NCBI GenBank assembly: GCA_002104905.1
Contig: MCFE01000219.1
Location: 1 to 64,000, forward strand
Source: Basidiobolus meristosporus CBS 931.73
Taxonomy: Eukaryota; Fungi; Basidiobolomycota
Reading direction: 5' to 3'
Length of the DNA stretch: 64,000 nucleotides
Shown: piece by piece, positions 1 through 64,000 of the stretch
How the letters are laid out: each line of letters starts with the position of its first letter
Numbering within the stretch: the first letter of the stretch is position 1
Position numbers and translations under genes: made by a program
The notes under the pieces: generated by a model
Databases searched by the model: none
What the model was told of the DNA's origin: nothing
Seen by the model: only the letters and a program-made list of their open reading frames with translations

Positions 1-713
1 AGAACCAGGGAGATTTTGAATGAATACAGCCACAAATTACTAGTGTAATGCATAATACATTAGTAGATACAGGTGGCTTCTATGAGCAATTAACACAGGA
101 CTAATCATTACAACAGTTTCTTAAGTATCAGACAGAAGGTTAAGGAATACCTTTAAGATTCAGGGGGTGAGCTTCAAGAGGAAGATTTCAGATTTCAGGT
201 AACTGTGTCAAGATTGCATCAGCACAACTTACTGGATTCAATCCTAAGCATTTGAATGCCAGCATGCTGGCACATATCAGTTCAACCTATGCCCACATCC
301 TTGTCCAGGGTATTACACATCAATATGCCATTAATTAACCTAACATAAGCGGTTCAGAGCTTGCCAAGTTTCTTATTTAGACACAAGCCTACTGAAGCAG
401 GCCAAGTTGTCCGTGCACACTGCATTACATCAGACTCAGCCAAGGGCCATGTCATCATGTCATGCTGCACCTGCATCTGCTATTAAACCTGGCTGTCAGT
501 GAGTTACATCTGCAGGACTGACCAATTATGACTCACTGCAAGTTTCTCCCCTGCAGGAACCGTTGGAAAGTAAAAGAATGTATCAGCATGTGACACTTCA
601 GGTGGTTCTGTATCAACAACTGGAGCAATTTAGTGCACTTCAGCTTCAGCACTGCACTCATCAACTATACAGCTAAACACAGACTAGAAGTACACAATTA
701 GTCAAGATGATAG

Positions 714-1081
714 TGTTATGATCTACTGCTTGAATGTTTAAGTTAGTTCAGTTCTTAGTCAAGTCAATTAGTTATATGTTTAGCCCATCAGTATATCAGT
801 ATTATCTATCAAATGAGTAGTATTAGTTAGCAGATGAATCAGCTGATCCTGATCAGACAGGAATAGATATACTAAGTAGGATCTTATTGGGTGATGATGA
901 TGCAATCAAATGAGTCATCAGCCACAACCTACATTAGGAGATACAATTAGTCAGCAACTGATCTGGCAAAAATGTATACAAGGAGCTGCTGGAAACTCAA
1001 TAAAATCAGTTAAAGTTTTAGTGAATACAATACTAGCTAAACTCCCTATTCCTCTACAACTCTTATACCAAGACTTGTACA
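714..1081 (+). repeat. Gypsy 5' LTR
   Basis: Starts TGTTATGATC and ends TGTACA. Homologous to 10000-10367 and 20670-21037. Contains a TATA-like element and AATAAA, and is followed by the PBS. Confidence 0.95.
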
Positions 1082-1145
1082 TTGGTAGCAGCAATAACCA
1101 GAAACCTCCCTCAAGAGGTCTAAAAATCAAGAATGGAATACTGCT

Positions 1146-2386
1146 ATGCAGCAAATCCTGGCCCAACAGCAACAGTTACTCCAGATCCTTAGCCAACAGC
1201 AACAAGGAATGACCACCATGGCCCAAAGCCAGCAAAACCCTGTCAAGAGCACCTTTAGTATGAAGGTCAGCTGGTTCCATAGTAGAGTCAATAAAAACCT
1301 GGGAACTTGGCTCTTCCTGATTGAAGAAGCTTTCATGACTAGGGGAATTGCCCCAGATAGCAAGTTACATTATGCAGCCTCTTACCTGGCAGATACAGCT
1401 TTACAGTGGTACCATAACAAGATCAGGTCAGCCACCATGATGGGATGCTCTGCAATCTCTACCTGGGATGAGTTTGTGTTGGAAATTCAGGATGTTTATG
1501 AACTTCCACACCAGCAGACACTACTAAGAGGAAAGTTGAAGACACTCAGATAGGAATGAATGGTTCATGAGTACATCTATGAGTATAGATGTCTACTTGG
1601 ACAAATTGAAAGAATGGACCCACTGGACCAAGTGGAATACTTTTTGGTGGGCTGAAAGAAAGAATCTGCAAGGAAGTGAATTATCAAAGACACCATACTA
1701 TTGCAGAAACCATGACAATTGCCGTTGACTATGACTCAGCTATGTTTGGAGTTGGGATGCCCACAATGACTAATCAGAGAGGCTACAATCATTATGAAAG
1801 AAGGCTATCAGAAGCAGTGCCAATGGAAATAGATGCTATGCAGAAGAATCCTACCTTGGAAGAATGCAAGAAGAAAGGACTTTGCTTCAATTGCCACCAG
1901 CAGGGACACATTGCAAAGTACTGCCCTCAGAGAAGTAATGGACACCAGCCACAAAGAACCTTCAATCTTGCTGAAGCCCTTGAGCATAGTAATATAGGGG
2001 ATGAACTTGAAGCAGACACAGAATTCACCTTCCATATGACAGAAGAATACCAATCCCAGATGACCTCATATTCCAGAAAACTGTTATATTGGAATGGAGT
2101 AATCAATGGAGTACCTGCCAAGATCATAATTGACTCAGGAGCATTGCATGAGTACATGTCAGAGCATTTTGCTTTGACAGCTGGAATCAACCTGGAACTC
2201 ACCAAATCAACTTCAGACACAGCAGCTGATGGGAACTCACATATAATCAACCGTATTTATCAGCCAGTAAGGATGAAGATCAATGACTATGAAGAAGAAC
2301 TACAGGCCTATATGTTTGGGAACTGCAAGTTTGACCTTGTACTTGGAAAAATCTGGCTATTTTGTTGTAATCCATCAATCAACTAG
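1146..2386 (+). pseudogene. Gypsy gag and aspartic protease (broken by a stop and a frameshift)
   Basis: Retrotransposon-gag-like WLFLIEEAF...ALQWY...TWDEF, zinc knuckle CFNCHQQGHIAKYC, protease IIDSGA. Confidence 0.9.
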
Positions 2387-2602
2387 AGAACCCATGCTAC
2401 TCAGATCCAGAAGGACAACAAGACCTATGAGCTATTACCTGCCAGACTGGATTTCAACTTGGTCAAATCTAAACTGTGTGAAACAAGTGAACTTAGCAAG
2501 AAACAGTTCTGTAGAGCACATAGAAAAGGCACCCAGATTTTCCTCATGGCAGTAACTTAGAAGGATTCCACTACTCCAGTACCCCAAAAGGGCTAGACTC
2601 TT

Positions 2603-4924
2603 TTGAAGGAATATTCAGATGCATTTCCTAATGAACATGTAAGCCTACCACCAGTCAGAGACATGGATCATGCTGTTGACACAGGAGATAGCCATCTGTT
2701 GAGTAAGACACCTTACAGAATATGTCCATTGGGATTGGAAGAGATGAAGGGACAAATAGATCAGTTATCTGAGCAAGGATATATCAGACCCAGCAAGTCA
2801 CCTTGGGGAGCACCAGTACTTTTTGCAAAGAAGAAGGATGGAGCACTTAGGATGTGCATTGACTACAGGGCCCTCAACTCAGTTACTGAGAAGAATAAGT
2901 ACCCCATACCTTGGATTGATGAGCATTTGGACCAACTAAATGGAGTCATCATATTCAGCAAGATTGACCTCATGTCAGAATACAACCAGATTGAGGTGAA
3001 GGCAGAAGATATCCCAAAGACAGCATACAGGACCAGATATGGTATTTCAAGTACTTAGTCACAAGTTTTGGCCTCACCAATGCCCCTGCAAAAATCATGA
3101 CCCTGATGCAGACTGTCTTCCAGGAGTACTTAGACAAGTTTGTGATAATCTACCTGGATGACATATTAGTATACAGCAAGACGGAAGAGGATCTTGTGGT
3201 GCACATTGAAAAGGTCTTGAAGAAGCTAAGAGGGAACAAACTAATTGACAAGCTAGCCAAGTGTGAATTCTTTAAGGAATACATCAAATATCTGGGACAA
3301 ATAGTGACTAGCACAGGAGTGACTTTAGACCCTAAGAAGGTTGAGGTTATCAAGAATCTGAAGCAGCCCCATAGCATATCAGAACTCAGATCATTCCTTG
3401 GAATGGTTTCCTATTATTGGAGATTTGTCAAGTCTTTTGCAAGTATTGCAGCCCCTTTAACTGATATTCTCAAGGAAGACAATACCTACAAGTGGGACAT
3501 AGCTTGTGAGACTGCCTTCCAGATGCTCAAGAATGAACTTGCTAAGCTGCCAAGCTTTAGAATACCTGACTTCAGAAGAGTTTACTCTGTGCACAGATGC
3601 TTCAAATTATGCAATTGGTGGAGTGTTGAGCCAAGAACATGAGGGAAAGAACTACCCAGTTGCCTTTGAATCCAAGAAGCTGAATCCAGTGTATGAGAAG
3701 GAGATGCTTACTATAGTACACTGCTTGAAGACATGAAGATCCTATATTGAAGGAGTTATATGAACTGTGAAGACTGATCATGCCTCCCTCAAGTAAATAT
3801 TTACTCAGAAGGTACTCTCTAGAAGAATAATAGGATGGAGTGAATACATTTGGCAATTTGATTTGGACATTATCTACTGCCCTGTGAAAAACAACACAGT
3901 GCTGATGCCTTGTCAAGATTAGAATAAGTTGCACAACTTAACTTTGTGCATGAATCAGACTGGCCTAGCCTATTACCTAAAGTACTTGGAGGACCAAGCC
4001 ATTCCTAATTAGGTGGATGAAGAGATCAAGAAGATAATCTGGAATGAAGCCAGCAAATTTGTGGTACTGGATGAAACACTCTACCAAATTGCTGATGGGA
4101 GCCCTATTGCCTATTGCCCTCATGTTGCTCATCTGGATTTAATACATACACTACACAATGGATATGGTCATCTTGGAATTGAGGGAACCTATAGCCTTGT
4201 GAAAGCCAGAGCATGGTGGCCTAGAATTAAACAAGACATGGAGAAGCTAGTGAAACCATGTCCAAATTGCCAAATCAACCAAGGCCAACCACAGAGAATT
4301 GCTGAACTCTTTCCCTTGGAGCCAGTAAGACCATTTGGAAGATGGGGAATTAACTTTATTGGTAGACTACCTACTACCGTGAAATGCAACTGTTGGATCC
4401 CGGTAGCAATTGACCATGCCACTAAGTGGCCAGTGGCTAAAGCAGTACCTATAGCCAGGGAACAAGAAGTTGCAAGTTTCATCTACCATGAGATCCTTAT
4501 GAAGTTTGGATGCCCTGTAGAAATTCTATCTGATAGAGGAGCAGACTCTATGGCAAGGACATTGGAAGCTTACCTGGAAATGCAGCACATCAGACACCTG
4601 AAAACCATGGCATATCACCCTAGATCTAATGCAGCCACTGAGCAGTTTAATGTATCACTTGGAAAAATGCTGACCAAGTATGCCAATGGAGCTGTCAGCA
4701 GATGGGATGTGTATATGGACAAAGCACTAGACACCAGCAGCTGGCACAAAGATATCAAGAGGCACAGGCCAAAGTATCTCAAAATCTAGAAAAGATGAAG
4801 CAGAGATTTGATAAGACTATATCACCAGAATCATTGACAGTTGGGAGATTTGTATTGCTGAGAGACAATACTTGGTAGAAGCTAGAGCCACAATGAATGG
4901 GACCTTTTAAGATGATAAGAGAAT
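2603..4924 (+). pseudogene. Gypsy RT, RNase H and integrase (frameshifted; the integrase tail continues at 9829-9950)
   Basis: RT motifs [27 protein letters not shown] and YLDDILVYS. RNase H TDASNYAIGGVL. Integrase H...H...C..C and rve core. GPF...YQL...VHRDRL tail rejoins across the Copia insertion. No chromodomain before the PPT. Confidence 0.92.
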
Positions 4925-5286
4925 TGTTGCAATTTAAGAAGCAATTTGGATATAAGGAACTTATCAAGAAATAGTGATAATAGTTGAACTGTTGTTTATT
5001 CATAAAGAAGCTAAGTATTTATACCTTTGTAGAAGTAATACAGCTGCAACACTAAGTAGGGAGGTTTCTCAATATTCCGGAGCATTCTGTAACAGTTTCA
5101 GGGTTAGTATATAATGTTTGGTAATAGTGCTAATTTGATCCTGAGTATAGGGGAATAATCATAAGGTCATATATCTGGAGAAAGTGACAAAGTTACGGCA
5201 GTAAATGAGTCCTACAGTGACTAAGACTAGCCTAGAATTGTTAAGTAAATTTTTAGCTGCTGAATGATACCAAATAGTCCAATATT

Positions 5287-8200
5287 TCAACACTCCCCCT
5301 CAACTAAATAATTTCTTAATCCCAATTTCTCTCTAAGGATCTCAAACTGTGGCCTAGCTAGTGGCTTTGTCAATATGTCTGCCACCATTTTGTCAGTTGG
5401 GCAGTAAACCAGCTCCACTAAGTTATTTTCTACAGCTTCCCTCATAAAGTGATGCTGTATATCAATGTGCTTAGTTCTGGCATGATTAGTAGGATTTCTG
5501 GCTAATGAAATACAACTTTGATTATCCTTGTAAATACATGTTGGTTCACCTGAATTTAAACCTACGCCTTTGAATAATTTTTGTAGCCATATAGCATCCT
5601 TAATTGCTTGAAATGCAGCCATATATTTGGCTTCAGTTGTAGATAGTGCCACAGTTGGTTGTTTCTTGCAATTCCAAGTAATAGCTGCACCAGCATAAAG
5701 AAATACATAGCCTGTGGTAGAGCATCTGTCAATCAGATCCCTACCCCAATCTGAATCACTATAACCATCAAATTTTTGCCTATTAGCTGCTCCAGAGTAT
5801 TCCAGTACCATATTTATGGTACCTTGTAGATATCTGAAAATCCGCTTAACTTCTGCGATTTGATCTGATCCATAATTCTGCATGAATTGACTGACTATTC
5901 CAACTGCTACTGCAATATCTGGACGTGTAGACACCATCAAGTACATTAGGCTACCAACCATTGATTGATAGGGAAAGTTTTGGTCCATATTTGAGCCGTT
6001 TTCATCTACAACTGGCTGAGATTTGCTTAATTTCAGGTTATTGTCCATAGGGGTTGCTGCAGGTTTGCAATTTTCAATTTTGAAGCGTTTAAGAATGTCC
6101 CTGATGTACTTAGACTGATTCAGCACAATTTTCTGCGTAGGTATGTCAAATTTGACCTCAATTCCAAGAAAATAGCTCAATTTTCCAAGATCTTTCATCT
6201 CAAACTTGCTGAAGAGATCTGATTTTGTCTGTTTAAGTGCCTCTTGATCACTTGTAGCTATAATTGGGTCATCCACATAAAGAACTAGGATGATCACACC
6301 CTTTTTGAGCAGTTTCACATGTATACTGTGATCTGCAGTGCTACAAGAGAGCCCAGTTTCCTCTAGATATGTGTCAATCTTGTTATACCATGCTGTGGGT
6401 GCCTACTTAAGCCCATACAACAATTTTCTAAGTTTGCACACCTTATGGGGGCCTTTTGGATCGGTAAAACCTTCTGGTTGCTCCATATATATAGTTTCTT
6501 GCAAATCCCCATTTAGAAAGGCTGTTGTGACATCCATTTGGTGTAGATCTAGACTGTTTACAGCTGCCAGGGCTAGAACTGTCCTAATAGAGTTAAACTT
6601 GGCAACCAGAGCAAATGTTTCCTTAAAGTCTAGTCCCTGGATCTGGGAATAGCCTTTAGCTACCAATCTAGCCTTGTACTTATCAACGGCACTATTTGAG
6701 GTTATCTTGATCTTGTAGACCCATCTACATCCTATTGGCTTTCTCCCATTTGGTAAATCTACCAGTTCCCACGTTTTTGCCTTGATCAGTGATTGGTACT
6801 CCTCCTGCATGGCTTGTTGCCACTTAGTAGCATCTGGACCTTGCATTGCCTGTTCCAGATTCTGAGGTACGGCACATAAGGCAAGATAAGCTTCTTCATG
6901 ATCATTGGATGTCTGCCACCAGGATCCAGGGGCATTTCTTATTCTGGTAGATCTCCTAACTGGGATAATCTGTTCTGATTTGGAAGTGGTAGAAGTATCT
7001 TCCACCTCTGGCTAGATTTGGTACGTATCTTCTTCATTTGTGTTGATTGCATCATCAGGCAGCTGGCCAATGATTTCCGTGGCTTTCTGATCTGAATTCT
7101 CCTCAAATACAACGTCCCTGCTCTTGATCAGCTTCTGAATCTTGCCATCATACACTCTATACCCTTTAGTATTTTCACAATACCCAAGAAAGATCCCTTT
7201 TCTATTCTTTGGTTCCAACTTTGAGCGTTTTTTGTCAGGGATGTGATAAAAAACATCACTGCCAAAGATCCTGAGGTGCTGGAGATCTGGTTTTTTGCCT
7301 GTATATGCTTCAATGGGTGTAGAATCACGTAGTGCTGTTGTTGGGCATCTCTTCTTGATGTATACAGCTGTAGCAGCAGATTCAGCCCAAAACCTGTAGT
7401 CCATTCCCTTATCATGTAGCATAGATCTTCCCATCTCTACTATTGTTCTATTTGCACGGTCTGCTACTCCATTTTGCTGTGGAGTATGAGGAACTGTGAT
7501 CTGTTGAAGTATACCAGTAGACAAGCAGTATTTTGCAAACTCCTTTGAGCAGTATTCTCCTCCATTGTCACTTTGTAGTACCTTCAATTTACACCCAGTT
7601 TGTGTTTCTGCCATGCTCTTGAAGTGCTTAAACATCTCTAAAGCTTCATCCTCTGTTTTGAGGAAGTACACCCATGTATATCTTGTCTTGTCATCAATAA
7701 ATGTCATAAAGTATCTCTTGGCTCCAAAGGACAGTGTTCTCATGGGGCCACATATGTCAGAGTGTACAATAGCCAATATTTTGGTGGTATTGATGCCTTC
7801 TGAGCTCTTGAAATGTTGCCTGGCTTGTTTGCCATAAGAACATCCCTTACAAACATTCAATTTGATTGGAATTGAGTATTTTAGGCCCAAAACAAGCTGA
7901 TTTTTCACCAATTGGCTTATTTTCTGTTCCCCTATGTGTCCTAGCCTCCTATGTCACGTCTCCCAGTTGGTTTAATCAGTTTCAGCAATGCTGACATACT
8001 CAGGTACAATGATCTTGCATTGTAACTTGTATATATTTTGATCTCTGATTCCCAAAGCTAATTTTTGTCCATTTGCACTAAATATTGAGCAGCTCAGCTT
8101 AGTAAAAACGAATTTCAGTCCCTGAGTAGTTGCTTCACTGACTGAGAGTAGGTTCTTAGCTATTCCAGGTATATAGAGTACGTCAGTCAGTTTTGCTGTT

Positions 8201-9204
8201 GTTGCCCCTGAGTTATCACTCATATTTAGTTGTATAGACCCACTGGCGGTAGCTTCCAATGCAGAGTTATCTCCCAGATAAATCTTTCTCACGGGAATAG
8301 TCTTTAAGTTGCTGAACCAATCCTTTATACCACAAATATGCTGTGATGCTCCAGAGTCAATATACCATTCATTACTTTGGTTACTTGCACTCTCTTGTAC
8401 AGTGACAAATAACTGTCCATCAGTAGTTATATGGTTTGCCTGCTCTAGTTTCTGTTTTTTGTCTGCTTGTTTCTTCTTGCATTCTCTTGCCCAGTGTCCT
8501 GGCTTCTTACAGTAGTTACAGCAGCCAGGTTTTCTTTGGTTTTGTTACTTTCCCTTCTTTTCTGTATGCCTTTCTGAGCTGAATAAAGCATTATCTTCAA
8601 TTTTCTCTGCTTGATCATTACATCTGAGTTCTTCATGGAGAAGTCTTCCTTTGACATAGTCTAAAGTCAAGTTGTCTTCTCTGCTTTCAAAAGAAAGTAT
8701 GAGTGGCTCATACTTGTCTGGTAGGCTGCAAAGCAGACAGAGTATCTTTTCTTCATCATCTACACCAGCATTAATACTGTAAAGTTCTTCTGCAAGTGTC
8801 TCCATTCTGGTAATGAGTTGTAGCATGTCATCATCTGGCTTTTTTCTCATGTTGAAGAACTTTCATTTCAAATAAAGCTTGCTTGATACTGACTTTGCTC
8901 TAAAGATCTTCTCTAAGGATTCCCATGCTGCTTTGGCAGTATTTGAGGCATGGATTTGTCCAATGAAGGAGTCTTGCACATTGATGCATATTGCATTGAA
9001 GGCCTTTCTCTCCTTCTCTTGAAACTTCTCCACATCTTCTGCTGTTCCTTTGGGCTCAACTTCCTTTCCTGTTACTATGTTCCAAAGCTTTCTTTCCTCA
9101 AGGTGGATCTGCATCTTGATTCTCCAAAGTCTGTAGTTCTTCCCATCAAACCTCTCCTTTACAGGGAAGATGTTGGTATTGCTTTGTTTGCTGGTAGAAG
9201 TCAT
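5287..9204 (-). pseudogene. Copia family 1 gag-pol polyprotein with several premature stops
   Basis: FDGKNYRLWRIKM, zinc knuckle CNYCKKPGHWAREC, WYIDSGAS, HSDICGP...FIDDKTRYTWVY, SDNGGEY, MDVTTAFLNG, LYVDD, YSDSDWG, ADILTKPL. Confidence 0.95.
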
Positions 9205-9432
9205 CTTTAGAATAGATTAAGGCAATTGGGGCTCATAACCTGTTGCAATTTAAGAAGTGATTTGGATATAAGGAACTTATCAAGAAATAGTGAAAATAGT
9301 TGAACCATTGTTTATTAATAAAGAAGCTCAGTATTTATACCTTTGTAGAAGTAATACAGCTGCAACACTAAGTAGGGAGGGTTTCTCAATATTCAGGAGC
9401 ATTCTGTAACAGTTTCAGGGTTAGTACATAAT

Positions 9433-9643
9433 AGACTTGTTCCATTGTGCCATTGATCATAGTGCCAGAGAGTGCTGTATATTTTGTTATTAATTTGATA
9501 TTTTAGGGTCATATGCATGTCAATTTTGATCCCAAATTGGCACTGTATGGCACCATCTGGCACTCTGTGGCATGATCAGGCACCATCTGGCATGCTATGG
9601 CACTATTGGGCACTATGATCAGCCGGAATGATGGAACAAGTCT
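9433..9643. mobile_element. 211-bp MITE inserted in the Copia 5' LTR
   Basis: Absent from the sister LTR. Perfect 13-bp TIR AGACTTGTTCCAT/ATGGAACAAGTCT, 3-bp TSD AAT (9430-9432, 9644-9646), subterminal inverted repeat GATCATAGTGCC/GGCACTATGATC, internal ~10-bp TGGCAC repeats. Confidence 0.9.
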
Positions 9644-9999
9644 AATGTTTGGTAATAGTGCTAATTTGATCCTGACTATAGGGGAATAATCATAAGGTCA
9701 TATATCTGGAGAAAGTGGCAAAGTTAAGGCAGTAAATGAGTCCTACAGTGACTAAGACTAGCCTAGAATTGTTAAGTAAATTTGTAGCTGCTGAATGATA
9801 CCAAATAGTCCAATATTTCAACAAGAATGTCCATTTGCAACTTACCAACTAGTGGATAAACAAGGGAATATCTGGGAAGATTTAGTTCATAGAGACAGAC
9901 TCCAGCTTGCAAGACTTGTCAACAATACTGAACCATCAAGATATTGAGGTCACAAGAAAAGAGATTCAGGAGAACCCTCTCATCTTTAGTGGGGGAGAA

Positions 10000-10367
10000 T
10001 GTTATGATCCACCACTTAAATGTTTAAGTTAGATCAGTTTTTAGTCAAATCAATTAGGTAATTGTTTAGCTAATCTGTATATCAATATTATATATCAAAT
10101 CAGTAGCATTAGTCAGCAGATGAATCAGCTGATCCTTATCAGACAGGAATAGATATATTAGGTAGGATCTTATTGGGTGATGATGATGCAATCAAATGAG
10201 TCATCAGCCACAACTTACATTAGGAAATACAATTAGTCAGCAATTGATCTGGCAAAATGTATATAAGGAGCTGCCAGAACCTCAATAAAATCAGTTCAAG
10301 TTTTAGTGAATACAATGATAGTTAAACTTCCTATCCCTCTACAACTGTTATACCTGGACTTGTAACA
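10000..10367 (+). repeat. Gypsy 3' LTR
   Basis: Preceded by the PPT, TG...CA ends, followed by TSD ATAG. Roughly 10% diverged from the 5' LTR by eye. Confidence 0.95.
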
Positions 10368-10516
10368 ATAGTCAACAAGGAGGTAGTTTAGGTGTGCAAT
10401 ATTAATCACTACCATATGCTTTGGTAGTAATCCCTGTGAGAGAGAAACTAGGAGAGAATGATGCAAATCTTTTGTAATGCTTATCAAATCAAGGCACTCC
10501 AATGATCACTAGACTT

Positions 10517-12350
10517 TGCTATGAAAAATAACTGTGATAATCCTGTCACAAGGCCATCACAAAACTTACATCCAACAGCTAAGGAGTATTGCTACTAGTA
10601 TGATACCTTGCAAACACTATTCAGAAAAAACCGTACCCTTTATTTTACAAGAATTTAAGTTGAAATCTTATCACAACAATATATAAGTGGCATTTGATGG
10701 CTCTCTCTCAGTTCTCTCTCTTTCTGACCCCAGAAATGCATTTGCATCCAATTGCAGTGTACATTGATTGGCTATTGTCTATTTTCTATACTCCTTACAT
10801 CCTGACTCAAATAATGCTCTTACTTTTGTTGCATACAAAATGATTTATTTCCTTTTGATCTTGATTTGCGGCTCAAGTTTAGATTGTACTGACCTAAATA
10901 GCTCCCTATACCCAACACTGATATCAAGCCCAACCTCACACACAACAAGTAACCCCATTAAACTCCTCCATTCAATAGGTATTTCTGCTAAAGTGCCCTT
11001 TTTCCATAAATTTGGCAGTTGCCCTAGAGCTTTGTGCCATTGCTTGTTCACTGATTCCCATATGTACTGGTCTTCAGCTGGCACTGCAAGGTCAAGCACC
11101 TCATCTGCTAGTCATTGCAACAAAACCCCAGAGTATTAATTTGGATTCTCTTGCATGCTGCTCTTAGAGAACTGGTGCAACCTTGTGCTGAGCCAATTGT
11201 TACCCCAAAATCCCACACTAGGCATTGCAATAGACTTTGTATTCTTGACATTGTTGCTGAGTCTATCAGTGGACAAACTGCCTTTATCTGCAAGCTCTTC
11301 TACCCCACTGGAGCTTAGTTCAACTGACTACACTTTCAACTCTTGGGAAAACAACCTTTGTCTAGTTGATAACTCTCCTTGTCTATGATGGGATTCAGTC
11401 TTTTTTGGGCTTAAGGTGTAACCCAGCATGAGCTGAAGCTTTTTTCTTATGCTTCCCAGTCTCTAGCTTGGATAGACATCTTTCCCTTGAACTTTCCACC
11501 TTCACTGACAGGTCTTTTACTGCTACTTTTACTGAGTGCATCTTGTATTAGGCAGCATTTTTCCTTGATAATTGCTGCTCTGATGCATCTGTTTTGGCCT
11601 GCTTGTCCCTTGCTGGCACTCTGCAAGCAACCTGCCACTTCTTTCCTGCTTGTTTTGAGCTCTCAGCCCAAGCTGTGATAGGCTCCTGAGGGAGCTGCTC
11701 ATTTGTATCAATGCCAGATCCTTCACTGCTACTTTGACCAAGTGCCTCTAGAATAGAACTACCCATTTTCCTTGGTAACTGTTGTGCTGGTGCATATTTG
11801 TCTACCTGTCTTTTCCTTATTGGCACTCTTCCAGCTACCTAATGCCTCTTTGATGCTTGTTTGGAGCTTTTGGCCTTGCTTGTGATGGGCTCTTGAGGAA
11901 GCTACTGGTTTTTAGTGATTGCACCCATGTTCTTCTGCCTCTGATAGTTTCCAATATTCTTAAGATACTTTCTTATCATGCCAATGCTGGCCCAAATGCT
12001 ATTTGCATGTTTGAATCCAGGATAATGCTCATGGAACAAGTCAAGCGCATTCTGCTTGGCCTTGAGTTGCTGATGGTCCCATGGTATGCCAGCCTTAAGG
12101 TGCTAGCATGCTAGACATATGACAACCTCTTGAATATTAGCCCACTCTTCATCATTGGACTCAACAGCTTCACTGCTCTTCAGTGTCTTTTTACTTTTAG
12201 GCTTTGGTATAAGCACTACATTTTCTCTTGAATTTAATACTTGTCTTGTTATATATCTTCTTACATACATCTGCTGGCATCTTGATATAGTACTCATGCC
12301 ACAGCTTTCTACTCAGACTCTTCCATCTCTGAAAACTCTCTGAGGTATCT
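10517..12350 (-). mobile_element. CACTA/EnSpm-family end (type B terminus) plus a decayed copy of the element's second gene ('gene A')
   Basis: Degenerate TIR (T)GCTATGAAAAATAAC with a subterminal sequence matching the reverse end at 31740-31790. ORF fragments LDLAVPAEDQYIWESVNKQWHKA and NDEEWANI are homologous to 17100-18430 and 30759-31489. Confidence 0.7.
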
Positions 12351-12899
12351 AGTTCTGCTAAATTAATGAGTGGTTCTTAAATATTTGTATAAAGGCTCAT
12401 CATAGATACTTGGTGTGTACTAACATCACTTGGCAAGAGCTCAAATGGATTCAATATCAACTTCTCTGGTCCAGACCACACTTGTGAGCTGGAGGATGGG
12501 TTTTGTCTGGGCTGTGCTACAGATGAGTCAAGACTTAGTATAGGGGCAATAGTGAGAGATATCGATACTTATACTGTAGCATATTGGCATCAGCCTGATC
12601 ATGTATGAGATATATATGAAAACTGATGGGATTGTTGAATTCTCTATACATTATGCCTGATTCATCTTGAATTGCACTGACTCAGATCAGATCACATCAA
12701 TTGCAGATTTCCTGTTTGATTATAGACTTGTGAGTAAGCATCAATAAAAATACCAAGTCATTGTTTGCAGATGATTTCTGCAACATAATGATGGGATACA
12801 TGGCAATTGAAGTAGATGTAATTATAATGCACAGAAAATCAGATAAATAAAGCTTATTACTCCATATCAATTCAAATCACCTCAGCTCAATCATTTACC

Positions 12900-13792
12900 A
12901 ATCCTAATATGACTTACTCATCTGAATAGCCTTTTCTCATGAATCCCATCACTACCACTGGACTGCTTTTTGACACACAAGAGGAGATCTATACCATGTA
13001 TTGTGGACCATCCACACCAATCTACTCAAGGAGATCCCCTGTTAAGCTTCTCAGCTATTACAAGAACTATTGCCCTACAAGGTTTCATCCAACCATCCAT
13101 GGCAACAAAAGTCCTAGAAGCTTTCATTCCTGGCTGAAGGCAATGGAGAACCATCTTGTATAGGGTATGAATGACTTAGAGCAAGCTTGTAATACAAGGT
13201 TCAGAAGCTCCAATAGACTTCCATATCCCAGAATGCTCAGCAATAGATTTTCAATCAGGAGTTTTTTGGACTCCTTCCCAGTCAGGATTAACAGTCCTCA
13301 TTGATGGCAGTGGCACTTTTATTTTAGCAAATGCAAGACACACTCTAAGAACTTTCAAGCACTGTCTGACACTGAGGGTAAAGTCATCTGGCTTAGTGGG
13401 CCATTTGCTGTAAGTAAGTATGATAAAGAACTCTGGGTAGAGAATTGTCCCAAATTTAGTAGAGGGAAGAAATATATGGCAGGTTTAGCTTATATAGAAG
13501 AGGATTGCCACAGATTGGATTTATTACAGCTTATAGGGAGCCAAGGAATGGTGTGCTTTGCAGGAAGCAGAAGCTCTACAATGAGATATTTAATCATTTC
13601 AGAGTAAGAGTAGAACCTATATTTGGATATTCAAAGAGATTCAGCATATTGGCAGGTAAATACAGAGGAAAGTTGTATATAGGAGTAAGCAGCAGAATAG
13701 ATATAATGATTAAGATACTTATTAATGCACAGTATATTCATACAAGAAGACACTCACAGAAAGAAATGAGTCTGAAGAGTTATGAACAGTAG
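12900..13792 (+). pseudogene. DDE_Tnp_4 (IS5/ISL2EU/Harbinger-type) transposase remnant
   Basis: Translated across one stop and a frameshift it reads FLDSFPVRINSP...FYFSKCKTHSKNFQALSDTEGKVIWLSGP...KYD...KYMAGLAY...FITAYREP...QKLYNEIFNHFRVRVEPIFGYSKRFSIL. Confidence 0.8.
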
Positions 13793-13828
13793 TCAAAGCA
13801 AGAAAAGCACCATTCTGTGCAACATAAG

Positions 13829-16800
13829 CCTTGTGAAAAATAATTTGTTCCTGCAGATGGATCTAATCCAGATCAGCCATCAATATCCCATCAGGAGATC
13901 ATCAAATACCAGCAGCTTGGAATTGATAACCCTCAACATAATCTTATGAAAAGATCACAACAGTATTTGGCTAAGTTTTCTGCTAAATAAAGCTAAAAAC
14001 ATGACAGCGTTTGAGCGGTGTTTTGCCAAGGGTGGGATGGCATTGTTGTGGTCTTAGTTTGCTCTACAAATACTTGTGTGCATTTAACTGGCCAGTACAT
14101 CTAATTGCCTTATATGGCAAGAAACTTGATGGTGTTTTAACAGCCTTGTTGCAAGCCTCAGATGGCATTATAACAGTAGTATTGCAGCCTACAGCTAGTT
14201 CTGTATAATGCTACTGCACCAATTAACCAAATGGTATTTCCTTTTTCTACCTCCCCTTGAGTAACCCATCTATTCCACTGTGGAGTCACCCATCTTTATT
14301 GGCTTACCCACAACTACCTTAGGTATTTCACATATAGTTTGAATCAAAAGTTACTATGGCCTCCTGCTTACAGACCTCTTTATACACACACCTGCCACAA
14401 TTGACATACATCTATCACCGCAACTTTATGGCTTTTTCATGTGATACTTGCAAAGTTGTCATATACCTTGTATTGCTGGTAACATATTAATCTTGCAAAC
14501 ATATGCTTGATTGCAACCACCTTGGCCATGAATACCTCCTGAATATCTGCAAAGAGCTTCTTGGAGTTTAGCCAATATATTCCTTCTCCCTGCTGGATTC
14601 TAGTCCCCCTTATAGGTGTGCTCTGGCTCTTGTTTGTGTGAATTCTGTAATGAATGGTGTAGAAGTTGGCTTGTGAACAAGAGAAATCTGACATATCCTG
14701 GAAGAGTTTTCCTGATAAAAATTATCTGCTTGATGCACCCAGCCCAGCTTTGCATTACTTAACTGATGACCCACACATTGGAGCTGCTTAGCTACTAAAT
14801 GAAGTAGGCATAGGTGCCACCATGTGCACATCTGTCCTCCATATTGTCCAGCTCTTCCTAGCTGTCCATCTTGTGCCAACTCATCACATCCATGATGGAC
14901 TTGAAGGTAGTATTATTGATGAAATTGTGATGTGGTAGTACCAGCAACTTGACTTGTCTTAATATCTTCCCACTCATCTGCTCCATAGGAAACTTCAGAA
15001 AGGTGAAGCAGGGCTCAATATTCTCAATACACCAAGCCAGATGAGGTAGTAAATGGATACAGTAGTGGCAGAGATCTACACATTCAGCTTTATGTTTGTA
15101 GTATAGTCACTCAAATCCCATCACCAACTCTTGGCACAAAAGCTGTAGATGCATCAAGCTGGCATTAGTGATCCACTTATGGATAAATATTATAGCAATG
15201 TCCGCATTTGACTCCCAATGCTTCCAACATACTCTTGGAAGAAATGACTTTAGAGTGCAACTTATATAAATACACATCCAGTTCATCCAATCCTTGCACT
15301 TGTTTTGATGCATATGAGTAAGAATGTTGATTGGAGTCTATGAGAAGTACCAAGGATAGCAGATACTCTGTAATATGTTGCCAATTCTTTCAAATTTCTC
15401 CAATATCTCAATGTGCTCAATTAGCATGATATGCCCCATGTACAACTTGGTCATCTGTATAGGGATATTGTTGAAAAGCAAGTGTATTGCTTCCAATAGA
15501 AGGCCTTTGCTCCAATAGATACCCTCTTTCTTAAGTATCTCTGGTTTTGGACTAGTCCTGTTTTTCAGTCAATGGCCTATAACTTGCCAATCTTGCTGCA
15601 AATGAATGCTTACATATGTATGTTCTCTCTGTAGGAGGTTGATATTCTTAGTGTTAGTGTTTGGGTAATAATCATGTGTGTGGGTTATGTTGTAAATTCC
15701 ATGTATCTCACACATTTGGCAGCCATACCATCCATTGTGCCAAGAAAAGCCAGCAATCCTGCTGATGGCTGGAGTATCTCCAATGCAGATAATTGTATTT
15801 GCTTTGACAATATGGCCATCTATTAATATCCAGCTGTAAGGCACACAAAATTCATCCAGCAATGGATACAGATAGCTAGCCATGTTGGACAGTGATTTAG
15901 GCCCAGATACCAGCAAGACCACCATCAGATTTAGGTTCTGATACCATAAGATAGGCAGCAGATTCAGGTTGATGAGAATTGGTGGCCAGCAGGATTTGCT
16001 GGTGGATTACTTTTTTAATGAGAATCCATCAAGTGCCAAGGCTAAGGCATGATCATGAATACCTTCAGAGTAGCCCTTGCTTCTTAGCTATTTGTAACTT
16101 TTGCCATCAAATATACTGGCTCTATTTGCACTTGATTGATAGTGAGTGTGGTATTTTATAGCCTCTCAATATTTGTTAAACTGCATGAGCTTCTTTAAAA
16201 AGTATTACCAGAATATATCTGGAGTGTGAACAATGTTTCCCCCAATGGTGGTGGATTCTAGACAAGTGGACACCTTGCAATGGTGGCATTTTCTGATGGG
16301 AATGCTGTGCAACTGCTAACCCACAATGGTATCAGGATGGTCTCTGGGTCACTTGTTGCCAACCACATAATGGTTGTCCATTTATGCCATGTACATGGTA
16401 AGTTGCACCCCAGGATGATTTTGGCAACAAGTAGTAGTAAATCCTCAAAGCCCCCATTACTGATGTTAGTGGAAACTCACCTTCATATATATGCTGCCAA
16501 AAAATAAAGCAAAGTTGTCAGGTTCCCAATTAAACCCCACTGCTGACAGCTGCAGAAGAATGGTTAGACAACAGCTTGCTTGGCAATCAGTGCATCAAGC
16601 AGGGCTACAACCAAAAATGGCACTGTGTACTATGTGACCACTGAAGGTCATAATGCAGGCTCTCAGTCAAGTGGGCAAGTGACAATCACTGTGGAGTCTC
16701 AAGCTGACCATAATGCTGAGGCAGATGAGAATATTGCACAAGCAGTACATTCAGTTGAAGACCAGCAAGAGCCTGTTGTATCATCACCACCACCTGTATT

Positions 16801-18430
16801 AGCAAGTATATTGTCAGCACATAATGAAGCATTAATGAGGCAATTAGGTGCGGTGGCTGACATGATAGATGCAATGGCTCAGAGAAATCATGAAATAGTC
16901 TAGACACAGGATGAGTGGATAATATGTGTAAAGCAATCAATATCCCAGGTAGAGAGAGCAGTATCTTTGCATCAAAGCAAGAAATCAAGTAGCTAAATAT
17001 CACAGCCAAGAATTGAGTCATTTCCTGATATAACAGCAGAGAAACACCATACAGTCATTGAAGCATAACAACAGTGCCCAAGGATAAAGCTTACAGAAAA
17101 ACCTACCACAGCATGGGAGGGAGAAGCTGTGGTGTCTATGCCAAATCCTAAAAATCAAAAGATATTAATGATGCATGAAGCCATTGAGTGCAATGATGAA
17201 GAGTGGGCTAATATTTGAGAGGCCATTAGATGTCTAACATGCCTGTACCTTAAGGCCAGCATACCATGGGGCCATCAGGAGCTCAAGGCAAAGTAGAATG
17301 CACTTGACTTGTTCCATTACCATTATTCTTGATTCAAATAAGCAAGCAGATTTTGGGCCAGCATTGGTTTACTATCAAAGTATCTCAAGAATAGCAGAAA
17401 CTACCAAAGGTACACAAACAAGGGTTGAATGGCTAAAAAGCAGTGGCTTCCTCAAGAGCCTGCAACAAGCAGGGCCAAAAGCTCCAAATAAGCATCAAAG
17501 AGATATCAGGTGGCTGGAAGAGTGCTAATGAGGGATGGGCAGGCAGACACAGATGCACCAGCACAACATTCATCAAGGAAAAAGCTTAGTTCCACCAAGG
17601 AAGCACTCTGCCAAAGTTGCATTGAAGGACCTGGCAGTGATAAAAACCAGCAGCTACCTCAAGAGCCTGTCACAGCATGGGCTGAGAGCTCAAAATAAGC
17701 AGGAAAGAGTGTCAGATTGCCTGCAGAGTGCCAGCAAGGGATAAGCAGGCCAAACAGGTGCATCAAAGCAGTTTTTAGCAAGGAGAAAATGTATTTCAAT
17801 ACAATAAGCACTCTGAAAAAGTAGCAGTAAAAGACCTGGCAGTGATAAAGGGAAAGGGAGAAAAGTGTACCTAAGTCAGTGACATGAAATCATGAGAAAG
17901 AAGCTGCAGTTCTTGCAAATTATTGCTGTAAGCTTGGAAAAGACTGAATTCCGTCATAGCCAAGAAGAATTAACAACAAGAAAGCAGCTGTTTTGACAAG
18001 AGTTAGAAGTGCAGCCAGTTGAGCTACACTCCAGTGAGGTAAATGAGTTTGCAGAGAAAGGGAGTTGTCTACCACTGCCTCCACATTCTTCATTGATGAC
18101 TGAGTGTAGATCACACTGACAGACAAAGCAACAGTGTCAAAAACTCAAAAGGTTATCACAATCCCTTCAGTGAAGCTGTAGAACATTAATAAAAACACCA
18201 AGAGGTTGCCGCACTTCTTCAAGAGCAGCACTCAAGAAAATACACTTGAATATTCCAAAGATCTATTGCAAAGACTGGCAGATGAGGTGCTAGACCTTGT
18301 AGTGCCAGCTAAGGGCCAGGATGTTGGGAACTAGTGAGTGAACAGTGGCATAAAGCTGTAGGGTTCCTGCCAAAGTCATGGAAACAGTGCAGTATAGCAG
18401 ATATACTTATCAAGTGGTAATTTTGATGGA
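13829..18430 (-). mobile_element. CACTA/EnSpm copy: type A end, tnp2 transposase pseudogene (minus, ~14000-16540) and divergent gene A (plus, ~16580-18430); the far end is missing
   Basis: TIR CCTTGTGAAAAATAATTTG at 13829. Transposase_21 motifs VSGPKSLSNMASYLYPLLDEF and CIGDTPAISRIAGF...C..C. Homologous to 19852-22345. Confidence 0.8.
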
Positions 18431-18469
18431 GTTACTTGTTGAGTGTGGGATTGGGCTGGCTGATTTGGA

Positions 18470-19288
18470 CAAAATAAGTAAATAACTTTTATGAGGACAG
18501 CTTTACCAAAGTGTGCTAGGCTTCTTTGGTCACAAGACAGTTTTTACACCATTTGGTACAAAATTCACAAAAAGAAGAGCCAGAGAGCGCTTATAAGGGG
18601 ACTAGAATCCAGCAGGGAGAAGGAATATATTGACTAAATACCAAGAAGCTTGTTGCAAATATTCAAGTGGTATTTGTGACAAAAGTGGTAGCAACCAAGC
18701 ATATGTTTACAGGATATATATGCTATCAGCAATACAAGTCATATAGTAACTTGGCAAGCATCACACTGAAAACCCATAAAGTTGAGGTAATAGAAGCATG
18801 TTAATTGCAGTGGGCCTATGTGTATGAGGAGGTTAGTCAGCAGGAGGTCATAGTTTTTTTGATTTGAACTATATGCAGTGTATCCAAGGGAACAGTGGGT
18901 GCAGTAGCATTATACAGAACTAGTTGTAGGCCACTCTACTGCCATTAGAATGCCAGCAGAGATTTATACTGAGGCAGTCAGAACACCATCAAGCCTCTTG
19001 CCATATAAAGCAACTAGATGTATCAGCCAGTTAGGTCTGCTCAAATAAATGTAGAGTGCATTAAGACTGTCAGAAAGCTGTACAATTCTTGTCAAAAGAC
19101 TGCTAAAACACCATCAAGTTTTTACTTTATTTGGCAATAAATTCTGCAATTGCTATCTCAATCCCATCATAAGAATGTGTAGAGGATCAATATTTCCAAG
19201 CTGCCAGTATTGTGATGGCCTTATTGCAGGATCCTGACAGTGGATCCAGATTGGATCCACTTGCTGGACCATATTATTTTTCATAGGG
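18470..19288 (+). mobile_element. 3' fragment of another CACTA copy, ending in a type A terminus
   Basis: Homologous, inverted, to 13829-14750. Ends ...ATTATTTTTCATAGGG at 19288. Confidence 0.7.
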
Positions 19289-19329
19289 TGACCCCATATC
19301 CCTCAGAACAGTACCCTGCATGAGCCTAG

Positions 19330-19851
19330 CACAATCTTACTATGCAATGAGACAGCACTTGTAGAGAAGATGCTAAGGATACTATATGGAGCCAAGTGAG
19401 CCCAGTAGTCCATTTACTGGTGAATGATGCAATGTTGTGGCTAGAGAAGTGGCATGCTTCCACCAATATCAATAATGGAGGCTTTGAGTATTCACTGCTA
19501 CTTCTTGCCAAAATTATCATGGCATGCAACTCTACATGTACTTGGCTCAAATGGAAAATTGTTATGCAGCAGGCAGCATATGGCCCAGAGACTGCCCTGA
19601 TACCAGTTTATTTTAACTGGTGTATGGCATTAACATCAGTAAATGCCACCATTACCAGGTGTCCCACTTATTAGGATTCCACCTCCACTTGAGGAAACAT
19701 TGTTCACACCTCAGATATATTCCAGTGATTCCCCATCTAAGGAAGCTCATGCAGTTAACAAGTATTAAGAGGCTATAAAGTACTGAATTTAGTTCAATCA
19801 AGTGCAAACATTTTTAATATACTTGATGGCAAATATTACAAACAACTAAGA
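19330..19851 (+). pseudogene. N-terminal part of the tnp2 transposase of the host CACTA copy (continues at 31791)
   Basis: Homologous to the reverse complement of 16090-16480 and contains RYIPVIPHLRKLM. The sequence CTAAGA resumes as (GA)AGTAAAGGCTAC after 31790, as in the uninterrupted copy. Confidence 0.75.
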
Positions 19852-20218
19852 CCCTATGAAAGATAATTTGGTCCCACAGGTAGATCCAATCCAGATCATC
19901 TGTTAAGATCCCATTTAGAGACCATCATAATAACAGCAGCTTGCAATTAGTGACCCTCCTGACAATCTTATAACAAGATCATGACGGTGATTTGCAAATT
20001 TTACAGCCAAATAAACAGATAAAACTTGACAATTTTTGATTGGTGCTGTGACAATATTCGCATGGTATTGTTGCAGTCTTTCAGCGCTCTATTACTACTT
20101 TAAGTGGATCCAGTTGGCCAGGACTTCTAATTCCCTAATATGGCAAGAAACTTGACGGTGTTTTGATGGCCGCACAGCAAGACTCTGATGGCCTTTTCTT
20201 GGCAGTATGACTTATGAA

Positions 20219-22304
20219 TTACAAGACTATGGCATCCTGCTGACTAACTGTTACATATGTGCACACCTGCTGCAATTGACGTACTTTTATCACCTCAACT
20301 TTAAGGCTTTTTAGTGTGATACTTGCAAAGTTGCCATGTACCTTGTACTGCTGGTAGCATATACATCTTGTAAACATATGCTTGGTTGTTGCCACTTCTG
20401 CAATGAATACCTCCTGAATATTGGCAAAGAACCTCTTGGTATTTAGCCAATATATTCCTTCCCCCTGCTGGATTCTAGTACCCCTTATAGGTGTGCCCTG
20501 GCTTTTGTTTGTGTGAATTCTGTATTGAATGATGTATAAGTTGGCTTGTGACCACAAGAAATCTGGCATATCTTGGTGGAGTTTTCTTGATAAAAATTAG
20601 TTGCTTGTTGCACCCAACCCAACTTTGCATTACTTAACTGATTACCCACACATTGGGGCTGCTTAGCTTTGTTATGATCTGCCGCTTGAATGTTTAAGTT
20701 AGATCAGTTTTTAGTCAAATCAATTAGTATATGTTTAGGTTATCACTATATCAGTTTTATTTATGAAATCAGTAGCATTAGTCAGCAAATGAATCAGCAG
20801 ATCCTTATTAGACAGAAATAGATATATTAAGTAAGATCTTATTGGGTGATGATGATGCAATCAAATGAGTCATCAGCCACAACCTACATTAGGAAATACA
20901 ATTAGTCAGCAATAGATCTGGCAGAATGTATATAAGGAGCTGTTGGAACCTCAATAAAAATCAGTTCAAGTTTTAGTGAATACAATACTAGCTAAACTCC
21001 CTATTCCTCTACAACTCTTATACCAAGACTTGTAACAGCTTCTTAATACCACAAGCATTTGTGTCTCCATGTGCACATTTGTCCTCAGTATTTTCCAACT
21101 CTTTCTGGCTGTCCTCCATGTGCCAACTCATCACATCCATGACAGACTTGAAGGTAATATTCTTGATGAGATTGGGATATGGTAATACCTGCAACTTGAC
21201 TTGTCTTCCTATCTCCCTACACATCTGCTCTACAGGAAACTCCCAAAAGGTGAAGCAAGGCCTGATATTCTCCGCACTCCATGCAAGATGGAGTAGAGAA
21301 TGGAAACAGTAGTGGCGGAGATCTACACGTTCAGCTTTACGTTTGTAGTACAGTTGCTCAAATACCATTGCAAACTCCTCACACAACAGCTGTAGATGTG
21401 TCAAGTTGGCATTGGTTATCTGCTTCAGGATAAATATTCCTACAATGTCCACATATGACTCCCAATGCTTCCAATGTACTCTTGGTAGGAATGGCTTCAG
21501 AACACCACTTGAATAAATACATATCCAGTTCATCCAGTCTTTGCATTTGTATTGTTGCATATGCATATGAATATTAATTGGAGCCTGTGAGAAGTACTTA
21601 GGGTAGCAGATACTCTGTAATATCTTGCCAATTCTTTCAAATTTATCTGGTATCACAAAGGGCCCATTTAGCTTGAAGTGCCCCATGTACAACTTGATCA
21701 GTATAGGTATATTGTTGAAAAGCAAATGCATTGCTCACAGTGGAAAGCTTTTGCTCCAAGAGATACCCTCTATCTTAAGTATCTCTGGTTTCCAATTGAT
21801 TCCATATTCTGGCCAATGGCTTATAGCTTGCCAACTTTGCTGCAATTGCATACTTACTTCTGTATGTTCTCACTGTGGAAAGATGATATTCTTAGTGCTG
21901 GTGTTTGTGTAATAATAATATGTGTGAGTTATAGAGTGAATCCCCTGGATCTCACACATTTGACAGTAATACCGTCCATTGTGCCTGGAAGAACCTGCTA
22001 TCTTGCTGATGGCTGGGGTATCTCCAATGCAGATAATAATATGCGCTTTTACATGACGGCCATTTACTGTTATCCTGCTGGAAAGCATACAAAATTCATC
22101 CAGCAATGGATACAGGTAGCTATCCAGGTTGGATGGTGACTTAGGCCCAGATACCAGTGACACTACCATCAGATTATTGCTCTGATACTGTAAGATGGGT
22201 GGCAGATTCAGATTGATGAGAATCAGTGGCCAGCAGGATTTGCTGGTAGAGTACTTGCTTAATGAGAATCCATCAAGTGCTAAAGCAAAGGCATGGTCAT
22301 ACAT
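20219..22304 (-). pseudogene. Transposase_21 (tnp2) CACTA transposase, 5'-truncated, frameshifted and split by a solo LTR
   Basis: ALALDGFS...SCWPLILINLNLPP...VSGPKSPSNLDSYLYPLLDE...GDTPAISKIAG...C..C, and HSLLHLAW...PCFTFWEFPVEQ. Confidence 0.9.
20670..21037 (+). repeat. Solo LTR of the Gypsy family at 714-10367
   Basis: TGTTATG...TGTAACA with 4-bp TSD GCTT (20666-20669, 21038-21041). Confidence 0.95.
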
Positions 22305-22530
22305 ACCCTCAAAGTAGCCCTTGCTTCTAGGCTATTTGTAATGTTTTGGACAAGGAAGATATCCAAAAGATTATGGAAACTTTTGGCAAAGATGACGTTT
22401 ATGTTGCAAACTCTTTGTTTAGTGCTGTTACAAATGTTGCTGCCTTAAATAAATAATTGTTGTGTGCATGATCATATCAACTTTTGATTATTATACTTTT
22501 TAAAAAGTGTTTTTTATCAGATGTTAATAT

Positions 22531-23038
22531 TTTAGATCAAACATATCTTATATTAAACTTGAGCGTATAAAACTTTCTGGTTTAAAACAAACTTATCTTG
22601 GATCAAACCTAAACGTCTAAACCCGTTTTAAAACTAAATAACATATCTTATATTAAACTTGAGCGTATAAAACTTTTTTAACACAAACTTATCTTGGATC
22701 AAACCTAAACATCTAAACCTGTTTTAAAACATACTTATCTTGGATCAAACCTAAATGTCTAAACCTGTTTTAAAACAAACTAACTTATGTTAGATATAGC
22801 TCATCTTGGATCAAACTAACTAGCTTTTCTCATATTAAACTTGAGCGTATAAGACTGTTTTAAAACTAACTAAATCATCTTATATTAAACTTGAGCATAT
22901 AAAACTTTTTTAAAACTAACTAACTCATCTTATATTAAACTTAAGCGTTTAAAGCTAACTAACTCATCTCATATTAAGCTTGAGTGTATAAAACTTTCTG
23001 GTTTAAAACTAACTAACTCATCTTGGATCAAACCTAAA
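22531..23038. repeat. AT-rich array of two interleaved motifs
   Basis: TATTAAACTTGAGCGTATAA-like motif at 22551, 22651, 22833, 22883, 22933 and 22972. ATCTTGGATCAAAC at 22595, 22691, 22737, 22803 and 23020. Confidence 0.95.
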
Positions 23039-23119
23039 CTTCAATGCCTAGAATACTTCTGTCTTCCATGCCTACACCTTTTAAAAAATAACTTCTTACC
23101 TTCTTCAACCATTCCCCAT

Positions 23120-23827
23120 TTATGGATACCACACTATTGGCATTGTCTCCATCTCATATACCAACATCTCATTCACCCTTATAAATATATTCTCCTCCTC
23201 AAACTTTTTATCCAACCCATTCATATCCCCTATCTTCCCCACTTTTATCAAATACTTTGACCCTACGCAATCTTCTAAATTTATTGCATCCTTCCCTATT
23301 AATATCATTTCTATTCTCCCTCCCCTCTTCATATATATATACTTTGACAGCTCCCTTGTAAACTCTTCCCACAATATTCTATGATTCGCCAAAAATTTAT
23401 CACAATTCACCCCTACCATAAATCCTACGTTTATCATAAACACCCCCTGTGATACCCATTGTCTTAACATCTCTTTTGGCTCTGACATATCTACCTCATA
23501 CTCTAACCCTACTTTCTTTGCCATTAATATTGCCTCCATTGGATTCTTCCTACACTCCAATGACGGCATTAACCCTATCCCTAACGCATACTCTACCCCT
23601 GTCACATTACACGCACTATTATACGGCTCTTTACACACTATTACCACCTTTATCTTATCCGGTTCCATCAGTCTTAACATCCTAAACACATTTTTCTTCT
23701 TTGGCAACACTTCCAATTTTGACTCTTTTAACGTCTTTAATACTCTCCCCAGTATATCCATGATTTTCTCAAAAAATTCTTCCCACCCTTTTATCATCAT
23801 GAATATTCCACCTACCAAATCTTCCAT
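23120..23827 (-). CDS. Uracil-DNA glycosylase family-1-fold protein with degenerate catalytic motifs (~235 aa, intronless; probable ATG at 23827)
   Basis: Collinear UNG hallmarks VLP...VF, DKIKVVIVCKEPY, TG, MPSL, WVSQGVFMIN, H...WEEFT, MILIGKDA, F...N..L and PIVW. GQDPY is replaced by CKEPY and HPSP is absent. Confidence 0.85.
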   Translation of the reverse strand: MEDLVGGIFMMIKGWEEFFEKIMDILGRVLKTLKESKLEVLPKKKNVFRMLRLMEPDKIKVVIVCKEPYNSACNVTGVEYALGIGLMPSLECRKNPMEAILMAKKVGLEYEVDMSEPKEMLRQWVSQGVFMINVGFMVGVNCDKFLANHRILWEEFTRELSKYIYMKRGGRIEMILIGKDAINLEDCVGSKYLIKVGKIGDMNGLDKKFEEENIFIRVNEMLVYEMETMPIVWYP

Positions 23828-24180
23828 CCTTGATGACAAATATACCAAACTTTACCTCCAAAAACTTATCAATAATAATAATACCTCCGTTCTTGTTAAA
23901 AATAATATTATTTTTACCAACAAACAAAATCAAAACCTTTTTTATTTACTAAATTCCGTCAAAAATTCCTTTATACCAATGCACCCAATTTTTCTGCATC
24001 CACCACCAACAACGCCCTCTGCAAATACCACGGCGCCAACAACGTCCTCATCCTTGAATCTCAGCTCCGCTCTGCCGACAAAGGTAGCAACTTAGTCCAG
24101 TAAAGAGACTGCAAAGCTCACAAGAATCCAATCTAAGTTCTACAAGAAACTACCACTTTTCTGTTGGAAAAGTCCCCTCT

Positions 24181-24367
24181 AAGAAACCCCTTTACTCTTA
24201 AGACACCCATTAGAGACTCTTTTAAGAAGCCCCTTTAGGCACCCCTTTAGTGTAAAGTCCACTTTAGAGACCACTACAAGAAGCCCCTTTACTCTAAAGA
24301 CACCCCTTTAGACACCCCTTTTAGTCTTAAGACCCCTTTAGAGACTTCTACAACACACCCCTTTAGG
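24181..24367. repeat. Imperfect tandem array with ~8 CCCCTTTA units
   Basis: Read directly. Higher-order unit AAGAA(A/G)CCCCTTTACTCT(T/A)AAGACACCC. Confidence 0.9.
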
Positions 24368-24425
24368 TTAATCATAGTGTGGAGATTCTGGAAAGAGAGG
24401 CTCTCCCTTTATTTTTCAGCTGGGG

Positions 24426-24801
24426 AAGTTATATATATGAAAATTTTGAAGGATCAAAGTTTTTGGGTGATTGTGCAAGTAATACACGTGATACAAAGCT
24501 AAAATTATGCAGTGGCGCAGATCGGACATAGGCGCAGCATCTGTGAGAATTTCATGTGATATGATTGGCTGGTTTGAAAGTTACACACAATCAAAGTCAC
24601 CATAGTAATCCTAAAAGTTATATATATGAGAATTCTCAAGGATCAAAGTTTTTGGGCAATTGTGGAAGCAATACACGTGATACAAAGCTAAAATTATACA
24701 GTGGCGCAGATCAGACATAGGCGCAGCACCTGTGAGAATTTCATGTGATTTGATTGGCTGGTTTGAAAGTTATATGCAATCAAAGTTGCCATAGTAATCC
24801 T
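24426..24801. repeat. Two tandem copies of a 189-bp unit
   Basis: Copies start at 24426 and 24615. Each contains CACGTG, GTGGCGCAGATC and GATTGGCTGG. Confidence 0.95.
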
Positions 24802-25255
24802 TGCAATAATGCATAATATATAATAATTGGACTCTTTTGGTCATAACTCCTCAAGTACTGCTTCAAATGAGCTGCAATTTGAAACATGTGTTGACTGTTG
24901 TAAGAGTCTTGGAGATATTGGAAGTGATTGGGAGAACAAGTAGATTATGTGGTTTTCACTTAATGATTTATTGAATGTAAAAGTAGTATTTATACTTTTA
25001 CCTGGTCTTGGCATTACAAACACGTAGAATAGGTTAAGGAAGGTCCCAAGAACATGTGTGCAAAGTTTGGGGCTGTTTGGACAACTTTGAGAATTTTCAT
25101 GTTCTGGGTACCTGGTATTTTGGTGAAAATATTCTAAGTAAATCCCGACAAGGAATTTGGTCAGTATTTTCTAGGATTTGAAGGTAATGATCTAAGTGAC
25201 TAAGTTAGGTGAATATTTAGGTGGAAATACAAATTTTTACAACACTCCCACTCAG

Positions 25256-28200
25256 CTAAATGTTCATACTGACTAGTCCTAATTTTGACCTAAGATATTC
25301 AAACTTGTCTCTACCTAATGGTTTGGTAAATATGTCTGCAATCATTTCATCTGTAGGACAGTAAACTAAGCTAACTAAGTTACTCTCTATAGCTTCATGT
25401 ATGAAATGATGTCTAATATCTATGTGCTTGGTTCTAGCATGAAAAGTTGGATTTCTACCTAATTGTATACATCCTTGATTATCTTGAAATAAAGTAATAG
25501 GCGTTTTTTGACATAGGCCTAAATCTGTAAAGAGCTTTCTTAGCCACATTGCTTCTTTTGTAGCTTCACAGGCTGCCATATACTCTGCCTCTGTAGTAGA
25601 AAGTGCTACGGTTGGTTGCTTTCTTGAATTCCATGAAATTGCTCCTTTACAGTAAAGAAAGGTGTATCCTGTGGTGGATCTTCTGTCTTCTAAATTTTGT
25701 CCCCAATCAGCATCAGAGTATCCCACAAGATCCTGTTCTGAATCCTTATAAGTGTATCTTAAGCAGATATCAGCAGTTCCTTTTAGGTATCTAAAAATCC
25801 GCTTAACTGCTGCAATATGATCAGATCCATAATTCTGATTATGTTGGCTGACAACTCCGATGGCACCAAGCTCTCTTGATTTGGTTGAGTTTTGACCAAG
25901 TTAAGGTTTGTCTCCATTGGGGTAGCTGCCGGTTTACAGTCTTCCATTTTGTACTTCTTTAGTATATCTTGAATATACTTGGATTGGCTTAGGGTAATAG
26001 TCTGGGTACTTCTGTCTATGGAGAACTTAATCCCTAAGTAGTAACTGAGTTCTCCTAGATCGGACATCTTGAACTCCTTAGATAGGCTGGATTTAGTCTC
26101 TTCCAATGTTTCCAGGTTATTGGTGGCTATAATAAGATCATCCACATATAGAGCTAATAGAACTGGATTTGCTCTATCTGGCTTATAGTATATACTATAG
26201 TCAGCATTACTCCTTTTGAAACTCAAAGATTCCAAATAAGAATCTATCTTGCAATTCCAGGCTCTTGGTGATTGTTTGAGACCATATAGTGACTTTGTAA
26301 GCTTGCAGACCAAATGGGGGTTATCTTGGTCAACAAACCCATCAGGCTGGTCCATATACATGTCCTCATCAAGTTCTCCATTCAAAAATGCAGTTTTTAC
26401 ATCCATTTGATGAATAAAAAACTTATATTTGGCTGCAATAGCCAATATTAATCTGATGGAATTAAACTTGGCTACCGGTGCAAAGGTCTCAGTATAGTCA
26501 AGTCCTTTTGTTTGAGAGTATCCTTTGGCTACAAGTCTTGCTTTGTATCTTTCAATTGTACCATCAGCCTTGTACTTTGTCTTGAAGACCCATCTGCATC
26601 CAATTGATTTTTGGTTGATTGGTAATTTGACTAAGTCCCAAGTTTGATTTTCCATCAGGGCCTGATATTCCTCAGTCATTGCAGATCTCCAAAACTTTGT
26701 CTGAGGGCTATTTAGGGCCTCTTTTACAGTCTGGGGTTCATCAATATGGACTGAATAGGCATAGGCTAAGTTTGTACCCTCATTGATATAGTAATTTGGG
26801 CTATTTCTTGTCCAATTGGATCTCCGGGCATTTGATACTGGAATGATCACTTCTGGGATATTCCTGGGCACTGATTCTGGCTGAACCACGGTTGTAGAGT
26901 CCTCTGGAGTGAAAAAATTCTCATTGTTTTGCTCTGATTCAATCCTGACAATTGGTGGACTTGAGATCAAATTTTCGTCATCATCTGATGTCATTTTTTG
27001 TGAAAATTTTGAATATTCATCAAACAACACATCCCTGGACTTGATCAGCTTCTTTGCTTTGGTATTGTAGAGTCTGTATGCCTTACTCTCATTGCAGTAG
27101 CCCAAAAATATGCATTTTACACTTTTTGGCTCAAATTTTGACTGATTTCCGGCCAGTTTTTTGGCATATGCTGTACACCCAAATATTCTTAGATGTTCTG
27201 CACTTGGTCTGTATCCATACCATGCTTCAAATGGAGTAGAATCACGAAGTATTCTGTTATAACTCTTATTTTTAAGATATACAGCAGTGGCAACTGATTC
27301 CACCCAAAAATCATAGGATAATTTTTGATCATGGATCATAGATCTTGCCATATCAATTATTGATCTGTTAGCTTGTTCTGCTACTCCATTTTGCTGTGGG
27401 GAGTATGGTACAGTAGTCTCTTGCTTTATCCCATGAATTTTGCAGAAGTGGATGAAGAGTTTTGAGGTATATTCTCCACCATTGTCAGAGCATATTTTCT
27501 TGATTTTTTCACCAGTTTCTCTCTCCACCATGGCTTTAAACTCCCTGAACTTAGACAGAGCTTCTTCCTTTCTCTCCACAAAGTAGACCCATGTGTATCT
27601 TGTATAATCATCAATAAAAGTGATTAAATACTTCATCCCGCTGTGGTGGTGTATAAGTCCAAGGGAGAGATACGTCCAACACTTCTCAAGTGTTTTGTGT
27701 GTGGGGTGTTCACTGGGTGCGATAACCTCTGGCAAAAGCTTGCTAGGAATACTTGGGTTCTGTCTCTAATCTAATGTGAAGGGGAATAAAGCCACAAGCT
27801 TGTCAAGGGAAAACTATTGAGCTACAATCCCCAACTTAGTTGGCGTCTTAACAAAAGTATGTGCTGGGTTCAGCGTCCTTTGAGATGACAATGTACTAAA
27901 GCTTCCAAAGTCAAAACAACTGTAAACTCCACCAGCAGGGACTTGATAAGAATGCAGCTTTGGTCAATAGTTACAAAGACAGAAAAGTATCTTTGCCTGT
28001 ACAAGAACAAACTTGGGAAAGAATCAAATATAATAAAAGATACCTACTCTGAGTATTCCTCACAAGTAGTGCCTCCAAGGTCAGTTGGCTGTCAGCGCGG
28101 TTTCCTGGGAGTGTCCTGTGGTCTAGGGTTGGAAGTTCAGGTAGCAGCAGGTAGCAGTGATCACACTAATCAACAAGTTGGTATATTGATAAAAGGGATG

Positions 28201-30214
28201 ATGATTTATTGTTGAGGGATAGCCTCCCTTATATACTTTTCTTACTGGCTAAGTGATTACTAATCATGGTGTTCCAGAAGGTTCCAGAGATCAATAGAAA
28301 TCTTAATGACATCAGAATGACCTAAGAATGTTCTAAGTAGGTGCCGGAAGGTTCTAAGAGGCACAGCACATCCGACCAATCAGGAATCAGTATTCTGAAA
28401 CCTGTGTAACATGGGGATACCATATATGGTATGGAAATGGTAGGGATGGTAACACGGGCTGATCATGTGTCATGGGTACTGGCGCGGGTACTTGCCTAAT
28501 ATAGAAGTACTTATAGCTAGTAATCTTACATAAAGTGAGGGTTAACTTATGCAATAAGGTAAGCAGGTGTGATAGTCAACCGGCTTATGGGATAGTACTG
28601 ATTGGGTAAGACAAATGGGATAAAACTAAAATAAGTGTAGTAGAGATATAGGGAAGTAGAAAATAAGGGAATGAGCACATCTGTCAGTGGGTGTCACTGT
28701 CACCCCACTACACCGCCAAGGATAAATTTTGCATAGGTCCACACAGATCTGAGTGAATTAGATCTAATTTTTTCTTAGTTTTGATTAACCCAGAGCTCTT
28801 GAATGGTTGTCTGGCTTGTTTCCCATATATGCAGGCTTCACAGTGCTCCAAATTAGCTGGGGGATCAATTTTCACTCCAGAAATTAGCTGATCTTTGATC
28901 ATTTTACGCAAATAATCAAAATTGATGTGTCCAAGTCTCCTGTGCCAAAGCATTGGTGTTTCTTCATTTAAGTTACTTATATTGGCTTCCAGATATGATG
29001 GAATATAAGTCAACTTGTATAGATTCTGATCTCTGATGCCCAAAGCAATATGAGCACCATTTTGATCAGTGATCTGCATCCAGAATTGTCAAAACTGAAA
29101 CTGAGTCCTTCTGCTGTGGCCTTGCTTACAGAGAGTAGGTTCTTGGCTATTTCTGGTACATAGAGTACTTCTTTAAAGGTCAGTGTATGGCTTCCTTCAC
29201 TGCTTCTTAAGGTTTACTTGGATAGTTCCTTCTCCCACTGCATCAAGTGTTCTATTGTCACCCATGAAAACCTTCTTAATTGGAATTTCTTGATATTGGG
29301 TAAAAAGTTCTTTTTGGTGTGTAAAGTGTTGAGAAGCTCCAGAGTCAATATACCACGTCTGAGAATCCTTGTTTGTGGTCATATTTAGTGCAGATATGAA
29401 TAGTCTATCTTCAGTTGTTGCAGCATTTCCATATTCAGGCTTCTTTTGCTGATAATCTCTCTTTTTGAAACACCGGTCTGATGTGTGTCCTTTCCTTTTG
29501 CAGTAGTTGCAAAATAGGTTGCTGTTGCCTTTGTAGGGTCTTGGGTACCTCCTTTGTTGGTTATCATTGCTTATTAAAGCATTTTCTTCTTCCTTCTTAT
29601 TGGCGCTTGATTTTCTTAATTCTTCATCCAGGAGCCTTCCATATACGTAATTTAAGGTCAAATCTTCAGTTCTGGACTCTAGGGCTGATACAAGGCCCTG
29701 AAACCTGTCTGTCAGGCTATTCAGGATGGTAACTATCACATCCTCATCAGTAGTTGGTACGCCCACAGATTCCATCTCATCTACCAGCAGGGTAATTCTG
29801 TTAATTAGATTTTTCATTTCTTCTCCTGGCAGCATCTTTGTAGTAAAGAATTTTCTTCTCAGATACATTTTCTTGGCAGCTGAACATGACTGGTAGGTGT
29901 CTTCTAATGCTTTCCAGGCATTCTTTGCCTGTTTTTGCTCTTGAGCATTGAATTAGCAATTTGTCCTTGACATTAAGGCAAATGCAGTTAAAGGCACTTT
30001 GTTCTTTCTTCTGGTACTTCAAGGCTTCCTCTCCCACGTTTTTAGGAGGGCATTCTTCTCCTATGACAATATCCCAAAGGCCTCTTTCTTGCAGCAGCAT
30101 CTTCATCTTCACCTTCCACACTTGGTAGTTAGATCCATCCAACTTTTCAGCAGAGGGAAAAATTCCAGTAATAGCAGTAGTAGACATTGCAGAGAGTGAC
30201 AGCTTGGGGCTCAT
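25256..30214 (-). pseudogene. Copia family 2 gag-pol (gag frameshift, solo-LTR insertion in integrase, deletion in the RT-RNase H linker)
   Basis: LDGSNYQVWKVKM, CNYCKRKGHTSDRC, WYIDSGAS, HSDLCGP, FIDDYTRY, SDNGGEY, MDVKTAFLNG, LYVDD, YSDADWG, ADIFTKPL. Confidence 0.95.
27642..28712. repeat. 1071-bp solo LTR (or LTR-like insertion) of an unrelated family
   Basis: TGTGGTGG...CCACTACA termini with 4-bp TSD CCGC (27638-27641, 28713-28716). The Copia integrase rejoins across it. Confidence 0.88.
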
Positions 30215-30758
30215 AACCTGTTGTAAGAGTCTTGGAGATATTGGAAGTGATTGGGAGAACAAGTAGATTATGTGGTTTTCACTTAATGATTTTTTGAATG
30301 TAAAAGTAGTATTTATACTTTTACCTGGTCTTGGCATTACAAACACGTAGAATAGGTTAAGGAAGGTCCCAAGAACATGTGTACAAAGTTTGGGGCTGTT
30401 TGGACAACTTTGAGAATTTTCATGCTCTGGGTACCTGGTATTTTGGTGAAAATATTCTAAGTAAATCCCGACAAGGAATTTGGTCAGTATTTTCTAGGAT
30501 TTGAAGGTAATGATCTAAGTGACTAAGTTAGGTGAATATTTAGGTGGAAATACAAATTTTTACAACATTGACTACTATGTGTTCTGTATGACATAACATT
30601 CTTGGGTGAATTGCATGTCTGGGTCTGGAGCATTTGTCCTTCAAAGTTGGAAATTCTTGATCTTTCACTTGTGTGTTACAATAGCAAAAAGCAAAATAAT
30701 GAAATGAGTGCAATATTGGTTCAGAGATATTGTAGTAATGGAATACTTTCCATTACCA

Positions 30759-31489
30759 CAGATAAAGGAAAAGGTAAAGGGAAAAAGGTCTACCCAAGCC
30801 TGAGACAGGGAGGCATGCAAAAAAAACTGCAGTTCTTGCCAATTAATGCCACAAGCCAGGAACAGACTGAATCCCATCATAGCCAAGAAGAATTACCAAC
30901 AAGAAAACAGCTGCTTTCACAAGAGTTGGAAGCGCAGACAGTTGAGCTACACTCCAGCAAGGTAGATGAGTTTGCTGAAAAAGGCAATTTGTCTACCACA
31001 GCCTCCACAGCCTCCATTGTTGACAGAGTGGAGATCCCACTGAAAGATAAAGCTACAATGTCAAGAGCTCAAAAGACTATCACAATGCCTTCAGTGGAGT
31101 TTTGGAACATGAATAGGCATACCAAGAGGTTGCAGCACTTCTTCAAGAGCAGTGCTCAAGAAAACACACTGGAATATTGCAAGGATTTATTACAAAGACT
31201 GGCAGATGAGGAGCTAGACCTTGCAGTGCTGGCTGAAGACCAGGACATGCGGGAACCAGTGAATGAACAGTGGCATAAAGCCATTGGGTTCCCACCAAAG
31301 TTGTGTAACCAGAGCATTACAGCAGAAATACTTATTGAGTGGTGGATTTTAATGGAGTTACTTGTTGAGTGTGGGGTTGGGCTTAATGTTAGTGTAGGGT
31401 ATAGAGACTTGTATAGGTCAATACAATTGGCAATTGAGGTACAACCAAGTTTCAACAGAAATAAATCAATTTGTATGCATGAAAAGTAA
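30759..31489 (+). pseudogene. C-terminal part of CACTA-associated gene A (unknown family), best-preserved copy
   Basis: Open frame (track ORF 30602-31489), homologous from ~30759 onward to 17840-18430 and to the reverse complement of 10770-11470. It points toward the type B terminus. Confidence 0.7.
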
Positions 31490-31790
31490 GAGATACGGTT
31501 GAGGAAGTAAAGAGTGTGAAAAGAGGCAATAGCCAATCAATTCACACAAACATAGGAGGCAATAGAGTGTTCAGGATCAGAATGTGAGCAAATTGGCAGG
31601 GAACCAATCAAAAGCCACTTATACATTGTTTTGATGAAAAATTTTAACAAAGTTTTTTGTGAAATCTGGGGTGCAATTATTTTTCAACAGTCTCTGGACG
31701 GTGTCCTGACAAGATCTGTACCTCTTAGTCACAGGACATTAACTTTGTGACGGCCTTTTGATGGCATCATGTCAATAATTTTTCATAGGG

Positions 31791-34400
31791 GGAAGTAAAG
31801 GCTACTTTCAAAGTATGTATGACCATGCTTTTGTCTTGGTACTTGATGAGTTCTCATTAAACAAGTACTCTGCCAGCAAATTCTGCTAGCCACTGATTAT
31901 CTTCAACCTAACTCTGCTGCCAATCTTGCAGCATCAGAACAGAAATCGGATGGTATTTTCACTGATATCTAAGGCCAATCATTATTGAATCAGGATAGCT
32001 ACTTGAATCCATTGCTAGATGTGTTTTGTATGCTATCCAGCAGAATACTAGTTAACAACTATCAACTCAAAGTTTGTATTATTACCTGCATTGGATATAC
32101 CATGGCCTTAAGTAAGATGGCCAGCTTTTCTGGGCACAATGGATGGTATTGCTGTCAATTGTGCAAGATCCAGGGGATTTATTCCATAATTCACACATTA
32201 TTATTATCCCACCACCAATACTGAGAGCATCATCTTCTCACAAAGAGAACTGACAGAAGTCAGCGTGCAATTGCTGCAAAGCTGGCAACTATAAGCCATT
32301 GATCAGAATATGGAATTAATCAAAACCAGGGTGTCATGATCACATGACAATCATGAACACCCATGCCAAGTTTCAGCTTCATAGCTCAATTTCTAAGAGA
32401 TTCCTTCTGGAACCTTCTACCACCTTCAAGAAAGTTCCTGACCCTTCCAAACCACTGTTACACAATGGAACATTCCATGGAAGCTTCCCATTGTATTTTT
32501 CATAGTCCAGTACCATATATGGAAATACCAGGTCACATGACTTAGTCACATGATCAGGTGACCTAATCCACTTCCCCATCCTGTCTCAGTGCCGTGTCAT
32601 CTATGTCATTATCCCCAGCACCATTGCTGTGCCTCACCCCACAACCCCATTAGTATTAGCCAATATCTCTTGGCATCAGTATAACAAAAAAAGTGTATAT
32701 AGTCCTATCCCCCCTTAAGTATTCCTCAGTCTGATAAACACAGGTCTTGAATAAACAGCCTTGCCTTGAATCCTGCCTTGCCTTGATGGTCCACACCTAA
32801 GTTCTTTCCTGCCATGCCTAGCTTTTCCTCCTGCCTTGTGTCTATTCATTACACAGGGACACTAAAGATAGTAGGAATCTGTTGCAGCAAGAGCTTCCCA
32901 TTGGGAGCAATGCATTTGCTCTTCAACAATACATATGTTAGGACTGTATGATCTGGATATTTATTGATTTAAGTGGCCTTCTGAAGCTATTTCTGCCCTA
33001 AGTACATTGGAAGCTTTAGCAGTCATATGTAAACATTGTAGGAATATCTATCCCAAAGCAGATCACCAATGTCAACTTGGCCCATTTGGAGCTTTTATGT
33101 AAGGAGTTCTTGACAGGGTTTGGGCAGCCATACCACTGGAATAAAGCTAACCATGTAGATCTCTACCACTACTGCATCCATTCTTGACTCCATCTTGCTT
33201 GGTGTGTGGAGAATACTGGACCTTGCTTCACTCTTTAGGAGTTTTCTATGAAGTGGATGTGAGGAGAGATAAGATGTGGAGTCAAGTTGCAAGTTCTACC
33301 ATATCCCAAACTCTTCAGAACATAACCTTAAAGTCTGTCATCAATGTGTTCAGTTAGCATGTGAATGACAGCCAGAAAGAATTAGATAATACTGAGGGCA
33401 GATGTGCACATGGACACACCTATGCCTTAAACATTAAGAAGCTAAGAAGCCCCAATGCATTGGTAATCAGTTAAGCAATGCAAAGTTCAGTTGGATGCAA
33501 CTAGCAGCAAATACCTATTAGGACAACTTTACTAATGTATGCCAGGCTCCTCCTGGGTACCAGTTGATTTCTATATCATTCAATATGGAATTCATTCAAA
33601 CAAGAGCCAGAGCATACCCATTAAGGGGACTAGGATTCAGCAGGGAGAAGGAATATATTTGCCAAGTACCAAAAAAACTTGTAAATATTCAAGAGGTATT
33701 TATGGCAAAAGTGGTGGCACCAAGCATATGCTTGCAAGATGTTTATGTTACCTATAATACAAGGTATATGGTAACTTGGCAAGTATCACATGGAAAAGCC
33801 ATAAAGTTGAGGTGATAGAAGCATGTCAATTGCAGCAGGTGTGCACATATGTAGCAGTTAGTCAGCAGGATGCCATAGTCTTTTTAATTCAAGCTCTGTG
33901 TGGAATGCCAACAACAGTAGTGGGTAAGCAAATAGATTAGGGTGATTCTATAATGAGATATATGAATGTTACTAGGGGGTGGCAAAAGGAAAAACTATTT
34001 GGTAAACTGGTACAGTAGCATTATACAGTACTAGCTGTAGGCTGCCATGCTGCTGGTATAATGCTAACTGATGTCCAAATCAAGGCTGTCAAAATGCCAT
34101 TAAGTTTTTTTCCATATAGGGAATATGCAAATACTGGCTGGTTGGGTCCAGTCAAATAAGTGTAAGCTGCAATATGACTGTTAGAATGCCATTTAAATCC
34201 CATTGAAGAACCACCTAAACTCTGTTAAGTTTACTAACCTATTTGGCAGTAAAATCAGTAAAACACTGCCACAATCCCATCATAAGATTGTTAGGAGGGT
34301 CATTAGTTTCAAACTGTTGGTATTATCACAGCCCCATTGCAGGATCTTAATATCTGCTCCAGATTGGATCTACCTGCAAGACAAGTAATTTTTCATAGGG
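31791..34400 (+). mobile_element. Remainder of the host CACTA copy: tnp2 fragments, 3' region and type A terminus
   Basis: Homologous to the reverse complement of 19852-22330. Ends GTAATTTTTCATAGGG at 34400. Confidence 0.8.
32332..32853 (+). repeat. 522-bp solo LTR of a third family
   Basis: TGTCA...TTACA termini with 5-bp TSD CAGGG (32327-32331, 32854-32858). tnp2 homology rejoins across it. TATA-like GTATATAG and AATAAA inside. Confidence 0.85.
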
Positions 34401-36365
34401 TTTGAGGAAAGTATTCCACCATTGTCAGGGCTTATTTTCTTGATTCTTTTCACCAGCTTTTCTTTCCGTTATGACTTTAAGCTCCCCAAGCCTAGATAGT
34501 GCTTCTAATTTTCTTTCCAGGAAGTAGACTCAAATGTGTCTGGTACAATATCAATAAATGTGATTAAACACTTCATTCTACCAATGGACAAATTTTGCAT
34601 AGGTCAACACAGATCTGGGTAAGTTAGATTAGTTTTCTTTGTAGTCTTGAATAACCCAGAGCTATTGAACAGTTGTCTGGCTTGTTTCCCATTTATGCAG
34701 GCTTCACAGTGCTCAAAATTAGCAGAGGGAGCAATTTTTACTCCAGAAGTTAGCTGATATTCAACCATCTGGTGCAAATAATAAAAATTTATGTCCAAAT
34801 CTCCTGTGCCAAAGCTTTGGTGTTACTTTGTTCAAGTTACCTATATTGGCTTCCAGACATGATGGAATATAAGCTAACCTGTACAGATTCTGATCTGTGA
34901 CACCCAAAGCAATATGAACATCATTTTGATCAGTGATTCTGCATGCAAAATTGTCAAAACTAAATTGATTTATTTGGCTGTTGCCTTGCCTATGGATAGC
35001 AGATTCTTGGCTATTTCTGGTACATGGAGTACTTCTTGGAAGGTAAATATGTTGCTTCCTTCACTACTTCCAAGGTTTACTTGAATAGTTGAACTGTTCT
35101 ATCATCACCCATGAAAACCTTTTCAAATAGAGTTACTTGATATTGGGCAAAAAGTTCACTTTGGTGTGTAAAGTGTGAAGATGCTCCAGAGTCAACATAC
35201 CACCTCTGAGACTGCTTGTTTGTGCGCATTTTTAGTGCAAATATTACTATTCTATCCTCACCTGTTGCAGTATTTCAATATTCAGGCTTTTTCTGCTGAT
35301 TGACTTTCTTTTAGAGCAGCAGTTTGATGGGTGTCCTTTCCTTTTGCTGTAGCTGCAATAAAGTTGATGTTGCCTTTAAAGGGTCTTGAGTACCTCCTTT
35401 GCTGGTTATCATTGCTTATTAGAGCATTTTCTGCTTCCTTCTTATTTGCACTGGATTTTCTTAATTACTCATCAAGGAGCCTCCCATATATATAATTCAA
35501 GATCAAGTTTTCAGTTCTGGGCACTATGGCTGATACAAGGCCCAGAAATCTGTCTGTCAGGCTATTCAGTAGGGTAACTATCACATCTTCATCAGTAGTT
35601 GATATGCCCACTGATTTCATCACCCCACCCAACAGTGTAGTTTTATTAATGAAATTTCTCATTTCTTCTCCTGGCAGCATCTTTGTAGTAAGGGATTTTT
35701 GTCTGAGATACAATTTCTTAGCATCTGAACATGACTGGTAGGTGTCATCCAATGCCTCCCAGACACTCTTTACCATTTTTGCTCTTGAGCATTGATTAGC
35801 AATTTGTCTTTAGCATTAAAGCAAATGCAGTAAAGGACACTTTGTTCTTTGTTCAGGTACTTTAAGTCATCCTTTCCCACGTTTTTAGGAGGGCATTCTT
35901 CTCCTATGACAATATCCCAAAGGCCTCTTTCTTGTAGCAGCATCTTCATCTTCATCTTCATCTTCAACTTCCACACTTGGTAGTTAGATCCATCCAACTT
36001 TTCAGCAAAGGGAAAAATTCCAGTAATAACAGTAGTAGACATTGCAGAGAGTGACAGCTTGGGGCTCATGACCTGTTGTAAGAGTCTTGGAAATATTGGA
36101 AGTGATTGGGAGAACAAGTAGATTATGTGGTTCTCACCTAATGATTAATTGAATGTACAAGTAGTATTTATATTTTTACATGGTCTTGGCATAACAAACA
36201 TGAAGAATAGGTTAAGGAAGGTTCCAAGAACATGTGTGCAAAGTTTGGGGCTGTTTGGACAACTTTGAGAATTTTCATGTTCTGGGTACCTGGTATTTTG
36301 GTGAAAATATTCTAAGTAAATCCCGACAAGGAATTTGGTCAGTATTCTCTAGGATATGAAGGTAA
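34401..36365 (-). mobile_element. Older truncated copy of Copia family 2 (partial LTR 36074-36365, gag, protease, start of integrase)
   Basis: Collinear with 27460-27640 and 28713-30510. PBS GGTCATGAGCCCC at 36061-36073. Cut off exactly at the CACTA terminus at 34400. Confidence 0.9.
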
Positions 36366-36870
36366 TAATCAATCCAAGATGCTGTGTGCAAAGTTTGGAG
36401 GCTTTTACACAAGCTTGAGAGCATTAATAACTTCCTGACCTTCACTAATTCTAAGAATAAGCTAATATCTTACAAACTAAATCTTAGATAAATAATTCAT
36501 ATCTTGGCAATAACCTAGGTAGAATTTGATGTTATGTGCATGGTTTAGGTGTAAACTAAATACCTAAAACACTTCCCAGCTAAATTCTTTCCAGGACCTA
36601 TACAGAGTGTTTTAGCTGTCTTCACTTGCCAATTTAGGGGAGTAAACTAGTATACTTTTATATCATGGCATACAGTCAAACACTCGAATCAATACACTTT
36701 TGTTACTACAGATATATGCTGTTTAACTTTGTGGTTGTATACCAAATTTTCAAATGGTTATTGTGCAAAGAATCGATCGCAGGCTAATGAAATATCACGT
36801 GTACTCGCTCGTTAACATATATATATATATCTTGACTAAGCCCGAAGAAACCTGCGGAGTATGCTTGAAA

Positions 36871-39800
36871 ATGACCTTGGGATTAGAGTACCATCGTCAA
36901 ATCTTTGCCGAATTATTGTCAGCTGATGGGCTGCTCATCCTAGCGCGAGGATTAGGTCTAAGAAGGATATTGTGCAACTTTTTGAAACTCCACGCAGATC
37001 CAAAGAACCTTGTTCTGTTAATTAATACTGAGACGGATGAAGAGCAACAAATAAGAGAAGAACTTAATTGTCTTGGTTGTAATAAACCAGGCTTAAAAGT
37101 GATCAATAACGAAACTAGTGTGAGCGAGAGGTTAGTATCGTCAACGGCGACCAACAATTCAATAATAGACTGAATGATCTCACCTTTACTGCCAACAAGA
37201 ACCGAAGTGTATCTTTCCGGGGGAATCTTATCTGTTACCTCAAGAATCCTGGTAGTGGATTTACTTACCAAGCGCATACCAACCCATTTAATTACTGGTA
37301 TATTAGTAAATCACGCTCACAAGTATGTGACCTGCAGTGACCTCCAGCTTAGTATTCTACTCACGCGTCTTTCTAGGATTACAGAGTTGTCATTAGAGGC
37401 CTTTATCCTGAGATTGTTTAGAGAAGAAAACAAGGTATAACAATGAAATCTATCTTATTCAGGCTCGTTTTCTTACGGGCAAAATTGATAAATGTAGGAG
37501 GGCTTTATCAAGGCATTCTCTGATTCACCTGAATCCTTCACAACGGGTTTCGCTCCACTGGAGAAAACACTGAAACTCCTTTTCTTACGCAAAGTGTACT
37601 TGTGGCCAAGGTTACTTCCCTATCTCGTGACTAGTCAAGCAGATAGGTAGGCTAAACATTTTGTAGGTTTCATGTAGCTATTAAAGAGAGCTTGGAAGAT
37701 TCTAAGGCAGAAGTAATTGAACTTCAGCAATCTCTAACAAAGAATATGGAAGACATACAGAATGCAATTATTGATTGTATCCAAGCATGTTTATCAGAAC
37801 TGAAGCGATCCAATCCCACGGTAAGGCTCGTCTTTACCACTAATATTGCTAATGGAAACTTACCTATTCTAGATCGATGTTGATAGCTTCACGGTGGAGA
37901 ACGCTCTTTTCAAATCATTTGATGTTATTGTGCGAAAGCAACTAGATCCAATTTGGCATCGTGTTAGCTATAAGACTAAACAGCTAGTGGGCGACTTAAA
38001 AACACTTCGACGTCTCATATCGTAAGGAACTTCTTCAAACAAACACTGAATCGGAATCACCACTAATAGCTTGCTATCTCAGATACCTTGTCAATTATGA
38101 TTGTGTCACTTTCAATAGTTTTTTGGAAACCATTTTAGCTAGCAACTCGCCCACCGCGAATATTGGGAAAAACATTACGCAATCACCTTGGCTTTTTACT
38201 GACGCTTCTGATACGCTTTTTACCGTAAGGGATTCTCTGTATCCTCCGTTTCTCATAGGCTAATCGGTTCAACATACTTAGACCGCAAAAAGTAGAGTAT
38301 ACAAAATACAAGAGGGTAGAAACGAACGAGCCAATAGAGCTTTACCTCCAAATATGGTTCCCGTATTGGAAGAATTGCCTAAATGGCAGCTTCTTAGAAG
38401 TATTTTGACGGAAATAGGAAGTGAGACCATCAAAGCCAATTTGCAATGTAAGTCGGATGTCAGGTATCCAAAGTGGTTGAAGTATCTTATTAACATTGAT
38501 GATGGACAGGCACAATATTGATTCTGGTTGAGAATGAACGTACATGTGCCCAGCTTAAGAGTTACCTTGATTCGTTAACTGATGAACCCTCCGATGAACC
38601 CTCGCCTATGTTGTTGAAGCTCTTGAAAAACTACTTTCATTGGAAAAGAGGAATTGCTAGAGTGAGTGGAGGAGTTCCCGAAAAACAATATCAGAGCAAA
38701 GGTAATTTTTTTTTGGGGGGGGGGTTCGCGTAGATTACATAATGATTATTGACTGAGGAATTCAAACAGCACCAGTTCCACAGAACGATGCATCACAACG
38801 AAGCGCCCCTTCTAATAAAAGAAGAAGAGTGCGTGGTGGAGCCAAACCCAACCCAGTCCCTCGTAGTGTAGTTGAGAAAGTTGAAAGAGAGCTATCAGAA
38901 CTTTCGGCCAGGTAGGTCAATTGAGTTCGAAACACAACTGCTTGGTACTCTAACTCTATTCTTTAGTGTTAACAATGATCAAATTGATCATATCAGTAAT
39001 GCTTTGACTCTAATGGAAGAAGACGAGGAGTTTGATATTGAGTCATTCTCGACTTATTTCGGTCTGGTCTCTAAGCCTCACATTATGATCAGACCCTACA
39101 AAGGAGAGGCAGATGCCAGAATGCTGGAAGACCTTCAACCGGAATACATCATCATGTATGATCCCAACCCTACATTTATCCGACAAACGGAAGTAAGCAT
39201 CGATAGCTCTAAACATCTGTAGAGCTTGGTGATTGAATGTTTTATATAGGTGTTTAAGGCGCTGCACCCCGATTCAATGCTTCGGGTCTACTTTTTTATA
39301 TATGACAACTCTGTTGAAGAACAACGGTATCTTAGTCTCATCAGAAAAGAAAAAGACGCATTTGAAAGGTTGATTCACGAAAAATCGGTATGTCCTCCAC
39401 GCCCACAATAATACGCACCTCACGTTAATACTTAATTCGGTTTAGATAATGGCCCTGCCTTCCGAGAGTACTATGACACAACCACAAAACGACACCCTAC
39501 TTGAGACGCTCAATAGCAGGATTGCTGGAGGTGCTGTACAAAGCGCTGCGTCACAGGTTACATTATTCACCGCCAATAAGATTCTGCAACTCGACACCAA
39601 CATTACTTTAATTTTAGGTAATAGTTGATCTCAGAGAATTCCGCAGTTCGTTACCATCGATATTGCATGCGCACAAGCTGAAAATTATCCCGTGTACGCT
39701 GGAAGTTGGCGATTATATTCTAAGCCCCACTATGTGTGTGGAGCGAAAAAGCATATCGGATTTGATAGGTTCTTTGAATTCCGGAAGATTGTAGGTGATT

Positions 39801-40512
39801 GTTTTTCATCAAGTGCTATGATAGACGATACTGATAAAATTCACGCACCAGGTACACTCAAGCTGAGGCAATGTCTGTCCATTATAAGGTGCCTATCCTA
39901 CTCATAGAATTCGATGAAAGCAAATCTTTTTCGCTTCAGGTATCTTTTTCTATTTGCGTGCTATTGAGGATCCACCTTACTTACGCGCCGCTAGTCTCTG
40001 GGCGAGATGAAGTCGGATATTGGCCTTAACGATTTATCTTCAAAATTGGTCTTATTGACCATACACTTCCCGAAACTTAGACTTATATGGTCATCTAGCC
40101 CTCATGCTACCGCTAAAATTTTTGAAGACCTCAAGGTACCTTTTATGCATTGATGTAAGGATCGATAAGTGTACTCAATTGTGATATTCAGAAAAACCAT
40201 GATGAGCCTGATATACACAAAGCAATGACAGTTGGAGTCGAAAGCGTTTCTGAGATCAACAGCTCATACAGTATAACTCCTCAGGTAGATTATATCATTA
40301 ACACTAACAACAAAATGCACACCTGCCAACATACCACTTCTTAGGACGTACTACGCAGTCTACCCGGGATCACCTCTAAAAATTACCGTTTTGTCATGAG
40401 CCAGGTTGAAAATATCCAGGAGCTTAGTGAAATGTCGCTTGAGCGGCTTCAGAAGCTGATCGGAGATGCACCAGGAAAAGAACTCCACGATTTTTTCAGG
40501 AAGACTTTGTAA
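36871..40512 (+). CDS. RAD1: DNA repair endonuclease XPF (Rad1/Rad16/MEI-9/ERCC4), multi-exon
   Basis: N-terminus [24 protein letters not shown] and SRILVVDLL. Nuclease core [13 protein letters not shown]...EVGDYIL...[19 protein letters not shown]-terminal HhH region. Canonical short introns (e.g. 37131-37199, 37323-37376). Stop TAA at 40510-40512. Confidence 0.95.
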
Positions 40513-41865
40513 ATTCTATTTATTAGGAAATGTAAAAATGTACCTTGCATCGGACGAGGAGATCACGAAGTCCAGACCATTTGATGTGCTCAAATTAATA
40601 TAGACATAAAAGTCCAGCTTTCGGTACGTGCACTATGATAGGGCAAACGGAAGCCTAATACGCTTCCGAGAACCTGGAATTAACATACAATAAACTCCCA
40701 AATTGTATCTCCTGCCTCATGAGGCTCATAATTGTGCGCTAGAGTATCCTGTAGATACCAATGAGCTGTACCCATATCTATGCGACAAATGACCCTATAA
40801 TAATTTGAATGTGCCGGGCAGTTTGCTCATTGTACAAGCACAAATCTTGAGCCCCTGGAAAAATCGCCCATCAGCCCAAAACATCCAACCAAGCACGTTC
40901 GTGCTGAGCGACGATGCGAAATCGCCAAGCCCTGACATTCAGATGATACTGCTTGTACGCGGGATTACCAACTTGCAGCTCTTCACAGCGTCACTGAAGA
41001 GCGTAAAGACACCCCGCGCAGAGTTTCGTAATATTAGCATATGCTTGTGGCAGTATCTTACGTTACAGGTTAGATTAATCGATGCAGAATTGCAAACACA
41101 CCAAACTATTGCTCGGCTTTCATTGGCCGTTTGGCATGGCCAACCGTCATACTCAGCTGGAGTTCAGGTTTCAAAGTTGGGTGTCCTAACCAAGATCCAA
41201 CGCTGGCAGCGAAGGCCTGATCCTTGATCCAAATCGATTATACAGTGCAGATTACTGTTCCCTGTGAAACCAATTTTGCCCAAACAAGCCTACCGAATTG
41301 AAGATATTTAGGGGCCAGTATTGCCATATTTATGGATGTACGGCAACGACATTGTCAAATTGGCTCGTTGACTCAGATATGCCACCACACAGTGTTCCAA
41401 AATGGTAGTCTGTACAAGCAATTGCTAGCGACTCGAGCAATTTGAGTTTTTTCGAAGTACTTGGTGTATCTAAGCCAGTATACTGTCTCGATGCCCCGTG
41501 AGATCAGGGCTTGGAATCCATACCTAGCGTCAGAGAAATTCCCACCATTTAGTATGTTCAGTTAAACAAAGCACGTATTCTCCAATGTTTTCCAGCTTAT
41601 AGGAATCTCGCATCTTACATAATCCCCATTCCTTACAGTTTGATGATGAATTCTTATTAAATCATTATCGTCAGTACTTCCAGCGTTCGTAAATTCTATC
41701 AACTGTATGAATGGCCATTCTCGGAGATAAGTTGGCCTTCCTGATTTGTACTTCACTGAGACGCCATTGGTTGTTATAGCATCAACCTCCCACATACCGA
41801 AATATTTAATATGAGGGCTTTAATTAACAAGGCTTCTTTACTCTTGCACACTTGAGTTCGCGAAT

Positions 41866-44800
41866 ATGTCAGATCCTGTCTCCCCAAATAAGGGATCCCA
41901 TATTTCTATCCCAATCAGCCCACCGAAGGATTTGAACACTCCCAGCTCATCTTATACTTCTGCTGTCTCGTATGGTGCAAGCTTCAAAAGAGGTGGTTTG
42001 CCGCGTCCATGTTTTTCTTCTTCAGGAGAGGGAACTGCTGGTAATGTGCCGTCCAAGACGTACTATGTTCTACACAATGGAAATTAATACCTTCATTATA
42101 GCGAGCCCCTCTAGGTCGTTTCCCGCTTCTGTAATCCGCTCCCAGTCTTTAGCATTGGGAAATATCGCTCTACAGGAGGAGGAGGAAGATTCTACAGAGG
42201 GTCAAATTCAGAGTAACCTCTCGTTATTACTCAACTCTACTAGTGAAGAGAATCACGACTCTCACAACAAACCCGATGAGGAGCATCGTCGGAGTGAAAG
42301 CTCTTCAATGGCGCCCTCCAGAAAGAGTTCCTTCGATTCCTTGCGAAAGCGCCTTAGTTTCTCCTCTGCACATGCCTCTGAAAATACCGCATTGTTGAAC
42401 AACTCTACTACTCAAGCCTATGTCGGTCGAAGTGAACGTTCTAAGGGTCATTTACGCATGGTAGGTGGTTTTGATACACATCTCTATCGAGCCATTGTAA
42501 GTTCAAACGAATTAACGCAAATCTTGTTTTTCAACAGCCAAATGAAAGCTTAAAGGACTTACTGTTAAAGCCAGTGTACTGCATCCCTGCAGTGGTTCTG
42601 GGTTTGATCCTCAATCTGTTAGACGGAATGTCATATGGTAGGCCTGGATCATCATAAAGTTCACATTGTGCAAGTGTCGCTAACCTCTTCATATCAGGAC
42701 TAATCAGTTTCCCGCTCTCTTCCCCAATTTTCGAGAAGTTTGGGCCTGATGGTTTATCCATGTTCCTCATAAGGTTTGGGGTTTTAATCTTTCTGCTACA
42801 TCAGGGATATCTAACCGATGTTTTTTAGTACTGCAATTTGCCAAGTGGTCATGTCTACGGCTAGTGGATTTAGAGGAGGGAATGGTAGCATGATGATCGA
42901 AGGTATTGCTGATGCTTATTGGACTGTTGATCGTACGATATTAATATGTTTGTTTTTCTAGTCATCCCATTCTTATATCTGATGTAGGCGACAAGTATCT
43001 AGGATCTAGTGTGAGATTATCCTAATATGTTTCTATAGGTGCGATATTATCATCAAAGATTTGGGCGAAGACAATCCAACCGCGGTTATTGCTACAGTTA
43101 TGGTAACCTATGCCATTAGCTCGATGGTGACTGGTATAGCGTTCTTGCTTCTTGGCATTTTCAAGGTGAGCATTGACGGTAGGATCGGCTTGTGTACTGC
43201 CTCTAACCAGTAAATGATAGCTTGGATCGCTTGTCGAGTTTTTCCCCAGACATATTCTTGTTGGGTGTATCGGTAAGAAAGTTAGCCAGTTACTTTCTCT
43301 ACTGCGTCGACTAATGCTTTTCTTATTCATACAGGTGGTGTGGGGTACTTCTTGATCCAAACTGCCATTGAAGTTTGTGGCCAAGTTCAATTACATGCAG
43401 ATTGGGACACAATTGTCTCATTGTTTGAATGGCACACACTCTTACTGTGGTCTTCCAGTCTGCTTTTAGCATTGCTTTTGAGAGCAATGGAGAGAAAGAT
43501 CGAGCATCCTATGTTTGTGCCATGCTTCTTTATGGTTGTCCCGATTCTGTTTTATGCTGTGGTCTTTTTCGGCGGATTTGATTTGGAAGAGCTTAGAAAA
43601 AGTGGATGGCTTTTCCCATTGCCTGATTCCAGCGTTCCATTCTATGACTTCTATACCCGTTTTGGTATATCCTTTATCGAATTACGCTCTTATTAGGCTC
43701 ACACTAACGCACGACTGACTGTAGATTTCTCTCAAACAAGCTGGTACTCGATTGTAAAAACAATCCCTGCGATGTTATCCCTCACCTTCTTCGGTATATT
43801 TGTGCCGCAGACACCACTTAACTTTCGTTATTATTAACAATGTGATCCTAGGTATTCTTCACGTACCCATTAACGTTCCTGCTTTGGCTGTCTCTACCAA
43901 CGAAGATAGCATCGACACAAACCGAGAGTTAATTTGTCATGGAGTTGCGAACTTTTTGTCAGGAGCTGCCGGATCCTTCCAAAGTATGCCATCCTGAAAT
44001 CATCTGCGAATCGATTCGTGTGTCCTAATCATACTTTCCTAGATTACTTGGTATACTCTAACAGTATTCTCTTCATCCGCTCTGGAGGTGATAGCCGACT
44101 TGCCGGTTACATGCTTGCAGGTGCCACCATGATCGTGTTCTTTATGGGACCTCAAATTGTTGGATACATCCCAGTGATGGTCGTTGGAAGCTTAATATAC
44201 CATCTCGGCTTTGAGTTGATGAAAGAGGCTGTTCTCGATACCCTAGGCATTGTGCATCCATTGGAGTATTTCACCATATGGGCGATTGTAGTTGGAATGG
44301 CTGCTTTGGGATTCGTTGAAGGTATCTTCCTCGGCATTTTATTGGGATGCATATTTTTCGTTGTCACGTATAGCACACGAAACCCAATTAGACATACATA
44401 CACTGGGGTTACCGCCAAGAGTACCATCCGTAGATTGTATCGCCAAAGAAAATTCCTTGACCAAGTTGGCGCACAGATTCAAGTATTGAAATTGCAAGGA
44501 TTCATGTTTTTCGGCACCATCAACTCGGTGGAGGCTAGCATAAGGGAGCTACTCTCGAAGCATCAATGGGAGATGAACCCTATCAGGTTTTTGATTCTTG
44601 ACTTTCACCTTGTGAACGGGATCGATTTCAGTGCCGCTGAAGCATTCGTGCGTGTCAGGAGATTGTTGAAGGCCAAGGACATTTATATGGTCATTAGCGG
44701 AGTGAGCTATCACTCGGATCTGGGCAAGGCTTTGCGTGGAGTTAGAATATGGGGTAATGACGAGGAGGACGACATTCAAAACTTTGACCATCTAAACGAA

Positions 44801-45463
44801 GCACTGGAATGGTGTGAAAACTTCTTACTGCAGACGTACTATAAGAACAAATCCCATTCTGTAGAGCCCAAGAAGAGAAATATCGACATTATTGAGACGC
44901 AACGCCAGGAGACATCTCCCGCTTTAGACAACTCCCTTGTTTCAGTTCGCCAGATGCATCTTTATGAGGCTGCTAACAACGCTCTGCAAGGAGAGAGCCA
45001 TGCCTACACCAATTTCCCTCAGCCTCTGGCTCTGCTTTTACAGGCATTCCAAGAGATCTCCGGCTCTAATGAAGAGTTTCTCTTCCGTCTTAGCTCACAC
45101 TTTGTACAGTGGGAGGTAGGCCAAGGCACTGTAGTTTGGGCACAGGGAGATGAGCCAGAGGCATTGTTTCTTGTGGAACAAGGTCTTTTACGAATGAATG
45201 TTGAAAAGGCCAACGCTACAAAGGTCGTCGAGTCGGTTTTGCCTGGTACCATGGTTGGCGAGCTTGGATTCTTCTCCCTAAGACCCAGAGGTAGCACCTT
45301 AGTCGCCGAACGGGATTCAGTTTTATGGAAGCTCTCCAAAGCAGAGTTCGAAAAATTATGCGAGGAAGACCCCGCGTTAACGGTGAAGTTTATGAGGCTT
45401 GCTTTGGCTTACTCTGCTGAGGGACTGAAGACTATGACCACTCACGCCTTCCATTTGATATGA
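41866..45463 (+). CDS. VSB1: SulP/SLC26-family transporter with STAS and cyclic-nucleotide-binding domains (Vsb1/YGR125W-like), multi-exon
   Basis: [27 protein letters not shown] region [13 protein letters not shown]...[18 protein letters not shown]-terminal cNMP fold [11 protein letters not shown]...R. The orthologue name is inferred from domain architecture. Confidence 0.88.
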
Positions 45464-46214
45464 TGATTGGAATTTTGTTACCAATATACACCCCTCAAAT
45501 TTTCCTATTGCATGACACTAAGTTAGATTATAAATAAACATAATTTCAAATTAAAGTGAGGGTTGACGCTCCCCGCGTAGGGCATATTGTAAATCAAGAT
45601 GAGGGCGTGTGGCCTGAGATGATGACCTCTACACTTCTGGCTTTCTTGAGTTAGCACTGGTGGTGATACAGTGGCAACTCAATAATCGCCCAATGATCAG
45701 TGTCAAATCAATGGTACGGGCACTGCACTCAATTTGGGTTAGCAGATCTAGCGGCTGATGGATGATAGATGATGGACATCAGTAGCATAACCCGGCTTGG
45801 TACGAATCATCTCGAGCCAGCAATGTGCTGCTGCTTTATTTTGAAAGACGAACAATCACATCAATGCTGCTTGACACATGTCCCTTGTCCATATATTTCC
45901 CTTCGTGGCACATATTGTGGATGCCACAGCGTCTGACGTCATCTCGATTTTCAACCGACAGGGTGTTTCATCTGGGCAATTGTCCATTGTCTAACCTACA
46001 TACCTCATTATTGGATCCAAGATCAGGCAATGCGAGGGTAAATCCCAATGATTTTGGAGTATACGAGATAAAATTTTGGCAAGTCAAGGCCTTCTAATCA
46101 CTTGAGTAGAATAGCGGTTCTTATGAACTTGGGCGAATAAGCTTTTTCTAATAACAGTTCACCAGAGTGTCCATTCTGCCTTTGAATCTCCGTCAATTGA
46201 AATATGCCTTTTAG

Positions 46215-49200
46215 ATGGAAGAACATAATATCCCAAGAGAAAGACCACTTTTATTGGATGAGGCTGAGAGTGCCTCAGCCGGACGCGATAAGAAGTAAGC
46301 TTTGATTTGTCAACACCTTCCCCTAGGCAGATGGACTGACGTACCCTGTTATTCATACGCGAATAGGAACCAGTCTTCTAGTTCCGGACGAAAGCGCGGC
46401 GAGAAGAGTGCGAGAGTAAATAAGAATAAGAAATCCCAGGTCAGATCGGCAACTCCGCCAACAAATGATACCTCGAAAGAGAGATCCCAACCACAAAAAA
46501 TGACAGGCAACGAAGCCTTCCCCACCAAGCAGAAGACAGCTGGCATAGTCGAGATTGGCCATGCTTCTCTGGAGGATTTAAGAAAACCCCCTCAAAAAAC
46601 CCTCAAAAAAAAACCTTCGCGTTCCAACACGAAGCAAAAGAAGAATCCGAGAGAGCTGGACTTTGAGGACAAAGAGGTGTTCTCCAGAGGCGAGAAGAAA
46701 GGAAACGTTGCGCGACTTTGGGCTCCTGACTCCCAGCCTATACCACATTCCAATAAGTAGGTTTTGTCGTGTCGACTGGATACGCCAGCCGTTCGTGTTA
46801 ATCAATTTCTGTGTTCATAGAAAAGCGGACGAACCTCCTCAGCAAACAACGCAGCCTGTGGCTCAGGCGAAGCCAAGGGAGACGAACCGCCAGGCTCCAG
46901 AACGCAAGGAGGAATCCCCAAGCCCCCTTCAGAAATACTATGGGGAGTTAAAGAAATTGGAACAGCAAGTCGAGCGTTACGCTGAAAAGGTTCAATACCC
47001 TGATGAGTGGAAAAAAGTCCAGGCATTTCACAACAGGTACCACCTACCACGCAAATGCAACCATTCGAAGCTTCTGACACGACTCCCTTTAGGCTGGTTT
47101 CGTATTATCAGAAAGTGATCGCGCTGGATTTTGAGTTTTCTTTGAAGCACGACATAGAGCAAAAAATGTGGAAATTAGGGTTCTACTGCATCATCGAGAA
47201 GTTCCGAAAGTTACTCCAGGTTTGTTGCTTGATGTTGGAGTTGCCGCGTGTTAGTAAAGACTTATACACAATCATAGTCGGATCAAGATCTGGAATGGAA
47301 TAAACGCCACCTGGTAGATGTGTTCCAGACATTTCTAAACCATAGTGGTCGTAACTACGCGAACTATCTCAATAGGATTCAGAGAAATCTGAGGCGCTAC
47401 TACGAATCTGCCGAAGGTAACGGACATGTCATTCATTGGGAGAGTACGCACGATAGCTTAACGATACTACAGAGCATGGCCAGAAAAGGATCAACCAGTA
47501 TAAGCAAAGCTACCACAGAAGTATTACATTTCTTGGGGATATTGGTAATGTTTCACTTTGGACAGCTCCCGCCAATTGTTGCTGACCATCCTGCAGCTCG
47601 CTACAAGGCAATGTATTCCGGCACGAGGTCCAAAAACTGGACTTTAGCAAGAGCCATCTACACCAAAGCTACAGCGCTCTCGCCCAACAACGGTAAGTTA
47701 GAGACCGAACTGAAGCTGACCCAGCAAAAGCCCCTAAACCCACTACCAGGTAAATCGTATAACCAAATGGCGATCATATCGACATACGAGAAAAATACGT
47801 TCGACACGATCTATTTCTACTACCGAAGGTAATGAAGTTGCATGACGTTCAGTGGACTTGAGGCTGATGCATTATGCCATTGAAGCCTATCAGTGCCCCA
47901 TCCTTTTATAGGTGCCCGGGAAAGCCTGGCCATTATCTTTGAGCAAAACAGACAGCGCCTATTTGAGCAGGTAGGATCCAAGCAACAGATCGAGAAGCTT
48001 TCGGCCACCGTACGGAAGAAAGCCGATAAAGAGCTTTTCAAATCGAACGGAGAAGGCCTCCAGCTACTCTTCGATATTTTCATCCGAATCCAAGGAATCC
48101 TATTCACCAAAATCAGGTACACATCCATAGCATGCCCTGCACCATATTTCACTTAGCCAACTTCTATAATTATCAGTATGGAGACCCTCCCGGAGCTGAG
48201 GAGCCTCTTCTTGTACCTTTTCAAGCACACGCTGAACCACAAATTCGGATTTACCAGCATCATGAATAATGAGATAGTGCTCAAAATGGAACTGATGAAT
48301 TTCTTCATTCTTTATGGTGTACCTGTTACCGGTTGTTATTCAGTAGAGATCGTAGAGGCCTAGTGGATGTATATTAACGTTTGTACACGTGTAGAACCGC
48401 CTGATTTCTCATCCAAGGACACAATGGCATTTGTCACCACATTTGGATTTTTACTCGATTTCTCCCTATTGATAATGGAGTCGTGCGGCGAGGAGTTGAG
48501 GAACTTGGATCAGCTAGTTTCACTGGTTGAAGACTTGGCCTCAAACGAGCGCCTGATGTATTTCCTTCAGTATATGGCTCTACTATACAAATGGCTGGTG
48601 TCTAATGTGGAGTCATGGAGTTGGATCATTGATATCTACGATAACGACCTGATCGCTTCAACGCACCAAGAATTCCCGCAGGTTTGGATCCCCTCACATT
48701 GTGCTTGGACTCAACAGTGCAGTCTCAATTGTACCCTTTCTTTTTCCATTCCTAGGTATTTCGACGGTTCTGGGACCGGCTAGCTCATGTGGCGAACGCC
48801 TTGAAGAAGTTGAGTTCTCTGTTTGATGACAATCTTCTGAACGAATACGATAATCTAGAAACTCAGCTCCTCCCCGAGTCTGAGTTTATCAATGGCTTCG
48901 CACCGCTTTGCGAAAGCCCCCCAAGTAATAACCATTTGTATCTCGAGTCACTGAGCGATCTATTCGCTCCGTTCGAGTCCGCTGACAGCGAATCTTCAGA
49001 AGCCAGCGATTCCGACGCAAGCGAGCCGTCCTACGAGAAAGTAGATAGCTCTGAGCGAAATTCAGGTTTGCGTTATTGCAGGTGCTTGGTCACCATGATT
49101 TGTAGCACTCACCCCTGCTGACTGTAGAACGGCTGCAAATCAGAGTGTTGTCAATATTGCGAAGTTTGGATTATCTGGCTGTGATAACTGTATGTGACAT

Positions 49201-50373
49201 GTACCTTACTCGCGATCCACACCTATCCTAACCACTTTACCATACAGACACCTCAAGTGTTTCGATACGACTCCTTCGCGAGCAAGTTTGAATCCAGCCT
49301 TATTGATCCACTTGACTCCTTGCAAACTCGGCCAAGGCCTACCAAAACCGTACATAGGGTTATTAGCTTGGATATCACCAAGCCGAAGGTGAGGGCCATT
49401 CCGATTTCAGCATTTCCAGATTTAGACTGACTTGTATCACACCTTCTCCAGCCTGTGGAAAAGAATGGGTCCGATCATTTTAGCGAGGAAGAGGAGGCGG
49501 AGGAGGAAGAAGAGGAAAAGATTGACGAGCTTGAGGCGCTGAATGAAATGGTGGAGGAGATCCGAAAAGAAATCCATTCCAAGATTTCTCTCGAATCAGA
49601 TGACTCCAGTAACGACACGATTGACCATCTCAAGGTACAACTCTCAGCGTAATTTGATCACGAACAGGTGTTAATCTAGCATCCCCCACAGGCTCGCAAA
49701 GATGAGCTATTACGGTTAACTGAACTCCACAGCCGTATGCAGCTGGAGGATTCCCGTAAATCAGCCCATCGTATCCGATTGAAAGCAAACTACACCATCG
49801 TCATCTTCGATACGAACAATTTCGTCTCCGAACTACGGTTGATCCAGCGTCTTCATCGGACCCAGAAATTCGTGATCTCAGTGCCGTTAGTGGGTAAGTG
49901 CTGCCTACGCGTGGATGGGATTTCCTTTGCCTAACCGATTTTTAGTTTTCACGGAGCTTGAAGGCCTGAAGAAGAACACCAAATCCACTCTCGGCCCGAA
50001 AGCTCAGCGTGCTCTGGAGTGGCTAGAGAGCGAGTTCCTTCAACAGCGAGCTCAATCGAAGAGCTACCTTCGAGCGCAGACAAGCAAAGGCAACTTCCTC
50101 CGGGACATTACATTACGAAACGAGGTCTGGTACGAGCAAGGAGAGAGCATGAATATTTCGGCCAGGAACGCAATCAACGACGACATCATCCTGCAGTGCT
50201 GCTTGTATTTTATCCAGAATGATCAAGAGCCAGGTCATCACAACCCCGTCGTTCTGGTGACAAACGATGTGAACATGCGTCTGAAAGGTTATGCCAAGTA
50301 TGTTCCAGTCGCCACCGTTGTCGAGTTTCGAAAGAGGTTGCGGATGGATTGCGGTATCAACATAAGCCGGTAG
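46215..50373 (+). CDS. SMG6: SMG6/EST1A-like protein (EST1 TPR-like domain plus PIN nuclease), multi-exon
   Basis: IEQKMWKLGFYCIIEKFR and SPNNG-KSYNQMAII...YFYYR-SLSVPHPFIGARESL. PIN motifs IFDTN, VFTELEGLK, NDDIILQCC and LVTNDVNMRLK. The start codon is inferred. Confidence 0.88.
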
Positions 50374-50650
50374 ACCCTCGGATGCCATTGGTCCAATTGC
50401 TTTTATAATAAACAAACGCCACATCAGACAGCCCTCCACATAACAATACTGTGGTTCTATGAATATCCCTTGAATCATATAGATATGCATCGATGCAGCC
50501 TGAAGATTGGCGGCGTGGCAAGTGGGAGGAGTCCAGTTTCAACCGATTTTATTTTCAGCTCAATGCTGACGAGATAATCCCGCCATATCACATATAATAT
50601 CAACATATATACACTGACCAATTCCTACATCGCCTCTTCTCAACACTAGA

Positions 50651-51643
50651 CTAAAACGTCTTCGCCAACTGCTCAGCAGTGATTAAACCCTGTGGTTTGT
50701 GGAGGGAATCTAGCACAGGTAACACACGGATGGAGTTGGAGTGCTCCTGGAATATTCTCAATGCTTCTTCGGCCATGTCCTCTGAGCAGCATGAGATGGG
50801 ATCTGGAACCATCACATGCTTCGCTTGTAGTTGGAAAAATTGCTCGCGAAACTCCAGAGAACGGCCTATATCATCATCATGGATGACCCCAATGATTGCG
50901 TCGCCTGACTCATCCAAAACCAGGATGGCGCCGCATCGTTTCTTCATCGACAACGCCAATACCTCCGCCATGGAGGTGTCTTGGCTAACTGATGATACCT
51001 CCCCGAATCCATACATGATGTCCTTTACCTTGAGGGTCAGCCGTTTACCCAAGGATCCACCGGGGTGATTCAAAGCAAATTGCTCAGCACTGAAAACCCG
51101 AAGTTTCATAAGAGTCATGGCAATGGCATCTCCTAGCGCCAAGGCAACTGTGGTCGAGGAAGTGGGGGCCGGGATGTCGGGACAGGCCTCGTCCTTTACA
51201 TACCCGTCAATCCATGCATCACACGCTTTGGCTAGTAAGGATCCCCTGTTTCCCCCCAAGCCGACCAATCTCACTCCCCTCTTTTTGAAGGATGGGATCA
51301 CCCGGAGCAGCTCCTCGGTATTTCCGGTGTAGCTGAGCGCCAAGACCACGTCCCTATCCTGCACGAGGCCAAGATCACCGTGAAGCGCTTCCGTGGGATG
51401 AAGAAACACCGCTACGCTTCCGGTGCTTTGTAGAGTGGCGGTGATCTTCTGGGCGATTTTGCCCGATTTCCCCACTCCAGTTACAACGATCTTCCCTCCT
51501 TTGTCCAAAGATCTCTGGAGGAGGGAGATCGCTCTCCCGAAAGTGACGTTGTCCTTAGCGACACGTTCCGCACATTCGAGAACGGCATTCCCTTCATGGC
51601 TCAATACCCGCACCGCTTCACCAACAATTTCGTCCATGTACAT
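50651..51643 (-). CDS. kpsF: KpsF/GutQ/KdsD-like sugar-phosphate (arabinose-5-phosphate) isomerase, SIS plus two CBS domains, intronless
   Basis: VVTGVGKSGKIAQKITATLQSTG, HPTEALHGDLG, SYTGNTEEL, APTSSTT...GDAIAMTL and NHPGGSLG, followed by a tandem CBS pair. Confidence 0.93.
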   Translation of the reverse strand: MYMDEIVGEAVRVLSHEGNAVLECAERVAKDNVTFGRAISLLQRSLDKGGKIVVTGVGKSGKIAQKITATLQSTGSVAVFLHPTEALHGDLGLVQDRDVVLALSYTGNTEELLRVIPSFKKRGVRLVGLGGNRGSLLAKACDAWIDGYVKDEACPDIPAPTSSTTVALALGDAIAMTLMKLRVFSAEQFALNHPGGSLGKRLTLKVKDIMYGFGEVSSVSQDTSMAEVLALSMKKRCGAILVLDESGDAIIGVIHDDDIGRSLEFREQFFQLQAKHVMVPDPISCCSEDMAEEALRIFQEHSNSIRVLPVLDSLHKPQGLITAEQLAKTF

Positions 51644-53454
51644 TAGAATTGTGTTTACCTTGTTTTGTAAGAATATCTGACGAGAGTGAGGATGCCAGGG
51701 TGATTTATAATGGAGAAATGGCGATGCTGAATGGTTTGAATCTAGCCCAAGCCAGTAGACGCCTCCACAATTGCATTATGCCGCCAATGGTGTGTGGGTC
51801 AACATTGGGATCCTTCCGTTTCTGGAGGCCACGTTTGAGCGAATCATTCCTCAACGATGAGGGATTCAGTTAATTCTACACTACAAAAGTGCATCATGCA
51901 AGGTTGCTCGATTAATGTTTCCTACAATGCCACAGGTAACGTGTTCGCTCATGATTGCGACCCTCCATCGGGTACGCCAATCTGATTTGGTATCTGCCGA
52001 TGTCCCACCTTGAAGTTTAATGCTCGTTAAGACGCTTTGCTAGGCATTATCTGGTGACACTACCAGGCATCTGACTGGCCAAATATCCAGCGGTTCTTGG
52101 AATTGTCATGAAAACATCGAGGCAGAATGTTGCCTTTTCTGATCGTCCTGAACTTTGTTTGTACCCATGTTTCCAGTGGCATGGATGGATTTGAATAGTG
52201 CTAAAAGGAGTCTATCCAACCATGCAATCCACCCAGATCGGATCTTCAGGCGATGGGTACGCTTTGCCGCACCACTGGCCTGCTCCTGAAATATCGATCC
52301 GCAAGGATGCTGACATCTAGCCACCGACTCATGAGGTAACCCATGACCCAACTCCCCACGGGTCCAACGCGTCACCATCCATTTGTAATGGTACGTTCGC
52401 TGTTCACCATGTGCAAAAAAGGAAAAGCACAATTACAATGGATCACGTCACCAGGTCAATCAAGCCTCGGTATGTACACCACCACCACCACCAGTACCTA
52501 TAGCAATCTTCGGTGGGTGTCATGCCCGAGGTGGTGCCTGCCAGGCTTCGATACCTCGGCCATCTCGCACCCACGACATTCTATCCGCGCTCCTGAGTAG
52601 GCAGCCAAGATCCATTCATGATTGTAGTGCTGACCAGTGTATGATGCCCTGCAATGTAATGTACCGACTCTGATCTGGTTTGTGTCGACTGACGCTACGT
52701 CTAATAAATGCCACTGGCGATCCACACCTCAAATCTTGTAGTTCCTGACGCTTGGCTAATGCCAATCAAGAATGGCCATGCAAACGGATGGATGCGAGAT
52801 CGAATGCTTCACGTCATCAAAATACCCCCGATGCCGTAACAGTCAGTGCTGTTTCGCTTACATTATAGACCTTAGAGCAAACATTTGGATCCCCAATTAT
52901 CGAACTTACAATAGGTAGACCATGTCATCCTTGTTCATCCACAATATACAATGCCGCAAGAATTAAATCGAAATCAAATCTGCGGATGTCCAAAGTTTGT
53001 GATCTCTGAGGCTCATGGGTTCCATTCTAACCATTTGGCGTCACGCTATGCGAGTTGGTGACTACGAGCCAAAATCAACGTTGACTTTCATGTTCCGGGT
53101 AACGTGGCTTTACCAGGGGTGGTCCTGTGTCAGGATGTGGTACCAGAGAACCGTACAATCTTTATTGAGCAAAACCAAAGAAAACTAAATCCATAGCTCG
53201 ACACAGCGAACAGAGCCATGAGGAAACTTGGATACCCGGTGAAATTCGGCGGGGAATGCGAACGCTAGGCCTAGTCAGAACCCCATCAGCAGCCATGCCT
53301 GCCTCCAAACAAATCCAATCCTCTATTCGCCAAAACCAATGTATGCTATGGAAGATCGCCATTACCTCTGCCTGGATCTAGGCACTTGAAGCAGACTGTG
53401 ATTAGTCAACCTATCCCAAGAGCCTCCTGCGGCGTTCGGTTCAATTCTCCTCCA

Positions 53455-54454
53455 TCACCTCTCTGACTTGCTCTCGATCTTCAAGACCACCGATTTCTCG
53501 TGGTGAGCATCCTCCAGAAGCGGATGGTTTCCCACCGACCTTGAGTTCAAAGAGTTTAGCCCGGGGATGCTTTTGGTGCGACTTATGCTGGAGGAGAATC
53601 GGGTCATGCTTCTGCTATCGTCAAGCTCGAAATCATGCGACGTCTCTGGACTGAGTGCGGCAGTCTGGATCTGCCTCACGCGATATTCCTCCCGAAGCAA
53701 CTCGTCGCAGAGCTTCGACAACACTATCCCTAGAAGTTGACGTGCTTAGTGACGGCAAGGAGAAAGGTCAGAAGAAACACTACCCACATCCTACGAAATG
53801 CAGTTGCGAGGTGATGGAGGCGAGGGAGAAGTTAGATATCAGGGTGAACAACACGGTCGCCACCATCCCGAATAGAAAAGACAAATCGTTTGTACCACGA
53901 AGTAGCCCTTGGAACAGCGTGAGATGATTTGCTTTTCTGTATTGGAACGTCGAGTAGGTGGACAATATGAAGATGGTCAAATAAACCGAGTCCGCTATAG
54001 CCGGGTATATCTGGCCTTTGGGGGAGTTGCATTGCACAACACTTAGCCAGATCGTGTCGGCGGTAATGGTCGCACCGACATACAAGCCGACCGTTGCCAG
54101 GAACAATAGCAACAAAGTTACGCTGACCAGCCAATGGATGAACGGCCGATACTTTAGAATTAACACTAGACAAATACATAATAAAGAGAGACCATGGGAT
54201 ATGCTGCTGAAATAATACACGAACGAGCAGTCATTCCTTTCTCGGAACAGGAACAGGATCGACACGGTGCAGTTTGTGCACAGAAGCAGTATCTGAAGGA
54301 GATTCAGGTAAAACCGTAGCTCAGTCTTCCTGCTGCTTCGAAAAATTTGGATTGAAGCCCATATACCACTTACAGTTGAGGGTAACGCCAAAGAGTGAAT
54401 GACAAGGAAGACATTTTGATAAAAAATTTCCTCTTTAGAATCCGTAGGATCCAT
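53455..54454 (-). CDS. Orphan seven-transmembrane (GPCR-like) protein, one intron (53730-53787)
   Basis: Seven hydrophobic segments after splicing (...LHFVG/WIVLSKL...). Cys at the top of TM3 (NDC) and in the second extracellular loop (VQC). Ser-rich cytoplasmic tail. Confidence 0.7.
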
Positions 54455-55657
54455 CTCACGGGCAGGACATCCCCTATCTGCCTGCTTATATCTATGAATA
54501 ATTTAGTAAAAACCGTCACGGTTTATAAGCGCAGATACCAAATCCAGGCAGTGAGGGCAATCAATAATAGTTTAAACTGGATAAACCATCAAGGACCATT
54601 CATGCCCAGGAGGCGACAACCAATCATACTGAAACGAAATAAGGTGTGTGTGTTACTGGTCAATTCAGGGAGCTATGGGCGATTTTGCCACTCTTTTCTT
54701 GAGAAAGTATCGGGCCATTTGTTTGAGGATTGGACATATACAATTGCAGGTCGGGATTTTTCCTGAAGATCCCTGATCAATCTCATCTGACGTGCGAAGT
54801 TGATTATCACGAATTCGAATCTTGAGTGCATGTTTGTGGAGTGGACACTGCTGGCTGACAAGGCTGCGGGGAATTCCATGGTTATAATCCGAGGCCAGCC
54901 ATCGTATTATGGGTTTGGATCAGGGACGAATAATTGGATCTTTCCGAGGACGAGGTGGAGGAAAACGCACCGATAATTCACCACGGTTTATCCGATATCG
55001 GCCACGACGATACTACGTGACTTGTGATCATTGTGCTACGTTGGAAACGGCGACAATATCTTGGTTATTATATAATGTGGGGATTTGGAAGCACGGTGAT
55101 GCTTATCCAGTGGGAACACCTCCATTATAATGGCTAGGAACACCAGCTCCTGCGCCGGACCAAGCCTATACTAGAGGTGCCGAGTTTTCGAGATTTAGCC
55201 AGCATAGTGCTCTTTCTGGCTCCTCAGATTCACATCAGAATCTGTGTGGCGCCTGGTGGAACCTCCTTACCTGGAGAATGTGTTGTAGTGTTCCGCATCC
55301 GCCAAACCACTTGTAATTGAGGAACGAAGGATCTGGTTGGCTCCCGAACAAGACAATATTTAATGACTTTACATTGTTCCACAGCCGAAAATAGATTGCT
55401 GATTATTATAATATCCCAAGTCTGAATGCGGTGAGCGGATCATCTCGCATTTGCAAATATATGTTTAAAACAAAGTTTAACACCTGATGTCAGCAGGAAG
55501 TTTTGTGGTTGTGAACATTTACGCCACTTCAAACCGACCAACACTAGGCAAGAATGGTTTTCAGTAGGATCATCAGCAGTGAGAACACAATTGCGTTGGT
55601 ATCCCGTGAGTTTCCTCCGTGATATTTGATGGGGAGAATGATGGGAATTATGCTGTC

Positions 55658-56576
55658 TTAACAGCTGCAGCCGTTTTCTCCTACCCCAGCTTCTACAAGG
55701 TTAATTGTAGGCGTATGGGCCGGCTTTTGCCACAGAGAAGGCGTCTCGACGATCTGTAGCGCGTGTGGTGAGGATCAGGCTGGATCGATTGAAGTAGAAC
55801 AGCTCCTTACCTTACGCACCAGTTCGTCCATAACTTGGTGAATGCCTTCCTTTGTCTTGGCTGAGCATTCAATAAATAAGGTTCCCATTTTTTCAGCATA
55901 CTCTACCCCTTCTTTACGACTCACAACACGAGAGGACTCCTAGGCGCATCTGCTTATTAGTTGGAGGGGAGAGGGATGTGCGTATGATTGGGTAACAACA
56001 CCTTGTCAACTTTGTTGCCAACAATCATCTTTACCACGCTCTTGCCGGAGCAGTATCGATTTAATTCGGCAAACCATTGGTCCAGTTGCTCAAACGTTTC
56101 TCGATTTGACACATCGTAGGCTGCATGGATTGCAAATTGGTCAATATTGGTGCAAAATAGATTCCGTAAGCCTTCCCCATATGTACCCAAAATCACTCCT
56201 TGCGCTCCTCGGTAATAAGAGGAGGTTAAGGTTCGGAAGCGGTCTTGTCCAGCTGTATCCTGCGTGTTCTCTGGGTGAGTGGAGCTGGTCAGTCGCATAA
56301 AAAAGGGCACTTACCCAGATGGTAAGTTTGTAATTCTTCCCATCAATCTCCATTACTTTAACCTTGAAGTCAACCCCTACCAAGCGCAAGTAAAATAGGG
56401 CTTAATTGGAGAACAGCGATGTGCCCGCTATCTCGAGACATACCAATGGTGGTGCTGACTTCATCTGGTGGCAAAAAGGTGTCTCCTGTGAACCGGAGTA
56501 ATATGGAGGACTTTCCAACGCTCGAATTACCTATCATAAGCAGCTTCAAGGTTGCGGTAATCTCTCTATCGTCCAT
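55658..56576 (-). CDS. RAB18: Rab18-type small GTPase, six exons
   Basis: [60 protein letters not shown] and a C-terminal CSC prenylation motif. Confidence 0.92.
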
Positions 56577-58418
56577 ATCGTGAATGAAAACTAGAGCTTC
56601 TTAGCGGAGTCGAGATTGCGACGACGTGCTCGTATGAAAAGACGATGCTGGATATCCTGGTCTGTATCTAACGGTGAAGGCAAATAAGTATGCCGGTGTC
56701 GACTTTATCAACAAGAAATCAGTTTCCAGGCCGGGGTACCAATGGAAGGTTGAGGGGTGAATATAAAAGAACAGCCTTCGGTGGTGCAGAACGATTGATA
56801 GGAGCTAGCAATGAAAGGTTTCCGAGGATATTCAACCAGGATCAGGAGCTAAACTAACGGCAATATAAATAGTTGGTGCTGGATTCCTATCGCCGGAGGT
56901 TACCCGGCGCAATACCACCATCCTGGATCGATATTGTCCATTATCGGGGCGCTGGCCATGATAAGCACCAGCTGATCGGATAATGATAATTACACGGCCC
57001 CATGGTCAGCTTAGCTTTGCGTCATGGAGCGGGTGACGATTTGGATACTTGACAGTGGACAGATAGTGAAACTACGTGATTGTATACAACGCTCAACACT
57101 TGGCTTGCTGGGAATGTAAAACGTATGATGTGACTGAAGAAATGTGGATGATGCTGGCATGTGAAATCGTTGAACATAAAGCATAAGTGGCTTGTGTCCG
57201 CCAAGAAAACCAGATATTCCTAGGGGAACCAGCAGTGTGCGTCATGTGCTCGACTGTGCAGCGCAATTCGTTATTGTGTCAGATCAAGCTGCTGACTGTA
57301 TAGGGGGCATCTTGAATCTCAGAGCCATCACATGGCAAGAAAATGGGATTTGGTATCTGCATACGCTTGCGAGATTATTCTATGAAAATGGTGCACTGGA
57401 GGCCATTGAAGGCGTCCTGCTAGATGCTCTCTCGATTAGGAGTACCTGGATACCCAGCATTTGAACTCTGATTGCTATCTTGGCAAGCTGTCTGCAGCCA
57501 CTTCGCCATCATTCCGCTTTACCTTGTGGTTGATTGCTGGTTGCTGCGTTCGTACCGCGGTCACCATTGCACACGCAATCAACCTCAGATACACGCACTA
57601 AAGCACCGGAAGGCAGCGAAAATCCCTTGCCAAGTAAGTGACAGCTGGTTCCTAAATCCACAATGCTTAGTCGTTTATAGTAAGCTGAGTTGCGTTAGCC
57701 GCCAGTTACTATTTGTCCACCGGCTCAGCAGGTTATTCCCGTCAAGACGGCCACTGCCACAAAATCGGCCCTCCGAAATCAAATAACTCCCCATCATGCA
57801 CATATTCCCACGAGAAAGTTTGTAATACAGGCCTGGAAGCCTTGGTGGTCGGCACTACCCAAGTACTTGCTTCCAATGGGAAAGTCCACATCCCGGCAAT
57901 GCTTCAGATGTTTGATGTTCGGATCAAGGCCGGCATAGTAAATTAGGCTTCTATTAGAGAAAGTGTAAGGAAGCAAATGCACGTGGTTCGTGAGGTTAGG
58001 TGCAATTGAACAGCTTTGCAGGGATTTTGGCAAGGGCTCGAGTGCGATGACTCGGGATTAGGGTCATGGAATACTCAATATGTATAGATAATATGAGCGG
58101 CCACAAATCGGGTTCTAAGAAAAGGGGGCAGTTTTGCAGGAGGTCAGGTGGGGGATAGGCTGTTATTTTTGCTCAACCGACTAGAAACACAAGATACATA
58201 TACAGAAGTGTAATTGATATCCCACGGATTCTGGTTGGCCCACGAAAACAGTTGGAGTATATAGAGCGCCTTCGGATTCTGAAACAGGCCAGATATATTT
58301 TTCTTAACCAGGTGCTTGCTACACCAGACTAACTCATATACCATTAATTCCCAAAATTAATTTGCCTTTAAGCCGTCTGTTGTCTTTTCTTGCACTCTCT
58401 GTAATATAATTAATTACT

Positions 58419-60222
58419 ATGTCTAGCTATGGCTCAGGAAGTCCCTCAAGGCATTCCTATCTAAGTGACTTCAGGCTGCAGGGAAATGCCCGGCCTTCAA
58501 ATTCTGCTATTGACATTCCGCGTAGTAGTCGGGACTCGCAGCTTTCTGCTGACGATTTTAATTATGGCAGTCTGGGGGCATCTATTACTCACGATATCTA
58601 CAAGAACATTGATCCTCCACAAAGGCCGGCTCGCTCCAATAGCTTCTCCGACAGTATCAACTCTCCTTATGTTAATGCAGAAAATAGGAAGAGCGCGGTG
58701 GGTTTGATGAGAGAACCTGGAGGCTTTCGGAGAGATTACATTGTTAGCAAGGCTCAGCAGCAAGGGAAGGCGCCTCCAGCCGTAGCAACCAGAAGCTTCA
58801 TGGACTATATGTATCTCTTCAACCATTTTGCCGGTGAAGATCTTGAGAGTGAGGACGAGTATGATGAAGACGAGGAGGAAAGCCCCGAGGCCATTGAATC
58901 AAGTGGTAGTCGACGCCCTTTGCTTGGCCGTAGTGGCAGTAGAGTCTCTAGGTCTGCTTCGCAGATAGAAGGGACAGCCTCTCTATCAAAAACATTTTTC
59001 CTGCTATTCAAGGCGTTTGTTGGAACCGGCGTTCTGTTTCTACCAAAGGCCTTTGCTAACGGCGGAATCGTATTTGCGAGTATTGTTTCATTGTTCGTTG
59101 CTTTTCTATCTGGACTGTCTATGCTACTGTTGGTGAAGGTCCGTGAGGCAATCCCTGGTGGTTTTGGTGAAATCGGTGGGCAACTCTTTGGTCAGAGGAT
59201 GAAGTACATGATTCTTTTTTCGATCGCTATATCTCAGGTATGCTTCATCCATCTCGATTCACGCAAGCCACTATCTAATGACTCCTGTTATACAGATCGG
59301 ATTTTCGTGTGCTTACATGATCTTTATCGCCAAAAATCTCAGCGACTTGATACAGGCTATATCCAAATGTCAAATGTCGGTATCTGATGAAGCACTCATT
59401 ATGGTTCAGTTGGTCCTCTATATCCCCTTTTCATGGCTCCGGAAGATGCACAGTTTGTCAAGTGCAGCGCTGTTAGCCAATTCCGCGATCTTTTTCGGCC
59501 TTATTTACATCTACGTATCAGATATCTCGATTCTGGTTAGAGATGGCCCCGCTCCGCTTATTGCCTTTAATAGCGAGAGTTTTGGACTATTCCTCGGGAC
59601 TGCCTTCTTTACTTTCGAAGGAATTGGCCTTGTGATTCCTATCGTAAGCTCAATGAAGGAGCCAGAAAAATTCCCACAACTCTTGACTGGCGCCATGCTA
59701 CTAATTTCCGCCATTTTCATCTCGGTTGGCTCATTATCATATGCTGCATTCGGTGAAAACGTCCAAGCAGTGATTTTGCTTAATCTACCCGATAATGCAG
59801 TAACACAAACAGCCCAAAGTCTTTATGTCATCGCCATAGCATTGACCGTACCACTTATGTTGTTCCCAGCGATTCGTATCATTGAGAATGCGTTGTTTGG
59901 CAAGAAAACTGGCAAATACTCTACCAGAGTGAAAGTGGAGAAGAACATCTTCCGCACTGTGTTGTGTATATTTACTGCCTTCGTCTCGCTGGGTGGCTAC
60001 TCAAATCTCGACAATTTTGTCGCGCTGATTGGTGCTCTGGCTTGCATCCCACTGGCTTTCATCTTCCCTGCAATGTTCCATTTGAAAGCTCTAGCTAATA
60101 AGCCCTGGGTAAAGATAGGCGATGTTCTTTTGCTGGTCTTTGGTACTTGTGTGATGATTTTCGTGACCATCAATACGATCTCTACTTGGGGGACACATCC
60201 TGCCAAAGACAGATGCTCATGA
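58419..60222 (+). CDS. AVT3: Vacuolar amino-acid transporter (AAAP/SLC36 family, Avt3/Avt4-like), one intron (59238-59295)
   Basis: PGGFRRDY, HFAGEDLE, LLFKAFVGTGVLFLPKAF, GTAFFTFEGIGLVIPI and PLMLFPAIRIIE. Confidence 0.93.
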
Positions 60223-62914
60223 ATGGGAATTCGCACCAAGCTGCCAACTACTGGTGGTATTTATACATCTTACCAAATTAGATAAAAGTATAATAAACCT
60301 GGAAAACAAGCTCATATTACGCATCTGCCATTTTGTTCAAGCTTGGCCATCATTGGGAAATGTAATGAAATTTGGCATATATATTGGAGGAATGTAAGGG
60401 CTTCACTGAGAGTAGGGGCACCATTTCGAAAAACTAGCTATACACATACTGAGGATAGCTCACCTTCAGCCCGATTATAGGAAGATAAGCTGGCTTTGCT
60501 CAACTTACAATCAATTCACAGCGTAATCCATACTTGTCTTATGGTTTGGATTGTTACTTCTGAATGACTTCAAGAAGGGTCAGTTCCGCAACTGTCATTG
60601 GATCATTCTTCATAATGGTAACGAGAATAATTCTACTTCTCAAGCATTAACAGGCCTCATCTACCAACGGTATATCCAGCTGTACACCAGAGATTGCATG
60701 AATGACCTCTCCTTGTGGCTTAGCATTCCCTGAACCAGATTGCCGTTATAGTTTCTAAAGTAACTCAATCGAATGACAAATCGCCCATAACTCCTGAGCA
60801 AAATCGCCGCTTTATGGAAGCATGAGTATGAATACAGTAAACACTGGCTTGTTTCTTCTGATCAATACAACTGAAACGAGTGAGTCTAGAACAGGTAACT
60901 TGTATTGGAGATGATCAATCGTAGTGGTTCAGTTCCTTCACCACTGTGACAATAATGAGTCAAACATTCGGATTCAATCCAAGTCAAGCCATTGTTTGCA
61001 TAAAAAGAATATCAGACCATTTCTTATCCAATCTAGAGGACTTGCAGAATTCCTGCAGGATATCACATGCTGGCTGTCCTTGGAACATACTTGCGAAGCT
61101 AACCACCAACGATGTTCTTTGCGGTCCTGGACACATCGGATTGACAGCATATGACTGGTATATGTCCCAATGAGCCAGTTTACGCCTAAAACAAACGCAT
61201 AGATGGTGTGAAGTCAGCTCTGTATGAAAAGGGAAACAGATGGGGGAGGCAAGTTGTAGCTAGTCGAAATCAAGGATGGTGAGCAAACGGGGCTATTTGG
61301 CAATTAGATCAGCCATCACCCAAAATATTACAAGTCCTGTTGACCGTAGATGCCTCTTTGAGAGGGCATGATGTGCAGAATGGCAATATGCTTAACCCAA
61401 ATTCTGATATCCTGCATCAAGTCACACTGCATATCGCCACTCCACAAATGAAACAAGTGCTAATATGTATTTCAAATATATTAAAGAGCAACCGTCTTAT
61501 CAGAGTCACCCGTTTCTCTCGGCTGGTCTCATATCAATAAGCTAGAACAGTTTAGTACTCATGCTTATAACATAAGTGATTTACTCATCAGTTTCGCTCT
61601 GGCAATTTACCTGATTGATTGGCCAAGTTGCTCTTGACTCGAGTGAAACACGAATTGCAAGTCGACCGAAAGTCTAAGATACAAACTGGTTTCTGGAATA
61701 TATTCCGTAGCAGTAGCTCTTTACCGTCGCAAAAGAGACAGCCAATTACAGCGACCTAGAGAGCATTCACCTACTGAACTGGATAAGGCAGTTTGGTGAA
61801 TCAATGGCATTCACTGAACGTCTATCTATTTGCCTCTTTCTGCAATTCTTGCATTGTTCTCGAACTTGTGTTATATCGTTTCACCCGAAAATCTTCAAAC
61901 GGATAAAAGCATCATTACATCTCGGATATGCTGATTCTGTACCTCATGTGTTTCGTGCAAGTAGTGAGCGGTCATAAGCTGGGGGTGCAGTGATGACAGG
62001 ACTGCTCTGAATTAGGGAACTATACGTTCTTACAAGATAGGAAGCAATCCAGAAGGAGCGACGTCACTTCATTCCAGCACTATTCGACCTTGTATCTTCC
62101 AGATTTAGGCATGGAGGAAACATTATTATTTTCAGAATTGTAGAGTCAGCGTAACGCTTATTCATTCGTTGCAGCTGCAGTCGACGATCAGTAAAATATC
62201 ACAATATTGTGGTGCTTCCACAAATTACAGCGCTGATGGGACAGTCCGGGCGCTATTATTTGCATAGAGTGTAATACTCCTTTAAACTCAGCTCAACATC
62301 CTTCAAAGAGTAATGAGTTGACTGTACCCGCTTGTGCTCTCGGACTGTCAGCATCAAGATTAATAAGGCAACCATAGAAAAGAGCTAGTATATTGGTAAT
62401 GTCTCTGAACACTCTAAAATGATTCCAAAAGGAGGTTACTTTTGCATGAACATATGTTGAGCCTATTGAAATGATTGTACTCTTGACCACACATTCAATG
62501 GAACTCCAAAAATATCTGCCAACCATGTTTACGTACGAGAATCCTTCCCCAGCGTTATGAATGTCAAGACCATCGAAAGTCAACTTGTATATACTAACCT
62601 ATCGAACTACTGCTCTGAATAGCAACACAGTTTTCAGTTACTAAAACCTTTCATCAAGCAAGTGAAGTAGCCAACTATATTGTTACCATAGTTGGAAGAA
62701 ACCTGGCACAGAATTGGGACATATATGATTGCTAGCGAATCATTATACCTAAATCATCAATTAAGGTGAAGGAGGTAGGTTTTGATCATCAAAATGAATA
62801 AAAAGAGGTAATTTCCTGCATCTCAAATACATAAATATAAACGCCCGCCTTCCAAGTAACTCAAGCCAACTCTCTTAACCACTCTATTAGATTGATACTT
62901 TAGTGCTATAAACC

Positions 62915-64000
62915 ATGCTTGATCAAACAATATCACAATCAAATGGTTATCTTTACGACTCAAATTACTTGCCAGTCTTGGAACGCCTGAATATGGAATC
63001 ACTGGACCAAGAGGAATCAGAGTTTACTAGTTTCATCAGCAACGCTTTACTTGAAGTCCCCCGGTTGACCATGATTACAGGCGGCTCTACTCCTGACTTC
63101 GAGTTCTGCCCAGCTACTCCCTTGGATGAAGTTTCAGACAACCAATTTATCTCCAGCTACACCTATCCTAGAGACAATCAATTCTCCCAACAACCTCAAA
63201 ACCATCTTGGGCCTAGAGTCACTCATCGGACTAGAAGTGCAAGTATATCCAGTCTTTCTAGCATTACCTCTAGTACTTCAAGTATTGAGGAAAATTGGGA
63301 TGCAGAGCCAGAGAACAGTTTTTTAGGCATGAATATGGGCGATATCGGAATCAATATGGATCACTTCAGCCTGAATTCATCCCAGTCTATCAGCAATTCA
63401 CCTAATATGAGTTCTTCACAAGAACAAGCATTTCCTGGCACGTACTCACCAAGCCAAAATCAATATGCACTGGACCACAGCGGCTACTTATCACCAAACA
63501 CCCAGCTCAGCCCAAGCTCTAGCCTTTGCAGCACTGATAGTAGAAACATTCATGTGGGCTCAGCACCAGAAGCGCACACTCAAGAAAACTATTTCCAGGA
63601 ACTTCTATCATCCCAGCTCTTCTCAAGTCGACGTTCTAGTTTATGCAGTATTGGAACTTCATCCTCACTTGTCGATCATGACCTTAGTAGGCCAGAAGAT
63701 CTGATAAGCCTCCAGAATAATCAAGCCCACAACTGTAGCTTATCTACAATTGGCATGCCAGCCTTAAATGATAATCTCCCGTATCAATCGTTTGAGGAAA
63801 AGCCACCAGATACAGAAACTAGCTATCCAAAATTAGATCTCTCCCAAGAGATGTATCCCGCAATGAGTGACCAATCTTTCCACCTTTCCCAAGAAAATCT
63901 CCAGTTTATTCCATTTAATTCAGGCCTGGATAACGCAAACGAATCAACATTGTGCAATCGGACCGCAAGGAGTCCACAATCATGCTCCATCAATCATACC
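62915..64000 (+). CDS. 5' part of an S/P/Q/N-rich protein, open to the window end (possibly a transcription-factor N-terminus)
   Basis: Hand translation gives 362 stop-free codons from the ATG at 62915 (MLDQTISQSNGYLYDSNYLPVLERLNMESLDQEE...RTRSASISSLSSITSSTSS...). It is absent from the ORF track because it has no stop in the window. Confidence 0.75.
   Translation, partial: MLDQTISQSNGYLYDSNYLPVLERLNMESLDQEESEFTSFISNALLEVPRLTMITGGSTPDFEFCPATPLDEVSDNQFISSYTYPRDNQFSQQPQNHLGPRVTHRTRSASISSLSSITSSTSSIEENWDAEPENSFLGMNMGDIGINMDHFSLNSSQSISNSPNMSSSQEQAFPGTYSPSQNQYALDHSGYLSPNTQLSPSSSLCSTDSRNIHVGSAPEAHTQENYFQELLSSQLFSSRRSSLCSIGTSSSLVDHDLSRPEDLISLQNNQAHNCSLSTIGMPALNDNLPYQSFEEKPPDTETSYPKLDLSQEMYPAMSDQSFHLSQENLQFIPFNSGLDNANESTLCNRTARSPQSCSINHT

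What the first reader, a model, noticed from the sequence alone, without database searches (positions are those of the whole stretch)
22342..30758. Foreign UDG-like island carried inside a CACTA transposon
Between the truncated tnp2 (homology ends ~22345) and truncated gene A (homology starts ~30759), the element's normal centre is replaced by ~2.7 kb of unrelated DNA (22342-24890 plus 30573-30758, later split by Copia-2). The island is AT-rich, strongly purine-skewed on the coding strand, intronless, and keeps CG dinucleotides. It holds an intact UNG-fold ORF, repeat arrays and fragments of neighbouring ORFs. This looks like a piece of a gene-dense foreign replicon, such as a large dsDNA virus or plasmid, captured between intact CACTA ends and therefore potentially mobile. 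A transposon carrying a uracil/deamination-related protein in a genome that visibly deaminates its repeats could be an undescribed counter-defence cargo system (hypothesis only).
Basis: partly seen in the sequence, partly recalled or inferred. Interest (0 to 1): 0.8.

Follow-up and report, generated by a model that had tools for sequence, protein, structure and literature searches.

The report
Giant-virus gene fragment inside fungal transposon
About 2.7 kb of foreign DNA in the middle of a dead cut-and-paste transposon of a fungus carries an intact uracil-DNA-glycosylase-like gene and a broken neighbour gene, both of giant-virus origin; it looks like passive cargo rather than a counter-defence system, but its codon composition is very odd.

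Summary
Between 22349 and 30769, 2744 bp unrelated to the rest of the window replace the centre of a tnp2-type (CMC/EnSpm) transposon copy. A young Copia element (24896-30567, TSD TTGAC) splits this island. The carrier (19852-31790) has matching 13-nt terminal inverted repeats and sits nested inside another copy of the same family. Its ends are not literally CACTA, and its transposase is broken.

The 242-codon ORF (23120-23848, minus strand) has a confident family-1 UNG fold. Its best relatives (33-38% identity) lie in giant-virus-like contigs. A TFIIS zinc-ribbon remnant lies divergently upstream, as in three of those contigs. So a giant-virus origin is supported, and a host UNG paralogue is not.

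The ORF lacks the usual Asp and His of the UNG motifs, a trait partly shared with its clade. It is not annotated and has no close relative in the collections searched. The counter-defence idea has no support.

One finding is unexplained. At four-fold degenerate sites, 68/69 bases in the ORF are purines, and 18/19 in the oppositely oriented remnant are pyrimidines. This strand partition is absent from the relatives and from host genes. Copy number and mobility could not be tested.

The parts
19852..31790 (+). Composite transposon 'copy 2' (tnp2 arm + island + 'gene A' arm), from terminal inverted repeat to terminal inverted repeat. It is nested in an inverted copy of the same family.
   Evidence: TIR 12/13 between the two ends. 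The motif occurs only at inferred termini in the window. The target halves are contiguous.
19852..19871 (+). Left terminus (TIR) of copy 2
31771..31790 (-). Right terminus (TIR) of copy 2
19852..22348 (-). tnp2 (Transposase_21) arm of copy 2: a broken transposase gene. It survives as three ORF pieces of 116-237 codons, carries one 366-bp foreign insertion, and has its 5' region replaced by the island.
   Evidence: Pfam PF02992 E 7e-19. 81.7% identity to copy 1, 14808-16103. ORF lists.
20670..21037 (.). 366-bp repeat (solo-LTR/MITE-like) inserted in the tnp2 arm
   Evidence: 90-91% identical to 714-1079 and 10000-10367
22349..22530 (.). Left flank of the island: T-rich, ordinary strand composition, origin unknown
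22531..23050 (.). Tandem array of 46-50-bp units (about 9-10 copies), G-poor on the + strand, no codon periodicity
23120..23848 (-). Intact UNG-fold ORF (242 codons from a TTG; the first ATG gives 235). It belongs to a divergent giant-virus-type UDG-like clade.
23849..23986 (.). AT-rich spacer between the two divergent genes (putative viral bidirectional promoter region; inferred)
   Evidence: Spacers in the relatives are about 70-100 bp.
23987..24097 (+). Remnant of a TFIIS-type zinc-ribbon gene, divergent from the ORF. It is broken: only 37 codons align.
   Evidence: 43% identity to the L003 counterpart, pairwise E 2e-10. Matches to L007 and L006. Pfam PF01096 is the top hit but below cut-off.
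24098..24370 (.). Short degenerate repeats, G-poor on the + strand; end of the skewed core
24371..24895 (.). Right part of the island with ordinary composition, including a 189-bp x2 tandem repeat (24426-24801). Continues at 30573.
24896..30567 (-). Copia-2 LTR retrotransposon inserted into the island. Its gag-pol frame is split into at least five ORF pieces.
   Evidence: LTRs 99.1% identical, TSD TTGAC. Pfam RVT_2, rve, gag.
30573..30769 (.). Last 197 bp of the island, after Copia-2
30770..31790 (+). 'Gene A' arm of copy 2. It lacks the first ~730 bp present in copies 0 and 1.
   Evidence: 82.4% identity to 17847-18457. Alignments.
19458..19851 (-). Left half of the target copy 3 (segment X, equivalent to copy 1 16474->16082)
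31792..34400 (-). Right half of the target copy 3 (tnp2 arm, equivalent to copy 1 16083 onward, ending in a TIR at 34381-34400)

Best explanation
The core of the island (about 22531-24370) is a fragment of a giant-virus (Nucleocytoviricota, pithovirus-like) genome. It holds one complete gene for a divergent UNG-fold protein and the stump of the divergently transcribed TFIIS-type zinc-ribbon gene that is its usual neighbour.

This core, with about 0.9 kb of non-viral flanking DNA, replaces the central 1.7 kb of one copy of a CMC/EnSpm-type (tnp2) DNA transposon. The replaced stretch held the 5' regions of both transposon genes.

Inferred steps. A non-autonomous derivative formed when unrelated chromosomal DNA, already containing an endogenous viral fragment, was copied or trapped between the two ends. 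This would be abortive gap repair or Pack-CACTA-type capture. The composite then inserted, ends intact, into another copy of the same family. Later it received a 366-bp repeat and Copia-2.

The UNG-like gene is passive cargo. Its protein keeps the fold and the uracil-pocket Asn but lacks the Asp and His of the two catalytic motifs, so it is probably not a canonical uracil-DNA glycosylase. Its extreme codon bias was most likely acquired in the donor virus lineage, while both genes were still under selection.
For: Viral origin.
- The HMMER search of 1.84 billion representatives gives a best hit of E 3.7e-32. No hit exceeds 38% identity.
- The six relatives whose contigs are informative all have giant-virus neighbours. 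P0008: Rpb5. P0010: PolB and kinases. P0011: TFIIS, Rpb5, Rpb1, Rpb2, DUF5757. P0012: Rpb1/2/5, D5-like, SNF2. P0013: D5 and TFIIS. P0002: Rpb5, histone, RNR.
- The best solved structure by sequence and by fold is mimivirus UNG. The best viral fold matches are Pithovirus and Solivirus UDGs.
- The divergent TFIIS/UDG pair is conserved in L003, L006 and L007 and in the island.
- Published background: pithovirus-like endogenous elements in Basidiobolus (PMC7017919) and a large CMC-EnSpm expansion there (PMC5751038).

Transposon frame.
- The order tnp2 arm, centre, gene-A arm matches copy 1, with similar divergence of the two arms (81.7% and 82.4%).
- The TIR matches 12/13, and the motif is unique to termini.
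- The target copy is split without loss (equivalents 16082 | 16083). The 3-bp flanks are AGA and GGA.

Passive cargo.
- Motif counts among 62 relatives are G52, Q52, D38/S15/E4, and His 54, Pro 58. The ORF has C, K, E and K, I at these places.
- NCBIfam 'ung' models score 70 bits against cut-offs of 162-237. Pfam UDG gives no hit.
- No gene with this product is on record, and neither protein search returns the ORF itself.
- The transposase is broken.

Selection during the compositional drive. Pyrimidines are 1/69 at four-fold sites against 46/134 at two-fold sites (p = 5e-9). The opposite-strand neighbour shows the mirror pattern.
Against: - Identity to the viral relatives is only 33-38%, and most relatives are unlabelled metagenomic contigs. 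'Pithovirus-like' rests on fold ranking, gene neighbours and one paper.
- No hallmark giant-virus gene lies in the island itself.
- None of five related UDG genes shows the codon bias. The donor lineage is therefore hypothetical.
- The intact ORF and its retained CpG could instead mean ongoing selection in the host.
- The timing of capture relative to the last transposition is not resolved. An in-situ replacement fits the anatomy equally well.
- Host identity (Basidiobolus meristosporus) is my recollection of assembly GCA_002104905.1. No tool confirmed it.
Confidence: 0.6

Rival explanations
1. In-situ replacement. An ordinary transposon copy first landed in copy 3. Later a double-strand break in its centre was repaired with loss of 1.7 kb and gain of 2.7 kb of filler DNA (viral DNA or an ectopic endogenous viral fragment). 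On this reading the island was never carried by a moving transposon.
For: - The central stretch of this family is hit repeatedly: three independent junctions fall within about 600 bp of each other.
- The island keeps CpG (0.58-0.66) while the arms have almost none (0.05). That fits a later arrival.
- Only one copy is seen in the window.
Against: - Kilobase-scale filler with its own non-viral flanks is less usual than capture during gap repair.
- CpG loss in the arms may be inherited from the family rather than acquired here. Young Copia-2 already stands at 0.17.
- Nothing in the window separates the two orders of events.
Confidence: 0.25
2. Functional cargo or domesticated gene. The UNG-like protein is expressed and selected in the fungus, for example as a uracil- or DNA-binding factor that benefits the transposon or the host.
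For: - The ORF is intact in a composition where shuffles never exceed 121 open codons.
- Pyrimidines are kept only where they preserve the amino acid.
- CpG is retained.
- The fold model is confident and the pocket Asn is kept.
Against: - The Asp and His of the two motifs are absent, and scores are far below the 'ung' cut-offs.
- Codon usage is unlike host genes.
- The neighbouring viral gene shows the same selection-filtered bias yet is broken, so the signature of selection probably predates integration.
- No gene with this product is on record, and no close relative turns up in either protein search.
- The carrier is defective and was later disrupted by Copia-2.
Confidence: 0.1
3. A decayed paralogue of the host's own UNG, or an assembly chimera or contaminant.
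For: The ORF is homologous to cellular UNGs. Each island junction is seen only once.
Against: - A bacterial UNG reached only E 1e-9 in the word search. A giant-virus UNG with the standard motifs reached 2e-9 in the HMMER search, whose top hits, from the divergent viral clade, reach 1e-32 to 1e-20.
- The viral TFIIS neighbour is present.
- The island is embedded in a 124-kb contig between host repeats.
- It was itself hit by a Copia with a clean TSD, which can only happen in vivo.
Confidence: 0.04

Closest known systems
Endogenous pithovirus-like giant-virus elements of fungi ('fundsalphavirus'; Gong et al. 2020, PMC7017919), reported in Basidiobolus meristosporus and B. heterosporus
   Same: Giant-virus DNA integrated in an early-diverging fungus. 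The relatives of the ORF lie beside the genes that paper lists as shared (D5, SNF2 helicase, RPB1, RPB2, RPB5). The best viral fold matches are Pithovirus-type UDGs.
   Different: The island is a fragment of less than 2 kb with no hallmark gene. It lies inside a DNA transposon. It has an extreme codon bias not seen in the relatives. That paper screened by DNA polymerase and does not mention UDG or DNA transposons.
Pack-CACTA / Pack-TYPE transposons of plants (Catoni et al. 2019, PMC6379663)
   Same: A non-autonomous element with family termini whose interior is unrelated captured DNA. Neighbouring or nested same-family insertions and aberrant events are invoked for its formation.
   Different: The host is a fungus. 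The arms are long (2.1 and 1.0 kb) and keep gene remnants. The cargo is of viral origin, not a host gene fragment. No parental locus or second copy could be sought here.
Mimivirus uracil-DNA glycosylase (PDB 5x55, 6lyd, 6lye)
   Same: Best solved-structure match by sequence (E 7e-13) and by fold (TM 0.76-0.78). The extra Cys...Tyr-Ala-x-Gly stretch after the first motif is shared.
   Different: The mimivirus enzyme has G-Q-D-P-Y at the first motif (alignment), while the ORF has C-K-E-P-Y. The ORF also has no His-Pro second motif. The mimivirus protein carries a long N-terminal extension.
Cellular family-1 UNG (NCBIfam TIGR00628 'ung')
   Same: Same fold, collinear over the whole length, pocket Asn kept.
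   Different: 68.7 bits against a cut-off of 185.75, and both motifs are altered. The ORF is a homologue, not an equivalog.

Membership tests
Family-1 uracil-DNA glycosylase (UNG) | UNG alpha/beta fold over the whole protein | tested here: met
   AlphaFold2 pLDDT 91.6, pTM 0.89. Foldseek TM 0.72-0.81 to many UNG structures.
Family-1 uracil-DNA glycosylase (UNG) | First motif G-Q-D-P-Y with the water-activating Asp | tested here: not met
   The ORF has C-K-E-P-Y. The 62 relatives have G52, Q52, D38/S15/E4, P61, Y62.
Family-1 uracil-DNA glycosylase (UNG) | Second motif H-P-S-P-L-S with the catalytic His | tested here: not met
   The ORF has K-I-G-D-M-N. His occurs in 54/62 relatives and Pro in 58/62.
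Family-1 uracil-DNA glycosylase (UNG) | Uracil-pocket Asn | tested here: met
   Asn is kept, as in 61/62 relatives.
Family-1 uracil-DNA glycosylase (UNG) | Score above the curated family cut-off | tested here: not met
   NCBIfam best 70.1 bits against cut-offs of 143-237. Pfam PF03167 gives no hit at E <= 1.
Family-1 uracil-DNA glycosylase (UNG) | Uracil excision activity | not testable with these tools
   No biochemical data.
Giant-virus (mimivirus/pithovirus-type) UDG-like clade | Closest relatives encoded in giant-virus-like gene neighbourhoods | tested here: met
   All 6 informative contexts. In a neighbour-joining tree the ORF groups with P0008, P0013 and P0009.
Giant-virus (mimivirus/pithovirus-type) UDG-like clade | Divergent TFIIS zinc-ribbon gene immediately upstream | tested here: met
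   Present in L003, L006 and L007, and as a remnant in the island.
Giant-virus (mimivirus/pithovirus-type) UDG-like clade | Rpb5 gene next to or near the UDG gene | tested here: not met
   Seen with P0002, P0008, P0011 and P0012. No such similarity in the island.
CACTA / CMC-EnSpm DNA transposon | Transposase_21 (tnp2) transposase | tested here: met
   PF02992, E 7e-19 on the 144-codon piece. The gene is broken.
CACTA / CMC-EnSpm DNA transposon | Terminal inverted repeats beginning CACTA/CACTG | tested here: not met
   No CACTA-type TIR pair was found. The family's termini begin CCCTATG, with 12/13 match between the two ends.
CACTA / CMC-EnSpm DNA transposon | 3-bp target-site duplication | tested here: inconclusive
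   The flanks of copy 2 are AGA and GGA (2/3), and the target is otherwise continuous.
Pack-CACTA-type composite | Family termini enclosing DNA unrelated to the element | tested here: met
Pack-CACTA-type composite | Parental copy of the captured DNA elsewhere in the genome; several copies with the same junctions | not testable with these tools
   No tool here can search the rest of the fungal assembly by DNA. Neither protein search finds a close relative.
Endogenous giant-virus element (fundsalphavirus-type) | Hallmark genes (PolB, D5, RNA polymerase subunits) in the insertion | tested here: not met
   Only the UDG-like ORF and the TFIIS remnant match viral loci.

The most novel reading that the evidence does not exclude
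The near-absolute purine/pyrimidine partition at synonymous sites is the footprint of an undescribed strand-specific mutation regime. The partition is 68/69 purines at four-fold sites on one DNA strand in the ORF, mirrored by 18/19 pyrimidines in the oppositely oriented neighbour. It is filtered by protein-level selection. Two sources are possible. One is an unsampled giant-virus lineage of fungi with an extraordinary replication asymmetry. The other is a host process that rewrites one strand of integrated viral DNA while the UNG-like gene stays under selection as transposon-borne cargo.
Probability: 0.12. Interest if true: 0.8.

Novelty: new variant of a known kind. Interest (0 to 1): 0.55.

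Why it matters
The locus joins two known phenomena that, as far as my literature searches went, have not been reported together in a fungus: endogenous giant-virus DNA and capture of foreign DNA between transposon ends. If other copies share the junctions, cut-and-paste transposons would be shown to spread viral genes inside fungal genomes. That would bear on how giant-virus genes persist and are co-opted.

The codon-periodic strand partition also matters on its own. It shows that both viral genes evolved under selection in a compositional regime not seen in any sampled relative. This points to an unsampled virus lineage or to an unknown mutational process. The counter-defence reading has no support at present, so the locus should not be cited as such a system.

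Tried and rejected
- Bisulfite-like or deamination origin of the skew: rejected. The remaining G on the + strand is not confined to CG. T is not enriched on the coding strand. Four-fold sites are A34, G34, T1, C0.
- Codon usage of the donor clade: rejected for the sampled relatives. Five UDG genes and 38 neighbouring genes have ordinary composition, with a maximum coding-strand GC skew of 0.30 against 0.67 here.
- A relative with similar amino-acid bias: none among 172 proteins.
- mRNA-level purine loading: rejected, because the divergent neighbour has the mirror bias.
- A uniform DNA-strand mutation pressure: does not fit the non-coding parts, which show no purine/pyrimidine bias.
- CACTA-type TIR search: only internal repeats were found.
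- 'All tnp2 copies truncated at one point means a natural end': replaced by the nested-insertion model once the termini were found.
- Scan of viral contigs (IMG/VR) with the single protein: nothing.
- Exact look-up of the ORF product: not on record.
- tRNA and Rfam scans of the island: nothing.
- Literature look-up of the assembly accession: nothing.
- A supplement that might list contigs is not held.
- No spliced gene model was needed, so no exon joining was done.
Full report
**Source.** An exact look-up of a host protein places the window at the first 64 kb of contig MCFE01000219.1 (124 kb) of NCBI assembly GCA_002104905.1, with window and record coordinates identical. I recall this as the JGI assembly of Basidiobolus meristosporus CBS 931.73. 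No tool or paper search confirmed that, so statements taken from Basidiobolus papers depend on that recollection.

**The observation.**
- A self-comparison shows that the tnp2-type arm of one transposon copy stops matching other copies at 22348. The 'gene A' arm resumes at 30770, possibly about 30735.
- The DNA between them has no similarity to anything else in the window by sensitive blastn or tblastx.
- A Copia element occupies 24896-30567. Its LTRs are 350 bp and 99.1% identical, and it has a 5-bp target duplication TTGAC. The island was 2744 bp before that insertion.
- GC drops to 0.25-0.38. The + strand GC skew reaches -0.73, unique in the window.
- CpG observed/expected is 0.58-0.66 in the island core and ORF. 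It is 0.05 in the transposon cluster, 0.17 in Copia-2 and 0.78 in host genes. Differences between repeat copies are 397 transitions to 245 transversions.

**The transposon frame.**
- No CACTA-type terminal repeats exist. The ends of homology among copies instead share a short motif.
- The 13-nt string at 19852 matches the reverse complement of the string ending at 31790 in 12 of 13 positions. With at most one mismatch it occurs in the whole window only at 19276, 19852, 31778 and 34388, all of them inferred termini.
- Copy 1 (13829 to about 18457) gives the family order: terminus, tnp2 arm (gene on the minus strand), segment X, a gap, gene-A arm (ORF on the plus strand).
- Copy 2 (19852-31790) has the same order and orientation, with similar divergence of its arms from copy 1 (81.7% and 82.4%). 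The island replaces the equivalent of copy 1 positions 16104-17846.
- Copy 2 lies inside an inverted copy 3. The two halves of copy 3 (19458-19851 and 31792-34400) correspond to copy 1 positions 16474->16082 and 16083 onward, so they are contiguous. The 3-bp flanks are AGA and GGA. The composite thus inserted as a unit bounded by its termini.
- Copy 2 cannot move by itself. Its transposase survives as three ORF pieces, carries a 366-bp foreign insertion and lacks its 5' region.
- Copia-2 is also not intact: its gag-pol is in at least five pieces.

**The ORF.**
- Pfam gives nothing for the 242-codon ORF. NCBIfam 'ung' models match at E 2e-19 but at 70 bits against cut-offs of 143-237.
- Against solved structures the best sequence hits are the mimivirus enzyme (E 7e-13), ahead of bacterial, herpesviral and human UNGs.
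- The word-indexed search found only seven weak hits. That left the protein open, so I ran the full HMMER search. It gave 1398 hits, the best at 3.7e-32, none above 38% identity, and the ORF itself did not come back.
- Gene neighbourhoods of the best relatives are giant-virus-like in all six informative cases. One distant hit is bacterial, and one contig is too short to tell.
- A model built on 62 relatives is confident (pLDDT 91.6). It matches UNG structures at TM 0.76-0.81, with mimivirus UNG first in the PDB and Pithovirus and Solivirus UDGs first among viral models.
- In a neighbour-joining tree the ORF groups with P0008, P0013 and P0009.
- In the alignment the relatives have G (52/62), Q (52), D (38) or S (15) or E (4), P, Y at the first motif, and His (54) and Pro (58) at the second. 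The ORF has C-K-E-P-Y and K-I there. The pocket Asn is kept.
- Among the 19 nearest relatives, Ser or Glu at the Asp position is common and several lack the second motif. Loss of the canonical residues is thus partly a clade trait.

**A second viral gene.**
- tblastx against the P0008 locus gave a hit upstream of the ORF on the opposite strand.
- That hit is 37 codons at 23987-24097. They are 43% identical (pairwise E 2e-10) to an uncalled 61-codon ORF of L003, which Pfam recognises as a TFIIS zinc ribbon (E 1.3e-10).
- The same divergent TFIIS/UDG pair occurs in L006 and L007, and the remnant matches those proteins too.
- In the island this gene is broken. Only 37 of 61-123 codons align, stops close the frame on both sides, and part of the cysteine set is missing.
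- The micro-synteny shows the core came from a viral genome as DNA, not as a single retro-copied gene.
- A published screen found pithovirus-like endogenous elements in B. meristosporus and B. heterosporus. They share D5, SNF2, RPB1, RPB2 and RPB5, the genes that flank the ORF's relatives. Basidiobolus is also reported to have a large CMC-EnSpm expansion.

**The unexplained composition.**
- The ORF's coding-strand GC skew is 0.67. The maximum in 38 genes of related loci is 0.30, and host genes show 0.05-0.10.
- At four-fold degenerate third positions the ORF has A34, G34, T1, C0. Ile is ATA in 19 of 20 codons, and Leu is TTR in 21 of 24. In two-fold boxes, purine-ending codons outnumber pyrimidine-ending ones 88:46. 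The contrast with four-fold sites gives p = 5e-9.
- The protein is shifted the same way. Met is 8.3% against 2.5 +/- 1.4% in relatives, and P+H+Q+T+A is 8.7% against 19.2 +/- 4%. At conserved columns there are 8 changes away from C-obligate residues and 1 towards them. None of 172 related proteins shares this bias.
- The TFIIS remnant, coded on the other strand, has the mirror pattern: third positions C24, T7, A5, G1, and four-fold sites C13, T5, A1.
- On one DNA strand the free sites of both genes are therefore about 97% purine, while sites that fix the amino acid keep pyrimidines. This means the drive acted while both proteins were under selection.
- The non-coding parts of the core are G-poor on the + strand but show no purine/pyrimidine bias or three-base periodicity. 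A simple strand-wide mutation pressure does not explain everything.
- Deamination does not fit, because T is not enriched.
- The simplest reading is an unsampled donor lineage with an extreme asymmetry. I could not name a mechanism.

**Interpretation.**
- Giant-virus origin is well supported. A host paralogue and an artefact are unlikely.
- Position between the two termini of one transposon copy is supported.
- Formation by abortive gap repair or Pack-CACTA-type capture of chromosomal DNA that already held a viral fragment is inferred. The basis is the roughly 0.9 kb of non-viral flanks inside the island. An in-situ replacement after landing fits equally well.
- Nothing supports a counter-defence function.
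- Copy number, shared junctions, expression and methylation could not be examined with these tools.

It also stands in notebook entry 3. From then on I used only the 13-nt string that occurs verbatim in the window.
- Searches printed raw frame translations in which stop symbols are visible. I tabulated no break positions and give none here.
The motifs cited here are those shown by the alignments.
- The two island pieces were always kept as separate records, and no nested insertion was cut out.

Noticed in passing
window 714-1079, 10000-10367, 20670-21037: Three copies of a 366-bp repeat (90-91% identical), solo-LTR or MITE-like. The third interrupts the tnp2 arm of the island-bearing transposon copy.
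   Followed up: partly
window ~16083-16650 equivalents (junctions at 19288/19458, 19851/19852, 22348/22349, 31790/31792): Three independent interruptions fall within about 600 bp of the same central stretch of this transposon family. They are the insertion of copy 2 into copy 3, the island junction in copy 2, and the end of copy 4 beside segment X of copy 3. This may be an insertion hot spot between the two divergent transposon genes.
   Followed up: partly
window 10517-19288: Further pieces of the same family sit in a nest. There is an inverted gene-A arm (10517-12227), copy 1 (13829 to about 18457, right end missing) and an inverted partial tnp2 arm, copy 4 (18476-19288). All are about 72-83% identical to each other and almost free of CpG (0.05).
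   Followed up: partly
window 34581-36370: A partial second copy of the Copia-2 family (86% identical to 28716-30515) starts about 180 bp after the terminus of transposon copy 3.
   Followed up: no
window ~4925-9823: Another Copia-type element with near-identical terminal repeats (5112-5292 and 9643-9823, 98%) and RVT_2/rve ORFs on the minus strand.
   Followed up: no
window 43934-45463 (+), 50651-51643 (-): Long intron-less host ORFs with domain sets more usual in bacteria: SulP + STAS + cyclic-nucleotide-binding, and SIS + CBS (KpsF/GutQ-like). The second is an annotated gene in the NCBI record.
   Followed up: partly
L003 3855-4040 (-): The closest relative's contig holds an uncalled 61-codon TFIIS zinc-ribbon ORF (Pfam E 1.3e-10) divergent from its UDG gene. 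Gene calls on these contigs miss small viral genes.
   Followed up: yes
window 22346-22456 (+): A 36-codon open frame with some three-base periodicity in the left, non-skewed flank of the island. It may be the tail of an unrelated gene captured with the viral fragment. It was too short to identify.
   Followed up: no
window 23830-23964: The every-third-base pyrimidine pattern of the ORF continues about 115 bp beyond its start codon, into the spacer towards the TFIIS remnant. This is either chance in AT-rich DNA or a formerly longer N-terminus.
   Followed up: no

Follow-up and report, generated by a model that had tools for sequence, protein, structure and literature searches.

The question raised by this locus is whether a UNG-like protein with a rewired active site, encoded by an intact reading frame in the fungus Basidiobolus meristosporus, arose there as a pseudo-enzyme or came from elsewhere. 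The ORF, of 235 codons plus a TAA stop, lies at 23120–23827 on the minus strand of the window (the whole stretch of DNA that was analysed, 64 kb of a 124-kb contig) and was delimited by ORF calling, homology, AF2 and Foldseek. It runs from the ATG at 23827 to a stop at 23120–23122; the program-called ORF is longer (242 codons, from TTG 23848), and ATG 23800 or 23797 (Met10 or Met11) are alternative starts, since the homology of relatives begins near Trp15. The frame is open under the standard code without any read-through of stops, with TGG for all four Trp codons (4/4) and no in-frame TGA, and a mitochondrial or organellar origin was rejected on these grounds. The stop-free run of about 235 codons reported in the first-pass annotation stands up to a composition-matched test: the ORF has no in-frame stop, whereas shuffling the mononucleotides of its body 20,000 times gave a mean of 22.3 and never fewer than 7. 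The two remaining sense frames hold 41 and 16 stops. On the antisense strand, one of the frames contains just one stop because the plus strand is G-poor; an antisense overlapping gene was rejected, as this frame is without start codons and its translation is low-complexity (Leu/Pro/Thr/Ser/Tyr). The product was absent as a predicted protein from both protein searches, and a word-indexed protein search with it gave no match; no second UNG-like copy was found by tblastn, and no UNG-like sequence was found in 21 kb of syntenic B. ranarum DNA, which stops short of the equivalent position.

Membership of the UNG family was detected only by a full HMMER scan, a PDB search and NCBIfam. A phmmer search of the PDB returned mimivirus UNG (5x55/6lye) at E = 7e-13 and the E. 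coli and HSV UNGs at about 1e-7, and the NCBIfam ung models match residues 17–233 at E = 2e-19, with scores that miss the curated cut-offs (best score 70.3 bits vs 162; TIGR00628, 68.8 vs 185.75). The curated family models in question are Pfam PF03167 and NCBIfam TIGR00628 and PRK05254; Pfam gave no UDG match for the product at E ≤ 1. An AF2 model has a mean pLDDT of 95.4 and a pTM of 0.91, a confidence that is alignment-driven and no proof that this very sequence folds. With that model, Foldseek found 122 matches in the PDB at E ≤ 0.001, and all 50 of the 50 listed are UNGs (TM 0.71–0.80), with a TM of about 0.8 to the human, E. coli and mimivirus enzymes; Solivirus and Pithovirus UDGs rank first in the fold search of BFVD, and an entomopoxvirus UDG was matched by fold only. 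The UNG fold proposed in the first-pass annotation is thus borne out by the model and by both fold searches. As judged from profile matches and the modelled structure, the product is a full-length, very divergent family-1 UNG homologue.

Read by alignment to E. coli Ung as reference, four of the five canonical UNG motifs are altered and one is intact (all coordinates here on the minus strand). The equivalent of the water-activating loop is C-K-E-P-Y (residues 65–69; 23621–23635), with the changes G62C, Q63K and D64E relative to E. coli, the last of which replaces the catalytic Asp with Glu, while Pro and Tyr69 are kept. The GLAF equivalent is G-I-G-L (residues 83–86; 23570–23581), in which the uracil-stacking Phe of GLAF/GLCF is replaced by Leu86. 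The Pro-rich loop (PPPPS; PVPKS in mimivirus) reads K-N-P-M-E, its Ser corresponding by alignment to Glu98 or Met97, and the Gly-Ser loop reads G178-K179 (GS to GK; GA in mimivirus). [quoted passage not shown] The uracil-recognition strand F-M-I-N (residues 130–133; 23429–23440) is the same as FMIN of mimivirus, and the pocket residues Asn133 and Tyr69 are kept. Overall, 29 of 41 conserved columns are retained, and the changes fall in 11 of 21 motif columns vs 1 of 20 scaffold columns (Fisher p 0.0014, for a partition made post hoc). The alignment reproduces several earlier readings, namely CKEPY with its Asp-to-Glu change, KIGD replacing HPSPLS with loss of the His, and the retained Asn (in MIN) and loop Tyr; the earlier equation of GLAF with GVEY was a misalignment, and the statement that all structural motifs are present was overstated, since the Pro-rich (PPS to PME) and Gly-Ser loops are also altered. 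These replacements suggest that uracil excision at UNG-like rates is probably no longer possible and that the protein would at most bind DNA or a flipped base, the loss of activity being judged here from residues alone; Glu keeps the carboxylate, and relatives with Ser may use another enzyme mechanism.

Among solved structures, mimivirus UNG (L249; PDB 5x55, 6lyd, 6lye) is the best match by sequence and by fold, and the two proteins share, besides the FMIN strand, an insertion with a Cys that follows the PY in the water-activating loop. The mimivirus protein, at about 23–30% identity to the ORF product, differs in its GQDPYP and HPSPY motifs, its long N-domain and its extra motif-I, and it is enzymatically active on ssDNA (PMC5538708). 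The closest sequences of all are also viral. The best matches among 1.84 billion representatives are no more than 34% identical, and in a phylogenetic tree the window protein nests inside a 33-row viral clade (SH-aLRT 98) of proteins equal in length and 30–36% identical to it, with a terminal branch of 0.96 vs a clade median of 0.76; a scan of IMG/VR with the ORF protein found no close relative. Seven relatives lie on gene-dense contigs beside genes for Rpb1, Rpb2, Rpb5, TFIIS, a D5-like primase, PolB and an SNF2 helicase (on one contig, L002, PolB is two genes away), and an eighth contig that was examined (P0288) has no recognisable neighbour genes.

This uncharacterised giant-virus clade (P0001–P0035, metagenomic; GQ[S/D]PY, HP[VA]xR) shares with the ORF its departures from Asp and a repeated loss of His. 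At the catalytic Asp position its 33 members have Ser (15), Asp (10), Glu (4), Asn (2), Lys (1) and Tyr (1), compared with Asp in 72 of 84 sequences outside the clade; the catalytic His is present in 25/33 vs 79/84, and the stacking Phe in 27/33 and 79/84, respectively. The pocket Asn and Tyr are invariant (33/33). The nearest relatives of the window protein already have GQSPY and HP[VA]xR, as opposed to GQDPY/HPSPLS, and two variants that lack the His loop (P0004 and P0005) lie on viral contigs among RNA polymerase genes. Because three further clade members carry Asp-to-Glu and all retain His, this substitution alone marks no pseudo-enzyme; and because the nearest viral relatives already deviate, most of the rewiring belongs to the clade and is not peculiar to this copy. 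Most clade members retain His, Phe and the Arg of the intercalation loop, all three of which the ORF lacks, and they lie on compact viral contigs and have an ordinary base composition, unlike the ORF. The ORF is not a cellular UNG rewired in place but a giant-virus-derived gene whose viral relatives already deviate, several of them without His. The first-pass annotation had expected its reading to fail if a structure search missed the UDG fold, or if close homologues kept GQDPY/HPSP and this copy showed neutral decay; neither outcome was seen, as the fold was returned and the close homologues do not keep these motifs. By its sequence affinities, the ORF is a giant-virus-derived gene whose nearest relatives are encoded in giant-virus genomes. 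Pithovirus-like endogenous NCLDVs are known in B. meristosporus and B. heterosporus (PMC7017919). These elements ("fundsalphavirus"; Gong et al., 2020, PMC7017919) likewise represent giant-virus DNA in Basidiobolus; they were detected via PolB only, often with stops and frameshifts, unlike the present case of one intact UNG-like gene with PolB not nearby.

The most unusual feature of the ORF, and one absent from the first-pass annotation, is its depletion of cytosine. C makes up 5.9% of the ORF sense strand, and base composition places the ORF in an island at 22450–24000 with 4–9% C on the minus strand (the plus strand being G-poor); a weaker skew extends to about 24350, and the island is the sole such one in the 64-kb window. 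Fourfold sites in the ORF comprise 31 A, 34 G, 1 T and 0 C, and the Ile codons are ATA (19), ATC (1) and ATT (0). Nevertheless, 44 twofold codons have retained a third-position pyrimidine, keeping T (Fisher p 4e-10). The ORF retains 13 avoidable C, serine is encoded by TCA six times vs AGT once, and Met, Glu and Lys are in excess in the product. Such a codon-aware skew implies that purifying selection was acting on the protein as the skew developed; the ORF thus shows long protein-level purifying selection alongside strong loss of sense-strand pyrimidines, above all C. The island's non-coding flanks have little C but are T-rich, so one mutational drive does not account for both the ORF and these flanks.

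Several sources of the skew were considered and rejected. RIP-like or APOBEC-like C>T deamination would be expected to leave T at fourfold sites, where it was found at 1 of 66, and the three Transposase_21 copies in the window have a symmetric substitution spectrum (C>T 82, G>A 88, A>G 90, T>C 87). Host codon preference does not fit, as third positions are balanced in the window's host ORFs, and local mutation is contradicted both by the symmetric transposon spectrum and by the ordinary composition of host and TE ORFs. The skew was seen in none of 15 genes examined from nine related viral contigs. We know of no donor genome of such composition, and the compositional regime could not be matched to any described genome or mutational process.

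Repeats and transposons surround the ORF. A degenerate, unstranded tandem array of about ten 46–50 nt units (96-nt higher-order unit) lies 3′ of it at 22531–23050 and is rich in A+T and, on the sense strand, poor in C, and dispersed repeats with TAAAGGGG-type motifs lie 5′ of it at 24167–24367 on the minus strand. The left neighbour is a decayed Transposase_21 (KDZ/CACTA-like) copy (20262–22341, minus strand), whose terminus at 22341 is common to copies at 14387–16097 and 31792–33882 (inverted); the right neighbour is a Ty1/copia element (24895–30567, minus strand) with 350-nt LTRs (24895–25244 and 30218–30567) that share 99.1% identity and with TTGAC as its 5-bp target duplication. The island joins the Transposase_21 terminus on one side, and copia begins about 0.5–0.9 kb past the skew on the other. 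The earlier description of neighbouring transposon ORFs as broken is right for the Transposase_21 fragments (21018–22304); the adjacent copia, with LTRs so nearly identical, is a recent insertion. Carriage of the ORF as transposon cargo was rejected, there being no terminal inverted repeats around the island and the boundaries of both elements lying outside it. Host genes syntenic with B. ranarum lie within the window 18–40 kb from the ORF, among them a KpsF-like gene (50651–51643) in conserved synteny, whose identity is 82% to its B. ranarum counterpart and 71% to that of B. meristosporus. The contig is accordingly that of a Basidiobolus fungus and not human, and neither toxin nor animal-virus sequence comes into play. 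The ORF is thus physically embedded in the host chromosome, between transposons. Scans of the window for Rfam families and tRNAs gave no hits, and its ORFs of at least 150 aa (64 kb of the 124-kb contig) contain no further viral domains; no surviving viral neighbour gene proves membership of a larger integrated virus.

We lean towards the view that the ORF is a recently endogenised single-gene remnant of a giant virus (Nucleocytoviricota) in a transposon nest, encoding a probably non-catalytic UNG-fold protein. The donor would belong to a viral clade that has often abandoned canonical glycosylase chemistry, with Asp giving way to Ser, Glu or Asn, a Leu loop of the form HP[VA]xR and His repeatedly lost. 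This copy would be the one that departs furthest, having kept the scaffold and the pocket Asn and Tyr while losing the His, the stacking Phe, the Pro-rich Ser and the Ser of the Gly-Ser loop. The skew would be that of the donor genome or element, and integration would be recent, because mutation in the fungal DNA around it is symmetric and the codon pattern is as yet hardly blemished; the argument for recency draws solely on the cleanliness of that pattern, and with none of the 15 related viral genes skewed, the donor regime is inferred, not observed. Recent integration would also mean that the intact frame needs no function in the fungus, where any role for the product is putative. The first-pass annotation had invoked poxvirus D4 (vaccinia UNG), in which a large DNA virus uses the family-1 UNG fold structurally, as a polymerase processivity subunit, independently of catalysis. 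That role needs the partners A20 and E9, whereas the ORF window has neither an A20-like bridge nor a family-B polymerase; D4 itself was not among the PDB sequence matches of the product and retains both catalytic residues, Asp and His, along with glycosylase activity (PMC10253040). The analogy is reasonable for the viral clade, but a lone copy in a fungal chromosome would have no obvious partner. The roles of Ugi decoy and lesion shield, also raised in that annotation, would be speculative.

An alternative that we consider unlikely holds that the fungus has domesticated the viral UNG-fold protein as a pseudo-enzyme, retaining it non-catalytically for binding of uracil or abasic sites or for titration of a partner, and that the skew arose in place from heavy transcription, as pyrimidines of the non-transcribed strand were lost through abasic-site bypass with Rev1-type insertion of dCMP (T>G, C>G). 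The intact frame and the codon-aware pattern show selection on the protein, the changes are concentrated in catalytic and DNA-contact motifs with the scaffold spared, the skewed unit of about 1.6–1.9 kb is the size of one transcript, and the surplus of Met, Glu and Lys agrees with changes of third-position pyrimidines to G. We know of no natural gene driven this far by transcription-associated mutagenesis, and the gene, absent from the predicted proteins searched, lies within a nest of transposons in a window whose host genes are unskewed. A precedent for the mechanism comes from yeast, where T>G changes on the non-transcribed strand depend on Ung1, AP sites, Rev1 and transcription (Kim and Jinks-Robertson; PMC6420880), so that in a fungus pyrimidines are converted to G within one transcription unit; those changes are infrequent, are seen in the reporter genes of repair mutants and never saturate a natural gene, and they leave unexplained the T-rich flanks, which as presumed UTRs would not be expected if T>G had covered the whole transcript.

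It is quite unlikely that the protein is still an enzyme of altered chemistry or specificity, with Glu67 as general base, Lys198 or other residues stabilising the leaving group and the Ser-bearing relatives being enzymes too. A carboxylate is kept at the Asp position, the invariance of the pocket Asn and Tyr throughout the clade suggests that base recognition still matters, and the clade is conserved across many viral genomes. Mimivirus UNG, the closest solved structure, is active despite unusual loops (PMC5538708). In this copy, the His, the stacking Phe, the Pro-rich Ser, the Gly-Ser Ser and the intercalation-loop Pro residues are all missing together, and by established UNG enzymology, from Asp and His mutants of the E. 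coli and human enzymes, any one such loss lowers the rate by orders of magnitude.

Neutral decay, by which the frame would be open by luck and the odd active site would be damage, suits a solitary gene in transposon surroundings that has no annotated product and has had many catalytic residues replaced, but is very improbable given that none of the 22 stops predicted from composition is present, that purines saturate the synonymous sites whereas third positions that would change the amino acid are preserved (p 4e-10), that only 1 of 20 scaffold columns is changed and that the terminal branch is close in length to the clade median. Scarcely credible is an artefact (C conversion by chemistry or base-calling, contamination or a synthetic recoded insert), for although a base that all but vanishes from one strand is just what conversion chemistry or a designed cassette should leave behind, the skew tracks codon degeneracy, which is impossible for a bisulfite, base-calling or assembly artefact, conversion would yield T at fourfold sites, where a single T stands, a C-free design would not leave 13 avoidable C or favour TCA over AGT for Ser, and the island connects at one end with a transposon terminus, while a copia element bearing a proper target duplication lies beyond the other.

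The practical importance of the ORF would be small if it is merely a recent relic of an odd virus. A more far-reaching reading, which we offer tentatively and regard as somewhat unlikely, is that the locus records an undescribed evolutionary regime: either an unknown giant virus or mobile element whose genes have next to no C, and no dispensable pyrimidines, on the sense strand, or a fungal locus in which transcription-coupled abasic-site bypass has reached saturation at the gene for a domesticated UNG-fold protein, non-catalytic but still able to recognise a flipped base; either way, the GQSPY/HP[VA]xR clade would be a new functional class, with base recognition but without canonical hydrolysis. 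The codon-aware purging of pyrimidines, if upheld, provides internal proof of purifying selection without a close homologue, and the Basidiobolus copy would be a non-PolB addition to the sparse record of giant viruses in non-zoosporic fungi. A sizeable clade of giant-virus UNG-like proteins would have given up the Asp, and sometimes the His, while keeping the pocket Asn and Tyr in all members, and the idea embodied by D4, that the UNG fold can be put to non-repair use, would then reach well beyond poxviruses.

The UNG-like ORF runs on the minus strand from an ATG at 23827 to the end of a TAA codon at 23120 (235 codons; the mechanically defined ORF starts at a TTG at 23848) and is the sole long frame at the locus, the two remaining sense frames being interrupted by 41 and 16 stops. 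The intact frame claimed in the first-pass annotation is borne out: its 235 codons lack a stop, whereas 20,000 shuffled versions of the ORF body averaged 22.3 in-frame stops, none having fewer than 7. An open frame of this kind is far beyond chance, the more so in sequence rich in A, G, and T, of which stop codons are made. A frame antisense to the ORF (23050–23685, plus strand) is interrupted by one stop in 708 nt; its translation is low-complexity (Leu/Pro/Thr/Ser/Tyr) and almost without start codons, and the frame is rejected as a gene, being a by-product of plus-strand G-poverty.

No UDG match to the protein was found in Pfam at E ≤ 1, and a word-indexed search of 5.8 billion proteins returned no match. 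Searches of PDB sequences with phmmer retrieved mimivirus UNG (5x55, 6lyd, 6lye; E about 1e-12) and bacterial, herpesviral, and human UNGs (1e-7 to 1e-2); NCBIfam ung models cover residues 17–233 (E 2e-19) with a score of 70 bits, below the cut-offs of 143–237. An AlphaFold2 model built with 117 aligned relatives has a mean pLDDT of 95.4, a confidence that derives from the alignment, and the PDB matches listed by Foldseek for this model (50 of 122) are all UNGs (TM 0.71–0.80). As modeled, the protein holds to the UNG fold that had been proposed for it.

Active-site motifs were assigned by the five-motif UNG definition of the mimivirus UNG study (PMC5538708), in an alignment that included E. 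coli Ung from NC_000913. The water-activating loop (canonical GQDPY) reads C65-K-E-P-Y69 and the intercalation loop (canonical HPSPLS) reads K198-I-G-D-M-N; the alignment confirms both replacements, CKEPY and KIGD, as first reported, together with retention of the pocket Asn (Asn133) and Tyr (Tyr69). The uracil-recognition strand (canonical LLLN) is F-M-I-N133, identical to that of mimivirus. The GVEY taken earlier as the equivalent of GLAF, the motif of the uracil-stacking Phe, was misaligned; the true equivalent is G-I-G-L86, which places Leu86 at this position. Two more changed loops had been missed: the Pro-rich loop (canonical PPS) is P-M-E and the Gly-Ser loop (canonical GS) is G-K. Among 116 relatives, 41 columns reach 75% conservation, and the protein retains 29 of them; functional motifs account for 21 of the 41 columns and for 11 of the 12 changes, the other 20 (scaffold) columns for one change (Fisher p 0.0014, for a motif/scaffold split made post hoc with the data already seen). 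Several substitutions are conservative ones (Leu to Met, Ile to Met, Phe to Leu). Judged by these residues, canonical catalysis has likely been lost.

The gene is a giant-virus import. Full HMMER scanning of 1.84 billion cluster representatives yielded 1394 matches at E ≤ 1e-3, among which there was no fungal-named match and no close relative, the top match having E 3e-32 and 34% identity. Maximum-likelihood analysis of 75 sequences placed the protein within a 33-member clade of giant-virus (metagenomic) UNG-like proteins (SH-aLRT 98), on a terminal branch (0.96) not much above the median (0.76). Seven of eight relatives' contigs inspected are gene-dense, with giant-virus hallmark genes adjoining the UNG-like gene: Rpb5 (locus L001), PolB and kinases (L002–L004), D5-like primase and TFIIS (L006), and Rpb1, Rpb2, Rpb5, TFIIS, and SNF2 helicase (L009–L011); the eighth (L012/L013, relative P0288) has no recognizable neighbor gene. 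Proximity to Rpb5 and TFIIS is frequent (L009, L010, L006). Foldseek against BFVD placed giant-virus UDGs at the top (Solivirus, Pithovirus LCPAC, entomopoxvirus, Megaviridae), a ranking that agrees with a published report of endogenous giant-virus PolB genes of Pithovirus-like type in B. meristosporus and B. heterosporus (PMC7017919) and makes that lineage a candidate only. The UNG-like gene is a lone gene in the 64-kb window, within which no second viral gene was found.

The window is eukaryotic and consists of a nest of Ty3/gypsy, Ty1/copia, and Transposase_21 (KDZ/CACTA-like) elements (1–42 kb) followed by intron-poor host genes (42–64 kb). The ORF occupies an island whose left boundary, at 22341, is the common terminus of a Transposase_21 element, found also at 16097 and inverted at 31792. 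The three decayed copies of this tnp2 element (14387–16097, 20262–22341, and, inverted, 31792–33882) are 78–83% identical with the same terminus, and the second and third face each other across the island and a copia element. A degenerate array of about ten 46–50-nt units (22531–23050) lies 3′ of the ORF; before the ORF, between the island and the copia LTR, are TAAAGGGG-type G-tract repeats (24167–24367) and a 2 × 187-nt tandem duplication, 91% identical (24426–24801). The Ty1/copia element (24895–30567, minus strand) has 350-nt LTRs with TG...CA ends that are 99.1% identical and a TTGAC target duplication, so its insertion was recent; young as the LTRs are, gag and pol each occupy two separate ORFs, and the segment 36073–36370 contains a third copy of the LTR (95% identical). 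No terminal inverted repeats were found around the island, and tRNA and Rfam scans found no tRNA or Rfam family.

Among the host genes, the order of a SulP-STAS-cNMP transporter, EST1/PIN (SMG6-like), and KpsF-like gene matches that of Basidiobolus ranarum contig JASJQH010000036.1, in a comparison covering 43934–51643, right of the transposon nest. The intronless KpsF/GutQ-type arabinose-5-phosphate isomerase gene (SIS and two CBS domains; 50651–51643, minus strand) is 82% identical to a B. ranarum protein and 71% to a B. meristosporus protein; outside Basidiobolus, Paraglomus, Jimgerdemannia, and Ambispora, the closest matches are metagenomic or bacterial (50–57% identical), the named organisms being Bdellovibrionota. 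It looks like an old bacterial acquisition common to early-diverging fungi. Protein identity and gene order together assign the window to a Basidiobolus species (Zoopagomycota) and not to human. An Aa_trans amino-acid transporter (58419–60222, plus strand) is split into two overlapping ORFs in different frames, which implies an intron or a frameshift.

The sense strand of the island (22450–24000) contains 4–9% C, the only such stretch in the window, and the skew fades on the right by about 24000–24350. The ORF has 5.9% C (5.9, 10.2, and 1.7% at codon positions 1, 2, and 3), and its 66 fourfold-degenerate sites carry 31 A, 34 G, one T, and no C. Ile is encoded by ATA 19 times, ATC once, and ATT never; Arg by AGR only; and Leu by TTR 19 times versus CTG three times. 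Codons of the twofold pyrimidine-ending type (Asp, Asn, Phe, Tyr, Cys, His) persist at 44 positions, with T in 41, such that pyrimidines occupy 2 of 86 positions where their loss would be synonymous versus 44 of 119 where it would be nonsynonymous (Fisher p 4e-10); all but two codons are at the single-step synonymous optimum for purine content. The bias has dragged along protein composition: Met (8.1% vs. 2.9% in relatives), Glu (11.1% vs. 6.2%), and Lys (10.2% vs. 7.5%) are raised, and Ser, Thr, Pro, His, and Gln are lowered. This codon-aware removal of pyrimidines demonstrates protein-level selection on the reading frame during the time of the bias, a time sufficient for synonymous sites to become saturated.

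The codon-aware purge deserves follow-up more than any other finding here, and two candidate causes are left. The gene may have stayed long in a donor genome or element with extreme sense-strand purine drive; its entry into the fungus would then be recent, because a few per cent divergence under symmetric fungal mutation would restore fourfold pyrimidines. A candidate alternative is a locus-specific, transcription-coupled process in the fungus itself, and in yeast a process converts non-transcribed-strand pyrimidines to G via Ung1-made abasic sites and Rev1 (PMC6420880); against it, and partly against any single drive, the island's non-coding flanks are C-poor yet T-rich. A property of the local genome is rejected, since the Transposase_21 copies have a symmetric substitution spectrum without RIP-like bias (347 transitions, 206 transversions) and host and transposon ORFs have balanced third positions, as is a property of known relatives (skew in none of 15 genes from nine viral contigs). 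C>T deamination of the RIP or APOBEC type is rejected because fourfold sites lack T (1/66), synthetic design because avoidable C remains, and organellar origin because the code is standard; overlap with an antisense gene was likewise rejected as the cause.

We favor, by a modest margin over even odds, a recent lone viral relic encoding a probably non-catalytic UNG-fold protein. The original observation is real as a whole, GVEY aside. Its interpretation as a pseudo-enzyme is partly supported: the fold, the frame, and past purifying selection are shown, and canonical catalysis has likely been lost. The gene is nevertheless an import from a viral clade, and a domesticated pseudo-enzyme put to use by the fungus is rather unlikely. 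Slightly less probable again is an enzyme with altered chemistry. Decay or artefact is very improbable, as the codon-aware pattern rules out both neutral decay and a sequencing or conversion artefact.

Across the 33-member clade, the active site is altered as well. The catalytic Asp position holds Ser in 15 of the 33 members, Asp in 10, Glu in 4, Asn in 2, and Lys and Tyr in one each, and 25 members keep the catalytic His, which the other 8 lack or replace, versus Asp in 72 and His in 79 of 84 sequences outside the clade; the pocket Asn and Tyr are invariant (33/33). The intercalation loop is typically HP[VA]xR rather than HPSPL, and vaccinia D4 also has Arg in this loop (PMC5538708). A literature search found no publication on a GQSPY motif in UNGs. 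Two relatives that lack the His loop, P0004 and P0005, have RNA-polymerase genes around them in viral contigs; the cluster of P0005 comprises 13 members drawn from several metagenomes. No other combination observed goes as far as that of the window copy, in which Glu is joined by loss of both the His and the stacking Phe. Active-site rewiring, as read from the alignment, is a habit of the viral clade, which had departed from the canonical active site before the window copy. With the structural replisome role of poxvirus D4 as the obvious analogy, and an analogy only, the simplest inference would be that the protein has a conserved job in these viruses other than classical uracil hydrolysis.
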